Source of the DNA: Clostridia bacterium
GTDB lineage: Bacteria > Bacillota > Clostridia > TANB77 > CAG-465
DNA: 61,913 bases
NCBI GenBank assembly: GCA_017521005.1
Contig: JAFXEC010000052.1
Location: forward strand, 1-61,913
Reading direction: 5' to 3'
Position numbers and translations under genes: made by a program. A model generated the notes under the pieces. It was given only the letters and a program-made list of their open reading frames with translations. It had not been told where the DNA came from and did not search any database. Of the stretch, positions 1 to 61,913 are shown in pieces. How positions within the stretch are numbered: the stretch's first letter is position 1; each line of letters begins with the position of its first letter.

Positions 1-29
1 ATATATGCGTGATGAAAAGAGGAGAAAAA

Positions 30-740
30 ATGGAAGAAATCAATATTAAAGATTTATTTGAATTTTTTATATCAAAAATAAGAATAATAACATTAGTAGT
101 ATTAATTGTAGTTTTAATTGGTGCAGTATATTCATTATGCTTCCAAGATCCAATGTTTGAATCTACAACTAATATGGTTCTAACTGGAACAGCTAGTGCA
201 AGCGGTAGCACTACATCTAAGGTAGAAGGTGGAGAAGCTATTACTCAAAATGATATTAACTTAAACTCTAAGTTAGTTGCTACATATAGAGAGATTATTA
301 AATCTAAAACTGTATTAAAAGATGTTATAAACACACTAGATCTTGAATATACAACTAAAGAACTATATAGAAATATAACTGTTTCAACAGTATCAGATAC
401 TGAAATGATTAGTATTACAGTTAAGTCTTTAAATGCAGAAGAAGCAGCTAAAGTAGCAAACAAACTAGCTGAAATATTTAGTGAAAATATTAAAGAAATA
501 TATAACATAGAAAACATTTCTATAATAGATAAAGCTGAAATAGAATCTGTACCTACAAACATAAATGTAGTTAAACAATTAATAATATATTTCCTAATTG
601 GTTTTGTAGTTGCATGTGGTATAGTATTTGTACTATTCTATTTTGATACTACATTAAAGGATGTTTCACAAATAGAGAAAATGGGATTTGTAGTATTAAC
701 TTCAATTCCAGAAAGAATAGAAGAAGGAGGTAAGAAATAA
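30..740 (+). CDS. Wzz/CpsC-type polysaccharide chain-length regulator (BY-kinase transmembrane modulator)
   Basis: ORF 9..740. ATG at 30 lies 6 nt after AGAGGAG. TM helices near both ends flank a soluble loop. Stop overlaps the start of the kinase gene (TAATG). Confidence 0.75.
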   Translation: MEEINIKDLFEFFISKIRIITLVVLIVVLIGAVYSLCFQDPMFESTTNMVLTGTASASGSTTSKVEGGEAITQNDINLNSKLVATYREIIKSKTVLKDVINTLDLEYTTKELYRNITVSTVSDTEMISITVKSLNAEEAAKVANKLAEIFSENIKEIYNIENISIIDKAEIESVPTNINVVKQLIIYFLIGFVVACGIVFVLFYFDTTLKDVSQIEKMGFVVLTSIPERIEEGGKK

Positions 741-1402
741 TGGCTAATATAATTTCACATAATAATCCTAAATCTATAATTTCAGAAAGTATAAAAATAC
801 TACGTACAAATCTTCAATTCTCAAATGTAGATGGTAGTCTTAAAACAATTATGATTACATCTTCAATATCTGGAGAAGGTAAGAGCTTTACTACAGCAAA
901 CCTTGCAGTATCATTTGCAGCACTTGGAATGAAAATTTTAGTTGTAGACTGTGATATGAGACGTGGAACACAACATAAACAATTTGGCATAACAAATGCT
1001 AATGGTTTATCTGATCTTTTAATAGATCCAGTTATGAACTTAGATAAATATGTAAAAACAGTAGATATAGACAATGTTTCGGTAATAACTGCTGGTACAG
1101 TACCACCAAACCCAAGTGAATTATTAAGTTCAAATAGTTTTGCTAAATTCTTAGAATTAGTAAAATCAAAATATGATATGGTTATTTTAGACGTTCCACC
1201 AGTAACTGTAGTTCCAGATGCATCTATTGTTGCTACAAAAGTAGATAAGACAATAATTGTTTCTAGAATAAAAGTTACACCAATGGAAGAATTAGAAAAA
1301 ACTAAAAAGATGTTAGAGAACGTAAAAGCTAACATTGCTGGTGTAGTAGTAAATGGTGTTAAAACATCTGCTAAAAAATACTATGGTAACTATTACAAAT
1401 AA
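740..1402 (+). CDS. CpsD/CapB-type bacterial tyrosine kinase (BY-kinase)
   Basis: Walker A SGEGKS, Walker A' VVDCDMRR, Walker B ILDVPP, C-terminal tyrosine cluster KKYYGNYYK. Confidence 0.85.
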   Translation: MANIISHNNPKSIISESIKILRTNLQFSNVDGSLKTIMITSSISGEGKSFTTANLAVSFAALGMKILVVDCDMRRGTQHKQFGITNANGLSDLLIDPVMNLDKYVKTVDIDNVSVITAGTVPPNPSELLSSNSFAKFLELVKSKYDMVILDVPPVTVVPDASIVATKVDKTIIVSRIKVTPMEELEKTKKMLENVKANIAGVVVNGVKTSAKKYYGNYYK

Positions 1403-1410
1403 GGAGTAAT

Positions 1411-2133
1411 ATGATAGATATACATACACATATATTACATACGGTAGATGATGGTAGCGATGCTTTAGAAGAAAGTGTCGCTATATTACAATCTGCTGAA
1501 AGCGTAGGAGTAACAGATATAATTTGTACTCCGCATTATTTAAGCAAAGAAGAATTTAATAAAGAACTTGTATTAAAAAGGTTTAATGAATTAAAAGAAG
1601 AAATAAAAAAGAAAAATATAAATATTAATTTACATTTAGGAACTGAAATTGCAGTATATGGAAGAGTAGATAAATTATTAGAGGATAAAGATTTAACTTC
1701 TTTAGCAGGATCTAAATATCTTTTAATAGAATTTCCGATGGCAATAGATGTAGATTATGTTTTAGATACTGTGTATGAAATTAAAGTGCGTGGGTTTATT
1801 CCGGTAATTGCACATCCAGAAAGATGTGAATGCTTTAAAAGAGATTACAGCCTAATAACAAAAGCAATTAAAGAAGGTGCTTTAATACAATGCAACATAG
1901 ACAGTTTATTAGGTGGAAATGGTACTACGGCAAAAAGAATAATTAGAAGTTTACTAAAAGAACACAAAGTAGATTTCCTTGTTACAGATATACATAGTAT
2001 AACAAATAACAGATATGAACGTTTACCTAAAGCTATGAAGAAAGTAGAAAAACTTGTAGGTAAAGAATATATGTATGAATTGTTTGAACACAATGCAAGA
2101 AAAATATTATTAAATGAAAATATAGAGGAGTAG
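1411..2133 (+). CDS. PHP-family protein-tyrosine phosphatase (CpsB/YwqE-like)
   Basis: N-terminal IDIHTHILHTVDDGS and later HPERC metal-binding motifs. Sits directly after the BY-kinase pair. Confidence 0.85.
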   Translation: MIDIHTHILHTVDDGSDALEESVAILQSAESVGVTDIICTPHYLSKEEFNKELVLKRFNELKEEIKKKNININLHLGTEIAVYGRVDKLLEDKDLTSLAGSKYLLIEFPMAIDVDYVLDTVYEIKVRGFIPVIAHPERCECFKRDYSLITKAIKEGALIQCNIDSLLGGNGTTAKRIIRSLLKEHKVDFLVTDIHSITNNRYERLPKAMKKVEKLVGKEYMYELFEHNARKILLNENIEE

Positions 2134-2136
2134 TTT

Positions 2137-3459
2137 ATGACAAAGAAAGTTTTCTCATTACTTTTTATAATATTTACAGCTAGTACGATTTTTTGTACTA
2201 GCGTTTTTGCTGCAACAAAGAACGATATAATTTCTTTTGTAAATGCGCAATCAGTATGTGGAGATACAGGATTATTTAATTCATATAAGAAGACATTTAC
2301 TAGACTTCTTAAACAAAAGGATTTAAGTGCGTCAGAATTAAATACAATATATTCGTATTTACAAAATGCAGTAGGCATTTTAAATAGTAAAGGAGTTTGT
2401 AAAATTGCAGATCTAAGTAAGTTAACATCTGCAGAAAAGAAAAGTGTATATAACAGTCTTATGGCAGGAGCTAATATAATTACAAATGCGCCAATGTTAG
2501 AGGAAAAAGAAGAAGTGGTAGCACCTGAAACGCCTGAGAATAATGAACAAGACAAGGATAAAGGAAATACAGGAAATACTACTAAACCTACTACAAAACC
2601 AAATAGTAATAAAAATAATACTAACAAGAACAATACTTCAAAAGAAAATGAAGGAACTAAAATCACAATAAATACTCAAGATGGTACAATGGATATTTAT
2701 GAAAATGGCGTATTAGTAGATAAACTAGAAATGTCTAATGCTAAAATGACATATACTGGAGCTAATATGACATATGTGCTAATATCTGTTATATGTATAG
2801 CTGTTTTTGGAGTTTCACTTTTAGTATTTGTTAAGTTATATGACATACATTCATCAAAAACTAGAATGGTAAAAAATATATTTGTCTCAGGAATGATTTG
2901 CTCCGCTACAATACTTTTAGTAGTATTAGTATTTGGAAGTAAAATAGAAAGTGCATTAGCAACAATAAATATGCTAAGTATATCTAACAGTAAAGAAGAA
3001 ATACAAGTAGAACTAAATGATAAACATGAGATAGTTAAATATCCATCATATGGTGCAAATTATGGAACTTTAAGTATACCTGAAGTAAATATAGAAAATA
3101 AAATATACTTTGGGGATATGACCACAATACTTTCTTTAGGAATTGGACATACAACATCAAGTTCAATGCCAACTGAGGGAGATACTGTAATATACAGTGG
3201 GCATAATAGAGAAAATATGTTAGCAGGACTTAAAGATATTACAAAAGGAAATAAAATAACAGTAGATACAACATATGCTAAATGTACATATACAGTTGTT
3301 AAAACTGAAATTTTAAATGATACAGAAACAGGCAAACTAACAAAACAAAATAACAAAGAAACTTTAATACTATACACATGTTATCCATTTGGTAGTTATG
3401 TATATGCAAATAAAAGATTTGTTGTATATAGTGTGTTAGATAGTATAGAGTGGAAGTAG
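2137..3459 (+). CDS. Sortase-domain protein with a long N-terminal secreted domain and two internal TM helices
   Basis: Signal peptide ending VFA-AT, Cys-containing helical domain, N/T/K/P-rich linker, two TM helices. C-terminal sortase core has YSGHNRENM (His), LILYTCYP (TLxTC Cys) and KRFVV (Arg). Confidence 0.7.
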   Translation: MTKKVFSLLFIIFTASTIFCTSVFAATKNDIISFVNAQSVCGDTGLFNSYKKTFTRLLKQKDLSASELNTIYSYLQNAVGILNSKGVCKIADLSKLTSAEKKSVYNSLMAGANIITNAPMLEEKEEVVAPETPENNEQDKDKGNTGNTTKPTTKPNSNKNNTNKNNTSKENEGTKITINTQDGTMDIYENGVLVDKLEMSNAKMTYTGANMTYVLISVICIAVFGVSLLVFVKLYDIHSSKTRMVKNIFVSGMICSATILLVVLVFGSKIESALATINMLSISNSKEEIQVELNDKHEIVKYPSYGANYGTLSIPEVNIENKIYFGDMTTILSLGIGHTTSSSMPTEGDTVIYSGHNRENMLAGLKDITKGNKITVDTTYAKCTYTVVKTEILNDTETGKLTKQNNKETLILYTCYPFGSYVYANKRFVVYSVLDSIEWK

Positions 3460-3467
3460 GTGGCTAT

Positions 3468-4232
3468 ATGAAACAAATAATAGGAATATTTTTAATGATA
3501 GTACAAACAGTGCTAGGAATTGTACTTTGTATTGGAATAGCTACTGTAATAAATATGAATTCAGACACTGTATTAAAAGCGGTATACAAGGCAAATTATT
3601 TAGAAACAACATCATTTGCTGCTAAAGAAACTTTAATGGGATATATGACAGAAGAAAAAGCAGATAGTATATTAAATGAAGTAAGTGTTAAATCTGAAAT
3701 AAAAGAATTAGTTGGTGCTATTGACAACAATACTGTAGAAAAGAAAGCAGAAGCTATGAAAGCGGAAATGAATACTAAAGTTGTAATGTCTTTAGAAGAT
3801 GATGTAGATGAAAATTTAAAAGAGCAATTTGCAACTATTGTAAGTAATGCATATATGAAAACAATTTTCCCTATTTCAGAAATGAGCTTAGTAAGTAAAT
3901 ATTGTGCGCTATATAAAAACAAAATAATTTTAGCAGTAGTTGTATTAGCGCTAATATATGGAATAATATTTGTGGCATTATCTAAAGGTAGAAAAACATA
4001 TAAATGGCAAATAATATCTATGTATAATACAATAGTATTTACATTAATAATATTTGCACTTCTTGGAACATTTACAAATATAACAATAGGAAATGAAAGA
4101 ACAAGCGAAGTAATAACAAACATTATAAAAAATGTAAGAGGAGATATTTTAATAGTAGTATTTGTAATGATACTATTGGCTATAGTATCTAACTACTTTG
4201 CATATTTTAGAAAAAAGAAAAGTAAACATTAA
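3468..4232 (+). CDS. Membrane protein, unknown function
   Basis: ORF 3450..4232; ATG at 3468 follows GTAGGTGG. One N-terminal and several C-terminal TM helices. Confidence 0.5.
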   Translation: MKQIIGIFLMIVQTVLGIVLCIGIATVINMNSDTVLKAVYKANYLETTSFAAKETLMGYMTEEKADSILNEVSVKSEIKELVGAIDNNTVEKKAEAMKAEMNTKVVMSLEDDVDENLKEQFATIVSNAYMKTIFPISEMSLVSKYCALYKNKIILAVVVLALIYGIIFVALSKGRKTYKWQIISMYNTIVFTLIIFALLGTFTNITIGNERTSEVITNIIKNVRGDILIVVFVMILLAIVSNYFAYFRKKKSKH

Positions 4233-4240
4233 TAATTAAG

Positions 4241-4274
4241 AAACAATGTGACTATTTTAGTTACATTGTTTTTT
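4241..4274 (+). terminator. Rho-independent terminator
   Basis: aaacaatgtgac / gttacattgttt stem followed by a T6 run. Confidence 0.7.
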
Positions 4275-4404
4275 GCCAAATAATAATAAAAATAACAAAA
4301 AATATATAGCATTTGAAAAAACTTTGTGATAACATATATTTGTATAGTAATAAAGTGGATATTTCTGCGTAGATTTAAGCAAAGTATCTTAGGAGGTAAA
4401 ACAT

Positions 4405-5223
4405 ATGAAGACGGTCGTAATAACTGGAAGCGCAAGAGGGCTTGGGTTTGAAATGGCAAAGGTATTTAAGAGAAACAATGTTAATGTTGTAATAAGCGAT
4501 TTGAAGGAAGAAAATCTAAAGAAAGCTAAAAAATTATTAGATGAAATAGAAAGTGAATCTAAAGTGTCATATGCAGTTTGTAATGTAACAAATGAAGAAC
4601 AAATTTTAGATTTAATTGCTCATGCAAATAAAACATTTGGCAGAATAGATATATGGATAAATAACGCTGGTGTAAACCAACCAGAAAGAGCTATATGGGA
4701 ATTAGATACTAAAGATATAGACACAGTACTTAATGTAGATTTAAAGGGTGCTATAATAGGCTCTAAGTATGCTATGTTAGATATGACTAAAAATGGTGGT
4801 GGAGCTATATATAACATAGAAGGTTATGGTAGCAATGATGCTAAAATGTTAGGTTTATCTATATATGGAACAAGTAAAAGAGCAGTTACATACTTTACAG
4901 AAGCATTAGCGAAAGAATCTGCTGAAAGAAATACAGGAGTTATTGTTGGAAAACTTAGCCCCGGTATTATGATAACAGACTTTATAACTAATGCACTTGG
5001 AAATGGTGAAGCAATTAACCTTTCAGATAAAACTAAAAAAGTATATAACATACTTGGAGATTATCCAGATGTAGTTGCTAAATTCTTAGTAGAAGGAATG
5101 CTAAAGAATACTAAGAATGATGCTAAGATAGAATGGCTAACAGGATCTAAAGCAGCTTGGAGATTTATGACAGCAGGCTTTAACAAAAGAGACTTTTTTG
5201 ATCAAAAGTTATTAAAAGAATAA
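4405..5223 (+). CDS. Short-chain dehydrogenase/reductase (SDR)
   Basis: TGSARGLG cofactor motif, NNAG, catalytic YGTSK. RBS AGGAGG upstream. Confidence 0.85.
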   Translation: MKTVVITGSARGLGFEMAKVFKRNNVNVVISDLKEENLKKAKKLLDEIESESKVSYAVCNVTNEEQILDLIAHANKTFGRIDIWINNAGVNQPERAIWELDTKDIDTVLNVDLKGAIIGSKYAMLDMTKNGGGAIYNIEGYGSNDAKMLGLSIYGTSKRAVTYFTEALAKESAERNTGVIVGKLSPGIMITDFITNALGNGEAINLSDKTKKVYNILGDYPDVVAKFLVEGMLKNTKNDAKIEWLTGSKAAWRFMTAGFNKRDFFDQKLLKE

Positions 5224-5244
5224 TCTAAAGATAAAAGAGGAAAA

Positions 5245-7038
5245 ATGAAAAAAATAATACAAAAATATTTAGGTATAAAGAAACCTGAAATAACAAAAAT
5301 GGATATTGGTTCTCAAAATGAAACATATGACATTAATGGTAAATATGTACTTAAAGTATTTAGTAAAGATGCAGTAGCAAACGATAAAGAAAAAGATTTG
5401 CGCGAATTAAAAGAAATGGTTGCAGAGGTCTTTAAGGATAAAGGAGTACCAATGGTACTTCCTTTAATGTTTAAGGACAGATACATTCAAGGAGATAATC
5501 CATACTTTGTAATATATCCAAAGGTTAAAATGAAGAGTGTTACAAGAGATGAGATTACAGATGAACATATTTTAGCAATAAGTAACTTTGTAGCTAAAAT
5601 GCACAATATAAGAGTTGATGTTCCAGCACTTAAACATAAAAAAGAGAAGTTTACTATTGATGTAGATAAATACATTAGGCTATATAACCTAAACAACAAG
5701 ATGAATGTTACATTAAGAGAAAATAAAGAGTTAATAGAAAAATTACAAAACAAAATAAATAATGCAATAGATTCTTTGAAATCTAAAGAGGTAATAAGTC
5801 ATAATGACCTTAAATTAGATAATGTTTTATGGGATAAATTTAATCCATACTTTATAGATTTTGATGCGGTAGGATATGTAAATCATATGTGCGCAGCAAA
5901 TGAGTATGCATATGTATGGTGTACAAAGAATGGAAAAATAGACTTAAAATGTTATGAGTTGTTTATGGCAAATTATCTTAAGTATCATTACTCAATAGAT
6001 AATTTTGAAGATGTACTTTATATGACACTTTACGGTAAGTTTTCTTGGCTTAGATATAGTTTAGATAGAGGAAAATCTAAAGATGAAGAACAAGCAAAAC
6101 AAGGAATAAACGCTGTAGTGCATCTATTAAAAGAATTTGCTATGTATGAAAGAACAATACCTAGCATGCTTAAGGTTTTAGAAAAACTTGTAAAGAAAGA
6201 TGAACCAGTAAAGAATACAGGTATAAAGCAATTAACGAATTACCATTCACATACATATAGATGTCGTCACGCAGATGACACAGTAACAGATGAAGATTAT
6301 GTAAAAGAATATATAAAGGCCGGATTTAAAGAAATAGCCTTTACAGACCACGTACCGCAAAAGAATGTCATTGATACAAGAAAACGTATGAGAATGGATT
6401 ATAGCGAAAAAGAAGACTATTTAAATAGCGTAAGACATCTTAAAGAAAAGTATAAAGATAAAATAAATATAAAGGTAGGATTTGAGATAGAATACTTACC
6501 AGAACATTTGGAAGAATTTAAAGAATTAAAAGAAGAATGTGATCTTTTAGTACTAGGTCAACATTATACGTATGACAGAAAAAACAACGAAGTAAAAGTA
6601 TTTAATGAAAAGATAAGACCAGAATTTTCAGATGATGAAATAATTGAACACTATGAATATATGAAAGAAGCTGTAGAACATGATTTGGTAAAAATTATTG
6701 TTCATCCAGATATGTATATGTGCGTAAGAAAAGAATTTGGCGAGTTTGAAGAAAAAATAGCTAGAAAGATAGCTAGCCTTGCAGAAAAACACAATATAAT
6801 ACTTGAAATAAATCTAATGGATATATTTAAACATATGTGTGGAAAGAAACAAAATATAGAATATCCAAATAGAGAGTTTTGGAGAATAGTATCAGAATAT
6901 GATGTGCCAGTAATATATGGTATAGATGCACATTTTAGAGGTCAAATAAGAAGTCATAAGGAAATGATAAAATTTGCTAGAAGCTATCTTGGAAAAGATA
7001 TTGTTTCTAAGTTAAAATTTGTAGAAGATTGTAAATAA
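5245..7038 (+). CDS. Fusion of APH/choline-kinase-like phosphotransferase (N-terminal) and PHP/HisJ-like phosphoesterase (C-terminal)
   Basis: N half: HNDLKLDNVLW catalytic loop and FIDFD. C half: HSHTYRCRHADD, AFTDHVP and VHPD, typical of PHP histidinol-phosphatase-type domains. Confidence 0.7.
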   Translation: MKKIIQKYLGIKKPEITKMDIGSQNETYDINGKYVLKVFSKDAVANDKEKDLRELKEMVAEVFKDKGVPMVLPLMFKDRYIQGDNPYFVIYPKVKMKSVTRDEITDEHILAISNFVAKMHNIRVDVPALKHKKEKFTIDVDKYIRLYNLNNKMNVTLRENKELIEKLQNKINNAIDSLKSKEVISHNDLKLDNVLWDKFNPYFIDFDAVGYVNHMCAANEYAYVWCTKNGKIDLKCYELFMANYLKYHYSIDNFEDVLYMTLYGKFSWLRYSLDRGKSKDEEQAKQGINAVVHLLKEFAMYERTIPSMLKVLEKLVKKDEPVKNTGIKQLTNYHSHTYRCRHADDTVTDEDYVKEYIKAGFKEIAFTDHVPQKNVIDTRKRMRMDYSEKEDYLNSVRHLKEKYKDKINIKVGFEIEYLPEHLEEFKELKEECDLLVLGQHYTYDRKNNEVKVFNEKIRPEFSDDEIIEHYEYMKEAVEHDLVKIIVHPDMYMCVRKEFGEFEEKIARKIASLAEKHNIILEINLMDIFKHMCGKKQNIEYPNREFWRIVSEYDVPVIYGIDAHFRGQIRSHKEMIKFARSYLGKDIVSKLKFVEDCK

Positions 7039-7067
7039 AAGGTCGTTATGACCTTTTATTTTTTTAT
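7037..7067 (+). terminator. Rho-independent terminator
   Basis: aaaaggtc-gttat-gacctttt hairpin plus T-run. Confidence 0.7.
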
Positions 7068-7130
7068 ACCTTGTTATATAATTACAAAGTAAATTATTAT
7101 AAAAGAAACAAAGATTTTAATGGGGGTAAT

Positions 7131-8033
7131 ATGAAATCTGAAAAAAATATATTTATAGCGTTTATATTAAACTTGCTGTTTGCAATAGTTGAGCTTATAG
7201 GAGGTTTTGTAACAAATAGTATCTCTATAGTATCAGACTCTGTTCATGATTTTGGAGATGCGTTAAGTATAGGAATGGCATTTTTCTTAGAGAAGAAATC
7301 TAATAAAAAGCCAGATACTAAATATACATATGGATATCTTAGATATTCATTATTAAGTGCGTTACTTACATCAGTAATATTACTTGTTGGAGCAATATTT
7401 GTAATAATAAACGCAGTGCCAAGATTAGTAAATCCAACTGAAGTAAATCATACTGGTATGATTATTCTTGGAATACTTGGAGTATGTGTAAATTTAATAG
7501 CAGCAGCAAGAACATCGCATAGCCATAACTTAAACGAGAAAGCTATTAATCTTCATTTAATAGAAGATGTATTAGGTTGGATAGCAGTTCTTGCAGGAAG
7601 TGTAGTAATTAAGTTTACAGGTTTGTACATAATAGACCCAATATTATCTATTGGAATAACAATATACATTTTATATCACGTATATAGAAATATTAAAGAG
7701 GTATTTGAAGTGCTATTAGAAAAAGCTCCAAGTGACATAGATATAGAAAAACTAACACACGAATTAAATGAACTAGAAGAAGTAAAAGATGTACATCATA
7801 TGCATATATGGACTATGGATAATATACACCATTATATAACACTTCATGCAGTACTAGATGAAGAAAATAAAGATATAGAACATGCAAAACATGAGATAAG
7901 AGAAGTATTAGAAAAATATAATCTTACACATTCTACTATAGAAATAGAATATAACAAATGTGAACATGATGGTTGTGAGATATCTCACATAGAAGGTGAG
8001 CATGAACATCATCACCACCACCATCATCATTAA
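7131..8033 (+). CDS. Cation diffusion facilitator (CzcD/ZitB-like Zn/Co/Cd efflux) with His-rich C-terminal tail
   Basis: ORF 7071..8033; ATG at 7131 after TGGGGGT. Six TM helices, HDFGD and HLIEDVLGW metal-site motifs, tail EGEHEHHHHHHHH. Confidence 0.85.
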   Translation: MKSEKNIFIAFILNLLFAIVELIGGFVTNSISIVSDSVHDFGDALSIGMAFFLEKKSNKKPDTKYTYGYLRYSLLSALLTSVILLVGAIFVIINAVPRLVNPTEVNHTGMIILGILGVCVNLIAAARTSHSHNLNEKAINLHLIEDVLGWIAVLAGSVVIKFTGLYIIDPILSIGITIYILYHVYRNIKEVFEVLLEKAPSDIDIEKLTHELNELEEVKDVHHMHIWTMDNIHHYITLHAVLDEENKDIEHAKHEIREVLEKYNLTHSTIEIEYNKCEHDGCEISHIEGEHEHHHHHHHH

Positions 8034-8066
8034 TATATAATTAGTTATAGTTTAGGAGGTAGTACT

Positions 8067-8576
8067 ATGGAAAAAGTGGATATATACAATAGATTTAGAG
8101 AACATACTGGAAAAACTAAAGGAAGAAAAGAAGTAGAAGCAGGAGAATACAGAATCTCTACACACATTTGGGTAAAAGATTTAGAAGGAAAAATTCTTGT
8201 ACTAAAACGTTCAGAAAAGGAAGATAAATTCCCTGGTATGTGGGCTCAAGTAGGTGGCGGAGTAGTAGCAGGAGATACAAGCAAAGAAACAGTTGTAAAA
8301 GAATGTATGGAAGAATTAAAGCTTACTGTAACTGAGAATAATATGTACTATGTTGGAAGCTATACACGTACAAGAGACATAGTAGATGTATGGCTTGTAG
8401 AACAAGATATAGATGTATCTAAACTTGTATTCCAAGAAGATGAAGTAGCAGATGCTAAACTAGTAACTATGGAAGAATTTGATCATATGATTGCACAAGG
8501 AATAGTAGTTCCTTCAATAAATCCTTCATACGATTTAATGAAAAACTATTTGAAACAATATAAAGATAAGAAATAA
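8067..8576 (+). CDS. NUDIX hydrolase
   Basis: Nudix box GGGVVAGDTSKETVVKECMEELKL. Confidence 0.8.
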   Translation: MEKVDIYNRFREHTGKTKGRKEVEAGEYRISTHIWVKDLEGKILVLKRSEKEDKFPGMWAQVGGGVVAGDTSKETVVKECMEELKLTVTENNMYYVGSYTRTRDIVDVWLVEQDIDVSKLVFQEDEVADAKLVTMEEFDHMIAQGIVVPSINPSYDLMKNYLKQYKDKK

Positions 8577-8602
8577 TAAAAATAAATTAAAGAGGAAAAT
8601 AT

Positions 8603-8935
8603 ATGGTAGGTAAATATAAGGTAATAACACTATGTGGTTCTACTAAATTTAAGGATGAATTTTTAAGAGAACAAAAACGCTTAACGTTAGAAGGAAACAT
8701 AGTAATTTCTGTAGGACTATTTGGCCATTCTGGGGATAACGAAGTTTGGGAGAATATGGACGAAGGGACTTTAACTAAAACTAAAGAAATGTTAGATGAT
8801 ATGCATAAAAGAAAGATAGATATGGCAGATGAAATATTTGTTATTAATGTAAATGGTTACATAGGTGAAAGTACAAAGTCTGAAATAGCTTATGCAGAAA
8901 GTACAGGCAAAACAGTAAGGTATCTAGAAAGTTAA
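8603..8935 (+). CDS. Small conserved hypothetical protein (CGSTKF motif; possibly nucleoside deoxyribosyltransferase-like fold)
   Basis: 110-aa ORF with RBS AGAGGA. Fold assignment rests only on recollection of similar small proteins. Confidence 0.35.
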   Translation: MVGKYKVITLCGSTKFKDEFLREQKRLTLEGNIVISVGLFGHSGDNEVWENMDEGTLTKTKEMLDDMHKRKIDMADEIFVINVNGYIGESTKSEIAYAESTGKTVRYLES

Positions 8936-8950
8936 TAAATGGAGGTACAT

Positions 8951-9826
8951 ATGAAAAACGTAATATTAGAAATAAAAGGATTAACTAAATATTATGGGAA
9001 AATATTAGGTGTAGAAGATTTATCTTTATCTTTAAATGAAGGTGAAGTGTTTGGCTTTATTGGACCTAATGGTGCAGGTAAAAGTACTACTATTCGTTCT
9101 ATAATGCATTTAATAAACAAAACAGCGGGAATTGTTTTAGTTAATGGTAAAGAGTTTAATAGAAATGATACTAGTATAAAAGAGATGATTGGTTATCTTC
9201 CAAGTGAAGTTAATCTTTATGAAGATTTAACAGTTAAGCAAATGTTAGATTACCACGAATCTTTTTATAACAAAGACATACATAAAAGAAGATGCGAACT
9301 AGTAGAAAGACTAAAATTAGATGAGACTAAAAAGGTAGAAGATTTATCTTTAGGTAATTCTAAGAAGTTAGGCATAGTTCTTGCTTTTATGCATGAACCA
9401 AAGCTTTTAATATTAGACGAACCAACAAGTGGACTAGATCCTATTATGCAACAAGAGTTTTATAAACTGCTTGTAGAGGAAAAGAAAAAAGGTACAACAA
9501 TATTCTATTCTACGCATATATTAAGTGAGATATCTAAGATTTGTGATAGAGTGGGTATTATTAAAAATGGTAAACTTCTAAAAGTAGAAAAAATAGGAGA
9601 ACTTCTTAAAAAGAATTTAGATTTAGTAACAATTGAATCTAAAGAGGTGGCTGCTATTTTATCTGAACTTAAAGTAGAAACTATAGAAAAGGAAAAGAAT
9701 ACTGTTAAGTTCAAAAACGTATTACCTGCAAATGAGTTAATAAAAGTTATTTCTAAATATGATATAGATGATATTTTAATTGAGGAAGCAAGTTTAGAAG
9801 ATATCTTCCTACATTATTATGAATAG
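8951..9826 (+). CDS. ABC transporter ATP-binding protein (ABC-2 type)
   Basis: ATG at 8951 after GGAGGT. Walker A GPNGAGKST, signature LSLGNSKKL, Walker B LLILDEPTSGLD. Confidence 0.9.
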   Translation: MKNVILEIKGLTKYYGKILGVEDLSLSLNEGEVFGFIGPNGAGKSTTIRSIMHLINKTAGIVLVNGKEFNRNDTSIKEMIGYLPSEVNLYEDLTVKQMLDYHESFYNKDIHKRRCELVERLKLDETKKVEDLSLGNSKKLGIVLAFMHEPKLLILDEPTSGLDPIMQQEFYKLLVEEKKKGTTIFYSTHILSEISKICDRVGIIKNGKLLKVEKIGELLKKNLDLVTIESKEVAAILSELKVETIEKEKNTVKFKNVLPANELIKVISKYDIDDILIEEASLEDIFLHYYE

Positions 9827-9837
9827 GAGGTAATAAT

Positions 9838-10629
9838 ATGTTTAAGAGAGAAATGAAAATAAACTTAAAAGGATTTTTAATATGGACAACAATACTTGTT
9901 GGATTGTTTTTCTTAATACTTGTTATTTATCCTAATGTAATAGCAGGTGAAAGCGCAGAAATGATGGATGAAATGCTTAAGATGTTTCCAGAAGATTTGT
10001 TAAAAGCATTTAATATGGATATATCTTCAATTAATACAGCTTTTGGTTGGCTTAAATCTGAGGGCTTTGTTATGATACTTTTAATAATAGGATGCTATGC
10101 TGGAGTATTAGGTTCTAATATACTACTTAAAGAGGAAAGTGATAAAACAATAGAATACTTAAATAGTTTGCCTGTAAGTAGAACAAAGATTGTTACAAGT
10201 AAAGTGTTTGCGGGATTAATATACATAGTTTTAATGGTAGTATTACTTGGAATATTTAACTTTATAGGATTAAGTATTACAGAAGAATTTGATGAAAAAC
10301 TTCTAATATTGCTTAGTATAACACCATTATTACCAGCAGTTGTAATATACTTTATGTGTATGTTTTTATCTACATTTACACACAAGACTAAAAAGACATT
10401 AGGCATAAGTTTAGGAATAGTAATGCTAAGCTATGTATTACAAGTCTTGTCTACTATGGGAGAAAAATTAGAATTCTTAAAGTATACATCTGCATTTACA
10501 TTAGCAGATATACGTAATGTAATGACAGAAGCGTGTATAAACCCTGTTATGATAGTTGTAACAGTAACAATATCTTTAATACTATTTATAGTTACATTAT
10601 TCAGATATGATAGAAAAGAATTAGTATAA
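9838..10629 (+). CDS. ABC-2 family permease
   Basis: Six predicted TM helices, coupled to the upstream ATPase. Confidence 0.75.
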   Translation: MFKREMKINLKGFLIWTTILVGLFFLILVIYPNVIAGESAEMMDEMLKMFPEDLLKAFNMDISSINTAFGWLKSEGFVMILLIIGCYAGVLGSNILLKEESDKTIEYLNSLPVSRTKIVTSKVFAGLIYIVLMVVLLGIFNFIGLSITEEFDEKLLILLSITPLLPAVVIYFMCMFLSTFTHKTKKTLGISLGIVMLSYVLQVLSTMGEKLEFLKYTSAFTLADIRNVMTEACINPVMIVVTVTISLILFIVTLFRYDRKELV

Positions 10630-10646
10630 GTTTTTAGGAGGAGAAT

Positions 10647-11204
10647 ATGACAGAAAAAGAAAAGATGCTAAATTGTGAAATATATAATCCTAATTATGAT
10701 GAGGAATTAATAAAAGAAAGAACAATAGCACAAGATTTGTGTTTTGAGTATAACAATATAAGACCGTCTGAAATAGAAAAAAGAAAAGAGTTAATAAAGA
10801 AAATAATAGGTAAATGCACAGATAATTTTTTAATAGAGCAACCTTTTGTTTGTGATTATGGATATAATATAGAATTAGGAGATAACTTCTATGCAAATCA
10901 TAATTTAACTATTCTAGATGGCGGTAAAGTTAAATTTGGAGACAATGTCTTTATTGCACCAAATTGTTCATTCTATACCGCAGGACATCCGATAGACTAT
11001 ATAGAAAGAAATAAAGGTTTAGAGTATGTAAAACCAATTACAGTTGGAAGTAATGTGTGGTTTGGTGGAGATGTATGCGTATTACCAGGAGTAACTATTG
11101 GAGATAATGTAGTTATTGGTGCTGGTAGTGTGGTTGTAAAAGATATACCATCAAATTCTGTAGCAGTGGGTAATCCTTGCAAAGTAATTAAAGAAATTAA
11201 ATAG
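10647..11204 (+). CDS. Maltose/galactoside O-acetyltransferase family (hexapeptide repeat)
   Basis: N-terminal Mac-like region and C-terminal hexapeptide repeats (VWFGGDVCVLPGVTIGDNVVIGAGSVV). Confidence 0.85.
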   Translation: MTEKEKMLNCEIYNPNYDEELIKERTIAQDLCFEYNNIRPSEIEKRKELIKKIIGKCTDNFLIEQPFVCDYGYNIELGDNFYANHNLTILDGGKVKFGDNVFIAPNCSFYTAGHPIDYIERNKGLEYVKPITVGSNVWFGGDVCVLPGVTIGDNVVIGAGSVVVKDIPSNSVAVGNPCKVIKEIK

Positions 11205-11212
11205 GGGAATAT

Positions 11213-12658
11213 ATGAAGAAAATACTAATAGGTATAATTATTATAATTGCAATTTCGTTAGGTGTATTTTTTATTCAGGATGAAAAAGAATTTAATATTA
11301 CTTTTAACAATACAAGTGTTAATATACCAGATAATGTTATATTAAAAGATAATGTTATATATATATCACAAGGCGGAAAATATATATTAAGTGGTCTTGC
11401 GAAAGATTATGAAGTAAAAATAGACACAGATAAATCGGTTACACTTGTATTAGACAACCTTTCTTTGGAAAGAGATAAAGATGCTATTAATATACTAAAT
11501 GCAAAAGATATTACTATAGAAGTTATTGGAGACAACACTATTTCGTCTATAGAAGGAGTAGGTATATATAGTAAAAGTGATATAAATATAAAAGGTACAG
11601 GAAAACTAAATATAGATGCGTATGAGGGGATTAAGACAGATGGAGAGTTGCAAGTAGAAGAAGTTAAATTAAATATTAATTCTACTTCTGACGCAATAGA
11701 AGCAAAAGTACTTGGATTAAATAAAGTAGATATTAAAATTAAAACAAACGGAACGTATATTGAAGATAACGAAAGTGGCAGATATGCATTTATAAATAAC
11801 AGATATATAAAGGTTGCAAAATCAGATCTTGAAGAATATAACAAGCTATATTCTCTTGTTGTTTCAAGTAAAGGAATGAATATAGAAGAAACATTAAATG
11901 TAATTGAATCTAATTTAGATATAGATAGTATAGATGATGCAATTAACGCAAAGAAAACTATTAATATGCATAAAACAAATGGCATAATGAATACAAACGA
12001 TGATGCTATAAGTTCAGATACAGAAATTGTTTTAGATGAATGTAATATAGATATAAAAGCATGTTACGAAGGAATAGAAGCAGAATATATAACAATTAAA
12101 TCGTCAAATTTAAATATTTCAGGTGATGACGACGCACTAAATATTGTAAGTGATGAAGAAAAAGGTGAACTATTTGTAGATAAAAGTAATATTAATATTG
12201 ATGTTAATGGTGATGCCTTAGATATAATGGGAAAAATAGATATAGCAAATAGTAGTATGTATATGAAGGCGGGAGATAATGGTATACAATCTAGAGAATT
12301 TAGTGTAAATAATTCTAAAATAGAAGTGTATTCATATAACATAGAAACATATGCGCATATAACAAAGCCAATAATTTTAGAAGGTGAAATAATTTTAGCA
12401 CAAAATTCAGATAAATTTTTCTTAGCAACAAATTATCAAAAGACATTAGAGGCTACAAAAACACCATATGCAATTATTAATAATTTAAATAGTTTTAAGA
12501 TAGTAGATGAAAATAATAATGTAATATTTGAAACAAATAATAAAGAACCAGAATGTAAGAATTATATATATATAAATAACAAAATACAAAAAGATGTTAC
12601 ATATTATCTTGTAACAGAAAACACAAAAGAAATATTAGAATTTAATAATGTAAAGTGA
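11213..12658 (+). CDS. Membrane-anchored beta-helix protein with repeated DAI(N/S/E)/DAL motifs (Cthe_2159-like carbohydrate-binding family)
   Basis: N-terminal TM anchor. Recurring DAIN, DAIE, DAIS, DALN, DALD motifs about 40-60 aa apart. Confidence 0.5.
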   Translation: MKKILIGIIIIIAISLGVFFIQDEKEFNITFNNTSVNIPDNVILKDNVIYISQGGKYILSGLAKDYEVKIDTDKSVTLVLDNLSLERDKDAINILNAKDITIEVIGDNTISSIEGVGIYSKSDINIKGTGKLNIDAYEGIKTDGELQVEEVKLNINSTSDAIEAKVLGLNKVDIKIKTNGTYIEDNESGRYAFINNRYIKVAKSDLEEYNKLYSLVVSSKGMNIEETLNVIESNLDIDSIDDAINAKKTINMHKTNGIMNTNDDAISSDTEIVLDECNIDIKACYEGIEAEYITIKSSNLNISGDDDALNIVSDEEKGELFVDKSNINIDVNGDALDIMGKIDIANSSMYMKAGDNGIQSREFSVNNSKIEVYSYNIETYAHITKPIILEGEIILAQNSDKFFLATNYQKTLEATKTPYAIINNLNSFKIVDENNNVIFETNNKEPECKNYIYINNKIQKDVTYYLVTENTKEILEFNNVK

Positions 12659-12783
12659 TGTATATCATATAAAACAACTGTAAATAATATAAAAAATATT
12701 GTGAAAAAACAAGAAATGTGATAAATAAATTATAAATTATACAATACGATTTAACAGATTAACATATGAAAGGAAGAGGGTTT

Positions 12784-14652
12784 ATGAAAAATAGGAACAT
12801 ATTAAAAAAGGTATCTATGATTTTCTTGTGTATGAGCGTGCTTTTAAGTATATTACCAGTAACAGTTAGTGCAGCAAATACATCTGTGCCTGGAGCGGAA
12901 GGACATGTTCTAACAGATATAATAACAGGTACTTTTGAAGGTGGTTATGATTCTACAATTTTGGTATATAGTACGCCTAATGTTTCAGATTCTATTAAAT
13001 ATGAAATTAATGATAATATGGCTATTTTTGAAATACCTTCTTACGATAGTAGTAATTGGTATTTTGATGGTTGGCTTACATGGTATAAAGGTAGTCAATT
13101 AGGAGCGGGAGTTGTAACTAGTGATAAAGCAAATCCAAAATATAATGATGATTTAAATTACTTTGAAAGAAATGCTGATGAAAAAGTAGTATCAGGGAAA
13201 TATTATGCTGCAGGATCTATGAGTGTATATAAAGAAGACGCGTGGCAGGGTACATATTATTTAAGTGCTATATTTAAACCAATTGTTACTGTAAATGTTG
13301 GAGACGGCGTAAGTTATACTGTTTCACAAGGTACGGCTATAAATAATAATAAATATGCAGTAACTTATGGTGGAAATGCAAGCATAAATTATACTATTAC
13401 AGATAGCAGATATAAAGTAAAAAGCATATCTGCAAGCTATGGCACAAATTATTCAGAACAAGACGGAAAAGTAAATGTAAATTCAATTGAGAGACCTGTT
13501 ACTATAACAATACAAACAGAATTAAAGCCAGAAGCAACATATATTGCGCCTACTGAAAAGACATTAACATATAATGAGAAACAACAAGAACTTGTAAATA
13601 AAGGGACTAGTACTGAAGGTACATTAATGTATAGTCTTGAAGAAAATGGAACATATAGTGAAAATGTTCCAACAGGAAAAAATGCGGGAGAATATACAGT
13701 TTGGTACTATGTAAAAGGAGACGCTAATCATTTAGACAGTGCTAAGCAGTCTATAACCGTTAGTATTTCTAAAGCGAATGCAGATATTGGAGAAGTAACT
13801 GCACAAGTGCTTAATAACATAACAGATATTTCTCAAGTTGTTCTAAGTAGAACTAACACAACATTAAAAGGAATTCTAAAAATTAAAGATGGCCAAACAT
13901 TAGTATATGGAAATAATGAAGTAGAATATGTTTTTACTCCAGAAGATAATAACTATAACACAGTTGAAGGAAAAGTAAATGTTGTCGTAGCAGATACAAT
14001 AGCGCCTGTGGGAACAGTTAGCATAAATGGAACAGCTAGTGCTAATTGGAATCAAATAGTTGAACCTATTACATTTGAATTATTCTTTAATACAGATCAA
14101 ATATTGCAAATATCTGTTAATGATAATTTATCTGGAGTAGATAAAATAGAATACTATAGAAGTGAAGAAATAATAGATGCTAATTTGTTAGAAGATGAAA
14201 AGTGGGAAACAGTTATTGATGGAAAACTCAACTTAAAAGCAGAAAATAAAAAGTTAGTTTATTATGTAAGAATTACAGATAAAGCTAATAACGTGTCTCT
14301 ATTATCTACTAACGGACTAGTATTTGATACAGTAGCTCCTAAGATAAGTGGCGTGGAAGATGGAAAAACATATAATTCTACAAAGACAATTACAATATCT
14401 GATGAGAATCTAGATAAAGTAACATTAAACGGAGAGAATGCAACAAATAAAATAACTCTTAAGAAAACTAACCTTGGTACTTATAAAATAGTAGCAACAG
14501 ATAAAGCGGGAAATGTTAGCACTGTAACTGTGGAAATTTCAAATAATCCACCAACAGGAGATAATATAATGCTATATATAATGTTGGTTTTAGTATCTAG
14601 TATAGGTTTAATAATAACAATAAGAGCTAAAAAAGCTATAAAAAACAATTAA
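12784..14652 (+). CDS. Cell-wall-anchored surface protein with class-B-type sorting signal NPPTG
   Basis: ATG at 12784 after GGAAGAGGG. Signal peptide ending VSA-AN and Ig/MBG-like repeats. C terminus has NPPTG (14545..14559), a hydrophobic helix and a basic tail RAKKAIKNN. Confidence 0.8.
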   Translation: MKNRNILKKVSMIFLCMSVLLSILPVTVSAANTSVPGAEGHVLTDIITGTFEGGYDSTILVYSTPNVSDSIKYEINDNMAIFEIPSYDSSNWYFDGWLTWYKGSQLGAGVVTSDKANPKYNDDLNYFERNADEKVVSGKYYAAGSMSVYKEDAWQGTYYLSAIFKPIVTVNVGDGVSYTVSQGTAINNNKYAVTYGGNASINYTITDSRYKVKSISASYGTNYSEQDGKVNVNSIERPVTITIQTELKPEATYIAPTEKTLTYNEKQQELVNKGTSTEGTLMYSLEENGTYSENVPTGKNAGEYTVWYYVKGDANHLDSAKQSITVSISKANADIGEVTAQVLNNITDISQVVLSRTNTTLKGILKIKDGQTLVYGNNEVEYVFTPEDNNYNTVEGKVNVVVADTIAPVGTVSINGTASANWNQIVEPITFELFFNTDQILQISVNDNLSGVDKIEYYRSEEIIDANLLEDEKWETVIDGKLNLKAENKKLVYYVRITDKANNVSLLSTNGLVFDTVAPKISGVEDGKTYNSTKTITISDENLDKVTLNGENATNKITLKKTNLGTYKIVATDKAGNVSTVTVEISNNPPTGDNIMLYIMLVLVSSIGLIITIRAKKAIKNN

Positions 14653-14665
14653 CATATGATATAAT

Positions 14666-14692
14666 GAACTAGTGAAAGCTAGTTCGTTTTTT
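14666..14692 (+). terminator. Rho-independent terminator
   Basis: gaactag-tgaaag-ctagttc hairpin followed by gtttttt. Confidence 0.65.
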
Positions 14693-14706
14693 ATAGGGAG
14701 CATTTT

Positions 14707-15462
14707 ATGGAAGAACAGAGAATAAAAAATAAAAGCATAAAAGAAATATTTCTAAACATATTAATACTATTATTTATAATAATATTAATAATTTCTATTG
14801 GTTGTATTGCTAAGTGGTTTATGGATAACAAAGAAAACAAAGAGATATCAGATAAAGTGTCGGAGGCTATAATAGAAATTAACGAAAACAAAGACGAAGA
14901 AATAGAGTATAAAGTAGATTTTGTTAAGTTAAAAGAAATAAATAATCAAATAGTAGCATACTTAAAAGTAAATGGAACAAAAATAGAATATGCTGTAGTA
15001 CAAGCAAAAGATAATAGTTATTATTTAAGAAGAAACTTGGATAAAAAATATAATATTGGCGGTTCAATATTTATGGACTATAAAAATAAACTAGATGGAA
15101 CGGATAAAAACATTGTAATATATGGACATAATATGAAAAATGATTCAATGTTTGGAACATTAAAAAACATATTAAAAGAAGAATGGTATAACAATGAAGA
15201 AAATTATATAATAAATTTAACAACAGAAAAAGAAGAGAAAAAGTATAAAGTATTTTCAGTATATAAAATAAAGACGGAAGATTATTATATAGATACTGAG
15301 TTTAAAGAAAACGAATTTGAGAAATTTATAAATACACTAAAAGATAGAAGCATAAAAGATTTTGGAACAGAAATAGATGAACAAGATAACATATTAACAT
15401 TATCTACTTGTGCAGATAATAACGCATATAGGATAGTGTTACATGCAAAACAAATAGATTAG
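14707..15462 (+). CDS. srtB: Class B sortase
   Basis: N-terminal TM anchor, YGHNMKNDSMFGTL, LTLSTC catalytic Cys, YRIVLHA Arg. Confidence 0.85.
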   Translation: MEEQRIKNKSIKEIFLNILILLFIIILIISIGCIAKWFMDNKENKEISDKVSEAIIEINENKDEEIEYKVDFVKLKEINNQIVAYLKVNGTKIEYAVVQAKDNSYYLRRNLDKKYNIGGSIFMDYKNKLDGTDKNIVIYGHNMKNDSMFGTLKNILKEEWYNNEENYIINLTTEKEEKKYKVFSVYKIKTEDYYIDTEFKENEFEKFINTLKDRSIKDFGTEIDEQDNILTLSTCADNNAYRIVLHAKQID

Positions 15463-15519
15463 ATATAATATATAAATTCAGTTGTTGTATATTTTGTACA
15501 AGCTGAAAAAGGAGAAGAC

Positions 15520-17469
15520 ATGTTTAAATTAGTATCAAATTTTGAACCAACAGGGGATCAACCTGAAGCAATTAAGGCTTTGGTGGAAGGAATTAAAAGA
15601 GGAGATAGAGGTCAAACACTACTTGGTGTAACAGGTAGTGGTAAAACCTTTACAATTGCCAATGTTATTAAAGAGGTAAATAAGCCTACAATAATAATGG
15701 CACATAATAAAACACTAGCAGGACAACTGTATAGTGAATTCAAGGAGTTCTTCCCTGAAAATGCAGTTGAGTACTTTATTTCATACTACGACTATTTCCA
15801 ACCAGAAGCATATATTGCAGCAACAGACACATATATAGAAAAAGATAGTAGTATAAATGATGAAATAGATAGAATGAGACATAGTGCGACAGCAGCGGTT
15901 TTCGAAAGAAAAGACATAATAATAATTGCATCGGTTTCAGCTATATATGCATTAGGTTCACCAGAAGAATATAGAGACCATACATTATCTGTAAGACCTG
16001 GAATGCAAAAGTCTCGTGAAGAAGTAATGGAAAAACTTATTGAGATGCAATATACACGTTCAGATATGGAATTCTTACGTGGTACATTTAGAGTTAAGGG
16101 AGATATAATAGATGTATATGAAGTAGGTAACAATGAACACGCCCTTCGTATAGAATTCTTTGGAGATGAAATAGATAAACTTACATTTATTGAACCAATC
16201 TCAGGTAAAACAATAGCAAGAGTAGATCACGAATTAATATATCCTAAATCTCACTATGTTACATCCAGAGATAAAGTAAACAAAGCTATAGCAAGAATTA
16301 AGGAAGAACTTGATGAAAGACTTGCTGAGTTAAGAGCAGAAGAAAAGATAGTTGAAGCATATCGCTTGGAACAACGTGTGAACTTTGATATAGAAATGCT
16401 TCAAGAAACAGGTTTTTGTCAAGGAATAGAAAACTATTCTGTGTATATGGCAGATAGAGAACGCGGAAGTACACCATATTGTCTTTTCGACTTTATGGGA
16501 GAAGATTACTTAACAGTAATAGATGAATCTCACGTAACAATACCTCAAATAGGTGGTATGTATAACGGAGATAGAGCAAGAAAGCAAGCTTTAGTAGACT
16601 ATGGATTTAGACTTCCATCTGCAATGGATAATAGACCGTTATCTTTTAAGGAATGGGAAGAAAAAACAAGACAATTAATATTTGTAAGTGCTACTCCTGG
16701 AGATTACGAAAAGAATAATTCTACACAAGTAGTAGAACAAATAATAAGACCAACAGGACTACTTGATCCTAAGATTACAGTTAAAGAAACCGATGGACAA
16801 ATAGAAGACTTAATACAAAATATTAATGAAAGAGTTGCTAAGAAGGAAAGAGTGTTAGTTACTACTTTAACTAAAAAGATGGCAGAAGAACTTACTAGTT
16901 ACCTTGAAGAAAAAGGTATCAAAGTAAGATATATGCACTCAGACATAAAAGCACTAGATAGACTTGAGATAATACGTGAGCTAAGACTTGGTAAGTTTGA
17001 TGTATTAGTTGGAATTAACCTTTTAAGAGAAGGATTAGATATTCCAGAAGTATCTTTAGTTGCAATACTTGATGCGGATAAAGAGGGATTCTTAAGAAGT
17101 GAGCGTTCACTAATACAAACAATAGGTAGAGCAGCAAGAAACTCTGAAGGGCAAGTAATAATGTATGCAGATGAGCTTACAGACTCTATGGAAAATGCAA
17201 TAAGAGAAACAAATAGAAGAAGAAAGATACAAGAAGAATATAATACTAAGCATGGTATTGTGCCTAAGAGTATTGTTAAAGATGTTAGAGATAGTGTTAA
17301 AGCTGTATTTAATGATGAAGAAGCACCTGTAATCGAACAAGAAAAAGGTGAAACATTAGAAGAAACTATAGATAGACTTACTAAAGAAATGTTTGAGTAT
17401 GCTAGAAAATATGAGTTTGAAAAAGCAGCAGTATTAAGAGACTTAATAAACGAATTAAAAAACAGCTAA
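15520..17469 (+). CDS. uvrB: Excinuclease ABC subunit B
   Basis: GVTGSGKT Walker A, helicase motifs, C-terminal UVR domain (FEKAAVLRD). Confidence 0.97.
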
Positions 17470-17599
17470 TAAGCTGTTTTTTATTGCTATTATATAAAAC
17501 ATTTGGTATAATATGGATGTGAATTTCTTGGGGGAAAATTCTAATATTATATGTGTGCACAAGATTTTTAGGGTTGCAAAATATAAAGGAGGAATTTTT

Positions 17600-18238
17600 A
17601 TGAAAGAAGAAATGAGCGAGTTTCTAAAAAATTTATATGCTTCAGGAGCAATAAGTAATTTGCATGAGGCTTTTGAAGAATTTCCTGTAGAGGAAGAATG
17701 GCATAAAGGTAATAGTGACAATTTTGTATGCGAAGAAAACGAAGAAGTTTATACTTCGTTTGAAGAAGGAGATATTGTATTCGTAAAAGAATATGAATAC
17801 GCTGATGGTAAAAAAGGATATAAACATCTTTTTGTAATAATTGAAAGAAATGTTATGGCTGTTCCTTTTGAAGTATTTACTATGTTGATATCTTCTAATT
17901 TAGAGAAATTGAAATTTGAAGCAAACAAATTATTGAAGAAGGATAGTTTAAACAAATTACACAAAGATAGTATTGTTAAAACAGATAAGATATATCAAAT
18001 TTTAATGAGCCAAATAGAAAAGAAAGTTGGAAGTGTAACGAAAGAAGCGTTAGAAGAATATAAGAAAAGCTTTGCACAAAGAAATAAAACATATGCTAAA
18101 TATTTAAAGGATAAAGAGGAACTTAAAAGAGAGATACAAAAAGGAATAGATTCTGCCAATAATGATAGATTATACACTGCGGATGAAGTATACAATGAAG
18201 CAAAAGAACTATTAGAAACAAATAACCTAAAAGAGTAA
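17600..18238 (+). CDS. Hypothetical protein with PemK/MazF-like SH3-barrel core and long helical C-terminal extension
   Basis: ATG at 17600 after AAGGAGG. GDIVFVKEYEY...HLFVIIERN, then LISSN and KDSIVKTDKIYQILMSQIEKKVGSV, resemble the MazF/PemK strand order. Weak, by-eye call. Confidence 0.35.
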   Translation: MKEEMSEFLKNLYASGAISNLHEAFEEFPVEEEWHKGNSDNFVCEENEEVYTSFEEGDIVFVKEYEYADGKKGYKHLFVIIERNVMAVPFEVFTMLISSNLEKLKFEANKLLKKDSLNKLHKDSIVKTDKIYQILMSQIEKKVGSVTKEALEEYKKSFAQRNKTYAKYLKDKEELKREIQKGIDSANNDRLYTADEVYNEAKELLETNNLKE

Positions 18239-18243
18239 CAAAC

Positions 18244-18270
18244 AACCCTAGACTTTTGTCTAGGGTTTTA
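18244..18270. terminator. Bidirectional terminator between convergent genes
   Basis: aaccctagac-tttt-gtctagggtt with flanking A and T runs. Confidence 0.75.
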
Positions 18271-18283
18271 ATTTATTCATATA

Positions 18284-18523
18284 TTATTTAGCAAGTTCTT
18301 TTTTGCATTTTGCACAAACGTTTTTATCTTTAAATACTGTAACGTCATTTCCTTCGCCACAGAATATGCAGCAAGGAGCATATTTTTTAAGAATTATTGA
18401 TTCGCCTTCTACATAGATTTCTAAAGCATCTTTAGTATCTACACCTAAAGTTCTTCTAAGTTCCATTGGAAGTACGATTCTTCCTAATTCATCTACTTTT
18501 CTAACTATTCCTGTTGATTTCAT
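18284..18523 (-). CDS. abrB: AbrB-family transition-state regulator
   Basis: MKSTGIVRKVDELGRIVLPMELRRTLG SpoVT/AbrB swapped-hairpin motif. RBS GAGGTG. Cys-rich C terminus CCIFCG...CAKC. Confidence 0.9.
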   Translation of the reverse strand: MKSTGIVRKVDELGRIVLPMELRRTLGVDTKDALEIYVEGESIILKKYAPCCIFCGEGNDVTVFKDKNVCAKCKKELAK

Positions 18524-18586
18524 AATTTTACACCTCGATAAGATAATACCATAGCTGTAAAATAAATACAAGCATTTTTTTCAATT

Positions 18587-19075
18587 CTAGTGGTGATAAG
18601 TTTCGCCTGAATTTATCTTAAACGCCCTAAATATCTGCTCTAGAAGGAATATTCTAATCATTTGATGAGGGAAAGTAAATTTCGAAAATGAAAGTAATAC
18701 ATTCGCATTTTTCTTAACAGGTTCACTTAACCCTAAACTTCCACCAATAACAAATGTAATAGTGGAGTTACCTTCAGTAGGAATCTTAGCTAATTTTTCA
18801 CTAAGTTCTACAGAAGTAAATTCTTTTCCATGTTCATCTAATACAAAATTAAATGAGTTGTTTATATTATTTAATTTTTGAAGTATTGCTTGTCCTTCTT
18901 TTTCTTTTACAATATTAATGTTGCTTTCATTAAGTGTAGTAGGGAGCTTTTCGTCTTTAAGACAGATTATTTCTAACTTGCAATATTTAGAAAGTCTTTT
19001 TACATATTCTGCTTCGTATTCTCTTAAATATTTTTCTTTAAGATCTCCTACACATATTATTTTAATATTTATCAT
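18587..19075 (-). CDS. rlmH: 23S rRNA (pseudouridine1915-N3)-methyltransferase
   Basis: About 160-aa SPOUT protein with the typical MINIKIICVG..KEKYL start and a GGSLG motif. Confidence 0.9.
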   Translation of the reverse strand: MINIKIICVGDLKEKYLREYEAEYVKRLSKYCKLEIICLKDEKLPTTLNESNINIVKEKEGQAILQKLNNINNSFNFVLDEHGKEFTSVELSEKLAKIPTEGNSTITFVIGGSLGLSEPVKKNANVLLSFSKFTFPHQMIRIFLLEQIFRAFKINSGETYHH

Positions 19076-19866
19076 AAAATGTACTCCTCGTATGAAACAT
19101 CCCTAGTAGCACAGTGGATGTTAAATTCATTTAGGTCAAAACCATTTTCTTTAAGAGTTTGGTTAACAGCAAATAATGCTTGTTCTGGCTCGTTATTGTT
19201 TTCACTAATATGACCTAAAAGAAAATTTCTTTTTCCTTCTTTGGCAAGGCATAGTATCGTATCTGATGTATCATCATTAGACAGGTGACCAATATCACTT
19301 TGTATTCTACATTTAAGTGGGTAAGAGTAAGGACCATACATAAGTAGGTTCCTATCATAGTTACACTCTAAAACCGTAAATGTTGAATCTGAAAGTTGCT
19401 TGTATACATCATCTGAAACATAACCCAAGTCTGTAGCTATTGTAAGTTTTGATTCTTCGTTTGCAAAAGTAAAGCCTAGAGGCTCTTTTGCGTCGTGCGA
19501 AATTCTAAATGGTGTAACTTTAATATCTTTAAGATAAAACTCGTTATTTTGGCTTACAGTAACAAATACAGGCTCTTTTTTTAGCTTGTCCTTATGTTTA
19601 TCTAAAAGATATGATTGGGTTCCATTAGATGTATATATTGGAATATCTGTTTTGTTAATTAAAGTGGCAACACCTTTTGTGTGATCTATGTGTTCGTGGG
19701 TAATAAATAATGCGTCAATTTCAGAAATGTTGATACCAAGGGTATCTAAAGATTCTGTAAGCGACTTAAAAGAAACCCCAATGTCTACTATTACAGTAGC
19801 CTTTGGGGATCTAATTAAATACATATTACCTGAACTGCCACTATATAATGGATATAGTTTTAGCAT
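19072..19866 (-). CDS. MBL-fold metallo-hydrolase (YycJ/WalJ-like)
   Basis: HEHIDH metal motif. Overlaps the rlmH start by 4 nt. Confidence 0.8.
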   Translation of the reverse strand: MLKLYPLYSGSSGNMYLIRSPKATVIVDIGVSFKSLTESLDTLGINISEIDALFITHEHIDHTKGVATLINKTDIPIYTSNGTQSYLLDKHKDKLKKEPVFVTVSQNNEFYLKDIKVTPFRISHDAKEPLGFTFANEESKLTIATDLGYVSDDVYKQLSDSTFTVLECNYDRNLLMYGPYSYPLKCRIQSDIGHLSNDDTSDTILCLAKEGKRNFLLGHISENNNEPEQALFAVNQTLKENGFDLNEFNIHCATRDVSYEEYIL

Positions 19867-19884
19867 AATACGCTCCGTTTCTTA

Positions 19885-21150
19885 TTAGTCGTTTGTAATT
19901 TCGTATTCAATATTAGCACCAAGTGCTTTGAATTTATCTACGATATTTTCGTAACCACGTTCGATGTGGTGTATGTCATATATTTCTGTTGCGCCATGAG
20001 CAGTAAGACCTGCAATTATCATAGCAGCGCCAGCTCTTAAGTCCATTGCTTTAACTGGAGAACCATAAAGTTCTTTTACACCAGTAAACATTGCTGTTCT
20101 ATCATGGTAAGAGATAGTAGCACCCATTTTAACAAGTTCTGCAGTATATTGGAAACGAGATTCCCAAATACTTTCAACTATCATTGAACTTCCAGTTGCA
20201 AGTGTTAAATATGTACCAAATTGAGGTTGCATATCTGTAGGGAAGCCTGGGTATGGTAGAGTTTTAATGTTAATAGCTTTTGGAGCTTTGTTCATTCTAA
20301 CTCTAATACTATCTTCGTATTCTATAACTTCAGCGCCAGATTCTTCTAGTTTAGCTGAAATAGGTTCCATATGTTTTGGAATACAGTTTTTAATTAAAAC
20401 ATCGCCTTTTGTAGCAGCGGCAGCAACCATAAATGTACCAGCTTCAATTTGGTCTGGTATGATTGCATAACTAGATGTTTGTTTTAAGCTTTTTACACCT
20501 GTAACTTTAATAACATCTGTACCAGCACCTTTAATGTTAGCACCAACAGAGTTTAAGAAGTTAGCTACGTCAACTATATGTGGTTCTTTAGCACAGTTTT
20601 CTATTGTAGTTGTTCCAGGAACTAGAGTAGCTGCAAGTATTGCATTAATTGTTCCACCAACTGTAACAACATCAAAAAAGATAGAAGAAGCTTCTAATTT
20701 TTTAGAAGTAGCATAAACATTTCCTCTTTTAACTTCAACTTCTGCACCTAAAGTTTCGAATGCTTTAATATGTTGATCTATTGGTCTTGCACCAATGTTA
20801 CATCCACCTGGTAAGCTTATTTGTGCGTTACCAAAACGGCTAAGTAAAGCTCCAAGTAGGTAGTATGATGCTCTAAATTTGCTTGTTAAATCATATGGAG
20901 CTACTGTTGTATGTATGTCTGTATTATCTATTATCATTTCATGTTCAGATAAGTATTCTATTTTAGAACCTAAGCTTTCTAATATTTTTACAAAAGCACG
21001 TATATCTGAAATGTTTGGTACATTCTCTAAATGACATTTGCCAGCAACTAGTAACGTAGCTGGAAGTATTGCAACTGCTGCATTTTTTGCACCAGAAATT
21101 GTAACTTCACCTTCAAGGCGACAAGGCCCATTAACTATAATTTTTTCCAC
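19885..21150 (-). CDS. murA: UDP-N-acetylglucosamine 1-carboxyvinyltransferase
   Basis: Full-length EPSP-synthase-fold protein, SGAKNAAV start region, active-site loop PGGCNIGARPIDQH. Confidence 0.95.
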   Translation of the reverse strand: MEKIIVNGPCRLEGEVTISGAKNAAVAILPATLLVAGKCHLENVPNISDIRAFVKILESLGSKIEYLSEHEMIIDNTDIHTTVAPYDLTSKFRASYYLLGALLSRFGNAQISLPGGCNIGARPIDQHIKAFETLGAEVEVKRGNVYATSKKLEASSIFFDVVTVGGTINAILAATLVPGTTTIENCAKEPHIVDVANFLNSVGANIKGAGTDVIKVTGVKSLKQTSSYAIIPDQIEAGTFMVAAAATKGDVLIKNCIPKHMEPISAKLEESGAEVIEYEDSIRVRMNKAPKAINIKTLPYPGFPTDMQPQFGTYLTLATGSSMIVESIWESRFQYTAELVKMGATISYHDRTAMFTGVKELYGSPVKAMDLRAGAAMIIAGLTAHGATEIYDIHHIERGYENIVDKFKALGANIEYEITND

Positions 21151-21262
21151 TAAAAAATCCCCCTTAAAATATTTTTAGCAATATTTTTTATCTTCTGTCA
21201 AGGACAGTATAGCACAAAAGGAACTAAAATACAACCACTAAACAGAGTATATATATGTATAT

Positions 21263-21514
21263 TTATTGTGTATTTTCGCTAGGATTTTCCATAGTATCTA
21301 TTCTATCTTTAGATTCTCTTAAACACTTTTTGTTATTTGCAATTAAACATTTGCAACTGTTAGTAGCACTAGTTAAACAGTTTTCTACTTGAGCGATTGA
21401 AGAGAATATAGCAAGGTTAAAGCCACATACATAATGATTACAAGGCAGTCTAAAACGAGGATTTAGACAACACAGGAGTTTGTTTAGCAAGTTAGAGTTA
21501 TTAATGTTATTCAT
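21263..21514 (-). CDS. Small cysteine-rich hypothetical protein (83 aa, 8 Cys)
   Basis: ATG at 21514 after GGGGTG. CC...C..YVC...C...C.C....KC pattern; no signal peptide. Confidence 0.45.
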   Translation of the reverse strand: MNNINNSNLLNKLLCCLNPRFRLPCNHYVCGFNLAIFSSIAQVENCLTSATNSCKCLIANNKKCLRESKDRIDTMENPSENTQ

Positions 21515-21647
21515 AATACACCCCATAAAAACAGTTCTTGTATATTTTATGTAAGAGTGTCTTGAATTGTTAGATGTTCAAAATAAATTTCTTTTCTTTT
21601 TTATATCTTTGTGATACAATTTGCAACAAGAGAGGGTATATGTATAT

Positions 21648-23201
21648 ATGAAAAACGAAGATTTAGTCACGATAATAGTTCCTGTATACAATAGAGAAAA
21701 ATATATAAAAGAAACACTACAAAGTATTCTTAATCAAACATATACAAACTACGAGGTAATATTTGTAGATGATGCATCTACAGATGCTAGTATTAGTATA
21801 CTTGAAGAATACACAAAGAATAATGCTAAGTTCACACTAATTAAGCTTAGGAGAAATATGGGCGTCTCTTTTGCAAGAAATATTGGTATAAGAAAAGCAA
21901 GTGGACGTTATATTGCTTTTTTAGATTCAGATGATTTATGGCTTCCACATAGACTTGAAGAACAGATAAAATTCGCTAAAGAAAATAACTATGCTTTTAC
22001 ATATTCTGCGTTTAAGTATATTACAGATGATGGAAGCAAGATAAGCAAAAAGATAGAAGTCCCATTTGAGTTGGACTATGATACCGCGCTTCTAAATACT
22101 AGAATTCTAACAATAACAGCATTAATAGATTTACAAAAGATTCCTAAGTATTTGTGTTATATGCCCCGTTTCAAACATGAAGATATGGCTACTTGGTGGA
22201 AAATATTAAAAAATGGATACAGTGCTTATGGCTTAAATAAAACGCTTGCATATTGTAGAATAACAGAAAAATCAAGAAGTGGAAATAAGATTAAAAGTGC
22301 ATATTTTAGATGGAAGTTATATAGAAAGATGGAGAAACTAAACATCTTTAAGAGTATATATTGCTTTATGCATTATGTGTTTAATGCTGTGAAAAAACGT
22401 GGAGGAAAATACAGTGTTAGAAAAGATAATACGTTATCTGTAGCATTGTCTACAATGCATCTAAAAAACGATGAAGATGTAAATAACATTATTAATAAAA
22501 TGAAGATTACATCAGATTATTTAATAGTAAATCAAACGGATAAAGATAATATAAATATATCTAATGAAAATGTAGTTACAAGGTTCGAGAGAGGATTAAG
22601 TAAAAGTAGAAATACTGCATTAGATAGTTGTAAATCAGATGTAATTCTTTTTGCTGATGATGATGTTAAATATTTAGACAACTATTCTGAGATAGTATTA
22701 GATGCCTATTTAGAACATCCTAAAGCGGATATGATTTGCTTTTATGTAGAAAGTACAAATAACAAAAGAAAAACAAAGAGAATTAGAACAGGTAAGCTTG
22801 GATATATAAACGCTATGAAAATAATATCTGCAGAGATGAGTATAAAAAAAGCATCATTTGAGAGAGCTAAAATTAGATTTGACGAAGATTTTGGCATAGG
22901 GGCACCTAACAATAGGGGTGAAGAACAAATATTAATTTATGAGGCTTTAAGAAAGAATCTTAATGTAATATTTGTTAATAAAAAGATTGCAGATATTGAT
23001 CAAACAGAAAGTACATGGTTAAAAGATTACGATGAAAATTATTTCTATATACAGGGCAAGGTATATAAAAGATTAACAAAGAAGTGGTATTTGTTTTGGA
23101 TATTACAATATGTAATTAGAAAATATCCAATGTATAAAAAGAGTGTAAGTTTTAGACTTGCATTAAAAAATATGTTAAAAGGAGCAAAGGAGTATAAATA
23201 G
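21648..23201 (+). CDS. Two-domain family 2 glycosyltransferase
   Basis: ATG at 21648. First GT2 domain: IIVPVYN, VDDAS, LDSDD. Second GT-A-like domain with FADDDV. Confidence 0.85.
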   Translation: MKNEDLVTIIVPVYNREKYIKETLQSILNQTYTNYEVIFVDDASTDASISILEEYTKNNAKFTLIKLRRNMGVSFARNIGIRKASGRYIAFLDSDDLWLPHRLEEQIKFAKENNYAFTYSAFKYITDDGSKISKKIEVPFELDYDTALLNTRILTITALIDLQKIPKYLCYMPRFKHEDMATWWKILKNGYSAYGLNKTLAYCRITEKSRSGNKIKSAYFRWKLYRKMEKLNIFKSIYCFMHYVFNAVKKRGGKYSVRKDNTLSVALSTMHLKNDEDVNNIINKMKITSDYLIVNQTDKDNINISNENVVTRFERGLSKSRNTALDSCKSDVILFADDDVKYLDNYSEIVLDAYLEHPKADMICFYVESTNNKRKTKRIRTGKLGYINAMKIISAEMSIKKASFERAKIRFDEDFGIGAPNNRGEEQILIYEALRKNLNVIFVNKKIADIDQTESTWLKDYDENYFYIQGKVYKRLTKKWYLFWILQYVIRKYPMYKKSVSFRLALKNMLKGAKEYK

Positions 23202-24595
23202 TGGAAAAGGCTAGATTACTTAAAAGAGTAAATTCGTATTTTATATCTAATACATTAACAAAAGTTTTTTCCTTTTGTTTAGTGATTCTTTATGCCTTTT
23301 ACATATCTCCAGATAACTTTGGAGATTATGAATATGTTCAATCTTTAATAAATATAGTTGTCCCATTTTCTTTCTTAAGTATATGGGAAGCAATATTAAA
23401 GTTTGGATTAGATGAAAAAGTAAATAAGCAAAAAGTAATTGGTACAAGCGCAATATTTACATTAGGTATGGCTGTTATACTTACTATAGTATGCATAACA
23501 TATTTTTGTTTTAATAATTCTGGTATTTTAATACCAACCTTTGTAACTTTAACATTCGTGATAGATGGTATTAGAATAATGTGGCAACATTATCTAAAGA
23601 TACTTAACAAATATGATGTGTATGTTAAATCTAGCGTAATTGGAAATGTAGTAAGTATAGCTTCAGTGGTTATTATGGTTGTATGCTTTAGATTACAACT
23701 TGTTGCTTTGTTTGTTTCTAGCTTACTTGGAACAATTACAAGTATATGTATAATAGAGTTTAAGGAACATATTTTAGCGTATATTAAGAAAAACAATATA
23801 GATTTATCTATGTTAAATAACATGATTAAATATTCTATGCCGCTTGTTATAGCTGCTATTTTAACATGGGGAATAACTGGACTTAGTAAGTTTGTTATAC
23901 AAAATTATATAAGTGATGAAGCAAATGGAATATATTCTTTTGCACATAAATTTACAATAATTATAACATTTATATCTACGATATTAGGTGCGGCAATAGC
24001 AGAAGAAATGTTAACTTTTTCAAAAGATAAATTCAATAAAGAGTTTGCTAATGTAACAAATAAACTTACAAATGGTTATATAACTTTAGGAATAATTGCG
24101 ATGCCGTTAATAATGATAGTGTATAAAATAATAGAGAAAACAAAGTATTATGAGTCTAAGAAATATGTACCATTACTTATTTTGTATTTTATATTTTTAA
24201 CACTTGTAAATCATATTTCTATCGTATTTAAGAAATATAGCAAGAATAAATATAGCCTACTTGCAACATTAATTGGAGTAGTAGTTACAATAATGGTAAT
24301 GTTTTTAAGTATTAGAAGAGTTGGGGTATTAGGAGTAGTTTTAGCACAATTTTCAGGAGCATTAACAATGTTAATAACTAGCTTAATATTTGCAAGAAAA
24401 TACGTTAAAGTAAGGATAAATAATGTTAAAACAGTATTGCTGTTGTTAGCATATATATTGTTTAGTACAGCTACATTAATGGTAAATTGGTATCTATCAA
24501 TAGCATTATTCCTATTTACAATTTTTGTGTTTAAGGATAATATATTAGATATATTTAAAGAGTATAAAGGAAGAAAAAATGAAGAAAGTATATAA
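23201..24595 (+). CDS. Wzx-type oligosaccharide flippase (MOP superfamily)
   Basis: About 12-14 TM helices. GTG start overlaps the GT2 stop. Typical position in a glycan locus. Confidence 0.75.
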   Translation: MEKARLLKRVNSYFISNTLTKVFSFCLVILYAFYISPDNFGDYEYVQSLINIVVPFSFLSIWEAILKFGLDEKVNKQKVIGTSAIFTLGMAVILTIVCITYFCFNNSGILIPTFVTLTFVIDGIRIMWQHYLKILNKYDVYVKSSVIGNVVSIASVVIMVVCFRLQLVALFVSSLLGTITSICIIEFKEHILAYIKKNNIDLSMLNNMIKYSMPLVIAAILTWGITGLSKFVIQNYISDEANGIYSFAHKFTIIITFISTILGAAIAEEMLTFSKDKFNKEFANVTNKLTNGYITLGIIAMPLIMIVYKIIEKTKYYESKKYVPLLILYFIFLTLVNHISIVFKKYSKNKYSLLATLIGVVVTIMVMFLSIRRVGVLGVVLAQFSGALTMLITSLIFARKYVKVRINNVKTVLLLLAYILFSTATLMVNWYLSIALFLFTIFVFKDNILDIFKEYKGRKNEESI

Positions 24596-25202
24596 AGTAA
24601 TAAAGAGGGTACTAGATATATTAATATCTTTAATTGGAATAATATTGTTATTACCAATATTTCTTTTGATAGCACTTGTAATAAAATTAGATTCTAAAGG
24701 AAAAGTTTTTTATTTACAAGAACGTATAAAGAAGGATGGTAAAAAGTTTAACATAATTAAATTTAGAACAATGGTACATGATGCAGATAAAAGACTAGAA
24801 GAATTTTCTAAAGAACAATTAGAAGAATACAAGATAAATTACAAACTTAATAACGATCCAAGAATAACTAAAGTTGGGAAGTTTTTAAGAAAAAGTGGAT
24901 TAGATGAACTCCCACAACTAGTAAATGTATTAAAAGGGGATTTATCTTTAATAGGGCCAAGGCCGGTTGTTTTAGATGAAGTTGAAAGATATAAAGAAAA
25001 TAAGGATGAGGTACTTAGTGTAAGACCAGGTATAACTGGATATTGGTGTGCGTTTTCTGATGAAAATACAACATATGAAGAACGTATGAAAATGGAATTA
25101 TATTATGTAGAAAACATTTCATTAGGATTAGATATAAAAATAGTTTTTAGGACTATATCTGTAATCTTTTTAAGAATTATAAATAAGAGAAAAGTTAATT
25201 AA
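24579..25202 (+). CDS. Undecaprenyl-phosphate sugar phosphotransferase (bacterial sugar transferase family, priming enzyme)
   Basis: Single N-terminal TM helix, KFRTM, DELPQLVNVLKGDLSLIGPRP. Confidence 0.9.
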   Translation: MKKVYKVIKRVLDILISLIGIILLLPIFLLIALVIKLDSKGKVFYLQERIKKDGKKFNIIKFRTMVHDADKRLEEFSKEQLEEYKINYKLNNDPRITKVGKFLRKSGLDELPQLVNVLKGDLSLIGPRPVVLDEVERYKENKDEVLSVRPGITGYWCAFSDENTTYEERMKMELYYVENISLGLDIKIVFRTISVIFLRIINKRKVN

Positions 25203-25261
25203 AAATGTTGAATAAAAAATAAAAATATAATAATATTTATATATAAATTAAGGAGGAACAA

Positions 25262-26497
25262 ATGAAAAAGAGACAAGGTATATCATTAATAGTGTTGGTT
25301 ATAACAATAATTGTTATGATAATACTAGCATCTGCGGTAGTAGTAACACTTAGTAATGCTAATATTATAGATAGAGCAGGTGATGCAGTAGATAAAACTA
25401 ATATAAAACAAGTAGAGCAAATAGCTTCGATTGCGTGGTCGGAAGCGTTTTTGGAAAAATATAGAGGAGCAGATTTAAGAGATAAGGTTTATGAAACACT
25501 AAGAGAAGGCGGTGTAAATCCTTATGATTATAATATTACAGTTACAGATAAAGGTGTAACGGTAATAGATAAGGAAAAAGCAGGAACATTACTTGTAGGA
25601 CCATGGGAACTAAAAATTACTAAAACTTCAGGAAAGGTTACTAAAGCTGTTGTAACAAACGGCGTGGTAGAACTAAATGTAGGTGCTACTATAGATTATA
25701 TGCCTGGCGGAGTTGGAGATACAAATTATGTTGCTGGGTGGAAGATTTTAGGCGCTGATTCAAGTGGTAGATTACTTATATTGTCGAATGAAGGTGTTAC
25801 AGCGGAAAAAGTTGAACTATATATAAGAGATGGTTGGGTAAATGCTGAGACAATTCTTGATGGAGCGGCAGCAACTTATGCAGATGGCGTTATGGGTATT
25901 AATTCTAGAAGTATAAAAGTAGAAGATATAGATGCTTTAACTGGATATGATAAAACAACATTTAATGTTGGATTAATAAATGAATACAATACAACTGTAA
26001 CGATAGAATGGGATGGATCAGACTATCCTAAATATACAAATGGTAGCGTAACTGGTAATTTCAGTCGTTCGCATAAAGATAGCGGCTTTAGATATTATGA
26101 TATGGCAACCTCTTCATGGAAGACATCATATTTTACAACAACACCTACTGAAATAACTAAAATAACAAACGATTATTATGGTTATGTTGGAGCGGATTAT
26201 ATGGATACAACATTGCCTGCGTATAATATGATATTCCAAAGCAGGTCAGCGCCGTATAATACGGTTGAAACATATTGGCTAAATTCTAAGTTTATAAATG
26301 TATGTACAGATCATGTTAGATTTGGTATTAGAAGTTTAAGAAATGGTGAAGTTTTTGATGATGATGTGTATATTTCATGGCACTATGGGAACTCACCAGA
26401 TTATGAAGTAAGAGCAGTAGTTACACTAGCGGATAATGTAATATTAAGTGAAAGCCAAAAGAATCCGGGAACATATAATATATATGTCAATAATTAA
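25262..26497 (+). CDS. Pilin-like-handle protein A (unknown beta-rich C-terminal domain)
   Basis: N terminus MKKRQG-ISLIVLVITIIVMIILASAVVVTLSN, shared with ORFs at 29029, 30980 and 42803. RBS AAGGAGG. Confidence 0.7.
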   Translation: MKKRQGISLIVLVITIIVMIILASAVVVTLSNANIIDRAGDAVDKTNIKQVEQIASIAWSEAFLEKYRGADLRDKVYETLREGGVNPYDYNITVTDKGVTVIDKEKAGTLLVGPWELKITKTSGKVTKAVVTNGVVELNVGATIDYMPGGVGDTNYVAGWKILGADSSGRLLILSNEGVTAEKVELYIRDGWVNAETILDGAAATYADGVMGINSRSIKVEDIDALTGYDKTTFNVGLINEYNTTVTIEWDGSDYPKYTNGSVTGNFSRSHKDSGFRYYDMATSSWKTSYFTTTPTEITKITNDYYGYVGADYMDTTLPAYNMIFQSRSAPYNTVETYWLNSKFINVCTDHVRFGIRSLRNGEVFDDDVYISWHYGNSPDYEVRAVVTLADNVILSESQKNPGTYNIYVNN

Positions 26498-26629
26498 ATA
26501 TTAAGAATAAAAAGGATGATGATAAATAATGATGTGAACCTTTGTTAGGAGACATTAAATAATTCATGATCCTTTTTTTATTAAATAATATAGTATATAA
26601 TAATGAAAGAAATGAGAGGGAAAACATAT

Positions 26630-28984
26630 ATGTTAAAGAATGTGGTAAACAAAGGGTTAGAATATATATCTATATTAATTCTTCTAATATCGTTTCTTTT
26701 AGTGGGAACACCGCTTAAAGAAAATACACTGGTGTTTAGTATGTTTATAATAGGCATAGGAATAATATTTGGAATATATAAAACAATAAAAAAAGATAGG
26801 CTATTTACAAACAAAATAGATATATTTGTTTTGTTATTTTATTTAACTCCATTAATACCGATTTTGTTTAATTCATATGCCAATTTAGAAGATACATTAA
26901 TAGCATTAACAAAAAACATAGCGCTATTTAATATATATTTAATGTTGAAAGAGAGATTAAGTGTTGATGATGGTGGAAAAGAAAAGATAATAAATGTGTT
27001 GCTAATAGGACTTTTAATATTATCTTTCTTTGGCTTTGATGAAATGTTAGGTAGAACCGTATATAGATATATGAAGCATATTGGAATACCTAATGTAGTA
27101 AATTATGAAGCAAGGATGTTTTCGTTGTTATGCTATGCAAATACATTTGCGGTTATTATGGCAATAGGGATGTTTTTAGTTTTATATAAATTAAATAAGA
27201 TTAGTAATATAGATAATAACAACAATAAAAAGGTAAATAAGAAAGAAATAATGTGGTACATATATGCTGGGATAATGTATGTATTTGTATTATCTTTAAT
27301 TATGACATACTCAAGAAGCGTCTGGATTATTACAGCTTTAGTGTTTGGCATATGTTTTTTGTTTAATAAGGATAGAGTATATAATGTGTGTGTGTTGTTG
27401 ATAAACGTTATATTATCTTTAATAGGAATAAAATTCTTAAACTTGTTTATAACAGAAAAATTATACATATTTGCATGGCTTAATATAATAGGTTTTGCGG
27501 GAGTTAGCGCGATTGCAACGAATCTTCTTAACAAGATAAAAAATAAATTGGTAAATATAAAATTAACAACATGTATATGTTTAATGGTTGGTCTTGTAGT
27601 AGTTATCCTTTTAGCATATATAGTTGGACTAAAATTAATAACACCACTTAATATATTTGCAGATGGTAAAAGTAGCGAAGAAGTAAGATATAAGTTATAT
27701 AACATACAGCCTAATACGGATTATACATTTTCTTTAGATATAGACGCAAAAACATTAAGGAATATGGATGGAATATATACTGTAGAAATAACTGAAGAAA
27801 ATAAATATTATGATACTATAGCTACACATAACATAGCCTTTAGTACATTTAAAGGGAACAAAGAAATTAAGTTTAAGACAAAAGATAGTACGGTAGCTAT
27901 GGTAATATTCTTTAAGAGCAATAATAAATATTTACAAGATGGTTTGAGAATAAATAGTGTAAATATAAATGGAAAAACAAAAGGATTAAGTTATGCATAT
28001 TTACCAATAAATTTAGTAGAAAAAATAGAAAGTTTCACATTAAACAATAAAAGTTTGTGGGAGAGATTTGTATACCATAAAGATGCATTAAAGATAATAA
28101 AAAGTAGTCCTTTAACAGGTAATGGAGCAAATGGTTGGAAATATAATTATGCTAACGTACAAGAATATATGTACGGTGCATCAGAACCTCATAGTCACAT
28201 ATTACAATTAATAATAGATAATGGTATAACTTCAGGAATACTTTTAATAACTCTTATAGGTTATGTAGTATTTGTAATTGCTAAGAAAAAACATTTTAAT
28301 TTATTAGATGCGGCGTTTATATTACTTAATATACATTCAATAGTAGATTTTAATATGTCTTTCTTTGTAGTAAATGTTGTTTGGATAATAATGTTTGGTT
28401 TAATAATTTGTAACACCGAAGAAAATGAAAAGAAAATCAAAACAACAAATTTAACAAACAAATTAAATCTAGTTATAAATATATCTTGTACAGTAATAAG
28501 TGTTTTGGTTATATTACTAGGCATAAGTACATATGCACTAATAGATGAAAAAGATGAAATAGTGGATATAAGTAATGAGTATATTAAACAAGAAAAATAT
28601 AATGAGGCTTTAGTAAAAATAAGTGAGTTAGAAGATGATGGCAAATACAGAGGATGTATTTATGATGTAATATATAATTTGGATTATGCAAAATTAAATA
28701 GTAAAAGTTTAGAATATATATATAACATCATTTCAAAAGAGAAGCTAACTGTAAATACAGAGTTCACTATGATGTTAAATAGAATTGTAGACAATATATT
28801 AAAGAATATAGAAAATGATGAGTACATAAATAAATTTGCAAAGTATATAGTTAATAATAATGAAAAGGTTGTTTTATGTATAAAAAATAAAGATGCAAAT
28901 AGAATGGAAGAAATGTACATTAATATGCTTCTTGAAGAACAAAAAAATATGTATGAATATTCAAAAAATGTATTGCCAAAATAA
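26630..28984 (+). CDS. Wzy_C / O-antigen-ligase-family polytopic membrane protein with inserted extracytoplasmic domain and C-terminal helical extension
   Basis: ORF 26603..28984; ATG at 26630 after GAGAGGG, alternatives at 26603 and 26612. More than 10 TM helices. TYSRSVW and EPHSHILQLIIDNGI resemble the conserved Arg and His motifs of WaaL/PglL-type enzymes. Confidence 0.65.
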   Translation: MLKNVVNKGLEYISILILLISFLLVGTPLKENTLVFSMFIIGIGIIFGIYKTIKKDRLFTNKIDIFVLLFYLTPLIPILFNSYANLEDTLIALTKNIALFNIYLMLKERLSVDDGGKEKIINVLLIGLLILSFFGFDEMLGRTVYRYMKHIGIPNVVNYEARMFSLLCYANTFAVIMAIGMFLVLYKLNKISNIDNNNNKKVNKKEIMWYIYAGIMYVFVLSLIMTYSRSVWIITALVFGICFLFNKDRVYNVCVLLINVILSLIGIKFLNLFITEKLYIFAWLNIIGFAGVSAIATNLLNKIKNKLVNIKLTTCICLMVGLVVVILLAYIVGLKLITPLNIFADGKSSEEVRYKLYNIQPNTDYTFSLDIDAKTLRNMDGIYTVEITEENKYYDTIATHNIAFSTFKGNKEIKFKTKDSTVAMVIFFKSNNKYLQDGLRINSVNINGKTKGLSYAYLPINLVEKIESFTLNNKSLWERFVYHKDALKIIKSSPLTGNGANGWKYNYANVQEYMYGASEPHSHILQLIIDNGITSGILLITLIGYVVFVIAKKKHFNLLDAAFILLNIHSIVDFNMSFFVVNVVWIIMFGLIICNTEENEKKIKTTNLTNKLNLVINISCTVISVLVILLGISTYALIDEKDEIVDISNEYIKQEKYNEALVKISELEDDGKYRGCIYDVIYNLDYAKLNSKSLEYIYNIISKEKLTVNTEFTMMLNRIVDNILKNIENDEYINKFAKYIVNNNEKVVLCIKNKDANRMEEMYINMLLEEQKNMYEYSKNVLPK

Positions 28985-29028
28985 AAAATATATTATAACA
29001 TTTTGTATATAAATATGGAGGAAAACGA

Positions 29029-30861
29029 ATGAAAAATAACAAAAAAGGTATATCGTTAATAGTATTAGTAATTACAATAATAGTTATGATAATATTGGCA
29101 GCAAGTGTTGTAATAACGTTAAGTAATACTGGAATAATAGGAAAGGCATCGGAGGCAACAACGATGACAGATTTGAAATCGTTACAACAAGAAGCAGATG
29201 TTGTAAAAGCGTTAGAGTTAGGAAATATATACACTGGCTCTGATAGAAATTTAAGATTAACTAAAGCACTGTTACTAGAAAGACTACATCAACATTTTAA
29301 AGGCAGTACTAAAAATGGAGATAGAATAATAACAGCAGATGGAAAATATGTAATTATAGTTGGAGATGACTTATCTATAACCATAGGTGTTAATGAACCA
29401 GGCAAGAAAAACGAGTTAACACTAGCTATAACATATAATTCGCCAGTTACATCTATACCATATAAAGTATATGTTACACCAACACTTGAGGGATGGAAAA
29501 GAGAAGATGCAGCAACAGGTGAAACATATTCAAGTTATGAAGAATATGCAGAAGCGATTTTAGCAACTGTAAAATCCGAATCAGAACTTGAACAATTATT
29601 TGTAGAAGGAAACAATTATTGGAATGCGGAGTATGGTGGTATGGAACCAATGTATCAAAACATAAATCAATTGGTTGCAACATGGAGTTTAATCTATGAT
29701 AGTGGCGCTTATACTACTTTGGATGGTATGATTGAACATTATGGTTTTGAAAGCTTGGGAGATTTAGCTTTGTCTTTAGAGTTGATTAAACCAGAAGGGT
29801 ATTACGGAAAAGGTTATATAGAATTTGCTGAAAATGAATTAAAAAATACTACAAAAACATATGAAGAAATATATATGGAAGGTCGTATATATTTAGCAGA
29901 GACAGAAGAATGGGGTAATTTAACAGACCTTAAGAACGCTAGTACTTTTGCAGAGTTTGTAGAAAGTGACATGGGAATTCCAAACATAAATAATATGGAT
30001 CAACTTCTTGCAGACTATAAGGCGGCTTATCAAGCAAATTATATGACAAAAGAGAATTTATTAATAGTAATGAAAGCGGTTGAACCTAAAAAGTATAGTG
30101 ATATATCAGAATTGCAAGATGGAGAAGTTTTAGTCAAAGGTCCAAGTGGAAAAACTGTAATAGCTATGTCTGGAGAAACGGTTGAAATTACTATGATAAG
30201 TGTAAACGAAACTACATTTGAAGCGGTTGCGTTTAACGGAAAAACAACTAAAAAGACATTTAACCCTGAATCAAATATTGCACCACAAAATTATACAGCG
30301 CTAGATACAAAATTCTTTGAGTTTGAATATGATTCAACAACAATGACAGCGACATTAAAGAAGATAAAAGATTCATATCAAGAAGTTGGATATTACGAGC
30401 ATATTAGCTTGCCAGCACCATATACATATCCTAAATCTATAATAGATGATAATGGAACAAAAATTACAGATATAATAATACCGTCAAAAGTGGTAAATCC
30501 AGCAGATAATAAAGAATATACTATAACAGCAATAGCAAGCTACGCATTTTCAGTGCCATCTAACGTAACAGGAAGCACACAACCAAGCTTTACAAGTTTA
30601 ATATTACCTGAAACAATAACAACAATAGGAGATTATGCATTCTTCTGTTGGAATAAAGCTACTAAATTGGTATTACCAAAGAGTTTAACTACAGTAGGAT
30701 ATCAAACATTTAGTTATTGGAATGAATTAGACGTAATAAGTTATTCAGGAACACAAGCACAATATTCGAATATATTATTTGAGCCTCAATGGTCACTTGA
30801 AGGAAAAGAATTTGAACAAAAATTAGTAATATGCGATACTATATATTCAATAGCAGATTAG
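29029..30861 (+). CDS. Pilin-like-handle protein B with C-terminal BspA-type leucine-rich repeats
   Basis: N terminus MKNNKKG-ISLIVLVITIIVMIILAASVVITLSNTGII. C terminus has ITAIASYAF, ITTIGDYAFFC and LTTVGYQTF repeats. Confidence 0.75.
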   Translation: MKNNKKGISLIVLVITIIVMIILAASVVITLSNTGIIGKASEATTMTDLKSLQQEADVVKALELGNIYTGSDRNLRLTKALLLERLHQHFKGSTKNGDRIITADGKYVIIVGDDLSITIGVNEPGKKNELTLAITYNSPVTSIPYKVYVTPTLEGWKREDAATGETYSSYEEYAEAILATVKSESELEQLFVEGNNYWNAEYGGMEPMYQNINQLVATWSLIYDSGAYTTLDGMIEHYGFESLGDLALSLELIKPEGYYGKGYIEFAENELKNTTKTYEEIYMEGRIYLAETEEWGNLTDLKNASTFAEFVESDMGIPNINNMDQLLADYKAAYQANYMTKENLLIVMKAVEPKKYSDISELQDGEVLVKGPSGKTVIAMSGETVEITMISVNETTFEAVAFNGKTTKKTFNPESNIAPQNYTALDTKFFEFEYDSTTMTATLKKIKDSYQEVGYYEHISLPAPYTYPKSIIDDNGTKITDIIIPSKVVNPADNKEYTITAIASYAFSVPSNVTGSTQPSFTSLILPETITTIGDYAFFCWNKATKLVLPKSLTTVGYQTFSYWNELDVISYSGTQAQYSNILFEPQWSLEGKEFEQKLVICDTIYSIAD

Positions 30862-30876
30862 AATAAAATATAGAAT

Positions 30877-30911
30877 AGGATATAACAGCGAATGTTATAT
30901 CCTAATTTTTT
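30877..30911 (+). terminator. Rho-independent terminator
   Basis: ggatataac-agcgaat-gttatatcc followed by taatttttt. Confidence 0.7.
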
Positions 30912-30979
30912 ATATAAATATTGAAAAAATAAAAAATATATTATAGTATATATTTATAAAAATATAAGGGGGAAAACAA

Positions 30980-31912
30980 ATGAAAAGAAAACAAGGTATA
31001 TCGCTAATAGTACTAGTAATAACAATTATAGTAATGATAATATTAGCAGCTTCAGTAGTGATTACTTTAAGTAATACAGGAATAATAAATAAAGCAAATG
31101 AAGCAACAGACACAACTAATTTACAACAAGTACAACAATTAGCTACTTTAACATGGTCTGATGGATTTTTGGATAATTTAAGAGGAGACGACTTAAGAGA
31201 CTATGTATTAGGTGAAATGGGAGATTATACAAATGATTATGATATAGATGTATCAGACAAAGGTGTAGAAGTAAATAAAAAAGGTGAAGGACCAATCGAA
31301 CCATTTGACTATTATACATATGATTATGATACGACAAATATGACGGCAGCATTAAAAGGTGTGCAAGAGAAGTATGCGGTAACAGGATACTATAATTATA
31401 GAACAGATAAATATCCTTATACAACAGCAATAAAGGATGATGAAGGAAATACTGTAACAAGAGTTGCAATTCCATCAACAGTAACTGGACCTGATGGTGA
31501 GACATATACAGTAACTTCAATAAAAGCGGGAGCGTTTTCATCTAGTACAGCAGGTTCGCTAAACCCAGCGCTTGATGATCAATCACAATTTACAGAAATA
31601 GTATTACCGGATACATTGGTAACAATTGACAATAATGCATTTGCCTTATGTGTAAATATAAAAGAAATAGTAATACCAGAAGGTGTTACAAATATAAATT
31701 ATGGTGCGTTTATGGTATGTAAATCATTAAAGAAGATAGTATTGCCGAAAACATTTACAACACTTGGTCTGTGGGTATTTGGATATGCAGACAATTTAAC
31801 AGATGTATATTATGCTGGTACAGAAACAGAATGGTCAAATCTATCATTAGATGAAATGGGTAATGAGCCCCTTACAAATGCAACTATGCATTATAACTAT
31901 GTAGCAGAATAA
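30980..31912 (+). CDS. Pilin-like-handle protein C with C-terminal BspA-type leucine-rich repeats
   Basis: N terminus MKRKQG-ISLIVLVITIIVMIILAASVVITLSNTGII. C terminus has VTSIKAGAF, LVTIDNNAFALC and VTNINYGAFMVC repeats. Confidence 0.75.
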   Translation: MKRKQGISLIVLVITIIVMIILAASVVITLSNTGIINKANEATDTTNLQQVQQLATLTWSDGFLDNLRGDDLRDYVLGEMGDYTNDYDIDVSDKGVEVNKKGEGPIEPFDYYTYDYDTTNMTAALKGVQEKYAVTGYYNYRTDKYPYTTAIKDDEGNTVTRVAIPSTVTGPDGETYTVTSIKAGAFSSSTAGSLNPALDDQSQFTEIVLPDTLVTIDNNAFALCVNIKEIVIPEGVTNINYGAFMVCKSLKKIVLPKTFTTLGLWVFGYADNLTDVYYAGTETEWSNLSLDEMGNEPLTNATMHYNYVAE

Positions 31913-31943
31913 TTAAATCAGTAAACAAATTAAATAATAAAAG

Positions 31944-31972
31944 AAAACATAACAGGTAACTGTTATGTTTTT
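31944..31972 (+). terminator. Rho-independent terminator
   Basis: acataacag-gtaa-ctgttatgt followed by tttt. Confidence 0.75.
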
Positions 31973-32033
31973 CCTTTTTGTTTATTCTTTTCTTTTTTAA
32001 TTCTTTATGGTAAAATATATGCGAGGATTTTTT

Positions 32034-32789
32034 ATGGAAAGAATAGATGATTTAAACCTTAATGGTAAGAAGATTGTGCAAGATACGGACCTGTTTTTAT
32101 TCGGTATGGATTCTGTACTTCTTGCTAATATGGTTAAGAAAACAAATAAAGATACAAACATATTAGATTTAGGTACAGGTTCAGCAGTAATGCCTGTAAT
32201 TATTTCTGAGAAAGTTAAGTGTAACAAAATTATTGGAGTAGAGCTCCAAGATAAAATGTACAATTTAGCTCTTAAAAATATTAAGTTAAACGAATTAGAA
32301 GATAAAATTTATGCTGTAAAAGAAGATCTTAAAAATGTAGAAAAAATTCGTGAAAAAATTGTCGAAATAACTGGAAAAGATAAAGTAGATGTGGTAATAT
32401 CTAATCCCCCATATAAAAAGGTAGGGACTGGAACGGTAAATAATATAGATGAAAAATATATAGCTCGTCATGAAGTAGAATGTACATTAGAAGATATATT
32501 TAAAACATCATCTAAGTTATTAAAATTTAAAGGCAAGTTATATATTGTACATAAACCAGAAAGAATGGCAGACTTAATATGCTTAGGTAGAAAATATAAC
32601 CTAGAAATAAAAGAACTACAATTTTTACAACCAACTAAAATAAAGAAACCTAGTATAGTACTTTGTGAATATGTTTTAGGCGGCGGCAATGAATGTACAG
32701 TATTGCCTAGTATAATAGAATATGATGAGAACGGAAATTACACAGACCATGTATATGAAATATATGGAATGGATAACGTGGAGGAATAA
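32034..32789 (+). CDS. tRNA1(Val) (adenine37-N6)-methyltransferase-like SAM methyltransferase
   Basis: ATG at 32034 after GAGGAT. LDLGTGSA SAM motif and NPPY motif. Conserved position upstream of rsmI. Confidence 0.75.
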   Translation: MERIDDLNLNGKKIVQDTDLFLFGMDSVLLANMVKKTNKDTNILDLGTGSAVMPVIISEKVKCNKIIGVELQDKMYNLALKNIKLNELEDKIYAVKEDLKNVEKIREKIVEITGKDKVDVVISNPPYKKVGTGTVNNIDEKYIARHEVECTLEDIFKTSSKLLKFKGKLYIVHKPERMADLICLGRKYNLEIKELQFLQPTKIKKPSIVLCEYVLGGGNECTVLPSIIEYDENGNYTDHVYEIYGMDNVEE

Positions 32790-33655
32790 TGAGTAAAAAA
32801 GAAGAAATAACTGGTAAGTTATATTTGGTAGGTACGCCAATAGGTAATTTAAGAGATATTACTTTACGTGCAATTGACACATTAAAAGAAGTAGATTTAA
32901 TTTTAGCAGAAGATACAAGACAAACATTGAAGTTATTAAATCACTTGGAAATATCTAAGCCACAAATAAGTTACCATAGGCACAATGAAAAAGATAAAAT
33001 AGATGAAGTAAGAAGATTATTAGACGAAGGAAAACAAATTGCATTAGTATCTGATGCAGGTATGCCAAGGATATCTGATCCTGGTGAAGCATTAGTAGAA
33101 ACATTAATAGATGAAGGATATAAGATAGAAGTTATACCTGGTGTTACTGCTCTTACTACAGCAATAGCATACACAAATTTTGATTCAGATACCTTTACAT
33201 TTGAAGGATTTTTACCAATGAGACCAACTAGACGTCGTGAAAGATTAGAAAGTCTTAAATATGAAACAAGAACAATGGTATTCTATGAAGCACCACATAA
33301 GATTTTATATACGTTAAAAGATATATTAAAACATTTAGGCGAAAGAAGAATATGTATAGCAAGAGAACTTACAAAGCTTCATGAAGAATGTAGATATTCT
33401 ACACTTACAGAACAAATAGAAGAAATTGAAACAAATGGTATTAAAGGTGAAATCGTTTTAATTGTTGAAGGTAATATTGAAGGCGAGAGCTTAAAAAAAG
33501 AAGAAGAAAACGAAAAGCTTGGTATAGACAAAATGACAGATAGAGAACTTGTAGAGTATTATGTTGGACAAGGAATGGATAAAAAAGAAGCAATAAAGAA
33601 AGTAGCAAAAGAAAGAGGAAAAACAAAGAACGAAGTATATATGGAGTGTGTTTAA
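32789..33655 (+). CDS. rsmI: 16S rRNA (cytidine1402-2'-O)-methyltransferase
   Basis: LYLVGTPIGNLRDITLRA and AEDTR motifs of the tetrapyrrole-methylase-fold RsmI. Confidence 0.9.
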   Translation: MSKKEEITGKLYLVGTPIGNLRDITLRAIDTLKEVDLILAEDTRQTLKLLNHLEISKPQISYHRHNEKDKIDEVRRLLDEGKQIALVSDAGMPRISDPGEALVETLIDEGYKIEVIPGVTALTTAIAYTNFDSDTFTFEGFLPMRPTRRRERLESLKYETRTMVFYEAPHKILYTLKDILKHLGERRICIARELTKLHEECRYSTLTEQIEEIETNGIKGEIVLIVEGNIEGESLKKEEENEKLGIDKMTDRELVEYYVGQGMDKKEAIKKVAKERGKTKNEVYMECV

Positions 33656-34279
33656 ATGACAGAAAAAGAACAACTTAGATTAGATAAAATGTTAGAGTAC
33701 GAAAGAGCGTTATATGCTAAAGGATATGAATTTGTATGCGGAATAGATGAAGCTGGACGTGGACCACTTTGTGGACCAGTTGTAGCAGCTGCAGTTATTC
33801 TTAAAAAAGATGATCATATTGAAGGTGTAAATGATTCTAAGAAACTTTCAGAAAAGAAAAGAGAACAATTATTTGAAACTATAAAAGAAAGAGCAGTGGC
33901 TTGGTCTGTTGGTATAGTAGATGAAGAAACAATAGATAATATAAATATTCTTGAAGCAACAAGACTAGCTATGAAAAAAGCAGTAGAAGGATTAAAACAA
34001 AAACCAGACTATGCATTAGTAGATGCAGAAAAGAAAGTGCCAATAGATGTGCCATATTCACCAATAATAAAAGGTGATGCGTTAAGTGAAACTATTGCAG
34101 CAGCGTCTATTATAGCTAAGGTTACAAGAGATCATATGATAATTGAATTAGACAAAGAATATCCAGAGTATGGTTTTGCAAAAAACAAAGGATATGGCAC
34201 AAAAGAACATACAGAAGCAATTAAAAAATATGGACTTTGCAAAGCACATAGAAAGAGCTTTTGTAAAAAGTTTATCTAG
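33656..34279 (+). CDS. rnhB: Ribonuclease HII
   Basis: GIDEAGRGPLCGPVVAAAV and DSKKLS motifs. Confidence 0.95.
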   Translation: MTEKEQLRLDKMLEYERALYAKGYEFVCGIDEAGRGPLCGPVVAAAVILKKDDHIEGVNDSKKLSEKKREQLFETIKERAVAWSVGIVDEETIDNINILEATRLAMKKAVEGLKQKPDYALVDAEKKVPIDVPYSPIIKGDALSETIAAASIIAKVTRDHMIIELDKEYPEYGFAKNKGYGTKEHTEAIKKYGLCKAHRKSFCKKFI

Positions 34280-34288
34280 GAGGTATTA

Positions 34289-34489
34289 ATGACAGTTACA
34301 TTTAAAGTAGAAGGTATGATGTGTGGCGGTTGCGAAAATAGAATTAAAAATGCATTAAGTGGTATAGAAGGTGCAGTGGCTGTAAATGCAAGTCATGAAA
34401 CTAAAACTGTAACAGTTGAAATGGATAAAGATATAACTAATATACTTAAAGATAAAATTGAAGCATTAGGCTTTGATGTAATAGATTAA
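34289..34489 (+). CDS. copZ: Copper chaperone (HMA domain)
   Basis: 66-aa ferredoxin-like HMA domain with GMMCGGC. Confidence 0.85.
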   Translation: MTVTFKVEGMMCGGCENRIKNALSGIEGAVAVNASHETKTVTVEMDKDITNILKDKIEALGFDVID

Positions 34490-34507
34490 TTAAATGGGTA
34501 ATAATAT

Positions 34508-36703
34508 ATGAAAAAAGTAATTTTAAGTATAGGTGGAATGAGCTGTAGTGCTTGCTCTTCGGGGTTAGAAAAATATTTGAATAAGCAGGAAGGAATAAAA
34601 GCATCAGTTAATCTGGTGCTTGCTCAGGCTTTAGTAGAATACGATGAAGGCAAGGTAAATGTAAAACAAATAGAAGAATATATTAAAGAAGCCGGTTTTG
34701 AATCTTTAGGTATATATAATCCTAAAAAAGAAAATAGAAAGAATATGAATAAACTATGGTTAATATTATTTGGAATATTAACTTTAGTTACTATGTATAT
34801 TTCTATGGGAGAAATGTTAAATATACCTGTACCAGGTTTTATTAGTATGGATAAAAGCCCGATAGTATATTCTATACTCCTATGTGTATTTGCAATATGT
34901 GCGCTTATTTATGGTAAAGATATATTAATAACTGGAGTAAAAAGATTTATTAAAACAATGCCTAATATGGATACATTAGTAACATTAGGTGTGCTTACAA
35001 GCTTTATATATAGCTTTATAAATATGATACTTGTATTTACAGGTAGACACGAACTTGTACATAATTTGTATTTTGAAGCGTGTGTAACAGTAATATTCTT
35101 TGTAAAGCTAGGCAGATATATAGACTATAATAGTAAAGAAAAGACTAAAGAAGCAATTAAAGATCTTGTTAAAATAACTCCGGAGTATGCAATAATAAAA
35201 ACAAAAGACGGAGATAAAAAGGTTACTATAGATGAAGTAAAAGTAGGAGACATACTTGTATGTAAAGCTGGAGATAGAGTTGCGGTAGACGGTACTGTAA
35301 TTTATGGTTCTGCACACGTAGATGAGTCGTTTATAACTGGCGAATCATTACCTAGAAAGAAAGTAATGGAGTCGAAAGTTATTGCAGGAAGTATTAATTA
35401 TGATGGGTATTTTGAGTATAGAGCAGAACGTATAGGTAAAGATTCCACAATATCTGAAATAGTACATTTAGTATCTGAAGCGTCAAATACTAAACCTAAA
35501 ATAGCTAAATATGCAGACGATGTATGTGGAATATTTGTAGCAGTAGTAATAGGAATAGCAATATTTACACTATGTATGTATATTATGTTTGATTTGGGAT
35601 TTAAAGAGGGAATTAAACACTTTGTAAATGTGCTTGTAGTAGCATGCCCTTGTGCGTTAGGCTTAGCAACTCCACTTGCTGTAGTAATAAGTGAAGGTAA
35701 ACTTGCTAAACGTGGAATACTTGTTAAGTCTAGTGATGTATTAGAAACTGCAAATAAAATTAATACAGTAGTAATGGACAAGACAGGAACACTAACTAAT
35801 GGTGAAGTTAGTATATATGAAGTATTAAATTATACAAATGATATAGACAATGTAGAGATAATGCAAATAGTAGGAAGCTTAGAAAGGCATTCTACACATC
35901 CTATTGCTTATCCATTTATTAAATACCTAGATGAAATAGGAAGACGTGAACTTGATGTAGAATATTTCGAAGAATTACCTGGTGTAGGTATAAGAGGTAA
36001 AGTTGGAGATTTTGAATACTATGTTGGAAATGGAAGAGTATTTCAAATACTAGGCGTAGAAAATAAATTCTTAAAGAATGAAGAACGTCTAGCTAGTGCT
36101 GGATGTAGCATTATGTATGTAATTAAGAATTTCCAAGTAATTGCATTAATTGGTGTAAAAGACACAATAAGAAAAGGTTCTTACGATGCAATGGCGGAAC
36201 TATTTAAGATGGATAAGAAATTCATAATGCTTACAGGGGATAATGGTTTAACAGCAAAAACTGTTGCGAACGAACTTAATATATATAGAGTAATAGCAAA
36301 TGTACTTCCTAAAGATAAGACAGAAAAAATAAGAGAATTAATAGATAATGGTAAGTATGTTATGATGGTTGGTGATGGAATAAATGATGCACCAGCTTTA
36401 GCTACAGCAACTATAGGAGTTTCTATGCATAGTGGAACAGATATAGCACAAAACTCTGCGGATGTAATTCTTATGAACAACGATATATCTAGTATAGCAG
36501 AACTATTTAGAACAAGCAAGAAAACACTAAACGTAATTAAATCTAATATGTTCTGGGCATTTGCATATAACATAGTAATGATAACAATAGCATCTGGAAT
36601 ACTTGAAAGATTTGGAATAGGATTAACACCAATGTATGCAAGTATGGCAATGATGTTTAGTAGTATAACAGTAATATTAAATTCATTTAGATTAAAGAGA
36701 TAA
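34508..36703 (+). CDS. copA: Copper-translocating P1B-type ATPase
   Basis: N-terminal GMSCSAC HMA domain, CPC in TM6, DKTGTLT, GDGINDAP. Confidence 0.95.
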   Translation: MKKVILSIGGMSCSACSSGLEKYLNKQEGIKASVNLVLAQALVEYDEGKVNVKQIEEYIKEAGFESLGIYNPKKENRKNMNKLWLILFGILTLVTMYISMGEMLNIPVPGFISMDKSPIVYSILLCVFAICALIYGKDILITGVKRFIKTMPNMDTLVTLGVLTSFIYSFINMILVFTGRHELVHNLYFEACVTVIFFVKLGRYIDYNSKEKTKEAIKDLVKITPEYAIIKTKDGDKKVTIDEVKVGDILVCKAGDRVAVDGTVIYGSAHVDESFITGESLPRKKVMESKVIAGSINYDGYFEYRAERIGKDSTISEIVHLVSEASNTKPKIAKYADDVCGIFVAVVIGIAIFTLCMYIMFDLGFKEGIKHFVNVLVVACPCALGLATPLAVVISEGKLAKRGILVKSSDVLETANKINTVVMDKTGTLTNGEVSIYEVLNYTNDIDNVEIMQIVGSLERHSTHPIAYPFIKYLDEIGRRELDVEYFEELPGVGIRGKVGDFEYYVGNGRVFQILGVENKFLKNEERLASAGCSIMYVIKNFQVIALIGVKDTIRKGSYDAMAELFKMDKKFIMLTGDNGLTAKTVANELNIYRVIANVLPKDKTEKIRELIDNGKYVMMVGDGINDAPALATATIGVSMHSGTDIAQNSADVILMNNDISSIAELFRTSKKTLNVIKSNMFWAFAYNIVMITIASGILERFGIGLTPMYASMAMMFSSITVILNSFRLKR

Positions 36704-36752
36704 AGTGGCAATGTAGAAAAACCACTAGTTTTGTCGAATGGGTGGGTTTTGG

Positions 36753-36782
36753 TTGACAAATTCATAGTGCCTAGGGTATAAT
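36753..36782 (+). promoter_or_regulatory. Sigma-A-type promoter (TTGACA, 18-nt spacer, TATAAT)
   Basis: TTGACA at 36753..36758 and TATAAT at 36777..36782, in the copA-rpmF spacer. Confidence 0.6.
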
Positions 36783-36788
36783 GTATAT

Positions 36789-36950
36789 AATACTAATGGT
36801 ACTGAAAAGTACTAGTATAAATGTTAGTCGCCACCTTGTTGGCGGGGTATAAATGCACAAGTGATCGAAATGTTCTCGCAACCCTACTTGCGAATAATAA
36901 ATGCGTAGGTGATCAAATTTAGAAATCTATCTCGAAAGAGGTAGATTTCA
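36789..36950 (+). ncRNA. Candidate structured RNA or sORF transcript with four hairpins, family unknown
   Basis: Hairpins at 36790..36818, 36829..36844, 36877..36892 and 36922..36949 (12-bp stem, GAAA loop). Hairpins 2 and 3 are 48 nt apart and differ by a paired substitution. Confidence 0.4.
36824..36919 (+). repeat. Tandem 2 x 48-nt repeat (31 of 48 positions identical by hand alignment)
   Basis: Unit 1 is 36824..36871 and unit 2 is 36872..36919. Each has a 5-bp hairpin followed by TAAATGC..GTGATC. Confidence 0.7.
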
Positions 36951-37018
36951 TTATGTATAAGGGGTAATAAATGATAATAGAATTTAAGCACTAAATTTAT
37001 AACTTTGCCTAAAATCAC

Positions 37019-37047
37019 TTGACAATACTTAACTCCTGCTATATAAT
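37019..37047 (+). promoter_or_regulatory. Sigma-A-type promoter for rpmF (TTGACA, 17-nt spacer, TATAAT)
   Basis: TTGACA at 37019..37024 and TATAAT at 37042..37047. Confidence 0.65.
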
Positions 37048-37104
37048 ATACGGGTAATAAGATAATCTAGGGCATTATGTGTTCGCTTAAAGGAGGGAAT
37101 AAAA

Positions 37105-37299
37105 ATGGCACAACCAAAAAGAAGATGGTCAAAAGCTAGAACAGCACTTCGTCGTTCTACATGGAAATTAGAAGAAAAATCATTAGCTACATGTGAAGCT
37201 TGTGGAGAAACAATACTTCCACATAAAGCATGTCCTGCTTGCGGAAAATATAATAAAAGACAAGTAGTAGAAATCAAAACTAAAAAAGAAGAAAAGTAA
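37105..37299 (+). CDS. rpmF: 50S ribosomal protein L32 (zinc-ribbon form)
   Basis: MAQPKRRWSKARTALRR start; CxxC...CxxC zinc-ribbon motifs. Confidence 0.95.
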   Translation: MAQPKRRWSKARTALRRSTWKLEEKSLATCEACGETILPHKACPACGKYNKRQVVEIKTKKEEK

Positions 37300-37344
37300 G
37301 ATAGACCTCACGTAACGTGGGGTTTTACTTTTATGAGGAATAAT

Positions 37345-38031
37345 ATGAAAGAGTTAAAAGTAATATACGAAGATAACCACTCAATAGTAGTAATAAAACC
37401 GGCAGGTATTCCATCTCAAGCAGATAAAACTGGAGACACGGATATGCTTACTTTGGTAAAAGCATATATAAAAGAAAAATATAATAAACCTGGAGAAGTG
37501 TTTTTAGGTTTAGTACATAGATTAGATCGTATGACTGAAGGTATTATGGTGTTTGCTAGAACTTCTAAAGGTGCTAGTAGACTTTCTGAAGCAATACGTA
37601 ATGGAGATTTTAAGAAAGAATACATTGCTGCTGTAGAAGGAAAATTAGAAGGTACAGGGCATCTAGAAAACTATCTATATAAAGATGAAAGAACTAATAC
37701 AAGTAGTGTAGTACCTGAAACTAAAAAAGGAGCTAAACTTGCATCACTAGATTATACAGTAGTTGGTCATACTAATTTTAAGAATAAAGAATATACATAT
37801 GTTAGAATTAAATTACATACAGGTCGTCATCATCAAATAAGAGTGCAAATGAGTAACATTGGGCATCCGTTATATGGTGATGTTAAGTACGGTGGAACAA
37901 AAGGAGACCTTGCGTTATTTGCATGCTCACTTAAGTTCATTCATCCTACTAAAGACGAGATTATGGAATTTAATGCTATGCCAGATAATACTGGTATATG
38001 GGAGGATATAAATGGAGCTAACAGAAATTAA
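37345..38031 (+). CDS. RluA-family pseudouridine synthase
   Basis: ATG at 37345 after GAGGA. HRLDRMTEG catalytic-Asp motif and HQIRVQM. Confidence 0.85.
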   Translation: MKELKVIYEDNHSIVVIKPAGIPSQADKTGDTDMLTLVKAYIKEKYNKPGEVFLGLVHRLDRMTEGIMVFARTSKGASRLSEAIRNGDFKKEYIAAVEGKLEGTGHLENYLYKDERTNTSSVVPETKKGAKLASLDYTVVGHTNFKNKEYTYVRIKLHTGRHHQIRVQMSNIGHPLYGDVKYGGTKGDLALFACSLKFIHPTKDEIMEFNAMPDNTGIWEDINGANRN

Positions 38032-39115
38032 ATATAGCTTGGAAGAATATATAAAAAGATTAAATGAGATTAAGACTACATTAAAAATAGAAGCAAAAGA
38101 ACAAGAACTAAAAGCTTTAGAAGAAAAAACATTAGCTGCTGGATTTTGGGATGATGCTAAGTCAAGTGGAGTTGTTCTAAAAGAAATAAAAGAGTTAAAG
38201 GTTGCTTTAGCGGCATATTACAAAGTAGCAGATGTAGTAGAAAATGCAGCAGTTTCTTATGAACTTCTAAAAGAAGAAATGGATGAAAGTATTAAAGCTG
38301 ATCTTGAAAAAGAAATTGAGTTACTAGAAGGAAAGATAGAAAAACTAGAAGTTTCTTCGCTTCTTGCTGAAGAATATGATACATTAAATGCAATTGTAAC
38401 AATACATGCAGGTGCAGGTGGAACAGAATCTCAAGACTGGGCAGAAATGCTAAATAGAATGTATACAAGATGGGCAGAGCGTTCGGGGTTTGAGTATTCG
38501 CTTTATGATATGCAAGAAGGTGATGAGGCCGGAATTAAGAGTGTTACATTTGGAGTTAAAGGAATGTATGCTTATGGATATCTTAAAGCAGAAAAAGGTG
38601 TACACAGACTTGTTAGAATATCTCCGTTTGATGCAAATAAAAGAAGACATACTTCGTTTGCAGCGGTAGATGTAATGCCTGAAATAGAAGACGATATAGA
38701 AGTAGAAATTAAGGCAGAGGATTTAGAAGTTGGAACATATAGAGCAAGTGGAGCAGGTGGACAACATGTTAACAAAACAGACTCTGCAGTAAGAATTAAA
38801 CATATACCAACAGGTATAGTTGTAGCTTGTCAAACAGAACGTTCTCAAATACAAAATAGAGAAACTTGTATGAAGATGCTTAAAGCAAAACTTTATCAAA
38901 ATGAATTAGATAAATCTCAAGAAAGGTTAAAAGAAATTAAAGGCGAACTTTCAGAAAATGGATGGGGCAGCCAAATTCGTTCTTATGTATTTTGTCCATA
39001 TACTATGGTGAAAGACCATAGGACAAACGCAGAAATGGGTAATGTACAAGGCGTTATGGATGGAGATTTAGATTTGTTTATATCTGAATATCTAAAAATG
39101 AATGCAAAGAAATAG
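38012..39115 (+). CDS. prfB: Peptide chain release factor 2, encoded in one uninterrupted frame
   Basis: SPF tripeptide (RISPFD) and GGQ (SGAGGQHVNKT). No in-frame TGA or CTTTGAC site near codons 24-26. Confidence 0.93.
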   Translation: MELTEIKYSLEEYIKRLNEIKTTLKIEAKEQELKALEEKTLAAGFWDDAKSSGVVLKEIKELKVALAAYYKVADVVENAAVSYELLKEEMDESIKADLEKEIELLEGKIEKLEVSSLLAEEYDTLNAIVTIHAGAGGTESQDWAEMLNRMYTRWAERSGFEYSLYDMQEGDEAGIKSVTFGVKGMYAYGYLKAEKGVHRLVRISPFDANKRRHTSFAAVDVMPEIEDDIEVEIKAEDLEVGTYRASGAGGQHVNKTDSAVRIKHIPTGIVVACQTERSQIQNRETCMKMLKAKLYQNELDKSQERLKEIKGELSENGWGSQIRSYVFCPYTMVKDHRTNAEMGNVQGVMDGDLDLFISEYLKMNAKK

Positions 39116-39125
39116 AGGTGTACAT

Positions 39126-39458
39126 ATGATTAGAAGAATATTAAGAATTATATTACCAGCTATATTTATAGCGTTACTTGTATGTGCTATGCAAGGTGGT
39201 AAAAATATATTAGATGGAATATATATAATCTTTCCAGTGGTATATGTAGCAATAGTTCTTATGAATGAAAAGTGGGATGTATTAATAAGCTTAATATTAA
39301 CATCTATAGCTTTCATAATTCCAATAAATCTTTTATATAATATGGGGAATTGCATAGATTTATTAGTTATATATAACGCTATAGCAGGACTTGTATATTT
39401 AATTAGGTTTGTTATAAGAAAAAAGAAGGATAAAAATAATGATAGAGAAACTGTTTAA
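39126..39458 (+). CDS. Small polytopic membrane protein, unknown function
   Basis: ATG at 39126 after AGAGGTG. 3-4 TM helices and a basic tail. Confidence 0.45.
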   Translation: MIRRILRIILPAIFIALLVCAMQGGKNILDGIYIIFPVVYVAIVLMNEKWDVLISLILTSIAFIIPINLLYNMGNCIDLLVIYNAIAGLVYLIRFVIRKKKDKNNDRETV

Positions 39459-39738
39459 TTATTATAGTAATAAGTATAAAGTAGAATGGTTACCAAATGG
39501 TGATATAGATGTCTATGATAAAAGCCTTAAACAAGAAGAACATATAGGTTTTGTAATATATTTTAATAAAAATAATAAAGGCTATGCTATAACTTTGGAT
39601 ACGGAAATGATATTTATTCTAAAAAAGAAAAAATATTTGTTTATGAATAAAACATACTGGAAAGAAGTAAATCATATTCATATGGATGAATTTAATGAAG
39701 AGAAAGTTATAGAAATTATAGATGAATATTTGAAGTAG
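39439..39738 (+). CDS. Small soluble hypothetical protein
   Basis: 99-aa ORF overlapping the previous gene by 20 nt. RBS GAAGGA. Confidence 0.4.
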   Translation: MIEKLFNYYSNKYKVEWLPNGDIDVYDKSLKQEEHIGFVIYFNKNNKGYAITLDTEMIFILKKKKYLFMNKTYWKEVNHIHMDEFNEEKVIEIIDEYLK

Positions 39739-39870
39739 ATTATATGTAATTTGCCAATAAATACTACTAGTATATATAAATAAAATGTGATATAATGTAT
39801 GGTGGTTTAACATACATTATATCTTTTTATATATTTGAGAAGAATATATATGTATATATAAGGAGGAACT

Positions 39871-42699
39871 ATGCAAGAAAAACTTACTATTAAAGGTGCA
39901 AGAGAAAATAATCTAAAGAATGTAGATTTAGAAGTGCCAAGAAATACTTTAACTGTATTTACAGGGCTTTCTGGTAGTGGTAAAACATCTTTAGCTTTTG
40001 ATACCATATATGCCGAGGGCCAAAGAAGATATGTAGAAAGTCTTTCTTCTTATGCAAGACAATTCTTAGGTCTTATGGAAAAACCGGATGTAGATAGTAT
40101 AGAAGGATTATCTCCAGCTATCTCTATAGACCAAAAGACTACATCTAAAAACCCTCGTTCTACAGTTGGTACTGTAACAGAGATTTATGATTACCTTCGT
40201 CTTCTTTATGCAAGTATAGGTGTGCCACATTGTCCTAAATGTGGAAAGAAAATATCTATGCAAACAGTAGATCAAATAGTAGATAGCATAATGGAACTTC
40301 CAAAAGGTACTAAGCTTCTTGTAATGGCTCCTGTAATTCGTGGTAAAAAAGGTGAACATGCAAAGGTTATAGAAAACGCTATTAAAGAGGGATATGTAAG
40401 AGCAAGAATTGATGGTAAATTATATGATCTTGCAGAAGAACTTCCAGAAATAGAAAGAACAAAGTCGCATAGCATAGAGATTGTTGTAGATAGATTAGTT
40501 GTTAATGAAGATATGGAAAAACGTCTAGCAGACTCTGTAGAACTTTGTATGAAACAAGCAGACAATCTTGTATTAGTTAAGATAGTAGATGGAGAAGAAA
40601 TGCTATTCTCAGGAAATTATTCTTGTCCAGATTGTAATATATCTATGGAAGAGATAACACCAAGAATGTTTTCGTTTAATACACCATATGGAGCTTGCCC
40701 AAGCTGTACTGGTGTTGGGGAACTTTTAATGGTAGACCCTGAAAGAATAGTTTCAGATGAGAACAAAAAGTTAAGTGATCCTACATTGTTCTATGCTTGG
40801 GGTGGTAATGGAGTAGACTCTGTAACTCTTATGTATATGAGAGGATTATGTAGCCATTATAACATAGATATAGAAACTAAGTTTAATAAAATACCTAAAG
40901 CATTCAAGGATGTCCTTTTATATGGCTCTAAAGGTGAAGTAATTTCTTTCAAACACGAATCTACAAGATTTAGCCGTTCGTTTGAAGGAGAATTTGAAGG
41001 TGTTGTAAACATCATTCAAAGAAGATATCATGAAACAACATCTCTTGGTATGAAAACATATTATGAATCTTTTATGAATACAATACCTTGTGAAGCTTGT
41101 CATGGAACAAGACTTAAAGATACAGTATTAGCTGTTAAAGTTGGAAAACTAAATATACACGAGCTATGCTCATTACCAATACTAGAAATAAAAGAATATA
41201 TAAACAACTTAAAACTAAGCGAAAAGAATAAAATGATTTCTGAACAAATATTAAAAGAACTAAATAATAGATTAGGCTTTTTAATAGATGTAGGATTAGA
41301 TTATTTAACACTTGCAAGAAGTGCAGGAACACTTTCTGGTGGTGAATCTCAAAGAATTAGACTTGCTACTCAAATAGGTTCTGGACTTACAGGAGTATTA
41401 TACATATTAGATGAACCAAGTATTGGTCTTCATCAAAGAGATAATGAGAAGTTACTTGAGTCCTTAAAGAAGATGAGAGATTTAGGTAATACATTAATAG
41501 TTGTAGAACACGATGAAGATACAATGAAAGCAGCAGACTATATAGTAGATATTGGGCCTGGTGCAGGTGTTCATGGCGGTAATGTAGTATTTGCTGGGAC
41601 ACCAGAAGATATTAAGAAATGTGAGAATAGTATAACTGGTAAATATTTAAGTGGAAAGCTCAAAATAGAAGTACCTAAAGAAAGAAGAAAAGGTAATGGA
41701 AAGAAGTTAGAAATAGTTAGGGCTGAAGAGAACAACTTAAAGAAAGTTAATGTAGACATTCCTTTAGGAGTATTAAACTGTGTAACTGGTGTTTCTGGTT
41801 CAGGAAAGAGTTCTTTAGTAAATGAAATACTATATAAATATGTAGCGCACGAGGTAAATAGAGCAAAAACAAAACCAGGTAAAGTGGGGAAAATAACTGG
41901 TCTTGAAAATATAGACAGCATAATTAATATAGACCAATCTCCAATAGGAAGAACACCACGTTCTAATCCTGCAACATATACTGGTATGTTTGATCATATA
42001 CGTGATCTTTTTGCTACTACTAATGAAGCAAAACTTAGAGGATACCAAAAAGGAAGATTTAGCTTTAATGTGCCGGGTGGTAGATGTGAAGCTTGTTCTG
42101 GAGATGGAATAATTAAAATAGAAATGCATTTCTTGCCAGATGTGTATGTACCTTGTGAAGTGTGTCATGGAAAGAGATATAGTCGTGAAACATTAGAAGT
42201 AAAATATAAAGGCAAAAATATAAGTGATGTATTAGATATGACTGTAGAAGAAGCATTAGAGTTCTTTAAGAATGTTACACCAATTAGAAATAAACTAGAA
42301 AGATTAAATGATGTAGGACTTGGATATATTAAACTTGGTCAACCATCAACAACATTATCTGGTGGTGAAGCACAAAGAATTAAACTTGCAACAGAGCTAG
42401 CTAAGCGTTCTACAGGGAAGACATTATACATTCTAGATGAACCAAGTACAGGACTTCATACAGCAGACGTAGATAAATTAATAGGAATAATAAATAGACT
42501 TGTAGATGCTGGAAACACAGCTGTAGTAATAGAGCATAATTTAGATATAATTAAATGTGCAGACCACATTATAGATTTAGGGCCAGAAGGTGGCAATCTA
42601 GGTGGTAATATTGTAGTAACTGGTACACCAGAAGAAGTAGCTAAATGCAAAGAAAGCTATACAGGCAAATTTTTAAAACCAATGTTAGAGAAAAAATAA
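39871..42699 (+). CDS. uvrA: Excinuclease ABC subunit A
   Basis: Two ABC modules (GLSGSGKTS, GVSGSGKSS), zinc-finger CxxC pairs, 942 aa. Confidence 0.97.
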   Translation: MQEKLTIKGARENNLKNVDLEVPRNTLTVFTGLSGSGKTSLAFDTIYAEGQRRYVESLSSYARQFLGLMEKPDVDSIEGLSPAISIDQKTTSKNPRSTVGTVTEIYDYLRLLYASIGVPHCPKCGKKISMQTVDQIVDSIMELPKGTKLLVMAPVIRGKKGEHAKVIENAIKEGYVRARIDGKLYDLAEELPEIERTKSHSIEIVVDRLVVNEDMEKRLADSVELCMKQADNLVLVKIVDGEEMLFSGNYSCPDCNISMEEITPRMFSFNTPYGACPSCTGVGELLMVDPERIVSDENKKLSDPTLFYAWGGNGVDSVTLMYMRGLCSHYNIDIETKFNKIPKAFKDVLLYGSKGEVISFKHESTRFSRSFEGEFEGVVNIIQRRYHETTSLGMKTYYESFMNTIPCEACHGTRLKDTVLAVKVGKLNIHELCSLPILEIKEYINNLKLSEKNKMISEQILKELNNRLGFLIDVGLDYLTLARSAGTLSGGESQRIRLATQIGSGLTGVLYILDEPSIGLHQRDNEKLLESLKKMRDLGNTLIVVEHDEDTMKAADYIVDIGPGAGVHGGNVVFAGTPEDIKKCENSITGKYLSGKLKIEVPKERRKGNGKKLEIVRAEENNLKKVNVDIPLGVLNCVTGVSGSGKSSLVNEILYKYVAHEVNRAKTKPGKVGKITGLENIDSIINIDQSPIGRTPRSNPATYTGMFDHIRDLFATTNEAKLRGYQKGRFSFNVPGGRCEACSGDGIIKIEMHFLPDVYVPCEVCHGKRYSRETLEVKYKGKNISDVLDMTVEEALEFFKNVTPIRNKLERLNDVGLGYIKLGQPSTTLSGGEAQRIKLATELAKRSTGKTLYILDEPSTGLHTADVDKLIGIINRLVDAGNTAVVIEHNLDIIKCADHIIDLGPEGGNLGGNIVVTGTPEEVAKCKESYTGKFLKPMLEKK

Positions 42700-42715
42700 T
42701 ACAATATAATATTAC

Positions 42716-42760
42716 AAAAACATTACAATGACTAACAATCGTTGTAATGTTTTTCTTTTT
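42716..42760 (+). terminator. Rho-independent terminator
   Basis: aaaaacattacaatga / tcgttgtaatgttttt stem followed by a T-run. Confidence 0.75.
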
Positions 42761-42802
42761 GTGATTAAATAAAATAAGTAATTGTATACAAAGGAGAAGT
42801 AT

Positions 42803-44233
42803 ATGGTAAAAAACAAAAAAGGTATATCATTAATAGTATTAGTAATAACAATAATAGTTATGATAATTTTAGCAGCCGCGGTTGTTGTTACATTAAACAA
42901 CAGCGGAATAATAGGTAGAGCAAGCGAGGCGGTAGATGATACGGAATTAAATGATGTTAGACATTTAGCAACTTTAGCGTGGTCTGAAGCATATTTGGAA
43001 GGTCTAGATTTAGAGGATGCTGTATTTGAAGCGCTAGAAAATAATAATGTTAATACGGATAAATACGATATAATCGTTACAGATAAAGGGGTAACTGTAA
43101 ACAAGAAAGATGAGAACGCCGAGAAAGGAACTGTTCCACCAGCAGATTGGCAAGATAGTGTAAGAATTGTAACTGAAGAGGGTGTTCCTATTCCAAAAGG
43201 TTTTGCACGCTCTCCATACGCAACTGAAGATCAAGTGGCAGAAGGAATGGTTATATATGCTTTAACAGAAGATGAAATAAAAGCTGGTAAGAAGACAATT
43301 ACTACTGATGCTAGCCATCAATATTCTTTAGAGAATAGAAATCAATTTGTATGGGTACCAGTAGATAGAGATGCTTTTGTAACAGAATTTGTGAGAAAGA
43401 ATTTTGCTGGTACTAATGTAAATATTTCTAATGAATTAGGCAAGGGATATTGGGAAATAGTGCTAGACGAAAATAATATGCCTGCAGCCCAAAACATGCA
43501 AAATAGCGCGTATATATCAGATATGGTGTATGAAGAAATAACTGCGATGTATGAAAGTGTTAAAAAATATGGAGGTTTCTATATAGGTCGTTATGAGGCA
43601 GGAACAGACACATATGATGAAGTTACATTTTTGTCTAATGGAAGTGCAAAAGTTGCAATGGGTAAATATCCTATAACTAATATAGATTGGGGTAATGGCA
43701 CTATGGCAGATGATAATGGTGGTGCTGTAGCAAAATCTAGAGAGTTATATCCAAAGAGTAATTCATTATATGGAGCAGTTTCTACTTTAACATATGGTGT
43801 GCAATGGGATGCTGCAATATCTAGTTGGGTAAAATTAGAACCAACATTTGATTTCTTTGATCCAAGTAAAGGTATATGGTGGGATACTATTATAACAGCG
43901 TCAGATTTTAATACTAACGCAAAGCAATCAAGAATAGACACAGATGAATGGGCACTAAGAGTTTGGACAGCTGCTGAACCAAGAGTAGCAGATGATGATC
44001 CACAATTATTTAGTACTGGTGCATGTAAAAATTCTATTAATTATAACGTTTATGATATGGGAGGTAATTTGTTTGAATGGACAATGGAAGGAACTTCAAC
44101 ATATCAACGTTCTGTAAGAGGTAGTTATTGGTGGCATTACGTAATGTATGGTGGGGTAAATGATAGAGACGGTGAATCAATGGGACCAGACCCAGTATAT
44201 TTAGGATTTAGACCATCGTTATATATTAAGTAA
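42803..44233 (+). CDS. Pilin-like-handle protein D with C-terminal FGE-sulfatase (SUMF1/DUF323, C-type-lectin fold) domain
   Basis: ATG at 42803 after AAGGAG. N terminus MVKNKKG-ISLIVLVITIIVMIILAAAVVVTLNNSGII. C terminus has YGVQWDAA, YDMGGNLFEWTMEG, RSVRGSYWW and LGFRPSLY. Confidence 0.7.
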   Translation: MVKNKKGISLIVLVITIIVMIILAAAVVVTLNNSGIIGRASEAVDDTELNDVRHLATLAWSEAYLEGLDLEDAVFEALENNNVNTDKYDIIVTDKGVTVNKKDENAEKGTVPPADWQDSVRIVTEEGVPIPKGFARSPYATEDQVAEGMVIYALTEDEIKAGKKTITTDASHQYSLENRNQFVWVPVDRDAFVTEFVRKNFAGTNVNISNELGKGYWEIVLDENNMPAAQNMQNSAYISDMVYEEITAMYESVKKYGGFYIGRYEAGTDTYDEVTFLSNGSAKVAMGKYPITNIDWGNGTMADDNGGAVAKSRELYPKSNSLYGAVSTLTYGVQWDAAISSWVKLEPTFDFFDPSKGIWWDTIITASDFNTNAKQSRIDTDEWALRVWTAAEPRVADDDPQLFSTGACKNSINYNVYDMGGNLFEWTMEGTSTYQRSVRGSYWWHYVMYGGVNDRDGESMGPDPVYLGFRPSLYIK

Positions 44234-44336
44234 TATATAGATATAATAGAAAGAAGATAGCAATATCTTCTTTTTTCTTGTAAAAAAATACGAAATATGA
44301 TAAAATATATTATGTAAATAGTTTTGGAGGTATTTT

Positions 44337-45485
44337 ATGGCAAAGCAACAAAAACAAATGGTGTATTTTAATGCTGTAAGACAAATTGAAACAATAACAA
44401 TTAAATATAACGACAAATTAGACGGAGATTTTGTCGATGATGTTTGTACATATATAAAAGAGGTTTCAAAAAAGATGCCAAGAGTGGATCTTAAGAACCC
44501 AAGAGAGGTGTATACAGTAACTGTTTTTGTATACCCTAGTGTTAAGATGTTCAATCAAATATTTAATGGTGTAATTGAAAAAAGATATTACCAAAGAAGA
44601 CGTTCTTTACAAGATCTTTATGTTGTAAGAGATGAAGGTGGAAATATTCATATAGCTTCTCCTAGAGGTCGTGGTACAGAACAAGCAGAAGCATTTAAGA
44701 GAATACTTGTTATGAATGTTCTTGGCGAATACATGAATGAACAAGATAAACAAACAGCAGATAGAATGTTAAGAGCTTCTATGGTTAAAAAGAAAGAAGA
44801 ACAAGAAATAGAAGAGGTAGAAGAACCTATTGAAGAGGAAGAAATTGAACCTGAAGTAGTTGAAGAGGAAGAAGTTTCTGAAGAAGAAATGGATGAACTT
44901 ATTATGCTAGAAGATGAGATAGCGGATATTGATGCTGAAGAAGGTACTTTAGATGCAGATGTTGAAGATGAAGAAGTACACGAGGTTTCGGAAGACGATA
45001 TGGTTCCTGGAAGTGTAGTTCAAGCAAGACAATGGTTAAGTTTAGGCTGGATGGGATATCTAAGTGGTAGATTAAATGGCGAAAAAGAAGTAAGATATTT
45101 TGCAGAACATATTTCGGCTAATGGTGTAAAGAAATTAGGTAAATTAAAAGATACCGGCTGGTATGAAAGATATAACTATTCTCAAGAGTATTCAATCGCT
45201 ATAGTAGAATACATTGTTTCTACATATGGTGTAAGAACATTCAAAAAATTCTATGAAGATCCAACAGATTATGAACATACATTAGGTATAAGTAAAAGGG
45301 CATTTGAGGCTAGAGTAAAAGCATACATATATGGTAAGTATGGTCCAAATAGAATGAAAGAAGAAGTAGAAGAAAAAGCAGATGAAGATTTAAGCGTTAC
45401 GGAAGTTAGAATAGATAGAAACGGTGGAGCAACAATTACTGAACTACAAATAGAACAAGAACCACCAGTTTTAGAAATAGTATAA
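44337..45485 (+). CDS. Hypothetical protein with a roughly 75-aa poly-acidic insert
   Basis: RBS GGAGGT. The central E/D-rich stretch (EEQEIEEVEEPIEEEEIEPEVVEEEEVSEEE...) splits two globular halves. Confidence 0.45.
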   Translation: MAKQQKQMVYFNAVRQIETITIKYNDKLDGDFVDDVCTYIKEVSKKMPRVDLKNPREVYTVTVFVYPSVKMFNQIFNGVIEKRYYQRRRSLQDLYVVRDEGGNIHIASPRGRGTEQAEAFKRILVMNVLGEYMNEQDKQTADRMLRASMVKKKEEQEIEEVEEPIEEEEIEPEVVEEEEVSEEEMDELIMLEDEIADIDAEEGTLDADVEDEEVHEVSEDDMVPGSVVQARQWLSLGWMGYLSGRLNGEKEVRYFAEHISANGVKKLGKLKDTGWYERYNYSQEYSIAIVEYIVSTYGVRTFKKFYEDPTDYEHTLGISKRAFEARVKAYIYGKYGPNRMKEEVEEKADEDLSVTEVRIDRNGGATITELQIEQEPPVLEIV

Positions 45486-45607
45486 AAATATATACAAGAT
45501 GAACAAAATTAAATTATGAATAACATAAAAAGAGACTAAGCCTCTTTTTATGTTGTCTTCTTACTCTAAACTAGACAAAAGACAAGAAAAGTTGTATAAT
45601 ACTAATT

Positions 45608-45935
45608 GCAAGTATTTCTGACAGTCGCGTAAGCTAGTCTTGCGAGGAAAGTCCGGGCACCTCAAGGTAGTAATGGTAGATAACGTCTACTGGGAGTGAT
45701 CCTAAGGAAAGTGCAACAGAAAATAACCGCCGTAAGGTAAGGGTGAAAAAGTGAGGTAAGAGCTCACTAATTTGTATGGTGACATACGAGTGGTGTAAAC
45801 CCCATTTGGTGCAACACAGATAGAGAAGATTAAGGTTACCTTGCCGCCTTCTTGAAATGTGGCTAGAGGTGTATAGCAATGTACATCCCAGATTAATGGC
45901 TGTCTAAAACAGAACCCGGCTTATGAAATGCTTGC
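45608..45935 (+). ncRNA. rnpB: RNase P RNA
   Basis: GAGGAAAGTCCGGGC near the 5' end and ACAGAACCCGGCTTA near the 3' end. P1 pairing is GCAAGTATTTC / GAAATGCTTGC. Confidence 0.9.
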
Positions 45936-46064
45936 AAATATTTGTTGTATGTTTATACATACAACTTTTTTGTAACCAAAATGTAATAAAAAAAGTGTTG
46001 TAAAATACAAATATATGCGGTAGTATATATTATATACGATTGTATGATATATAGGTGATAACTA

Positions 46065-46538
46065 ATGAAACAAAGAAAAATGACAAAGAAACAACATAAA
46101 GAAAATGTAAGTATAATAACATTTGGAATGGTAGTTTTAGCAGTGGGAATAACTCTTACAGCACTTGTTATGAGTGTGGATAACAGAGTGACATTTCTAA
46201 ACGCTTCTAGAGAAACCAATAACAGCTTAATAATGCCAAATGAAATGGCAAAGAGTGTGGATTTAGAAGTAGCTTCGGCAGTTGCAACAAATGCGGGAAA
46301 TGTCTCATTAAATGTTAAAACAAATTCTACAAATCCAAAAAGCTTTAAAGAGTATAGATATTATATTAAAGAAAGTACAAATGATATATATGTTTTAGAT
46401 GCAATAAAAATAGAAGAACAACATGCATATGCAAAATTAGATCCTAACACTATTTATGATGTTAAGGTTGAAGCGGTAAGTCATAATGGTTCTACAATGA
46501 CATCTATGACATCTGGTGTAACACCAGTATTTGATTAG
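46065..46538 (+). CDS. Membrane-anchored hypothetical protein with FN3-like domain
   Basis: Basic N terminus, one TM helix, beta-rich C-terminal domain (YRYYIKE...YDVKVEAVSHNGS). Confidence 0.45.
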   Translation: MKQRKMTKKQHKENVSIITFGMVVLAVGITLTALVMSVDNRVTFLNASRETNNSLIMPNEMAKSVDLEVASAVATNAGNVSLNVKTNSTNPKSFKEYRYYIKESTNDIYVLDAIKIEEQHAYAKLDPNTIYDVKVEAVSHNGSTMTSMTSGVTPVFD

Positions 46539-46551
46539 TAAAAATATAGCC

Positions 46552-46580
46552 TTGACAACAAAACAAAAAAATAGTATACT
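46552..46580 (+). promoter_or_regulatory. Sigma-A-type promoter of the aspS leader (TTGACA, 17-nt spacer, TATACT)
   Basis: TTGACA at 46552..46557 and TATACT at 46575..46580. Confidence 0.6.
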
Positions 46581-46586
46581 TAATTT

Positions 46587-46818
46587 GTTAAATGCGATGA
46601 CAAGGGAAGAGTAGTAAGTCTACCAAATCAATAGAGAATAACACCTAGGCTGGAAGTGTTAGATTGGAATTTATGAAAGACACCCTATGAGCAGACTTAT
46701 GAAAAGTAAGTACGTGTAATGCACGTTAAAATAAATGAGAAGTAAATAGGGTGGCACCACGAAAGAATATATCTCTCGTCCCTAATATGTGAGAGCATAT
46801 TAGAGGCGAGAGCTTTTT
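46587..46818 (+). promoter_or_regulatory. T-box riboswitch leader with Asp (GAC) specifier
   Basis: Stem I GA motif (gcgatga...gaagag), AGAGA box, candidate specifier GAC at 46679..46681 followed by A. T-box AATAGGGTGGCACCACG at about 46744..46761. Terminator 46773..46812 plus T-run. Confidence 0.85.
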
Positions 46819-46891
46819 TATATCTAATATGTTTAAACATATTAAATATTTATTATAATTTATATATACATATTAAAAGGAGGAAAGAAAA

Positions 46892-48682
46892 ATGTCTGAA
46901 TTAATTACAGGACAAAAAAGAAGTGCAAGATGCACAGAGTTTACTGAAGCCGATGTTGGAAGAGATGTAACAGTTATGGGCTGGGTAGACACAAGAAGAG
47001 ATATGGGTAAAATAATATTCGTTGACCTTCGTGACAGAAGTGGAATAATTCAAGTTGTAATAGACGACAGAGTGTCAGCTGAAGATTTCGAAAAAGCAAG
47101 CCATATTAAAAACGAATACGTTATATCAGTAGAAGGTGTGGTTAATAAAAGAGAAGATTCAAAAGTTAACCCAAAATTAAAAACAGGAACAATAGAAGTT
47201 ATTGCTAAGTCTGTTAGAATACTTTAAGAATGTGATACTCTACCATTCCAAATTGAAGAAGCGGATCAAGTAGGAGATCAAACAAGACTTAAATATAGAT
47301 ATCTAGATTTAAGAAGTAAATCAATGCAAAGAAACTTAAAATTAAAAAGTGATATTTGTCACATTACAAGAAACTTCTTCCATGATGAAGGCTTTATTGA
47401 AGTTGAAACTCCAATGTTAAATAAATCTACACCAGAAGGAGCTCGTGACTACTTAGTACCAAGTAGAGTAAATCCAGGAATGTTTTATGCATTACCTCAA
47501 TCTCCACAATTATTTAAACAAATATTAATGTTATCTGGATATGATAGATATATCCAAATAGCTAGATGTTTTAGAGATGAGGACTTAAGAGCAGATAGAC
47601 AACCAGAATTTACACAAATAGATATGGAATTATCTTTTGTAGACGAAGATGATGTAATCGATGTAAACGAAAGATACTTAAAGAAAATATTTAAAGAAAT
47701 TAAAGGTATAGATATTGAAACTCCATTCATGAGAATGACTTATGATGAAGCTATGAGAAGATTTGGTTCAGATAAACCAGACTTAAGATTTGGCATGGAA
47801 CTTACAGATATGTCAGATATATTTGCTGGTTGTGAATTTAAAGTGTTTGCAGATACTATAGCTAAAGGTGGAAGCGTTAGAACAATAACAGTTCCAGGAG
47901 CAGCAAACTATACTAGAAAACAAATCGATGAGTTAATAGATTTCGTTAAAATATATAAAGCGAAAGGTCTTGCATCGTTTGCTATTGAAAATGGAGAATA
48001 CAAATCTAACATATTAAGATTTATGTCTGAAGATATAATAGCAAAAGTTGTTGAAAGAGCAAACGCTAAAGAAGGCGACCTTGTATTATTCGTAGCAGAT
48101 ACTAACGAAGTTGTATTTGCAGCATTAGGCGCATTAAGATGCGAAATGGCTAAGAGATTAAACTTAATAAATAAAGATGAATACAAATTCTTATGGGTAG
48201 TAGACTTCCCTATGTTTGAATGGGATGAAGAAAATAACAGATGTAAAGCTGTTCACCATCCATTCACATCACCTAAAGATGAAGATTTAGCATTCATGGA
48301 AGAAAGACCATTAGACGTTAAAGCTAAAGCTTACGATATCGTATTAAACGGTACAGAACTTGGTGGAGGAAGTATCAGAATACACTCTAGAGAAGTTCAA
48401 AGAAGAGTATTTAATCTACTTGGATTTACAGATGAACAAGCTCAAGCTAGATTTGGTTTCTTATTAGACGCATTCAAATATGGTGTACCACCTCATGGTG
48501 GATTAGCATATGGTCTAGACAGACTTGTAATGTTAGTACTAGGACTTGATACAATAAGAGATACAATAGCATTCCCTAAAGATAAGAGTGCAAGTTGTCA
48601 AATGTCTGAAGCACCAAATGTTGTTGATGAAAAACAACTTGATGAACTTCATATTAAATTAAACTTACCAGAAGAACAATAA
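46892..48682 (+). pseudogene. aspS: Aspartate--tRNA ligase reading frame interrupted by a single in-frame TAA at 47225..47227
   Basis: ORFs 46892..47227 (OB anticodon-binding domain) and 47324..48682 (class II core: FRDEDLRADRQPEFTQID, GGGSIRIH, GLDRLVM) are in the same frame. 47228..47323 is open and encodes the conserved RLKYRYLDLR. Confidence 0.85.
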
Positions 48683-48716
48683 TACTAAAAAATATATACG
48701 AAAGGAAAAAAGATTT

Positions 48717-49679
48717 ATGAAAATAGCAATATTAGGAGCTGGAGCATTAGCAATTGGATTTGCTAAGGTTTTAGAAGGAAGAGATTTTGACATAATAATG
48801 TGGACAAAATTTGAAGCGGAAAAAGATGAGATTCTAACAACTAGAGTAAATTCTAAGTTATTCCCAGGAATAAGACTTGCGGATGAAGTTAAAATAACAA
48901 CAGATATAGTTGAAGCTGTAAAAGGAGCGGACGTGATACTTAACGTCCTTCCGTTTATAGCAATTAGAGATACAATAGAATTAATAAAAGATTTCTATGA
49001 TGAGAAACAAATAATAATTAGTGCAACTAAAGGTATAGATGAAGAAAACTTTATAACTACAACTAAACTTTTTGAAGAGTATTTAGGAGCAACAAAGATT
49101 TCAGCATTGTCTGGTCCATCGTTTGCAATAGATGTTGCAAAACATACAGAAATTTCTCTTATGTTAGGTACAAAATCTAAAGAGGCAGAAGATATGACTC
49201 GTATGCTGCTTGAAACAGAAGCTATAAAAATGGAAACTACAGAAGATATTGATGGAATACAATTCTGTGGAGCAATAAAAAATGCTATAGCAGTTGGTTC
49301 GGGAATGTTAGCTGGATTAAATGTTGCAGATTCAACTAGAGCAGCATATCTAGCAACAGGAATGACAGATATGGCAAAAGCATTAGTTACTTTAGGCGGA
49401 AAGAAAGAAACAGCATATAGTTATGCTGGAGCAGGAGATCTTATGCTTACATGTATGAGCCCTACAAGCCGTAACTTTACATTTGGATATTATTTGGGTC
49501 AAGGATTAAATGTTGATGAGGCGTTTAAGATGATGAATAATAAAACAGTAGAAGGATACAAAGTAATACGTGCACTTAAGAAATATAGTGGTGAAATGGA
49601 TATACCTTTCTACACAATACCAGTATTATATGATATAGTATTTAATGGTAAGGATGTAAATAACATAAAGAAAGTATAA
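48717..49679 (+). CDS. gpsA: NAD(P)H-dependent glycerol-3-phosphate dehydrogenase
   Basis: N-terminal Rossmann ILGAGA and CGAIKNAIAVGSG motif; about 320 aa. Confidence 0.85.
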   Translation: MKIAILGAGALAIGFAKVLEGRDFDIIMWTKFEAEKDEILTTRVNSKLFPGIRLADEVKITTDIVEAVKGADVILNVLPFIAIRDTIELIKDFYDEKQIIISATKGIDEENFITTTKLFEEYLGATKISALSGPSFAIDVAKHTEISLMLGTKSKEAEDMTRMLLETEAIKMETTEDIDGIQFCGAIKNAIAVGSGMLAGLNVADSTRAAYLATGMTDMAKALVTLGGKKETAYSYAGAGDLMLTCMSPTSRNFTFGYYLGQGLNVDEAFKMMNNKTVEGYKVIRALKKYSGEMDIPFYTIPVLYDIVFNGKDVNNIKKV

Positions 49680-49708
49680 AATGTAAATTATAATATAATT
49701 AATTTATT

Positions 49709-49737
49709 AAAAGCGAGAACGTCTAGTTCTCGCTTTT
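49709..49737 (+). terminator. Rho-independent terminator after gpsA
   Basis: aaaagcgagaac-gtcta-gttctcgctttt. Confidence 0.8.
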
Positions 49738-49778
49738 AACCATTTATCTACAAAACTGATACACTTGTCGACATAAAA

Positions 49779-49807
49779 TTGAAAAAATGCTTGAAATATG
49801 CTATAAT
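49779..49807 (+). promoter_or_regulatory. Sigma-A-type promoter (TTGAAA, 17-nt spacer, TATAAT) for the ABC gene
   Basis: TTGAAA at 49779..49784 and TATAAT at 49802..49807. Confidence 0.55.
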
Positions 49808-49883
49808 AATAATGCAAGAATTTGGTTGACATGGGCGATAAATTGTCTATGTAAATAATAATTAGAAAAGGAGAAATAAAAGG

Positions 49884-51686
49884 ATGATAAAAAAACTCTT
49901 GCAAAAAATAGCAACACTCGTTAGCACGATGTTTAAACCTTTTGGGTTGAAACACAAAACGGTAGAGGTACCAACAAATCTTAAAAAGAGAGGTCGGAAT
50001 TTAGCGGTTATAGAATTTAGTATAACATTTTTAGGCTTGGCGTTTTCGTTCTTGCTTAAAGCAACCAATATTATGATTGAAATGAAATTCATCATATTAG
50101 GTATTGTGTTCTTCATGTTATACTACGGCGAACAAGTCCTAAGGTCTAGTCTAGATCTTGTGATTGCTGCAGAAAGCAAAAAGTATCAATTTATGTTTGA
50201 TAACGAAATTATCTTAAGAGGAAGTAAAATTCTTTCTGAGGTAACGGATAAGGTGCATAAAAAGGATGAAAAGACTAATATGTACTCTATAATGTCAAAC
50301 GAATCGGTAATAAATGTTATAAAGCGTTATTTGTCTAATTTGTGGGAACTTAAAATAAACAACATCTTTAATATTCTGGGTATTATATCTGCGATATTAA
50401 TGCTTGTAGTTGCAGTTATCACAAACAACGCAATTAGCCAAAGTATCTTTATTCCCGTATTGATAGCATTTGCCATTACTGCATTCGCCACAACAGTATA
50501 TCTGTCTATGAGTCGCAAAACTTATCACGAAAAATTCAGAGAAAGTGTCGATGAAGAATATGAGATAAGTAACGACCTGTTAAGAGTAACGCCTATAGTA
50601 AAGAAAGATGTTCCTATGAGAATAGATCTTCTTAGCAAAACTATTAAAGCTAACAACAGTAACTTTATAACCTTTGATAAGAAAATACGAATCTCAAGAC
50701 TTATAATGTGTGCAGTGGAAACACTTGCAACATATGGAATAATTCTACTTTATGTTTTCGGTGTAAATTGGCAAAACATTACTGTTGCAACAATTGCAGA
50801 AATCACTGCTAATATCGTAATAGTAACAGCAGCATTAAGAAATATTACCAAAATCACTGATTCTTTAGATAGATTTAGTGAACGTGTTACTATTATAAAC
50901 CGTGAAGAAGTTGAAATGAAACTTATAACTGAAACTTATGATAGAGTGATAGCAAGACATAAGGAAGATAAACCTGTAACTAGAATATGTATACCAGAGT
51001 TTAAGATAAGCTATATCGAAGAGTCTGAAAACGATAAACCTTTTACCTTAAAAAGTGAAAGAGAGATAACGATTTCTACGGGAGATGTAGCAATACTTTA
51101 TGGTCCATCTGGCTCTGGCAAATCTACCTTTATGAAACTCATAACTGAAAGAATTGCGTTGAATAAGAGTGTGGATATCCCTTCAACATCTAGATTCTTA
51201 TATTATGATGAAAAACTTAAGTTTGGGTCGCTTAGCGTATATCAAGAATTGTTCTGTAACGACGAACAACCAAATCTTGCAAAAATGCAGGACATTCTTG
51301 AAAATCTTCATTTGTGGCAGGAAATTACTACAAACTGCGTCGATGTATGGCAATACCTCAAAGAGAAGAAGTATAATCATTTTTCAAACGGTCAGAAGCA
51401 AAGACTTATTATTGCAAAAATGCTTTACTGGATTGATGAAAATATAGATGTGCTTGTACTTGATGAGTGTACCTCAGGACTTGATGATGTTATAGGCGAG
51501 GTCGAAGGTGCAAACGCACAAGAGATACTCGAATATATAACAACATATAGCAATAAAGACAAAAAGCGCATAGTTGTAATTTCTACTCATCAGAACATTG
51601 ATGATTTCATTTCAAACATCGAAACGAATTTTAACATCCAAAAATTACAGTTTATTAGAAAAGGAGAATGTAATATAGTAAACTAA
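49884..51686 (+). CDS. ABC exporter half-transporter (6-TM domain fused to a nucleotide-binding domain), substrate unknown
   Basis: RBS AAGGAG. TM pairs separated by long cytoplasmic loops. Walker A GPSGSGKST, Q-loop VYQE, signature FSNGQKQR, Walker B VLVLDECTSGLD, H-loop ISTHQ. Confidence 0.8.
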   Translation: MIKKLLQKIATLVSTMFKPFGLKHKTVEVPTNLKKRGRNLAVIEFSITFLGLAFSFLLKATNIMIEMKFIILGIVFFMLYYGEQVLRSSLDLVIAAESKKYQFMFDNEIILRGSKILSEVTDKVHKKDEKTNMYSIMSNESVINVIKRYLSNLWELKINNIFNILGIISAILMLVVAVITNNAISQSIFIPVLIAFAITAFATTVYLSMSRKTYHEKFRESVDEEYEISNDLLRVTPIVKKDVPMRIDLLSKTIKANNSNFITFDKKIRISRLIMCAVETLATYGIILLYVFGVNWQNITVATIAEITANIVIVTAALRNITKITDSLDRFSERVTIINREEVEMKLITETYDRVIARHKEDKPVTRICIPEFKISYIEESENDKPFTLKSEREITISTGDVAILYGPSGSGKSTFMKLITERIALNKSVDIPSTSRFLYYDEKLKFGSLSVYQELFCNDEQPNLAKMQDILENLHLWQEITTNCVDVWQYLKEKKYNHFSNGQKQRLIIAKMLYWIDENIDVLVLDECTSGLDDVIGEVEGANAQEILEYITTYSNKDKKRIVVISTHQNIDDFISNIETNFNIQKLQFIRKGECNIVN

Positions 51687-51688
51687 GC

Positions 51689-51716
51689 AAAAAGGAGTGC
51701 AAATGCACTCCTTTTT
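51689..51716. terminator. Bidirectional terminator shared by convergent genes
   Basis: aaaaaggagtgc-aaat-gcactccttttt. Confidence 0.85.
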
Positions 51717-51717
51717 G

Positions 51718-52050
51718 TCAGTTAATACGGTGTTTTGATGTGTATTCTGTCGGAATATATCCTAAGTTGATGTATTTTTGGATAACCAGTTCGTAGTCTT
51801 CATTTGCGGTGTAACAGATAGATTTTAAAGGATAATCAGTAATTTTTATCCAACCGAGTAAAAGGACAGCTATATCGTCTAACGACGAAATACCTATTTG
51901 TTCAGCCCGCTTCATGAGTCTTGCCTTAGAAGTCTCGTCGAGTTTTTCCAAATAATTTTGGACAACTAAGATATGTTCCCTACAACCAGAGAATGACCGG
52001 CAGCTAAAGCCGTCTACCAAGTTTGGTAGTATCCATCCGCTAAGAATCAT
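51718..52050 (-). CDS. 110-aa hypothetical cytoplasmic protein, no recognisable family
   Basis: ORF 51718..52065; ATG at 52050 lies 6 nt after GGAGGTG. No TM helix or signal peptide. Contains CRSFSGCREH. Confidence 0.5.
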   Translation of the reverse strand: MILSGWILPNLVDGFSCRSFSGCREHILVVQNYLEKLDETSKARLMKRAEQIGISSLDDIAVLLLGWIKITDYPLKSICYTANEDYELVIQKYINLGYIPTEYTSKHRIN

Positions 52051-52221
52051 AAGGTACACCTCCAAAGTTTTGTTAGTATTAATATAGTTATACTAATATT
52101 AATATTAATATTTATCGACTGTATAAATTATACCATAGATTACATAAAAAGTGAAGTTTTTTTCTATATTTACAAGCGTTAATACTTATGATATTATTTT
52201 TTTACATTTAAAGAGGTAAAT

Positions 52222-53637
52222 ATGAAGAAAACAAATAGAAGATATTTTGTGTTAATATTAATAGCTATAATTATAAGTTTGGGTGTATTTTGTTATTATT
52301 ACTATACTAGTAAAGTGTATATAGATATAAACGGCGAGAAAATAGAATTAAACATTTTAGAAAATAAAGCAATAGATCTAGATACTTTTAATTCTAATGA
52401 TGATGTTATAATTACAAAATTAAACGGTGTTGGAAATGTAATTATAGATGGAAATATATTAAAAAACGGAGATAGTATAAATATAGGTAAAATAAAGATA
52501 GGAAGAGACAATAAAATTAGGTTAGTTGTTAAAAAAATGTTTAACAAATATAATTTTGAGATAAACACATTATCATCAACTTTCCCTAAATATTCTTCTT
52601 ACGGAGAAAGTAATTATGAAGGAGATTATTATTTAACAACTTTTTCGATGAACTATACAGGAAATCATTATATATTTAAGTTAAATAAGAAGGGTGAGAT
52701 TACTTATTATAAAAAAACTGATATGGTTTCTTTTGATTTTACAGCACATAAAAATAAAAAAGGTGAAATACGCTACATGTATCTAGAAGGAAAGAAACCA
52801 AATTTTGAAGGCGCTACAAGTATAGTTGGTTGTGAATTAGTAGTACTAGATGAAAAATATAAGGAAATAGATAGAATTAAATATTTGAATAAAGATGGAA
52901 CGTATTCACTATTAGATAATCATACATATATGTATATAGACGATGGACATTATATATTAACATCATATGTTTTAAGAAAAATAGAAGATAAAAATGTTGA
53001 CGTTTTAGATTGTTTAATACATGAAATAAAGGATGAAAAAGTTATATGGGAGTTTAATAGTGGAGATTATCCATACCTTTATGATTGTACTACAGTTGAA
53101 GGAAAAGATTATATACACATAAATTCTATTGATATAGATAAAGATGATGAAAATGTTATTTGTTCATTTAGAAACATCGATGCACTTATTAAGTTGAGCA
53201 GAAAAGACGGAAGAATAATATGGATGTTGGGTGGAAAGAATGATGAATTTAATTTATCAAATAAGAACAAATTTTCAAAACAGCATTCATGGATTTCCGC
53301 AGGAAACAATACATATTTTGTTTATGATAATGGAAATGAAAACAGAAGAACAAGAATTGTTAAATTTGTATTAGATGAAAAGAATAAAAAGGTTATAGAA
53401 TACAAGGAATATGATACAAATATTTATGCAGCAATGATGGGTTCTGTAAGAGTAATAGATTTAGTAAATCAAATTAATTTGATTTGCTACGGGGGGAAGA
53501 TAACTAAAACAAATACTAATTTTAGAAATATATATTTGCTAGAAGAAATAAATTTTGCAACTAACAAATTGGAATTTGGATTTACATTTTTGGATGGCCA
53601 TCAAATATATAATGCTAATAAAATAGATATTAACTAG
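52222..53637 (+). CDS. Membrane-anchored arylsulfotransferase (ASST)-family-like beta-propeller protein
   Basis: N-terminal TM anchor. HINSIDID, SFRNIDALIKLSRKDGRIIWMLGG and QHSW resemble ASST-family motifs. Confidence 0.5.
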   Translation: MKKTNRRYFVLILIAIIISLGVFCYYYYTSKVYIDINGEKIELNILENKAIDLDTFNSNDDVIITKLNGVGNVIIDGNILKNGDSINIGKIKIGRDNKIRLVVKKMFNKYNFEINTLSSTFPKYSSYGESNYEGDYYLTTFSMNYTGNHYIFKLNKKGEITYYKKTDMVSFDFTAHKNKKGEIRYMYLEGKKPNFEGATSIVGCELVVLDEKYKEIDRIKYLNKDGTYSLLDNHTYMYIDDGHYILTSYVLRKIEDKNVDVLDCLIHEIKDEKVIWEFNSGDYPYLYDCTTVEGKDYIHINSIDIDKDDENVICSFRNIDALIKLSRKDGRIIWMLGGKNDEFNLSNKNKFSKQHSWISAGNNTYFVYDNGNENRRTRIVKFVLDEKNKKVIEYKEYDTNIYAAMMGSVRVIDLVNQINLICYGGKITKTNTNFRNIYLLEEINFATNKLEFGFTFLDGHQIYNANKIDIN

Positions 53638-53696
53638 AATTTGTTTTATTTACATTTTAGCTATTCTATGGTAAAATGTTTTAACGGAGGAATAAG

Positions 53697-55502
53697 ATGT
53701 ACGACGTAAATAACATAAGAAACTTTAGTATAATTGCACATATTGATCACGGCAAATCTACAGTTGCAGATAAATTGCTTGAACTCACTGGAACAATAGA
53801 AAAAAGAGATTTAACAGCTCAAGTATTAGATAATATGGATATTGAACGCGAAAGAGGTATTACAATTAAATCTCAAGCTGTAAGAATGAAATATACTAAA
53901 AACGGACAAGAATATATATTAAATTTAATAGATACTCCAGGACATGTAGACTTTAACTATGAAGTATCGCGTTCTTTAGCAGCGTGTGAGGGCGCTATAC
54001 TTGTAGTAGATGCTTGTCAAGGTGTTGAAGCTCAAACATTAGCGAATGTATATTTAGCATTAGAAAATAATCTAGAAATTATACCAATAATAAATAAAAT
54101 TGACTTACCTCAAGCTAGACCAGATGAGGTAAAGAATGAAATAGAAAATATAATAGGGATTGAGGCTATGGAAGCTCCATGTGTATCTGCTAAGACGGGA
54201 ATTAATATGGAACAAGTATTAGATGAAATAGTGGAAAAAGTTCCAGCGCCTAAAGGAGATATAAACGCTCCTACTAAAGCATTAATATTTGATTCTAAAT
54301 ATGATAACTACAAAGGTGTTGTTGTTCATGTAAGAATGGTAGATGGTACTTTAAGACCAGGAGACAAAATAGTTGCAATGGCAAGTAAACGTGAATATGA
54401 AATAGTTGAAGTGGGATACTTTAAACCAGGCGATTATGAACCAGCAAATATACTTAATGCAGGTGAAGTTGGATACATTACAGCAAGTATTAAAGATATT
54501 TCAGATATTCGTGTTGGTGATACATTAACTATTAAATCTAATCCGGCATCAGAAGCGCTTCCGGGATACAAAGAAGTAAAATCTATGGTATACGCAGGTA
54601 TATTCCCTGCTGATGGAAGCGATTACGAAGAACTTAAAGAGGCATTACTAAAACTTAAATTAAATGATGCATCGTTAAACTTCGAACTTGAATCTTCAGC
54701 AGCGTTAGGACATGGATTTAGATGCGGCTTCTTAGGACTTCTTCATATGGAAATAATTGAAGAAAGAATAGAAAGAGAATATGGAATAAGTATAATTACA
54801 ACTGCGCCATCGGTTATATATAAAATACACAAAACTAATGGCGAAGAACTAGAATTATATAATCCAGCAGATTTACCTTCTGCACAAGAAATAGATTATA
54901 TGGAAGAGCCAGTAGCTAAAGCAGAAATTATAGTGCCTAAAGAATATGTAGGTAATGTAATGGAACTTTGTACTGAGAGAAGAAGTGATTATATTAATAT
55001 GAAATATATAGATGATAACAGAGTGTGCTTAGAATACAACATGCCACTAAACGAAATTATCTATGATTTCTTTAATAGCTTAAAATCTAGAACAAGAGGA
55101 TATGCTTCTTTTGATTATGAAATATCTCATTACCAAAGAGCACATCTAGTAAAATTAGATATATTATTAAATGGAGATGTAGTAGATGCATTATCTTTCA
55201 TAGTACATAGAGCTAAAGCAGAAACCAGAGGTAGAAAGATTGCAGAAAAACTTAAAGAGGTTATTCCAAGGCAATTATTCGAAATACCAATACAAGCAGC
55301 TATAGGTGGAAAAGTAGTAGCTCGTGAAACAGTAAGAGCTATGAGAAAAGACGTATTAGCTAAATGTTATGGTGGAGATATATCTAGAAAGAAAAAACTT
55401 CTTGAAAAACAAAAAGAGGGAAAGAAAAGAATGCGTCAAGTTGGTAGCGTAGAACTTCCATCAGAAGCGTTTATGACAGTGCTAAAAGTCGATGATAATT
55501 AA
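53697..55502 (+). CDS. lepA: Elongation factor 4
   Basis: [21 protein letters not shown] GTPase motifs and the LepA-specific C-terminal domain; 601 aa. Confidence 0.97.
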
Positions 55503-55545
55503 GAATGAAATTTGAAAAATAAATGGCAAAAAATAACACGTAAAA

Positions 55546-55582
55546 AGCGAGTTTGATTTATCAAATTCGCTTGTCTTTTTTT
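55546..55582 (+). terminator. Rho-independent terminator after lepA
   Basis: agcgagtttgat / atcaaattcgct stem followed by tgtcttttttt. Confidence 0.8.
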
Positions 55583-55626
55583 ATCGTTAATGATAAGATT
55601 TAAGTACATTATATAAGGGGGAACAT

Positions 55627-58600
55627 ATGAAGAAACATGCAAAGATATTCCTTGCCGTTTTGATGGTGTTTGTAGTTTCAATAACTACATTACGTTATAA
55701 CGGTAAAGAGATAGAAACATCTAGTTTAATAAACATAAATGAGTGCTCAAACGAATTTATGGAAAAGTATTTTACTGAAATGAGTAAAATAAGTGAAGAA
55801 GATAAACCAAATATTCTTATCGTTACTAGTAAAACTAAAATAGTAAGTACATATGGTGCAAAAAATGTAATAGCAGCACCAAATAATCAATATATGCTAG
55901 TATACGATTCTAAAGAGGCTAAAGATGAAGCTAAAGAAAAACTAACTAAAGTTAGAGGATTAGTCTCTGTAGAAGAGAATATTGAGTATAAAATATCTGC
56001 ATATAACTCTTGGGGAGTAACATCTACAGGAATGGACCAAGCGTCAGCTAGACTAGAAGCACGTGCTGGTAAGGATGATATAGTTGTAGCAATAATAGAT
56101 ACAGGACTTGATGTTGCTTTATTTAAAAGCAAATATCCTACAAAATTAGCAGGAACATATAATTCATTAACAAACAGTACAGCAGAATCTGCGATGTCAG
56201 ATGAAAATAGTCACGGGACACATATAGCAGGAACAATAGCTGAAAGTACACCATCTAATGTTAAGATACTTCCAGCAAAGGCATCTTCAGGTTCATCTTT
56301 GTTATCAACAGATATAATAAGAGCAATAAATTATATCGTAAATAATAAAGCTGCAGATGTAATTAATATGAGCTATGGTTCGTATACAACACACACAGCA
56401 ACACATGTAGCAATAAAAGCGGCAACAGAAGCAGGAATAATATGTGTAGCGGCTGCAGGTAATGAAGAATTAGCACAAAAAGCATATCCAGCAGGTTATC
56501 CAGAAACAATAGCAGTATCTGCAATAGATTCGATGAATTCAATAGCTAGTTTCTCTAACGTTGGAACAAATATAGATTTTGCAGCACCAGGTGTAAACAT
56601 TAATAGTATAAATGGATATAAGAGTGGTACTTCAATGGCGGCACCACACGTTGCTGCTGCGGTAGCGATTGTTAAAAGCTATAATGAAGACTTTACTAAA
56701 GAACAAGTTGTGGATATATTAAAAGCCAACGCAGTAGATTTAGGAACACCAGGTTGGGATTATGTCTTTGGATATGGAGCAATAAACTTTATTGGATTTA
56801 ATTATTGTACATGTAATTGTGCAACATGTGATAGTGTAGCATGTACTGGATGTTCTTGCGTAACATGCGTGCACAAAGATATAACTGAAAACATAACAAG
56901 TATATCTGTTTCTAAAATAGTACAAGAAACATATAACTATGGAAGTATTTCAAACTTAGCAAACATGGAACTAAAACTATATTATAGTTCTGGTAACTTA
57001 ACTAAAAAGTTAGGAGATTTAGAGAATGTAACAGTAACAGGATACGATCCATACAAATATACAAGTCAGGTAATAACTATAACTTTTGCAGGAAAGTCTA
57101 CACAAGTAACATTGCCAGCAAGAACAGAACCACAATCTTTTTGGTCATATGAAGTAGTAAGTGGAACTAATATTAAACTTTCTGGAATGAAAACTACACC
57201 AGTTAAATGGTTACATTTACCTGAAAAAATAGGTAGCTATACAGTAACAGCAATTAAGAGTGGTTTGTTTAAGGAAAAAGACCTAACAATAGTAACTATG
57301 CCAAGCACAATAACAAGTATAGAATCCGAAGCTTTTGCAGGCTCTACAGTAAGAGAAATAAAAGCGGGAGCTAGTACGTTAACACTTGGAAGTAAAGCTT
57401 TTTCTAAAGCAACTAATTTAGAAAAAATTAATTCATTTGTTAAATTAACAGGCGAAGATGTGTTTGAAGAATGTTATTCGCTAACATATGTAAAATTATC
57501 AACTGAAAACATATCAATACCAGGTGGAACATTTTATTTATGTACTAATTTAGAGAGTATAACAATACCAACAGCTGTAACAACCATTGGAGATTATGCT
57601 TTCACAAACACAAGAATAAATAATTTAACAATACCAAACAATGTAACAAGTATAGGTAAAGCAGCATTTGCAAATTCATTTAATTTAGAAACATTAAATT
57701 TATCTACAATATTAAAAACAATAGGTGAAAGTGGATTTGCATCAGCAGCAAACTTAAAATCATTAAGCATACCAGCAACTGTAACAAGTATAGGTACGGA
57801 TGCATTTAGAACTTGTACAGGATTAAATACAATTACTGTAGCAAGTGAAAATACATATTATGATAGTAGAGAAAATTGTAATGCATTAATAGACAGTACA
57901 ACTGATACATTAATTATAGGAACAAATAATACAACTTCTGTGCCGGGTACAGTAAAAACAATAGGTGATATGGCATTTGCGTTTAATCATTTATTATATG
58001 AAATAAGAATTGGTGAAGGGGTTAAAACAATAAAATCAAATGCTTTCTATAACACATATTATTTACAAGTAGCAATATTACCAGAAACTTTAACTACAAT
58101 TGAAACAGGAGCATTTAATTATACTCCATATTTAACACTTTGGGTACATAGTGATTCATATGGAAAAACATATGCAACATCTAATAGTAGAGCATATAGA
58201 TGTTATAATCCAAGCAATTTATCTGTAACAGGAATAAAAACAACATATACTGCTTTTGAAAAGGTATCAACAACAGGTGTATATTTAACAGCAAAATATT
58301 CAGATTATGATGGTACAAGAACAGAAACTATATCAAGCGGTATAACAATAGGATATACTGGCGGCAATACAAGTTTAAGAGCAACTGATACATATATAAC
58401 AATAAGCGCATATAATAGTGTTGGTTATCATATAATAGGAAGAGTAAATATAACAGTTAATAAAGCAACACCATCTTATGTAGTTCCAACAGGACTTTCT
58501 GGAGTGGAAGGACAAAAGCTATCTGAAATAGTATTACCTACTGGATTTAGTTGGCAAACACCAAACACGATATTATCTGGCGTAGGTAACAAGACATACA

Positions 58601-60069
58601 AAGTTAATTACACACCAACAGATACTGTAAACTACAATACAGTAACAGGTATAGACGTAACTATTACAGTAGTTGCAGGAAAGACTATAATAACACCAAC
58701 AATAACAATAACAGATAAAACTTATGATGGTAAATTAAGTATAGATGTAGCGACTATTAAAGTTGCAGAACTTAAATCAACTGAATATGTAGTAACGTTA
58801 GCAACTCTGTCTTCAGCAAATGTTGGTACAGTTAACGCAACAATTAAAATCAAATTAACAAACGATAAATTCAAAACAACCGCATTTACTGGAAATGCAC
58901 AAGAATATCAAACTACAGTTAGTATGAAAATAGTTCATGCAAAAGTTGCATATCCTACACGTGTAAATAAAGAATATGTATATAACGGCAAAGAGCAAAC
59001 TTTTGAAGTAACAGGTTTAGATACTAGTATAATGAGTATAACAGGAAACAAGAGAACAAATGCTGGTAGCCAATCGGTTATAATAAAGCTTACAAATTCT
59101 AACTATACATGGACAGATGGAACAAAGAATAATTTGTCCTTTACATTTGAAATAAAGAAAGCAAGTATTGTATATACAGCAGAAGATGGACACTATGTTG
59201 TAGATGGACAAGGCTATGGAATTACATTAAATGTAACAAGCCCTACAACGGCTACAATAAAGTATGCTGATGCATCTGGAAATTATACATTAAGTACAAT
59301 GCCAAAATATACAGCAGCTGGAACATATACAATTAAATTTAAGATATCTGCAGGTGATAATTATAATGAAGTAACAGATGAACGTAAGTTATACATTTAT
59401 GCAGAAGGAATAATAAACAAAACAAAAGATAAAGAAGTAATATATGATGGTTTAGAGCATACATTAACAATGGATATAAACATTGGAGATGTAACAATTA
59501 AATATTCTGTGGGCAATACAAAATATGATTTAGATAAATTACCAATGTTTAAGAATGTTGGAGAATATGTAGTAAATTACAAGATAGAGAAAACTGGGTT
59601 ACAAACAATTTATGGAAGTAATAAGGTTAAAATTTATGGAGTAAAAACAACAGGTTCTTCGTTAAGAATAGATGGCAATTATCTCAAAATTAAAGATTTC
59701 AAAACAAACTATGCAGATATTATAAGTAAACTAAATATTTATGCACCAAGCCATACAATTCTTGCACACGATAAAAATGGCGTAGATAAGAATACTAGTA
59801 CAATGTTTACTGGCGATTATATATCTATCTATATACACAGTGCGCTAAATTCTAAGGAGTTCAAATATACAGTGGTGATATTAGGGGATGCAAATCTAGA
59901 TGGTAAAATATCTGCTCTAGATTATGTAAGAATAAAGAATCACATAATGAAAGACCCTGAGATAAAAGATTCGTTATCTTTATTATCGGCAGATGCTAAT
60001 GATGACGGAAAAGTATCAGCGCTAGACTATGTAAGAATAAAGAATCATATAATGGACGGAGGAAAATAA
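55627..60069 (+). CDS. Giant secreted multidomain protein: subtilisin S8 peptidase, Cys cluster, BspA-type LRRs, Ig/MBG-like repeats, type I dockerin
   Basis: Signal/TM start. Catalytic motifs IIDTGLD, HGTHIAG, GTSMAAPHVAAA. CTCNCATCDSVACTGCSCVTC at 56806..56872. LRR units such as VTTIGDYAF. KTYDG and YNGKEQ modules. Duplicated DANxDGK(I/V)SALDYVRIKNHIM from about 59884. Confidence 0.85.
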   Translation: MKKHAKIFLAVLMVFVVSITTLRYNGKEIETSSLININECSNEFMEKYFTEMSKISEEDKPNILIVTSKTKIVSTYGAKNVIAAPNNQYMLVYDSKEAKDEAKEKLTKVRGLVSVEENIEYKISAYNSWGVTSTGMDQASARLEARAGKDDIVVAIIDTGLDVALFKSKYPTKLAGTYNSLTNSTAESAMSDENSHGTHIAGTIAESTPSNVKILPAKASSGSSLLSTDIIRAINYIVNNKAADVINMSYGSYTTHTATHVAIKAATEAGIICVAAAGNEELAQKAYPAGYPETIAVSAIDSMNSIASFSNVGTNIDFAAPGVNINSINGYKSGTSMAAPHVAAAVAIVKSYNEDFTKEQVVDILKANAVDLGTPGWDYVFGYGAINFIGFNYCTCNCATCDSVACTGCSCVTCVHKDITENITSISVSKIVQETYNYGSISNLANMELKLYYSSGNLTKKLGDLENVTVTGYDPYKYTSQVITITFAGKSTQVTLPARTEPQSFWSYEVVSGTNIKLSGMKTTPVKWLHLPEKIGSYTVTAIKSGLFKEKDLTIVTMPSTITSIESEAFAGSTVREIKAGASTLTLGSKAFSKATNLEKINSFVKLTGEDVFEECYSLTYVKLSTENISIPGGTFYLCTNLESITIPTAVTTIGDYAFTNTRINNLTIPNNVTSIGKAAFANSFNLETLNLSTILKTIGESGFASAANLKSLSIPATVTSIGTDAFRTCTGLNTITVASENTYYDSRENCNALIDSTTDTLIIGTNNTTSVPGTVKTIGDMAFAFNHLLYEIRIGEGVKTIKSNAFYNTYYLQVAILPETLTTIETGAFNYTPYLTLWVHSDSYGKTYATSNSRAYRCYNPSNLSVTGIKTTYTAFEKVSTTGVYLTAKYSDYDGTRTETISSGITIGYTGGNTSLRATDTYITISAYNSVGYHIIGRVNITVNKATPSYVVPTGLSGVEGQKLSEIVLPTGFSWQTPNTILSGVGNKTYKVNYTPTDTVNYNTVTGIDVTITVVAGKTIITPTITITDKTYDGKLSIDVATIKVAELKSTEYVVTLATLSSANVGTVNATIKIKLTNDKFKTTAFTGNAQEYQTTVSMKIVHAKVAYPTRVNKEYVYNGKEQTFEVTGLDTSIMSITGNKRTNAGSQSVIIKLTNSNYTWTDGTKNNLSFTFEIKKASIVYTAEDGHYVVDGQGYGITLNVTSPTTATIKYADASGNYTLSTMPKYTAAGTYTIKFKISAGDNYNEVTDERKLYIYAEGIINKTKDKEVIYDGLEHTLTMDINIGDVTIKYSVGNTKYDLDKLPMFKNVGEYVVNYKIEKTGLQTIYGSNKVKIYGVKTTGSSLRIDGNYLKIKDFKTNYADIISKLNIYAPSHTILAHDKNGVDKNTSTMFTGDYISIYIHSALNSKEFKYTVVILGDANLDGKISALDYVRIKNHIMKDPEIKDSLSLLSADANDDGKVSALDYVRIKNHIMDGGK

Positions 60070-60072
60070 TAA

Positions 60073-61119
60073 ATGAAGAAAATATTAACAATATTATTAG
60101 TAGGAATGATTGTATTAACAGGTTTTTGCAATAATGTTTATGCTAAGGGATCAATAAAACCTTCGCTTTCAAGTTTAACAATGGAAGAGGGAGGCTCTAA
60201 AACATTTAAGATATCTGCTTCTAATGCAGCAGGAAGAGTGGACATTTCTACGTCCAACTCTTCGGTTGCAACAGTCAGTGTAAAAAGTAAATGGTTAGAT
60301 AACAGTAGTGTTTCGGTAAAAGTAACAGGTAAATCTGTGGGAACAGCTACAATAACAGTAAAATTATCTGATGCGGCTACATTTGATGAAGAAGTATTAA
60401 ACAAAACATATAAAATAACAGTAAAAGTAACAGAACCTAAATCTAAGAACAACAACTTAAGCTCAATATCTGTAGATGGATATAAATTAGTTAAGAAAAG
60501 CGATACATCATATACATTGGATGTAGGAAATAGTGTTTCTAAAATAACAATAAAAGCTTCTGCGGACGATTCTAAAGCTTCTGTATCTGGAACTGGTACA
60601 AAGAGTCTTAAAGAGGGCAAAAACACTTTTAATATCGTTGTAACAGCAGAATCTGGTGCAAAGAAAACATATGTAATAACAGTAAATAGAAAAGACGGAT
60701 ATTATCTAGAAGATTTAGCTGAAGCATTAAAAACAAGTGAACCAACAATTAAATTAAGAGATGGAGATAAACTTACATCAGAACACTTAGATAAGATTAA
60801 AGCGAGCGGAAAAACAGTTGTGCTAAATGCAGAAGATAAAGCAGGAGACTTTACATATTCTTGGAATGTAGATGGAACTAAACTTTCTACATATGCAGAA
60901 ACAGATACAGGAATAGTATTTGATTCAGAATATAAAGAGGAAATAGGAAAACTTTCAAACTATGCTGACGGTAAATATGTGCACTTTGAACAATCTGGTT
61001 CAAGCTTAAGCGGAACAACTGTAAAAATGAATGTTGGAGATAAATATAAAGACGAACATATATTAAATGTATATTTATATAATAAGGATAATAATACATT
61101 AACATTGGCAACAAATTGA
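60073..61119 (+). CDS. Secreted surface protein with Big_2-like and cadherin-like beta-sandwich domains, ending at an in-frame TGA
   Basis: Signal peptide. SLTMEEGGSKTFKISA...VGTATITV is Big_2-like. NNLSSISVDGYKL...KTYVITVNR is cadherin-like. Confidence 0.7.
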   Translation: MKKILTILLVGMIVLTGFCNNVYAKGSIKPSLSSLTMEEGGSKTFKISASNAAGRVDISTSNSSVATVSVKSKWLDNSSVSVKVTGKSVGTATITVKLSDAATFDEEVLNKTYKITVKVTEPKSKNNNLSSISVDGYKLVKKSDTSYTLDVGNSVSKITIKASADDSKASVSGTGTKSLKEGKNTFNIVVTAESGAKKTYVITVNRKDGYYLEDLAEALKTSEPTIKLRDGDKLTSEHLDKIKASGKTVVLNAEDKAGDFTYSWNVDGTKLSTYAETDTGIVFDSEYKEEIGKLSNYADGKYVHFEQSGSSLSGTTVKMNVGDKYKDEHILNVYLYNKDNNTLTLATN

Positions 61120-61353
61120 GTTTCAATTCTAAATGGAAATATAGAATTAAATCTTAAAGAGTATGGAGATTATATTATAACAAGAGCTAATATAGAAAAA
61201 GAAACAAAAACAGAATCTCCAATAACTAGCTTGTTAGGCGGAAGCAGTACAGCAGAAGAATCAGGAATTGATTTTAAGATGATAGCTATTGTAGAAGCTT
61301 GCGCAATCGTATTATTAATAATAGTAATTATAGCTAGAGGCAAAAGAAAATAA
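61120..61353 (+). other. In-frame, stop-free 77-codon continuation of the previous ORF encoding a TM anchor and basic tail
   Basis: Same frame as 60073..61119. Encodes ...MIAIVEACAIVLLIIVIIARGKRK then TAA. No RBS or plausible start of its own. Confidence 0.65.
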
Positions 61354-61385
61354 TCTAATAAACTAGATAATAGAATAAAGATAAT

Positions 61386-61416
61386 AAAAAACAGACTCGA
61401 TAGGAGTCTGTTTTTT
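61386..61416. terminator. Bidirectional terminator
   Basis: aaaaaacagactc-gatag-gagtctgtttttt. Confidence 0.8.
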
Positions 61417-61429
61417 ATTTGTTTGGTTA

Positions 61430-61913
61430 TTATTTTTTAGTTTTTGCATCTCTAGAAAGCTTAACGGCAGTTTTAACAACTTCGTAGCCACCATCATAGA
61501 TTTTGATTTTGTTTGCTTTAATAATATTATCACACATAGCAATAATATTAGTTTTTTCTGTTATAAGCATTTCAGCCATGTTAGTTGCTTGGTTAAATGT
61601 TCTACATTCAATAGTGCCATCTCCGATTTCAGCAGAACGAAGAGCGCCATATGCTTCGTGAGCACCAACTCTTCTAATAAGAAGTTTTGGAACGGGGTAG
61701 AAAGCAAGTTCGCTAGGTTTAGTTACCATTACATCACATTCGCGCATTAGAAGATTTGTAGAATATACAGCTGCAAATATATCGCTGTGTAAAAATACAT
61801 GTAATCCTTTTAAATCTTCATTAAGAGAAGCTTGAGAGGCAAATTCAGCCGTTTTATCAAAATCATCCGGATGAAGTGTTATTGTATCCATAAAGTTAGG
61901 GATTTTTTTAGCA
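61430..61913 (-). CDS. 3' part of a gene running off the window; possibly the C-terminal half of a GT-B-like glycosyltransferase
   Basis: The frame stays open upstream of the listed Met to the window edge. VTKPSELAFYPVPKL..GAHEAYGA loosely resembles GT-B C-terminal motifs. Confidence 0.3.
   Translation of the reverse strand, partial: AKKIPNFMDTITLHPDDFDKTAEFASQASLNEDLKGLHVFLHSDIFAAVYSTNLLMRECDVMVTKPSELAFYPVPKLLIRRVGAHEAYGALRSAEIGDGTIECRTFNQATNMAEMLITEKTNIIAMCDNIIKANKIKIYDGGYEVVKTAVKLSRDAKTKK

Follow-up and report, generated by a model that had tools for sequence, protein, structure and literature searches.

We found that in the window (the whole stretch of 61,913 nucleotides analysed here) the genes of a short glycan pathway are interleaved with genes for handle proteins, which share a prepilin-like N-terminus, and that this interleaving exceeds chance. 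We regard as evenly balanced whether the genes form an operon for Wzx-dependent en bloc O-glycosylation of proteins; the cluster is a plausible variant of such a system, in which a Wzy_C-superfamily membrane enzyme would transfer the glycan to surface proteins encoded beside it. If so, a familiar kind of system has a new enzyme family and a new setting, uncultured gut Clostridia with their own pilin-like LRR surface proteins.

A glycan pathway interleaved with handle genes

The original prediction had placed seven genes in one run (GT2, Wzx, sugar transferase, A, Wzy_C, B and C), and all seven were found on the + strand between 21648 and 31912, at or very near the positions it gave. The run starts with a two-domain GT2 glycosyltransferase of 517 aa (21648–23201, + strand; Pfam Glycos_transf_2 in two stretches, E=3.9e-50). 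This protein fuses two glycosyltransferases encoded by separate genes in many relatives, including L007, L008, L012 and L020, and its N-terminal half matches NCBIfam TuaG with 269 bits, under the 400-bit cut-off. It is followed by a Wzx-type flippase of 464 aa (23201–24595, + strand; Pfam Polysacc_synt E=3.4e-18, Polysacc_synt_3 E=1.2e-11) and by the initiating enzyme, a small monotopic phosphoglycosyl transferase (PGT) of 207 aa (24579–25202, + strand; Pfam Bac_transf E=6.3e-66), which scored 263–274 bits, under cut-off, against NCBIfam WbaP and EPS_sugtrans C-terminal domain. Flippase and PGT form one fused gene in L001.

Neighbouring genes of the run overlap or are separated by 44–132 bp, and good ribosome-binding sites precede most of them. 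The gene for handle A has a strong one, 59 bp after the PGT gene, and that for handle B begins 44 bp after the Wzy_C gene. Terminator-like hairpins, called by consensus scan only, were found after B (30876–30904, + strand; 12-bp stem then T-run) and after C (31943–31972, + strand; 13-bp stem then T-run), with none between the GT2 start and 30876. As predicted, the cluster lacks both a chain-length gene and a further Wzy-like gene, and a Wzz/CpsD/CpsB module, expected about 20 kb away, is present at 9–2133. A protein O-glycosylation operon is favoured because the pathway is complete without polymerase or chain-length gene, and because handle A lies between PGT and enzyme, with B close behind and no terminator-like site before 30876.

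Handle proteins share a prepilin-like N-terminus

The label 'pilin-like' rests on the motif K/R-G-I-S-L-I-V-L-V-I-T-I-I-V. Handle A (411 aa; 25262–26497, + strand; N-terminus MKKRQGISLIVLVITIIVMIILA) has a prepilin-like N-terminal domain of ~100 aa and a C-terminal domain; no Pfam or NCBIfam family matched it, the C-terminal domain included. L004 and L005 have its orthologues at the corresponding position. Handles B (610 aa; 29029–30861, + strand; N-terminus MKNNKKGISLIVLVITIIVMIILA) and C (310 aa; 30980–31912, + strand) join a prepilin-like N-terminal domain to a BspA-type LRR (Pfam LRR_5, E=4.7e-9 and E=2.6e-17, respectively). In the AF2 model of handle C (pLDDT 87.5), a TM helix (6–32) is followed by a kink, helices 35–64 and 69–80, a hairpin (87–100) and then the LRR.

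The predicted pilin character of A–C holds for the N-terminal motif but goes no further. No pilin model was significant for the window handles (N_methyl was sub-threshold), which have Val+5 instead of Glu+5; Foldseek matched handle C to BspA-type LRR structures only, with no pilin among them; and no PilD or assembly ATPase gene lies near the handle genes. The handles are therefore not demonstrably type IV pilins. A further handle gene, D (42803–44233, + strand), has the same N-terminal motif as A–C and is not linked to the cluster, showing that the family is dispersed in the genome. Its C-terminal domain matches FGE-sulfatase-like handle proteins of relatives, and handle D clusters with L016 and L029 proteins; the L016 orthologue has a weak Pfam FGE-sulfatase match.

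The evidence leans towards a ligase, not a polymerase

The 784-aa membrane enzyme encoded at 26630–28984 (+ strand), a start supported by relatives, is the proposed terminal glycan ligase or O-oligosaccharyltransferase. Judged by profile searches, its predicted Wzy_C superfamily membership is secure only at the family level: Pfam Wzy_C gave the window protein alone 25.5 bits against a cut-off of 31.7, over aa 477–548 only, but matched in 20/20 relatives, and the family profile matches PglL and WaaL. The family is small and confined to uncultured gut Clostridia. The enzyme, whose AF2 model has a pLDDT of 81.6, is predicted to have ~15 TM segments with the N-terminus inside.

The catalytic outer-loop segment (28064–28348, + strand) contains R488, G506xG508, H530 and H578xxxD582, in columns invariant in A1, A3 and A4. 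HMMER alignments paired G506xG508, H530 and H578xxxD582 with PglL G316xG318, H349 and H400xxxE404, and the invariant R238 (27314–27316) with PglL R224, while R488 corresponds to PglL R298 by spacing only; the roles of the PglL residues are from earlier work (PMC3643930). When a TM-only family profile was compared with solved structures, PglL came first (9rmk_A, E=8e-8) and WaaL second (7tpg_B, E=6e-6), a lead of only ~6 bits. By Pfam, the enzyme falls outside the PglL/PglS class: PglL_A is absent, and Wzy_C_2 is not in the window enzyme and appeared in only 3/20 relatives, at E of at least 0.09. PglL P406 and Q178 are not conserved. No NCBIfam polymerase or TuaE-type model matched the window enzyme, and the repeat-unit polymerase model matched only 4/48 wider-family members, the window protein not among them.

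In L025 and L022, a Wzm/Wzt ABC-2 exporter shares the operon of the enzyme gene, and Wzm/Wzt genes lie within 1.3 kb of five Paenibacillus homologues; members coupled to such exporters would not need a Wzy polymerase. The original prediction, borne out in part, had left open whether the enzyme is a Wzy-like polymerase or an O-oligosaccharyltransferase, to be sorted by profile. A terminal ligase (O-oligosaccharyltransferase) is favoured, on the basis of the PglL structure match, the invariant Arg/Arg/His and HxxxD, the Wzm/Wzt neighbours and the handle adjacency; the enzyme did not cluster with polymerases, but PglL_A and Wzy_C_2 are missing.

Alternatively, the cluster could be a minimal teichuronic-acid-like or secondary-cell-wall-polymer locus, which we consider unlikely. 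Here, the Wzy_C protein would, like TuaE, polymerise the repeat units delivered by the flippase, with chain length set by the CpsC/CpsD module 20 kb upstream; an LCP enzyme encoded elsewhere would attach the polymer to peptidoglycan, and the handles would be unrelated neighbours or polymer binders. The B. subtilis tua operon has the gene set tuaA/B/E/G, which PGT, Wzx and Wzy_C parallel together with the TuaG-like half of the GT2; TuaE/Wzy repeat-unit polymerases are polytopic too, may carry the Wzy_C Pfam domain and occur with PGT, Wzx and a TuaG-like GT2. That this TuaA/TuaB/TuaG-like set also fits a wall polymer weakens the protein-glycosylation model. In addition, the Wzz/CpsD/CpsB module lies within the window, the Paenibacillus homologue L067 adjoins a Wzz-like gene, the enzyme is accompanied most constantly by the GT2, not by a handle gene, and a CBM-like module could grip a growing glycan. 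However, polymerase models fail to match, a protein O-oligosaccharyltransferase and a ligase are the best matches among solved structures, ABC exporters accompany close family members, the 27 clusters inspected contain no PCP or LCP gene, and the strong same-strand handle adjacency would be left unexplained.

Predicted outward-facing domains and the proposed acceptor

A beta-sandwich of ~115 aa is inserted in the large outer loop of the enzyme, which is the catalytic one (AF2 strands at aa 349–460, numbered from 26603 and not from the gene start at 26630; 27647–27982, + strand). It is CBM4/CBM16-like: Foldseek matched CBM16, CBM4-2 and EclA at E 1e-3 to 1e-2, with a TM-score on target of 0.4–0.5, and the relative P0028 has a true Pfam CBM_4_9 at this position (E=7.6e-11). 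The C-terminal domain (aa 642–793; 28526–28981, + strand) is all-helical and TPR-like (AF2 helices 616–790), and positive-inside analysis places it outside. Distant relatives carry a true TPR domain there, and the profile matches consensus TPR down to E=8e-43.

We infer a chemistry for the protein O-glycosylation route as follows. The PGT, whose enzyme family is clear, would prime undecaprenyl phosphate at the cytoplasmic face, the two GT2 domains would add one sugar each to give a short Und-PP-linked glycan, probably a trisaccharide, and Wzx would move it to the outer face. At this face of the membrane, the invariant Arg238, Arg488 and His530 with His578xxxAsp582 may make up the site for the Und-PP-glycan, with the CBM-like sandwich and the TPR-like domain holding glycan and acceptor. 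Acting as terminal ligase, the enzyme would transfer the glycan to Ser/Thr/Tyr of surface proteins with the shared, highly conserved handle, the likely first acceptors being the co-transcribed A and B and the neighbouring C, mostly BspA-type LRR proteins; any processing of the handles would be presumed likewise.

There is also a small chance that the enzyme is a ligase with a non-protein acceptor, transferring the Und-PP glycan, WaaL-like, to a glycolipid, a lipoteichoic-acid anchor or another wall polysaccharide. The CBM-like module would then recognise the acceptor, and the handle/LRR proteins would be co-expressed and dock to, or be masked by, the glycoconjugate. The ligase-type evidence is the same for this reading, WaaL is also a significant match, and the enzyme and GT2 pair is kept in lineages without an adjacent handle. 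A carbohydrate acceptor suits the CBM4/16-like insertion no less than a protein does, which weakens the protein-glycosylation model. On the other hand, we know of no Firmicutes case in which a Wzy_C-type ligase serves a non-protein acceptor. Proteins are the usual partners of outward-facing TPR-like domains, the enzyme has an HxxxD motif of the PglL type, and handle adjacency would be explained only indirectly.

Handle genes accompany the enzyme in many relatives

Handle genes, mostly for LRR_5 proteins, lie directly beside Wzy_C homologues and always on the same strand in ~16/27 lineages (the window's own included), which share 28–54% enzyme identity with the window. Their density in the 2.8 kb next to the homologues is 6.7-fold that in the flanks (p=1.7e-5, 27 lineage representatives), a p-value that is only approximate because the lineages are related by descent. 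One to four copies stand up- or downstream of the enzyme gene in variable order, often <100 bp from it or overlapping it in ORF calls (L012, L021, L010, L018), and in the window and L019 they are embedded between glycan genes. The adjacency on which the original prediction was built is thus conserved, through rearrangements and down to ~30% enzyme identity, and a functional link between enzyme and handle proteins is likely.

That the handles are instead an abundant mobile paralogue family gathering in variable surface-structure regions, their position reflecting shared ancestry or insertion hot spots, is very improbable: the family has >1000 members, several copies per contig and genes scattered elsewhere in the genomes, and 11/27 related lineages have no handle gene beside the enzyme, but local density, constant strand, tight spacing, placement between glycan genes and persistence through divergence all argue for a link. 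Nor was a Wzy_C gene found close to the handle genes in ~10 long metagenome loci centred on them. The protein-glycosylation model is weakened by these loci, by the ~40% of lineages without an adjacent handle gene, by the missing PglL_A and Wzy_C_2, and by handles that lack Glu+5 and have sub-threshold pilin scores.

Comparison with known systems

The closest precedents, passed over in the original prediction, are Gram-positive: the Wzy_C-type S-layer O-oligosaccharyltransferases WsaB (Geobacillus stearothermophilus) and WsfB (Paenibacillus alvei), and C. difficile Ox247 Orf19, a likeness judged by descriptions. Each serves a Firmicute en bloc route in which an Und-PP-linked glycan reaches a surface protein, as proposed for the window. 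WsaB and WsfB have a Wzy_C domain, WsfB has a C-terminal TPR motif, and S-layer glycosylation clusters using WsaB carry Wzm/Wzt (PMC2943079); the distant Paenibacillus homologues of the window enzyme, with Wzy_C and TPR beside Wzm/Wzt, resemble these slg clusters. Orf19 has been termed a 'protein ligase', and its mutant loses the S-layer glycan (PMC6254364), a clostridial precedent that favours protein O-glycosylation here. Unlike these systems, the window has no S-layer gene and exports through Wzx, not through an ABC transporter; its proposed acceptors are prepilin-like LRR proteins anchored in the membrane, and the enzyme has a CBM-like insertion.

In the TfpO/PilO (Pseudomonas), TfpM (Moraxellaceae) and PglS-ComP (Acinetobacter) systems, the genes for the Wzy_C enzyme and its acceptor are direct neighbours on one strand, as proposed for the window, and the N-terminus of the acceptor is of prepilin type. 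PglL_A and Wzy_C_2 are missing from TfpO and TfpM too (PMC12645811; PMC3643930). Their acceptors and that of PglS, however, are true type IV pilins with Glu+5, those of TfpO and TfpM being glycosylated at a C-terminal Ser/Thr, whereas in the window handles position +5 is Val, the last residue is N, D or E, and large LRR modules are present; their host is Gram-positive, and no pilus machinery was seen.

With PglL, the general Neisseria O-oligosaccharyltransferase, the window enzyme shares the R224/R298/H349 equivalents, GxG, N180 and the H400xxxE404-like motif. The CBM-like insertion is absent from PglL, which is usually unlinked to its substrates (PMC12645811). The logic of the Neisseria pgl system is shared, with a PGT, sugar-adding glycosyltransferases, a flippase and an oligosaccharyltransferase yielding a short glycan. 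Finally, with its extra TM segment and predicted outward-facing helical C-terminal domain, the window enzyme resembles PglL and WsfB, both of which have C-terminal TPR motifs (PMC2943079).

Organization of the gene cluster

The cluster consists of seven tightly packed genes on the + strand (21648-31912), with intergenic gaps of -17 to 132 bp. The first encodes a 517-aa GT2 protein with two Pfam GT2 stretches, the N-terminal half of which is TuaG-like (269 bits, below the cut-off). Then come genes for a flippase of the Wzx type (Polysacc_synt), for a phosphoglycosyl transferase of 207 aa (Bac_transf, E=6e-66) and for protein A (25262-26497), which has no Pfam domain. A, B and C are named 'handle' proteins here for their shared prepilin-like N-terminus. 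Next comes a polytopic membrane enzyme of 784 aa (26630-28984) with a partial, sub-threshold Wzy_C match (25.5 bits vs 31.7), and then handle proteins B (29029-30861) and C (30980-31912), both with BspA-type LRR_5 repeats. Terminator-like hairpins were found in the cluster only 3' of B (30876-30904) and 3' of C (31943-31972), and Rfam and tRNA scans gave no match within it. The sequence description in the original prediction was thus confirmed, as all seven genes and a Wzz/CpsD/CpsB module at 9-2133 are present. Assignment of the GT2 N-terminal half as a GtrB/PgfS-type Und-P-sugar synthase was rejected, as PgfS and ArnC matches were far weaker than that to TuaG.

In our preferred reading, which we hold to be about evenly balanced between right and wrong, the cluster is a Wzx-dependent en bloc O-glycosylation operon. 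It would export a glycan via Wzx, and the Wzy_C-family ligase would then modify the co-encoded handle/LRR surface proteins, a chemistry that we infer.

The G+C content of the window is ~28%, and the nearest contigs belong to MAGs labelled Clostridia bacterium; the source is an uncultured gut Clostridia lineage. Compared with L005, the closest long relative locus, DNA identity was 98-99% across GT2-Wzx-PGT and 94-96% in the upstream flank. It was 81-91% in the Wzy_C gene and in the handle sequences on either side of it (C-terminal part of A; B), and ~88% in the downstream flank. Such a pattern might stem from a block of recombination, or from diversifying selection that acts on the enzyme and the genes beside it. 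Between murA and the glycan cluster lies an ORF for an 87-aa Cys-rich protein (21263-21526, - strand) without a Pfam family; in the 52%-identity relative L001, a gene was called at the same position (4432-4677, - strand).

Family and architecture of the Wzy_C-like enzyme

Close relatives of the enzyme form only ~30 sequence clusters in a collection of 5.8 billion proteins. Among species-representative genomes, full-length relatives were confined to MAGs of uncultured gut Clostridia; Paenibacillus, Cohnella, Bacillaceae and some Clostridium gave partial matches. The Wzy_C profile was matched by 20/20 relatives (best E=1.1e-13). The AlphaFold model (pLDDT 81.6), combined with positive-inside analysis, predicts ~15 membrane segments with the N-terminus inside. 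A large outer loop holds a beta-sandwich (aa 349-460) that Foldseek matched to sugar-binding domains and to CBM16 and CBM4, and at this position a true CBM_4_9 occurs in one relative. An extra membrane segment leads into an all-helical C-terminal domain, predicted to face outward, which is a clear TPR domain in distant relatives. With the full-length model, Foldseek recovered the CBM-like sandwich only and no WaaL or PglL fold.

Across 48 sequences, Y178, N180, R488, G506xG508, H530, H578 and D582 are invariant and R238 is nearly so. Topology analysis places R238, R488 and H530 on the predicted outer side, and these three residues represent the conserved outer-face Arg, Arg and His of the superfamily (R215/R288/H338 in E. 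coli WaaL, R224/R298/H349 in PglL). Because a profile containing the C-terminus was swamped by TPR matches, the PDB search was repeated with a membrane-only family profile, which matched two solved structures, 9rmk_A (E=8e-8) and C. metallidurans WaaL 7tpg_B (E=6e-6). The former, named 'oligosaccharyltransferase', is marked as a Neisseria-type PglL by its His349 numbering. In the profile alignment the invariant residues of the family pair with PglL R224, N180, G316/G318, H349 and H400/E404, and R488 matches PglL R298 by spacing alone.

Residues Q178, N180, G316, G318, H400, E404 and P406 are reported as conserved among PglL enzymes, though not in WaaL (PMC3643930). The enzyme retains N180, the GxG motif, H578 and D582 (in the place of E404); at the position of Q178 it has Tyr, and P406 is absent. 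GxG is also aligned in C. metallidurans WaaL, so these PglL-type residues do not all discriminate. Of the two Pfam domains used for recognising PglL/PglS-class enzymes, PglL_A (PF15864) had no match at E<=1 and Wzy_C_2 (PF11846) was marginal (3/20 relatives, E>=0.09). No NCBIfam family, polymerase models included, was matched by the window protein. In the wider family, only 4/48 members matched the glyco_rpt_poly polymerase model, and the 'putative O-glycosylation ligase, exosortase-associated' and IctB models were matched more often.

Judged by sequence, the enzyme can be placed securely in the WaaL/PglL superfamily (PF04932; WaaL, PglL and some Wzy). Within it, the enzyme appears to lean slightly to the oligosaccharyltransferase side, and its profile matches put it outside the PglL/PglS class. 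In the profile separation of WaaL, PglL and Wzy proposed in the original prediction, superfamily membership held, PglL was the best match among solved structures, the window protein matched no polymerase model, and the Pfam domains of the PglL/PglS class were not detected.

Ligase or polymerase

Gene context was the most informative result on whether the enzyme is a ligase or a polymerase. Loci L025 and L022 encode family members that are ~29-30% identical over about 600 N-terminal residues and have adjacent handle genes. Directly 3' of the enzyme gene, both carry genes for a Wzm/Wzt-type exporter (ABC-2 permease and ABC ATPase; Pfam). Wzm/Wzt genes also lie <=1.3 kb from five Paenibacillus homologues. 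In ABC-transporter-dependent glycan pathways the chain is finished in the cytoplasm, a Wzy polymerase is not needed and the Wzy_C partner is a ligase. Since the family serves both Wzx-type and ABC-type export, its role would most simply be the step with which both routes end, in which the glycan passes to its final acceptor. Examples of such enzymes are WsaB of G. stearothermophilus, the proposed Wzy_C ligase of an ABC-transporter-dependent pathway (PMC2943079), and Orf19 of C. difficile Ox247, a 'protein ligase' that performs the transfer step (PMC6254364).

Wzy and TuaE polymerases act in Wzx/Wzy pathways with a PCP, whereas this enzyme family also occurs with Wzm/Wzt and there is no Wzz gene in the cluster, as the original prediction had said of chain-length genes. 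Neither chain-length (Wzz/PCP) nor LCP genes were found in any cluster inspected. The TuaG-like half of the GT2 protein would suit a TuaE-like polymerase making a wall polymer; given the pairing with Wzm/Wzt at L025 and L022 and the lack of an NCBIfam polymerase match in the window protein, we consider this unlikely. A ligase could also act on a glycolipid or wall glycan, for which the CBM-like module of the enzyme speaks, and we regard such an acceptor as similarly improbable.

Homologues elsewhere have varied neighbours. In Clostridium sartagoforme (L066), a Wzy_C protein of different architecture, with a Peptidase_C39_2 domain, lies beside LPXTG proteins and a GH101 enzyme, which was uninformative. 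Directly upstream of the L017 homologue, in a lineage without handle genes, is a surface protein of >3291 aa (1-9876, cut by the locus end) with Listeria-Bacteroides-type repeats by eye. At L027, a 989-aa protein (6955-9924) directly upstream of the homologue has SpaA/Cna-B-type domains, as in Gram-positive pilin backbones; its N-terminus is Wzx-like by eye, with no Pfam flippase match.

Association of the enzyme with handle genes

For the preferred reading, a ligase acting on co-encoded handle proteins, the original prediction pointed to conserved adjacency across relatives. We compared 27 enzyme lineages (<60% identity to each other) and found a handle gene directly beside the enzyme gene in about 16, the window included, always on the same strand. 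The handle gene may be upstream, downstream or between two enzyme paralogues, in one to four copies, and adjacent handles are mostly of the LRR_5 type. Handle density was 6.7 times higher within 2.8 kb of the enzyme than in the rest of the ~440 kb of flanks (14/28; p=1.7e-5), with several handle genes counted as 'outside' still lying in the same cluster. Some overlaps between handle and Wzy_C ORFs may be artefacts of calling the first possible start codon. Adjacency is thus conserved and enriched, though not universal: 11 lineages retain the enzyme and GT2 pair with no adjacent handle. Adjacent handle genes are absent from the rabbit MAGs L013-L015. A metagenome scan yielded only 20 handle-centred loci, few of them long, and the longer ones (about 10) showed no Wzy_C gene near the handle. 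Adjacency without a functional link, to which these observations might point, is very unlikely in view of the same-strand enrichment.

The handle domain and its family

In proteins A, B and C and in a fourth protein (42803-44233), the N-terminal domain of ~100 aa is almost the same (25262-25570, 29029-29340, 30980-31285 and 42803-43110). Homology search detected this domain in >1000 proteins (sequence clusters), 60-70% identical over the first 100 residues. The C-terminal modules behind it vary and include LRR_5, FGE-sulfatase-like, DUF285, Big_2 and Lcl_C-like domains. At motif level, the handles begin in the manner of a class III signal peptide, with a leader that is basic, a Gly in position -1 and a hydrophobic helix. 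The motif K/R-x-G|ISLIVLVITIIVMIILA is >=90% conserved in an alignment built from the >1000-member family, as are residues G6 to V18 of the domain in the sampled alignment. The domain resembles a prepilin signal that lacks Glu+5, and may also be similar to archaeal class III signal peptides.

Type IV pilins carry Glu at +5, whereas the handles have Val or Ala. N_methyl (PF07963/TIGR02532) did not match the window handles at E<=10, and full-length handle relatives scored 16.7-18.2 bits, below the 21.2 cut-off. One fragment of 40 aa scored 24 bits; the match covers residues 1-26, all genuine L016 sequence, and the last 12 residues of the fragment are a constructed consensus. The NCBIfam pilin models GspG and PpdD gave E values of 0.06-0.9. 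The AlphaFold model of handle C predicts a TM helix, a kink or break, two helices and a hairpin, and Foldseek matched it to LRR proteins only. We found neither a GspE-type Walker A nor a GxGDxK motif (assembly ATPase, prepilin peptidase) in the window and the fetched loci, which are Wzy_C-centred stretches of their genomes. In a few sources, relatives of the handles go by the name 'pseudopilin PulG' or by that of a 'type II secretion system protein'. Full-text literature search with handle motif strings gave no match, and a keyword search on pilin-like BspA proteins gave no relevant result. The earlier description of A-C as pilin-like is borne out by the class III signal motif, and not by Glu+5, the N_methyl and pilin models or a Foldseek pilin match. 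By their sequences the handles appear pilin-like at motif level only, and are best called prepilin-like handle proteins.

The metagenome locus L099 encodes four small handle-type proteins (164-250 aa) among many short proteins with hydrophobic N-termini (3000-16100). In its make-up this gene cluster resembles a (pseudo)pilus operon, and the contig has no gene for an assembly ATPase.

Comparison with known systems

The genes for TfpO, TfpM and PglS lie directly beside those of their acceptors in the same orientation, an arrangement shared by the enzyme and handle genes of the window. Those acceptors are pilins, and the candidates here are Gram-positive pilin-like proteins. TfpO/TfpM-type acceptors are glycosylated at a C-terminal Ser/Thr, whereas the C-termini here are ...VNN in A, ...IAD in B and ...VAE in C; relatives end in D, E or Y. 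Both the mechanism and the logic of an 'enzyme next to acceptor' are established from earlier systems. What is new is the enzyme family with its CBM-like insertion, the host lineage, and candidate acceptors that are pilin-like and Gram-positive.

Gram-negative pathogens have provided most of what is well understood about Wzy_C enzymes that O-glycosylate en bloc; among Firmicutes, to our knowledge, only a few S-layer systems are known to use them. If correct, the preferred reading would extend the mechanism to a widespread group of uncultured gut Clostridia, present in human, Hadza, rabbit and deer metagenomes, and to BspA-type LRR surface proteins, a large family of paralogues that probably serve adhesion or interaction with the host. 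An enzyme family that lacks annotation, with a CBM-like module within its catalytic loop, would thereby gain a testable function, and there would be a first clue to the purpose of the very conserved prepilin-like N-terminus. O-oligosaccharyltransferases with new acceptor or glycan specificity would be useful for glycoconjugate production.

A wider proposal, which we offer tentatively and on balance doubt, is that uncultured gut Clostridia possess a system devoted to glycosylating the >1000-cluster family of surface proteins displayed on the Glu5-less handle. A new Wzy_C ligase family, with its CBM-like and outward TPR-like domains, would recognise and glycosylate the handle or the LRR cargo. 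This would be the first pilin-linked, Wzy_C-type O-oligosaccharyltransferase in a Gram-positive organism, and a new surface-display mechanism tied to protein glycosylation in abundant uncultured gut bacteria.

Further features of the window

The Wzz/CpsD/CpsB tyrosine-kinase module (9-2133) has no adjacent glycosyltransferases within the window. The gene that follows (2137-3459) encodes 440 aa, of which a long N-terminal region is of low complexity and only the C-terminus (aa 312-434) forms a sortase domain. The RNase P RNA is of class A (45609-45938, 256.9 bits). The aspartyl-tRNA synthetase gene aspS (46892-48682), preceded by a T-box leader (46588-46786), contains one in-frame TAA (47225-47227; ...KSVRIL*ECDTLPFQIEE...) in an otherwise continuous frame, for which an error in sequencing, decay to a pseudogene or recoding might account. 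Finally, 55627-60069 encodes a 1480-aa secreted protein in which, by eye, a subtilase domain seems to be combined with LRRs of the BspA type and, at the C-terminus, dockerin-like repeats (two copies of DANLDGKISALDYVRIKNHIM).

Follow-up and report, generated by a model that had tools for sequence, protein, structure and literature searches.

The closest described counterparts of the proteins analysed here are modular pilins, defined for PilB (vWA module) and PilC (lectin module) of Streptococcus sanguinis and surveyed across bacteria with IPR012902 as the key (Raynaud et al., 2021; PMC8179133). They set a precedent for bulky modular pilins being built into the type IV pili (T4P) of monoderm bacteria (PMC8179133, PMC10191384). 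In S. sanguinis they carry a canonical signal (Gly at -1, Glu at +5, IPR012902), PilD is active, and the genes, two per genome, lie in the pil locus. Canonical PilD combines a methylase domain (IPR010627) with a peptidase domain (IPR000045).

Two further systems bear on the role of Glu5. Glu5 mutants of classical pilins fail to homopolymerise (PMC4471445), yet the GspK/PilK class of tip minor pilins, which cap the priming complex and carry a bulky domain on a pilin scaffold, lack this residue (PMC10191384, PMC8179133); in those systems a single subunit is without Glu5 while the major pilin keeps it. Glu5 is also commonly absent from archaeal class III proteins, including the sugar-binding proteins of the Sulfolobus bindosome. 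These are functional, non-structural proteins processed by PibD/FlaK, and their surface placement depends on a type IV filament machine (Bas or archaellum-type) (PMC4471445).

Results

The window, the whole stretch of 61,913 nucleotides analysed here, contains four plus-strand ORFs (A to D), each beginning with a basic leader of 5-6 residues, then Gly and the invariant ISLIVLVITIIVMIILA (Table 1). The initial annotation had picked out this near-identical N-terminal handle on the same four ORFs, with Ile rather than Phe at +1 and Val rather than Glu at +5. Both residues are found in 4/4 window handles, and the window has no further copy in any frame. Its reading of the conservation at the DNA level also held up, as the proposed pattern has four matches at ≤2 mismatches vs 0 in 100 shuffles. 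By position in the sequence, the handle of A corresponds to the putative cleavage site of a class III signal peptide plus alpha1N. Over its 18 codons, 13/54 nucleotide sites vary among the four copies, and because all these differences are synonymous, the handle is conserved at the protein level. Recent duplication or gene conversion is ruled out as the source of its identity on the same ground. A Shine-Dalgarno site lies 6-8 nt 5' of each of the four ATGs, and since one precedes the ATG at 42803, this start of D is favoured over the TTG at 42782.

Table 1. Positions of the four probable modular pilins in the window and of their handles.
Feature	Position	Strand	Description
Probable modular pilin A	25262-26497	+	411 aa; leader MKKRQ, Gly6, handle, N-module to ~residue 100
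C-terminal module of A			~310 aa; no family match
Handle of A	25277-25351	+	Gly(-1) + 24-residue hydrophobic tract ISLIVLVITIIVMIILASAVVVTL
Probable modular pilin B	29029-30861	+	610 aa; handle + first ~55 residues common, middle region divergent
C-terminal module of B	residues 520-597		BspA-type LRR_5, E 4.7e-9
Handle of B	29047-29121	+	motif scan, codon comparison
Probable modular pilin C	30980-31912	+	310 aa; handle, N-module, LRR_5 module E 2.6e-17
Handle of C	30995-31069	+	motif scan, codon comparison; AF2 of residues 1-106
Probable modular pilin D	42803-44233	+	476 aa; handle, N-module, FGE-sulfatase-like module (weak match)
Handle of D	42821-42895	+	motif scan, codon comparison

Past the handle, A, C and D have a further ~70 residues in common (about 60 in the initial annotation), closed by a Y(D/N)I.V(T/S)DKGV.V hairpin; B departs from them after about residue 55. 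The C-terminal modules bear out the earlier assignments in part. LRR modules in B and C were recovered by Pfam (LRR_5), whereas the FGE-sulfatase fold proposed for D is a weak match (PF03781, E 0.008, below the Pfam cut-off; the D homologues P0079, P0084 and P0101 carry PF03781), and A had no family match. Searches for PDB sequence relatives found none for residues 106-411 of A and none for the C-terminal module of D. Family-wide, the modules that follow the pilin module include LRR_5, DUF285, DUF6273 and PT-HINT. An unrelated gene for a Wzy_C-like membrane protein (26603-28984) lies inside the 25262-31912 interval.

The handle belongs to a large family that is distributed across many MAGs: at 50% identity it forms 282 clusters with E <1e-30 and 1909 with E <1e-10. 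It is near-invariant among representatives of these clusters, and its Ser codons are of both the TCN and the AGY type across the family. JAZOWO01, JAZSJJ01, JAZRSA01 and JAFXHJ01 have 12-23 or more handle genes each, and overall the family runs to at least 23-29 copies per relative genome; CAKPEI01 and JAQUBQ01 are two further handle-rich MAGs. The modular genes are dispersed among housekeeping genes, outside the pilus operon, and across the 110 handle loci among the matches listed we found no recurrent partner gene, only housekeeping genes. SpoVA and CotF are among the neighbours, which places the host in a spore-forming Clostridia lineage. Searching the literature for the handle sequence string gave no match.

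We then compared the handle with type IV pilins. A hydrophilic leader ending in Gly and followed by ~21 hydrophobic residues is present in 4/4 ORFs and in >200 homologues, where the leader varies from 3 to 24 residues but Gly(-1) does not change. Geobacter PilA and MshA align to the hydrophobic tract in register through their FTLIELLIVVAIIGILAA. Aligned by hhalign, the window N-module profile matches the cluster pilins of sister lineages at 98.8% (E 5.6e-17, 92 columns), and one of these sister-lineage pilins scores above the gathering cut-off of Pfam N_methyl (22.1 vs 21.2 bits). On the four window proteins themselves, N_methyl (PF07963) gave no match at E up to 1, and NCBIfam gave no methylation-motif model, its only pilin-related match being a weak one to GspG (E 0.099). 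A PDB profile search with the N-module alone ranked pilins at the top and in register, at E values that are not significant (0.5-0.9); when the full alignment was used, LRR proteins dominated the result.

In the AF2 prediction for residues 1-106 of C, one continuous helix spans residues 9-64 (mean pLDDT 81), in keeping with the ~50-residue alpha1 of type IV pilins. The model of full-length C (mean pLDDT 86.6) has helices at 9-32 and 35-64 and a hairpin at 87-100, followed by the beta/LRR part. The pilin module is thus modelled as a class III-type signal, an alpha1 helix of ~56 residues, a short helix and a beta-hairpin, vs the four-strand beta-meander usual in the pilin head. Foldseek of the N-module model against the PDB returned no pilin, only insignificant winged-helix-like matches (best E 0.8). 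The Glu at +5 expected of type IV pilins is absent, and Val or Ala stands there across the clade. These sequence comparisons show the handle to be a genuine, if derived, type IV pilin signal plus alpha1 stem. The class III signal architecture noted earlier therefore stands, but its description as mimicry gives way to pilin homology.

Close relatives (uncultured gut Clostridia) encode a T4aP-type cluster of PilM/N-like, PilO-like, short pilin, PilD-like, minor pilin, PilB, PilT and PilC genes. The short pilin has 119-141 aa and starts MKKG-ISLIVLVITIIVMII. In one relative MAG (locus L043), the genes for PilN-like and PilO-like proteins, a small TM protein and a 124 aa pilin (MKKG-ISLIVLVITIIVMIII) are followed, in order, by those for an A24_N_bact protein, a minor pilin, PilB (T2SSE, E 6e-94), PilT, PilC (T2SSF) and another handle gene. 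The same cluster is present in JAZOWO01, JAZSJJ01, JAZRSA01 and JAFXHJ01 (cluster loci in close relatives overall: L043, L198 and L201-L203). Loci of the first three align to the window at 83-94% nucleotide identity, and their longest segments at 89-94%; JAFXHJ01 loci have no such nucleotide match. Over the first 16 residues after Gly (ISLIVLVITIIVMI-I), the window handle is the same as that of the short pilin, the candidate major pilin of this T4aP-type machine, which likewise lacks Glu5. In NCBIfam, PilB matches type IV-A PilB best, and the PilT retraction ATPase is also encoded. The Walker A motif in the clade reads APTGEGKTT, vs GPTGSGKST.

Alongside handle genes, close relatives therefore encode an ATPase for assembly, a platform protein and PilMNO-type proteins; the window contains no such assembly gene. 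This agrees with the initial annotation, which saw no PilB/PilC/PilD-type genes in the window; our Pfam scan of ~44 window ORFs of ≥150 aa found none either (four others, ORFs 33656, 38012, 39871 and 3450, were read from translation or had no match). Its refuting case, a genome with no processing or assembly genes, is countered by the assembly genes in relatives and retains some force as regards processing, where the PilD homologue has no peptidase catalytic motif. The HMM check that it proposed was likewise divided, as Pfam N_methyl gave no match on the window proteins and accepted the one sister-lineage cluster pilin.

Ile1 with Ala or Val at +5 recurs in the pilins of >130 species that have this pilus variant. 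The gene found where PilD would be expected still encodes an A24_N_bact domain (E 1e-27 to 1e-30) with its four-Cys zinc finger, and the GxGD catalytic motif was found in 0/120 of its proteins among the matches listed and in 0/71 further loci. In sister lineages, the C-terminal domain is still PilD-homologous (hhalign 99.9%) but degenerate. In the window's lineage, the PilD homologue is a methylase domain whose peptidase partner has given way to a Glu5/Asp5 pilin fused in frame, and this pilin is the sole Glu5/Asp5 pilin of the lineage. Since the only PilD homologue seen lacks a peptidase domain, leader cleavage has no assigned enzyme. The fusion protein appears to be wrongly annotated as a 'prepilin peptidase' in public records, as far as function goes.

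Discussion

Pilin homology together with a T4P cluster bearing the same handle in relatives leads us to regard the four window ORFs as modular pilins as Raynaud et al. (2021) defined the term: probably, each is a small pilin module with an interchangeable surface module. The same two results support the earlier idea of a common handle serving as the stem for interchangeable domains. The accompanying remark, that its author knew of no functional description of such a system, needs correcting, since modular pilins had already been defined in S. sanguinis and surveyed across bacteria (PMC8179133). A pilin module joined to a domain that is not specific to pilus biology is found in B and C, with LRR_5; the signature IPR012902, on which the survey relied, is not, as judged through Pfam PF07963 and the NCBIfam library. 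Because its Pfam counterpart N_methyl gives no match, that survey probably missed the window proteins.

On this modular pilin reading, the proteins would be inserted N-in/C-out through the handle, and the PilB/PilC machine would pull them out of the membrane through recognition of the alpha1N that the major pilin also has. They would then be built into pili, or would prime them, so that the modules, acting as adhesins or effectors, would stand out past the thick wall of the monoderm cell. That all subunits have to fit a single filament core and a single machine would account for a handle that stays invariant over dozens of paralogues. We infer that the leader is cleaved and that the proteins polymerise, taking positions at the tip or in the shaft, where they may act in adhesion; the window's own genome presumably encodes the cluster.

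Counted against a pilin assignment were the missing N_methyl match, the lack of a pilin in the Foldseek search, the beta-hairpin in place of the usual four-strand meander, PDB pilin matches that were not significant, the absence of Glu5, a PilD homologue with no peptidase domain, the dispersed genes and the lack of any T4P gene in the window. Several of these would fit pilin-derived membrane anchors that do not polymerise, with modules tethered to the external side of the membrane or to a short stub and no filament; the T4P machine may still be needed to place them at the surface, as has been suggested for the archaeal bindosome. Glu5 is absent, no active prepilin peptidase was seen, the genes lie away from the pilus operon, and a filament would not easily accommodate the dozens of bulky paralogues that each genome encodes. 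The bindosome also offers a precedent for functional class III signal proteins without Glu5 (PMC4471445). However, a plain anchor has no need of Ile/Val/Leu invariance over 17 positions in paralogues that are otherwise <50% identical, and the short pilin of the T4P operon carries the same handle. A membrane-tethered stem of ~8 nm would, moreover, presumably bury the modules in the Gram-positive wall. We consider such anchors unlikely, though a serious alternative.

If the N-termini were instead ordinary, uncleaved Sec signal anchors, alike through recent duplication or conversion in one genome and resembling pilins by coincidence, the sub-threshold Pfam and NCBIfam pilin models on the window proteins and the lack of pilus genes in the window would be as expected. 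This is hard to square with 13/54 handle nucleotides that differ, all synonymously, with Ser encoded by both TCN and AGY, with 282 and 1909 clusters (at E <1e-30 and <1e-10) over many MAGs, with 98.8% profile homology to operon-encoded pilins, or with the same handle on a pilin inside T4P clusters; we strongly disfavour it. BspA-type LRR proteins are present in some gut phages, and one family member has a PT-HINT toxin domain, both of which would suit surface or receptor-binding proteins of phages or mobile elements with a horizontally spread N-terminus. Against this, tblastn of the N-module found no match in 50,697 phage records, a degenerate handle pattern had no match in IMG/VR, and the neighbouring genes are housekeeping genes, which makes a phage origin extremely improbable.

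Taken as modular pilins, the window proteins resemble those of S. sanguinis in having a small N-terminal pilin module with a domain foreign to pilus biology, a monoderm host, a T4aP machine with PilMNO-type proteins and PilT, and a filament proposed to display adhesive domains. They differ in having Ile at +1, Val at +5 and no N_methyl match, in dispersed genes with many copies per relative genome, and in a PilD homologue without the peptidase domain, which retains A24_N_bact but not GxGD. They share the missing Glu5 and the bulky domain with GspK/PilK-class pilins, but here lack of Glu5 is no marker of the tip subunit, because the candidate major pilin and all modular pilins lack it; no sequence similarity to GspK was found. 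Unlike in the bindosome, the host is a spore-forming Clostridia lineage and the machine a bacterial T4aP-like PilB/PilT/PilC. The modular pilin concept is thus known; what is new here is a Glu5-less, greatly expanded variant with a PilD homologue that lacks the catalytic motif.

A broader reading is possible, and we put it forward tentatively: that a widespread clade of gut Clostridia (>130 species-level genomes) has a T4aP-type pilus without two supposed universals of bacterial pilin biology, and that in the window's lineage this pilus has become a general scaffold displaying modular proteins, dozens of them in each genome. Its pilins start Gly-Ile-(Thr/Ser)-Leu with Ala or Val at +5, and its PilD homologue would be catalytically dead. 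If this is true and the genomes hold no other A24 peptidase, the pilins would be assembled uncleaved or cut by another enzyme.

These modular pilins go unseen by Pfam N_methyl, the counterpart of the survey signature IPR012902, and this one lineage has ~1,900 clusters at 50% identity, whereas an earlier count over all bacteria came to ~1,200 modular pilins. The clade offers a natural test case for the role of Glu5 and for the need for PilD leader cleavage and N-methylation. The family also suggests how uncultured gut Clostridia with small genomes show BspA-type LRR adhesins past the Gram-positive wall, a surface display that bears on attachment to the host and the community.

A common N-terminus on four proteins

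The window has a G+C content of about 29% and carries almost all its genes on the + strand, including four ORFs (A, B, C and D; see table) that begin with the same pilin-like handle: a basic leader of five to six residues, a Gly, and then 17 identical residues, ISLIVLVITIIVMIILA. The initial annotation had described this handle and its conservation at the DNA level, and both descriptions hold; its nucleotide pattern matches the four ORF starts and was found in 0 of 100 shuffles. Among the four copies, 13 of the 54 nucleotide sites in the 18 handle codons vary, and every change is synonymous. All four ORFs have a Shine-Dalgarno site upstream of the ATG, and a six-frame scan of the window found no fifth copy.

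Beyond the handle, A, C and D share about 70 further residues (about 60 in the first reading), and B departs from them after approximately residue 55. The C-terminal modules were largely as first described, with clear LRR_5 matches in B and C and no family match for A; the FGE-sulfatase match in D is present but weak (E 0.008). The interval 25262-31912, originally delimited as a handle family, does contain A, B and C, but also holds an unrelated Wzy_C-like gene. The protein encoded directly downstream of D has no Pfam match and contains a long acidic, Glu-rich stretch.

Features of the window and of loci (L) and database homologues (P) from relatives
Feature	Source	Position	Strand	Length
Pilin A	window	25262-26497	+	411 aa
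Pilin B	window	29029-30861	+	610 aa
Pilin C	window	30980-31912	+	310 aa
Pilin D	window	42803-44233	+	476 aa
Glu-rich neighbour of D	window	44337-45485		382 aa
Capsule locus	window	9-2133
Sortase-domain proteins	window	2137-3459; 14707-15462
Cthe_2159 protein	window	11213-12658
PemK/MazF-like protein	window	17513-18238		241 aa
Minus-strand gene block	window	18587-21150	-
Other glycan genes	window	21621-25202
Wzy_C gene	window	26603-28984		793 aa
Dockerin protein	window	55627-60069		1480 aa
Cadherin-like protein	window	60073-61119
Tandem short pilins	L123	5213-7803
Tandem short pilins	L129	6686-8103
Tandem short pilins	L119	6998-7962
Variant-handle protein	L113	2983-4074		363 aa
Variant-handle protein	L114	2986-4080		363 aa
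Polytopic PilD homologue	L126	8176-8985
Polytopic PilD homologue	rest of L118-L129; 59 of blocks L205-L324
Methylase-pilin fusion	L043	2296-3123
Methylase-pilin fusion	L198	31-858
Methylase-pilin fusion	L203	3408-4235	-
Methylase-pilin fusion	L113-L117; P0230-P0349

Other genes of the window

Four glycan genes lie around pilin genes A, B and C, encoding a GT2 glycosyltransferase, a Wzx-type flippase, a Bac_transf initiating sugar transferase and a Wzy_C (O-antigen ligase-like) protein. En bloc O-glycosylation of pilins is the route used by PilO/TfpO and PglL. The four genes could be the gene set of such a route; equally, they could be part of the capsule locus. The Wzy_C gene is syntenic in two loci from relatives (L108 and L014), and a third (L041) has a 25%-identical one.

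In the dockerin protein, a subtilase S8 domain and three LRR_5 stretches accompany a type I dockerin at the C-terminus, so the same LRR module type is also displayed via a cohesin-dockerin route in this organism; the next gene encodes a cadherin-like beta-sandwich protein. Two sortase-domain proteins point to sortase-based surface anchoring beside the pilin-based family, and a Cthe_2159 carbohydrate-binding protein is also encoded. The gene for a protein with a PemK/MazF-like toxin domain adjoins the only minus-strand block (SPOUT methyltransferase, metallo-beta-lactamase fold, EPSP synthase family), and GC skew disappears locally at the same place (18-22 kb).

A type IV pilus cluster in relatives

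The initial annotation had proposed a search for assembly genes outside the window, and close relatives do carry a cluster with PilB, PilT and PilC. Locus L043 (relative MAG JAZTYX01), retrieved solely on its handle pattern, encodes in order a PilN-like protein, a PilO-like protein, a small TM protein, a 124 aa protein beginning MKKG-ISLIVLVITIIVMIIIAGAIIISLNSTN, an A24_N_bact protein, a 144 aa minor-pilin-like protein, PilB (T2SSE, E 6e-94; best NCBIfam match type IV-A PilB), PilT and PilC (T2SSF), directly followed by a further handle gene. Scanning with a 25-residue PilB peptide located the same cluster in 12 genomes, including JAZOWO01, JAZSJJ01, JAZRSA01 and JAFXHJ01. Wherever the block extends far enough, the major-pilin position is occupied by a pilin of 119-141 aa that has the same handle.

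More distant relatives, among them Clostridium sp. CAG:921 and a closed MAG of 1.8 Mb, keep the gene order and have between one and five short pilins in tandem, which begin G-ITL(V/I)ALVITIIVLLILAG. In three loci, two to five near-identical short pilins, each of approximately 145-157 aa and beginning G-ITLVALVVTIIVLLILAG, stand in tandem upstream of the PilD-like gene; they may serve as alternatives for the major pilin. A convenient marker of the clade, i.e. the Clostridia with this pilus variant, is the Walker A motif of PilB, APTGEGKTT(T/S) rather than the usual GPTGSGKSTT (L043, L113-L129, L193-L324).

The decisive evidence for the identity of the handle is genomic. The window proteins had no Pfam N_methyl match, and the only pilin-related NCBIfam match was GspG (E 0.099). 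For residues 1-106 of C (91 aligned homologues, mean pLDDT 81), AF2 predicted an unbroken helix over 9-64, then a short second helix and a hairpin (87-100); Foldseek found no significant match to this N-terminal module in the PDB. Searched against PDB sequences, its profile ranked Geobacter PilA, MshA pilin and an archaeal flagellin highest, in register at the Gly but at non-significant E values (0.5-0.9). Profile-profile comparison aligned the window family with the short pilins of the more distant relatives over 92 columns (98.8% probability, E 5.6e-17), and one of these short pilins passes the N_methyl gathering score. By this homology and the pilin cluster context in relatives, the handle is a class III signal and alpha1N that has diverged from those of other T4aP-type systems. 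The pilin-type architecture first noted thus stands, but "mimic" does not, as the handle is homologous to cluster pilins and recurs on the operon pilin.

Spread of the family and its modules

A protein search with C returned 1013 matches, nearly all with a variable basic leader, the same GISLIVLVITIIVMIILA and varied C-terminal parts. A profile built on roughly the first 105 residues was compared with 1.84 billion cluster representatives and matched 282 clusters at E up to 1e-30, 1909 at 1e-10 and 21,746 at 1e-3. Across these representatives, whose overall divergence from one another exceeds 50%, the handle is almost invariant. This invariance does not hold in every lineage; in L113 and L114, a gene lying some 2 kb upstream of the T4P cluster encodes a protein with the variant KKG-ISLVLLTVILIIMSILAF.

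A degenerate DNA scan of species-representative genomes found at least 110 blocks with the handle pattern, and the hosts among those listed are all uncultured gut "Clostridia bacterium" MAGs (human, sheep, chicken). Single genomes carry at least 29 (CAKPEI01), 23 (JAZOWO01) and 17 (JAZSJJ01) copies. Among the matches listed, the window's closest relatives are JAZOWO01, JAZSJJ01 and JAZRSA01, with loci at 83-94% nucleotide identity (89-94% in the longest segments). Handle genes have no recurrent neighbour and lie among housekeeping genes, with no indication of viral origin; nearby sporulation genes indicate a spore-forming monoderm host.

Pfam modules in the 113 members scanned were LRR_5 (18), DUF285 (3), DUF6273 (2) and PT-HINT pretoxin (1), while most C-terminal modules matched no Pfam family. 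One handle-bearing protein (alignment A5, one of P0121-P0229) has PT-HINT, Hint_2 and intein-splicing matches (E 1.5e-20), domains typical of polymorphic toxin precursors, a hint that some modular pilins may deliver toxins.

The PilD-position gene and the absence of Glu5

In bacterial pilins Glu5 is almost invariable and its mutants do not homopolymerise, and prepilin peptidases combine a methylase N-domain with a peptidase C-domain containing two universally conserved Asp (PMC4471445, PMC10191384). Judged from its sequences, the clade departs from both norms alike. As first read, the window handle has Ile at +1 and Val at +5, and the clade's operon pilins likewise have Ile at +1 with Val or Ala at +5.

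In sister lineages, the gene at the PilD position has A24_N_bact as its only Pfam match and encodes a polytopic PilD homologue (hhalign 99.9% over 236 columns). Its second catalytic motif, GxGD, shows no conservation, and two of ten homologues have another residue in place of the first catalytic Asp (Ser in L118, Phe in L124); the protein is likely to be a pseudo-peptidase. The gene at this position in the window's lineage has lost the peptidase domain, and its A24_N_bact methylase domain is followed by one TM helix, a charged Lys/Glu-rich linker and an in-frame pilin-like segment, e.g. KKG-ALSSEIIVAVGVF. Public records call this fusion "prepilin peptidase". Databases contain 335 relatives of it. 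Every one of the best 120 matches PF06750 alone, keeps the four-Cys (zinc finger) motif, carries an acidic residue (Asp or Glu) at position +5 of the fused pilin and lacks GxGDxK.

As a control, a hydrophobic ORF with GxGD(K/R) occurs at 28 of 63 PilB loci of other clades, compared with 0/29 clade loci and 0/112 handle blocks. A broader scan for APTGEGKTT found at least 120 further species genomes. Among the matches listed, 71 blocks hold a PilD N-domain (59 polytopic, 12 of the fusion type), none with GxGD, and pilin-type N-termini near the clusters have Ile at +1 in 89 of 90, with Ala (79), Val (8) or an acidic residue (2) at +5. Peptidase_A24 was absent from the sequence flanking one cluster on both sides. 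A separate A24 enzyme may lie elsewhere in clade genomes. Pilus assembly that does without a canonical prepilin peptidase is less likely than not in this clade.

Proposed display by modular pilins

The window proteins have a common stem and pilin homology, and a machine with a retraction ATPase co-occurs in close relatives. On the most likely reading, the modular pilins would insert with the leader in the cytoplasm, be taken up by the PilB/PilC machine via the same alpha1N as the short pilin, and enter or prime filaments, exposing LRR and other modules beyond the wall. Monoderm T4P can carry bulky modules, as in S. sanguinis PilB and PilC (PMC8179133, PMC10191384). The chief alternative, though less likely, is display without polymerisation, in the manner of the bindosome (PMC4471445). 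Paralogues that all have to fit a single filament core are expected to show position-by-position invariance of Ile, Val and Leu; a plain anchor is not.

By stem anatomy, profile homology and machinery context, the window proteins are pilin-family members, despite lacking Glu5 and an N_methyl match, two criteria for pilins. The initial annotation knew of no functional description of such a system, but the closest known kind, the published category of modular pilins (PMC8179133), fits them. What is new relative to known modular pilins is the non-canonical signal, the Glu5-less candidate major pilin, the degenerate or truncated PilD, the fusion joining a methylase domain to a Glu5 pilin, and the dozens of dispersed modular pilins per genome.

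Follow-up and report, generated by a model that had tools for sequence, protein, structure and literature searches.

A variable slot between gpsA and lepA in a Clostridia bacterium probably holds two independent neighbours, an old resident small gene and an accessory ABC exporter gene

Whether two adjacent genes with a common terminator and an unusual codon use also have a function and a history in common is the question raised by a short segment (positions 49,738-52,221) of contig JAFXEC010000052.1 (assembly GCA_017521005.1), whose 61,913 nucleotides constitute the window analyzed here. The segment carries a gene for an ABC half-transporter and a convergent gene for a 110-amino-acid protein, and a first-pass annotation had read the pair as a horizontally acquired module situated between gpsA and lepA. 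Both open reading frames, the promoter, and the terminators were found at the positions given there (Table 1). The pair does not directly adjoin lepA; a gene for a 471-amino-acid arylsulfotransferase-like (ASST-like) protein intervenes. Based on the results described below, we consider it likely that the two genes are independent neighbours in a variable slot, namely an old resident small gene and an accessory ABC exporter gene.

Table 1. Features of the gpsA-lepA slot and its anchors (window coordinates).
Feature	Position	Strand	Basis
gpsA, NAD-dependent glycerol-3-phosphate dehydrogenase, left anchor	48717..49679	+	Pfam PF01210 and PF07479; syntenic in all relatives
gpsA intrinsic terminator hairpin	49707..49739	+	14-pair stem, then T-rich tail
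ABC promoter/leader block including ribosome-binding site	49739..49883	+	Promoter scan; kept upstream of relatives' ABC genes
ABC half-transporter gene, 600 aa (predicted)	49884..51686	+	PF00005, Sav1866 alignment, hydropathy
Hairpin terminator between the convergent genes	51688..51717	.	13-pair (13-bp) stem
Small gene, 110 aa counted from ATG, GGAGG ribosome-binding site	51718..52050	-	ORF list
Small gene's promoter and AT-rich inverted repeat of its leader	52072..52155	-	Promoter scan, seven-genome alignment A5
ASST-like gene, 471 aa, GC 0.246	52222..53637	+	PF05935, E 3e-15
lepA (EF4), right anchor	53697..55502	+	ORF list; LepA of relatives 98-99.7% identical (PF06421 LepA_C)

The ASST-like gene is a separate variable insert, with the small gene on one side and lepA on the other. 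No ASST match was found between the small gene and lepA in five related loci (L001, L007, L008, L011, and L015), the end of the L014 contig carries the first 63 codons of the gene, and contigs of the runs X16 and X18 connect position 52155 directly to 53686 without the insert. Different species carry different cargo in the slot; besides the ABC and ASST-like genes, it includes LRR_5 genes and a Wzy_C gene.

The segment had also been described as more G/C-rich than its neighbours, which was not borne out. Its bulk GC content is 0.323 compared to 0.321 in the left flank, and 18.7% of windows of equal size reach or exceed this value, so that windowed GC rules out a bulk-GC island; the true bulk-GC outlier is the neighbouring ASST-like gene. 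GC3 (GC at third codon positions), on the other hand, is 0.296 in the ABC gene and 0.387 in the small gene compared to a mean of 0.169 in the 47 other open reading frames (sd 0.025, range 0.11-0.24, maximum 0.238), corresponding to an excess of 5.2 and 8.9 sd, respectively. Of the codons reported as locally rare, CTC, GTC, and ACG exceed their frequency in the flanking genes by a factor of about 5-45. An increase in CGC is limited to the ABC gene, that in TCG is found mainly in the small gene, and GGC showed no enrichment in the pair over flanking genes.

Raised GC3 was additionally found in every orthologue of both genes in the genus, in the small-gene homologues of L017, L018, L020, and L009, and in the ABC homologues of the AT-rich hosts L002 and L023. 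The relatives of the ABC gene have GC3 values of 0.23-0.35 although those of their hosts span 0.10-0.25, and the relatives of the small gene keep raised values at saturated divergence. Because raised GC3 persists in this manner, both at saturated divergence and across AT-rich hosts, it does not serve as a marker of recent transfer. It appears to be a standing property of both gene families and not the footprint of a recent event.

The comparison of gene order and co-occurrence in relatives, which had been suggested as a check of the earlier reading, separated the two genes. The small gene is located in the gpsA-lepA slot in every relative found (L001, L007, L008, L011, L014, and L015), with or without the ABC gene, and also in the outgroups L017, L018, and L019, in which LepA is 90-92%, AspS 92-93%, GpsA 58-62%, and the small protein 39-44% identical. 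The arrangement in L007, L011, L015, L017, and L018 identifies lepA as ancestrally divergent from the small gene, and the two are divergent neighbours in all cases in which cargo is missing. The ABC gene, together with its promoter block, was found in five other relatives' loci (L001, L007, L008, L013, and L014); two congeners (L011 and L015) and the outgroups L017 and L018/L019 lack it at the slot. Outside the genus, the two genes were never found together: none of four distinct contexts of ABC homologues contains the small gene, and none of four distinct small-gene contexts, with the gpsA-lepA slot counted, contains the ABC gene. The ABC homologues outside the genus (51-53% identity) occur as solitary genes in four contexts that differ from one another, and in none of the contexts seen was a conserved partner gene present beside the ABC gene. 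A small open reading frame considered as partner downstream of the L002 homologue was rejected; the 452-bp gap holds tRNA-Pro and tRNA-Arg instead. The small-protein homologue of L009 (44% identity) has a neighbour that is not an ABC protein and, judged by its sequence motifs only, looks like a penicillin-binding protein.

These data bear on the proposal that the ABC gene and the small gene constitute one acquired functional module, either for efflux or peptide export with immunity or as a conflict system. Adjacency, convergent orientation, and the single hairpin between the genes would fit such a module, as would the outlying GC3 of both genes and a rate of evolution of the small protein above that of its neighbours (dN/dS 0.20); immunity proteins often evolve fast. 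However, the small gene predates the ABC gene at the slot and is kept there in its absence in L011, L015, L017, and L018/L019. It is under similar constraint where the slot lacks the ABC gene, since dN/dS between the window and L011 is about 0.18. Further points against a joint module are the lack of co-occurrence outside the genus, the lack of PADLOC, Pfam, and PHROG matches of the small protein, and the lack of a precursor peptide, regulator, or mobility gene among the genes found. In PADLOC, the ABC protein gave only generic ATPase-level matches (mad3, 59 bits; mad8, 35 bits), and a defence system was dropped as a candidate. Nothing supports immunity, a toxin-antitoxin function, or defence, and the neighbourhood is not conserved across lineages. 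We regard a joint module as extremely improbable. What is left of the earlier claim of horizontal acquisition is that the ABC gene is accessory and that codon use is atypical, but the two genes do not form one unit.

The control elements at the locus are likewise gene-specific. For the ABC gene, the promoter scan confirmed the previously noted consensus promoter at 49779-49807 (TTGAAA-17-TATAAT with TG extension, 11 of 12 matches) as the top site of the region, in which promoter-like sites overall are not above shuffled sequence (13 vs 14.5). The leader block is 90-97% identical 5' of the ABC gene in L001, L007, L008, L013, and L014. In L008, where gpsA and the ABC gene are separated by an LRR_5 gene, the leader block has stayed with the ABC gene; for L013 and L014, an LRR_5 gene in this position is indicated by the match coordinates. 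The promoter/leader block of about 145 bp appears to travel with the ABC gene.

The hairpin between the convergent genes had been interpreted as a shared bidirectional terminator. It is indeed present as a 13-pair stem, but because a homologous hairpin stands 3' of the small gene in the ABC-less L015, it is by ancestry the terminator of the small gene. The region upstream of the small gene, previously taken for an AT-rich spacer, is AT-rich (GC 0.173 at 52066-52221) but not a mere spacer, as it holds the promoter of this gene at 52127-52155 (TTCACT-17-TATAAT, 10 of 12 matches in the promoter scan). In the seven-genome alignment A5, the invariant TGGTATAAT corresponds to the extended -10 element of this promoter, and an AT-rich inverted repeat in the leader, TATTAATAT...ATATTAATA at about 52072-52110, has one co-varying position. 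The sole candidate RNA run for the locus, of uncertain type, resembles DNA from a related strain and was set aside.

A recent island is expected to show atypical composition that decays with time, divergence far below that of the core genome, and mobility genes or an attachment site. The dS values relative to the window are 0.33-0.67 for the ABC gene, 0.23-0.72 for gpsA, and 0.30-0.56 for lepA, and this equality of synonymous divergence argues that the ABC gene is not a recent arrival. GC3 is atypical but remains raised in relatives at saturated divergence, and neither a tRNA within the window nor flanking sequence homology was found. With a dN/dS of 0.06, the ABC gene is under strong purifying selection, while the small protein evolves fast, yet also under purifying selection. 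By these measures, the ABC gene is an old genus-level accessory gene and not a recent island.

Instead of having been gained once and then lost, the ABC gene alone might be laterally mobile and have been gained repeatedly at the slot, either from congeners or from outside. Its presence varies among close relatives, its family is found in a different context in each lineage, and the GC3 of the family is irrespective of that of the host. Additionally, the ABC and gpsA trees conflict: L008 and L014 are 94.2% identical in the ABC gene and 87.3% in gpsA and have the LRR_5-ABC arrangement in common, a mismatch from which some lateral exchange between congeners follows. Against repeated gain, dS among ABC orthologues matches that of core genes, and the nearest relatives beyond the genus are only about 53% identical. 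Searches for carriage on plasmids, in phages, and in IMG/VR (tblastn and scans) gave only generic nucleotide-binding-domain matches for the ABC protein and nothing for the small protein, and no integrase was found among the Pfam-scanned open reading frames adjoining the pair and the annotated genes of the relatives' loci. Overall, we consider repeated gain unlikely and favour an ABC gene that was acquired early and subsequently lost from some lineages.

With respect to the ABC protein itself, membership in the ABC ATPase superfamily is evident from its PF00005 match in Pfam (46.8 bits, cut-off 25). In agreement with the first-pass annotation, six hydrophobic segments (hydropathy peaks at residues 40-58, 63-81, 161-179, 187-205, 273-291, and 299-317) in a 2+2+2 arrangement precede the nucleotide-binding domain, as in exporters. 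The ATPase motifs are likewise complete, as read in the sequence and aligned to Sav1866: Walker A GPSGSGKST, YQE, the signature FSNGQ, LVLDE, SGLD, and the H-loop STHQ, with LDECTSGLD as Walker B and D-loop. These motifs are invariant across 11 members of the family, whose specific invariants are YxEESENDKPFTL before Walker A, FSNGQ/LSNGQ, and DECTSGLD.

The protein thus shows the architecture common to exporters of the Sav1866/ABCB type IV group (PDB 2HYD; TM287/288, BmrA, MsbA), with six N-terminal helices and a C-terminal nucleotide-binding domain, as well as their Walker A, Q-loop, signature, catalytic Glu of Walker B, D-loop, and H-loop. Unlike these exporters, it is very divergent, has FSNGQ/LSNGQ in place of the usual LSGGQ and DECTSGLD in place of DE(A/P)TSALD, and gave no match to PF00664 (ABC_membrane) at E<=0.01 in Pfam. 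Sav1866 is the best solved relative, its residues 90-510 aligning to residues 114-535 of the ABC protein (phmmer, E 1.6e-8), and a profile of the family against the PDB gave weak alignments spanning the membrane domain with Sav1866 and TM287/288 (E 2e-8 to 2e-7). From the topology and the weak Sav1866 alignment, we infer the fold of the membrane domain. No NCBIfam family came near its cut-off. The top profile matches are those of the CydDC thiol-reductant exporter (TIGR02857/TIGR02868; CydC alignment over residues 165-570), from which the ABC protein differs by its scores (47-48 bits versus cut-offs of 329-435), by being encoded by a single gene and not by a heterodimer pair, and by the lack of a cydAB context. 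We predict that the protein is an exporter-type half-transporter of an unnamed family frequently found in gut metagenomes of humans and animals.

The ABC protein could, alternatively, be dedicated to exporting a peptide or bacteriocin or serve as a self-protection pump, with the precursor or partner genes encoded elsewhere in the genome. In favour of this, the profiles of bacteriocin, NHLP, and lantibiotic ABC families match weakly (about 40-45 bits), as do peptidase-containing ABC transporters on plasmids. However, CydDC, MsbA, ECF, and numerous further ABC families score equally, every one of them far below its cut-off. In addition, Pfam detected no C39 peptidase domain of the kind that defines PCAT or SunT-type transporters in the ABC protein, and neither the window nor any related locus contained a small open reading frame for a precursor peptide or a modification gene. 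A dedicated peptide exporter is very unlikely on these grounds, and we retain the general assignment as an exporter-type half-transporter.

The small protein had been described as lacking a recognizable family, and the searches agree: Pfam, NCBIfam, and PADLOC returned no family, the PHROG match is insignificant (E 0.14), and the best match of a profile search of the PDB has an E of 0.27. AlphaFold2 produced a confident model (pLDDT 90.1) from a 22-sequence alignment and a poor one (pLDDT 57) from nine sequences. Foldseek found no match to the model at E<0.001 (best E 0.37 in the PDB and 0.02 in BFVD, TM<=0.38); likeness to nuclease folds (AvaII, VRR-NUC) was at TM<=0.3 and taken as noise. At 50% identity, the family forms about 17 clusters in a set of 1.84 billion representatives, and a metagenome scan for further loci with the small gene yielded a single, uninformative 1-kb contig. 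Invariant are an N-terminal MIxSGWILP(D/N), C..S......H, and LDDFAV..LGWIK. The protein is predicted to be soluble and alpha/beta, with a confidently predicted fold, and to represent a lineage-restricted, unnamed family. It may be an enzyme relying on its conserved Cys, His, Asp, and Lys, or it may be an autoregulated factor acting via the conserved inverted repeat in its own leader. We put forward only tentatively, as a possibility with less in its favour than against it, that this lineage-restricted family has a fold unrepresented in the PDB and is perhaps a new housekeeping or regulatory factor, next to an unnamed deep exporter family represented by the ABC protein.

Our preferred reading, an old resident and an accessory neighbour, can be put as follows. 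The slot between the housekeeping genes gpsA and lepA would hold independent single-gene units. The small gene would be its old resident, monocistronic, with its own extended -10 promoter and terminator, convergent with gpsA and ancestrally divergent from lepA, and transmitted vertically within gut Clostridia throughout a clade of family rank. No later than the root of the genus, the ABC gene and its promoter/leader block would have entered the interval that separates gpsA from the terminator of the small gene. Inheritance of the ABC gene would have been vertical from then on, apart from some recombination among congeners, and at least two lineages most likely lost it from the slot. Two copies of the ABC protein would assemble into a homodimeric exporter-type transporter (Sav1866/ABCB-like, type IV), in which alternating access, powered by ATP that is bound and hydrolysed at two canonical sites, would expel a substrate from the cytoplasm or the inner leaflet. 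Other cargo, i.e. the ASST-like gene, LRR_5 surface proteins, and a Wzy_C protein, would have entered the slot independently in different species. With its conserved flanks and species-specific cargo, the slot resembles genomic islets at an integration hotspot. It differs from them in that no integrase, tRNA, or flanking homology was found, each cargo gene stands singly under a promoter of its own, and the small gene is a fixed resident and not cargo.

Overall, the outcome is a corrective one: a shared terminator and odd codon use mimicked a mobile module, and synteny points to two unrelated histories. The locus also illustrates that a gene family in an AT-rich genome can have raised GC3 as a stable trait and not as the footprint of a recent transfer. 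In addition, two uncharacterised families emerge, one of them a divergent ABC exporter encoded by a single gene and abundant among gut Clostridia, the other a small soluble protein; both are modest targets for functional work.

From left to right, the stretch carries aspS, gpsA, a gene for an ABC half-transporter, a convergent gene for a small protein, an arylsulfotransferase-like gene and lepA. The window has a GC content of 30%, the species representative closest to it, with GpsA 99.7-100% identical, is a Clostridia MAG recovered from sheep rectum, and the public runs containing the stretch are gut metagenomes. We found that the gpsA terminator, the promoter and the inter-gene hairpin of the first-pass annotation are real. 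The aspS gene is interrupted by an in-frame TAA at 47225-47227. Since the codon is TCA (Ser) in relatives, where the 596-aa gene is intact, and contigs of four public runs covering the aspS stretch all have C at position 47226, the stop probably reflects a mistake in the assembly or consensus, or a rare variant, rather than marking a pseudogene. Elsewhere in the window, four ORFs share a near-identical prepilin-like N-terminus (K/R-x-GISLIVLVITIIVMIILA), which points to a family of secreted proteins resembling type IV pilins or pseudopilins.

Features of the gpsA-lepA interval and of other parts of the window
Feature	Coordinates	Strand	Remark
ORF with prepilin-like start	25262-26497		
ORF with prepilin-like start	29029-30861		
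ORF with prepilin-like start	30980-31912		
ORF with prepilin-like start	42803-44233		
aspS	46892-48682		left of gpsA
gpsA	48717-49679	+	
gpsA terminator	49707-49739		
Promoter	49779-49807		near-consensus, with TG extension
ABC gene	49884-51686	+	600 aa
Hairpin	51688-51717		13-bp stem, between convergent ABC and small genes
Small gene	51718-52050	-	110 aa
Small-gene leader	about 52072-52155	-	
Arylsulfotransferase-like gene	52222-53637	+	471 aa; GC 0.246
lepA	53697-55502	+	
S8 protease gene	55627-60069		1480 aa

The stretch 49738-52221 had been described as a two-gene cassette, G/C-rich by eye and of atypical codon use, that would fit a horizontally acquired module. The bulk composition does not bear this out: its GC is 0.323 compared to 0.321 in the left flank, and 18.7% of same-size stretches of the window reach or exceed it. 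The actual bulk-GC outlier is the arylsulfotransferase-like gene, the lowest value in the neighbourhood. Codon use is indeed atypical, with strong enrichment of CTC, GTC and ACG and a GC3 of 0.296 for the ABC gene (+5.2 sd) and 0.387 for the small gene (+8.9 sd), relative to 47 other ORFs (mean 0.169, sd 0.025, maximum 0.238). Raised GC3 was also found in all five ABC orthologues (0.28-0.30), in all seven small-gene orthologues (0.33-0.39) and in small-gene homologues whose divergence is saturated (L017 0.25, L018 0.29, L020 0.37, L009 0.26); in the most distant one, L026, it is hardly raised (0.233 versus a neighbours' mean of 0.196). In very AT-rich hosts, ABC homologues reach 0.31 (L002, most neighbours 0.11-0.18, although one gene of unknown function has 0.30) and 0.35 (L023, neighbours 0.06-0.14), while at L022 and L027, with a host GC3 of about 0.23-0.25, the ABC gene equals its host. 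High GC3 is thus a standing property of both gene families; its cause may lie in rare-codon selection or in a gene pool with long-term exchange.

The history of the interval was followed by retrieving the homologues' contigs and applying tblastn and profile searches across all loci. Within the genus, GpsA is 92-99.7% and LepA 98-99.7% identical to the window. The order is aspS-gpsA-ABC-small-lepA in L007, gpsA-ABC-small-[LRR_5, Wzy_C, LRR_5]-lepA in L001, gpsA-[LRR_5]-ABC-small-lepA in L008 and gpsA-[insert]-ABC-small-[ASST...] in L014, whereas L011 and L015 have gpsA-small-lepA and lack the ABC gene. In the outgroup loci L017 and L018/L019 (LepA 90-92%, AspS 92-93%, GpsA 58-62% and small protein 39-44% identical to the window), the small gene is convergent with gpsA and divergent from lepA, and the searches found no ABC gene between gpsA and lepA. 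From these gene orders we conclude that the slot ancestrally held the small gene, that the ABC gene came in later and is present in some congeners only, and that the slot also gathers other single-gene cargo. The ABC gene takes with it about 145 bp preceding its start codon, 90-97% identical even when an LRR_5 gene intervenes between it and gpsA, as annotated in L008; match coordinates in L013 and L014 indicate an insert at this position too. The hairpin described as a shared bidirectional terminator is the small gene's own, because ABC-less L015 has a homologous one 3' of its small gene. Insertion of the ABC gene took place ahead of this terminator.

The arylsulfotransferase-like gene is strain-variable: the interval from the small gene to lepA has no such match in L001, L007, L008, L011 or L015, and contigs of two public runs (X16, X18) join 52155 straight to 53686. 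Downstream of lepA, an S8 protease with LRR_5 repeats and a dockerin is 61-89% identical among congeners (L001, L007, L008, L011, L015), compared to 98-99% for flanking core genes. Among the variable cargo around the locus, genes for LRR_5 surface proteins are the most frequent. In L017, a ToxN-family toxin gene just 3' of lepA (3248-3748) is a further sign that this neighbourhood gathers accessory genes.

Nei-Gojobori estimates argue against a recent acquisition. The ABC gene has a dN/dS of 0.06 and a dS of 0.33-0.67 versus the window, comparable with gpsA (0.23-0.72) and lepA (0.30-0.56); it is therefore an old functional accessory gene whose divergence goes back as far as that of the species, rather than a recent island. 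In part, the ABC tree conflicts with that of gpsA: L008 and L014 are 94.2% identical in the ABC gene but 87.3% in gpsA, a mismatch suggesting recombination between congeners. As L011 is closest at gpsA to the ABC-bearing window and L001, loss is the more parsimonious reading of its missing ABC gene. It seems dispensable, given its absence from this locus in two congeners. The small gene (dN/dS 0.20) is similarly constrained where the ABC gene is missing, the comparison of the window with L011 giving about 0.18.

Nor do the two genes form one module: besides the relatives with the small gene alone, we found no co-occurrence outside the genus. ABC homologues (601-607 aa, 51-53% identity), in which human-gut assemblies are rich, are solitary in four distinct neighbourhoods (YqeY, ABC, then tRNA-Pro and tRNA-Arg; PepF, ABC, ferredoxin; U32 peptidase, ABC, VCA0040-like; HipA_C-like, ABC), none of which has the small gene. 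Outside the genus, homologues of the small protein occupy the gpsA/lepA slot, neighbour a PBP-like gene or converge on an HtrA-response regulator-histidine kinase cluster, in no case with an ABC neighbour. On both counts that the first-pass annotation had named as refuting the pair, synteny in relatives and lack of co-occurrence, the evidence thus goes against it. The HtrA cluster, present together with unknown genes in two distant lineages (L020 6477-10475, L026 2812-6724), is the only recurring small-gene neighbourhood besides gpsA/lepA. In most human-gut contigs, as in L002 (5525-5761, after a 607-aa homologue), the two tRNAs follow the ABC gene; L006, where no tRNA was detected 3' of the homologue, instead has a phage-type integrase, an HTH gene and a DpnII-like restriction-modification cluster (3975-5697), probably an element integrated at the tRNA site.

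The ABC protein has PF00005 as its sole Pfam match (46.8 bits), with none to the exporter membrane-domain model. Its NCBIfam matches, all about 35-48 bits and far under cut-offs, do not discriminate among CydDC, MsbA, bacteriocin exporters and ECF ATPases. Among solved structures, Sav1866 is the closest relative (E 1.6e-8, residues 114-535), and the family profile matches ABCB-type exporters at about 1e-9. Hydropathy gives six segments in a 2+2+2 pattern, and the catalytic motifs are complete and invariant across the family, as are family-specific ones such as EESENDKPFTL and DECTSGLD. The protein is most likely a homodimeric type-IV-like exporter competent for ATP hydrolysis.

Among 1.84 billion representatives, searched exhaustively with a profile, only about 17 clusters of the small-protein family were found, in which an N-terminal MIxSGWILP(D/N), C17, S19, H26, LDDFAV..LGWIK and Y93 are conserved. 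Family libraries and a PDB profile search gave no match, and hydropathy no clear transmembrane segment (peak 1.55, borderline). AlphaFold2, with a 22-sequence alignment, predicts a b-b-a-a-a-b-b-a-b topology (pLDDT 90.1, pTM 0.83), for which Foldseek returned no match at E<0.001 in PDB and BFVD. The small gene's promoter carries an invariant TGGTATAAT, upstream of a conserved AT-rich inverted repeat in the leader, TATTAATAT...ATATTAATA. One repeat position co-varies (A-T to G-C in L014 and L015, to G-T in L007), and the repeat may act as an operator or form an RNA hairpin.

Overall, the initial observation is partly confirmed, while its interpretation as a cassette is largely refuted. What stands is an old accessory ABC exporter whose divergent family is unnamed, a small protein that is unrelated to it, lineage-specific and of unmatched predicted fold, and a small variable slot between gpsA and lepA.
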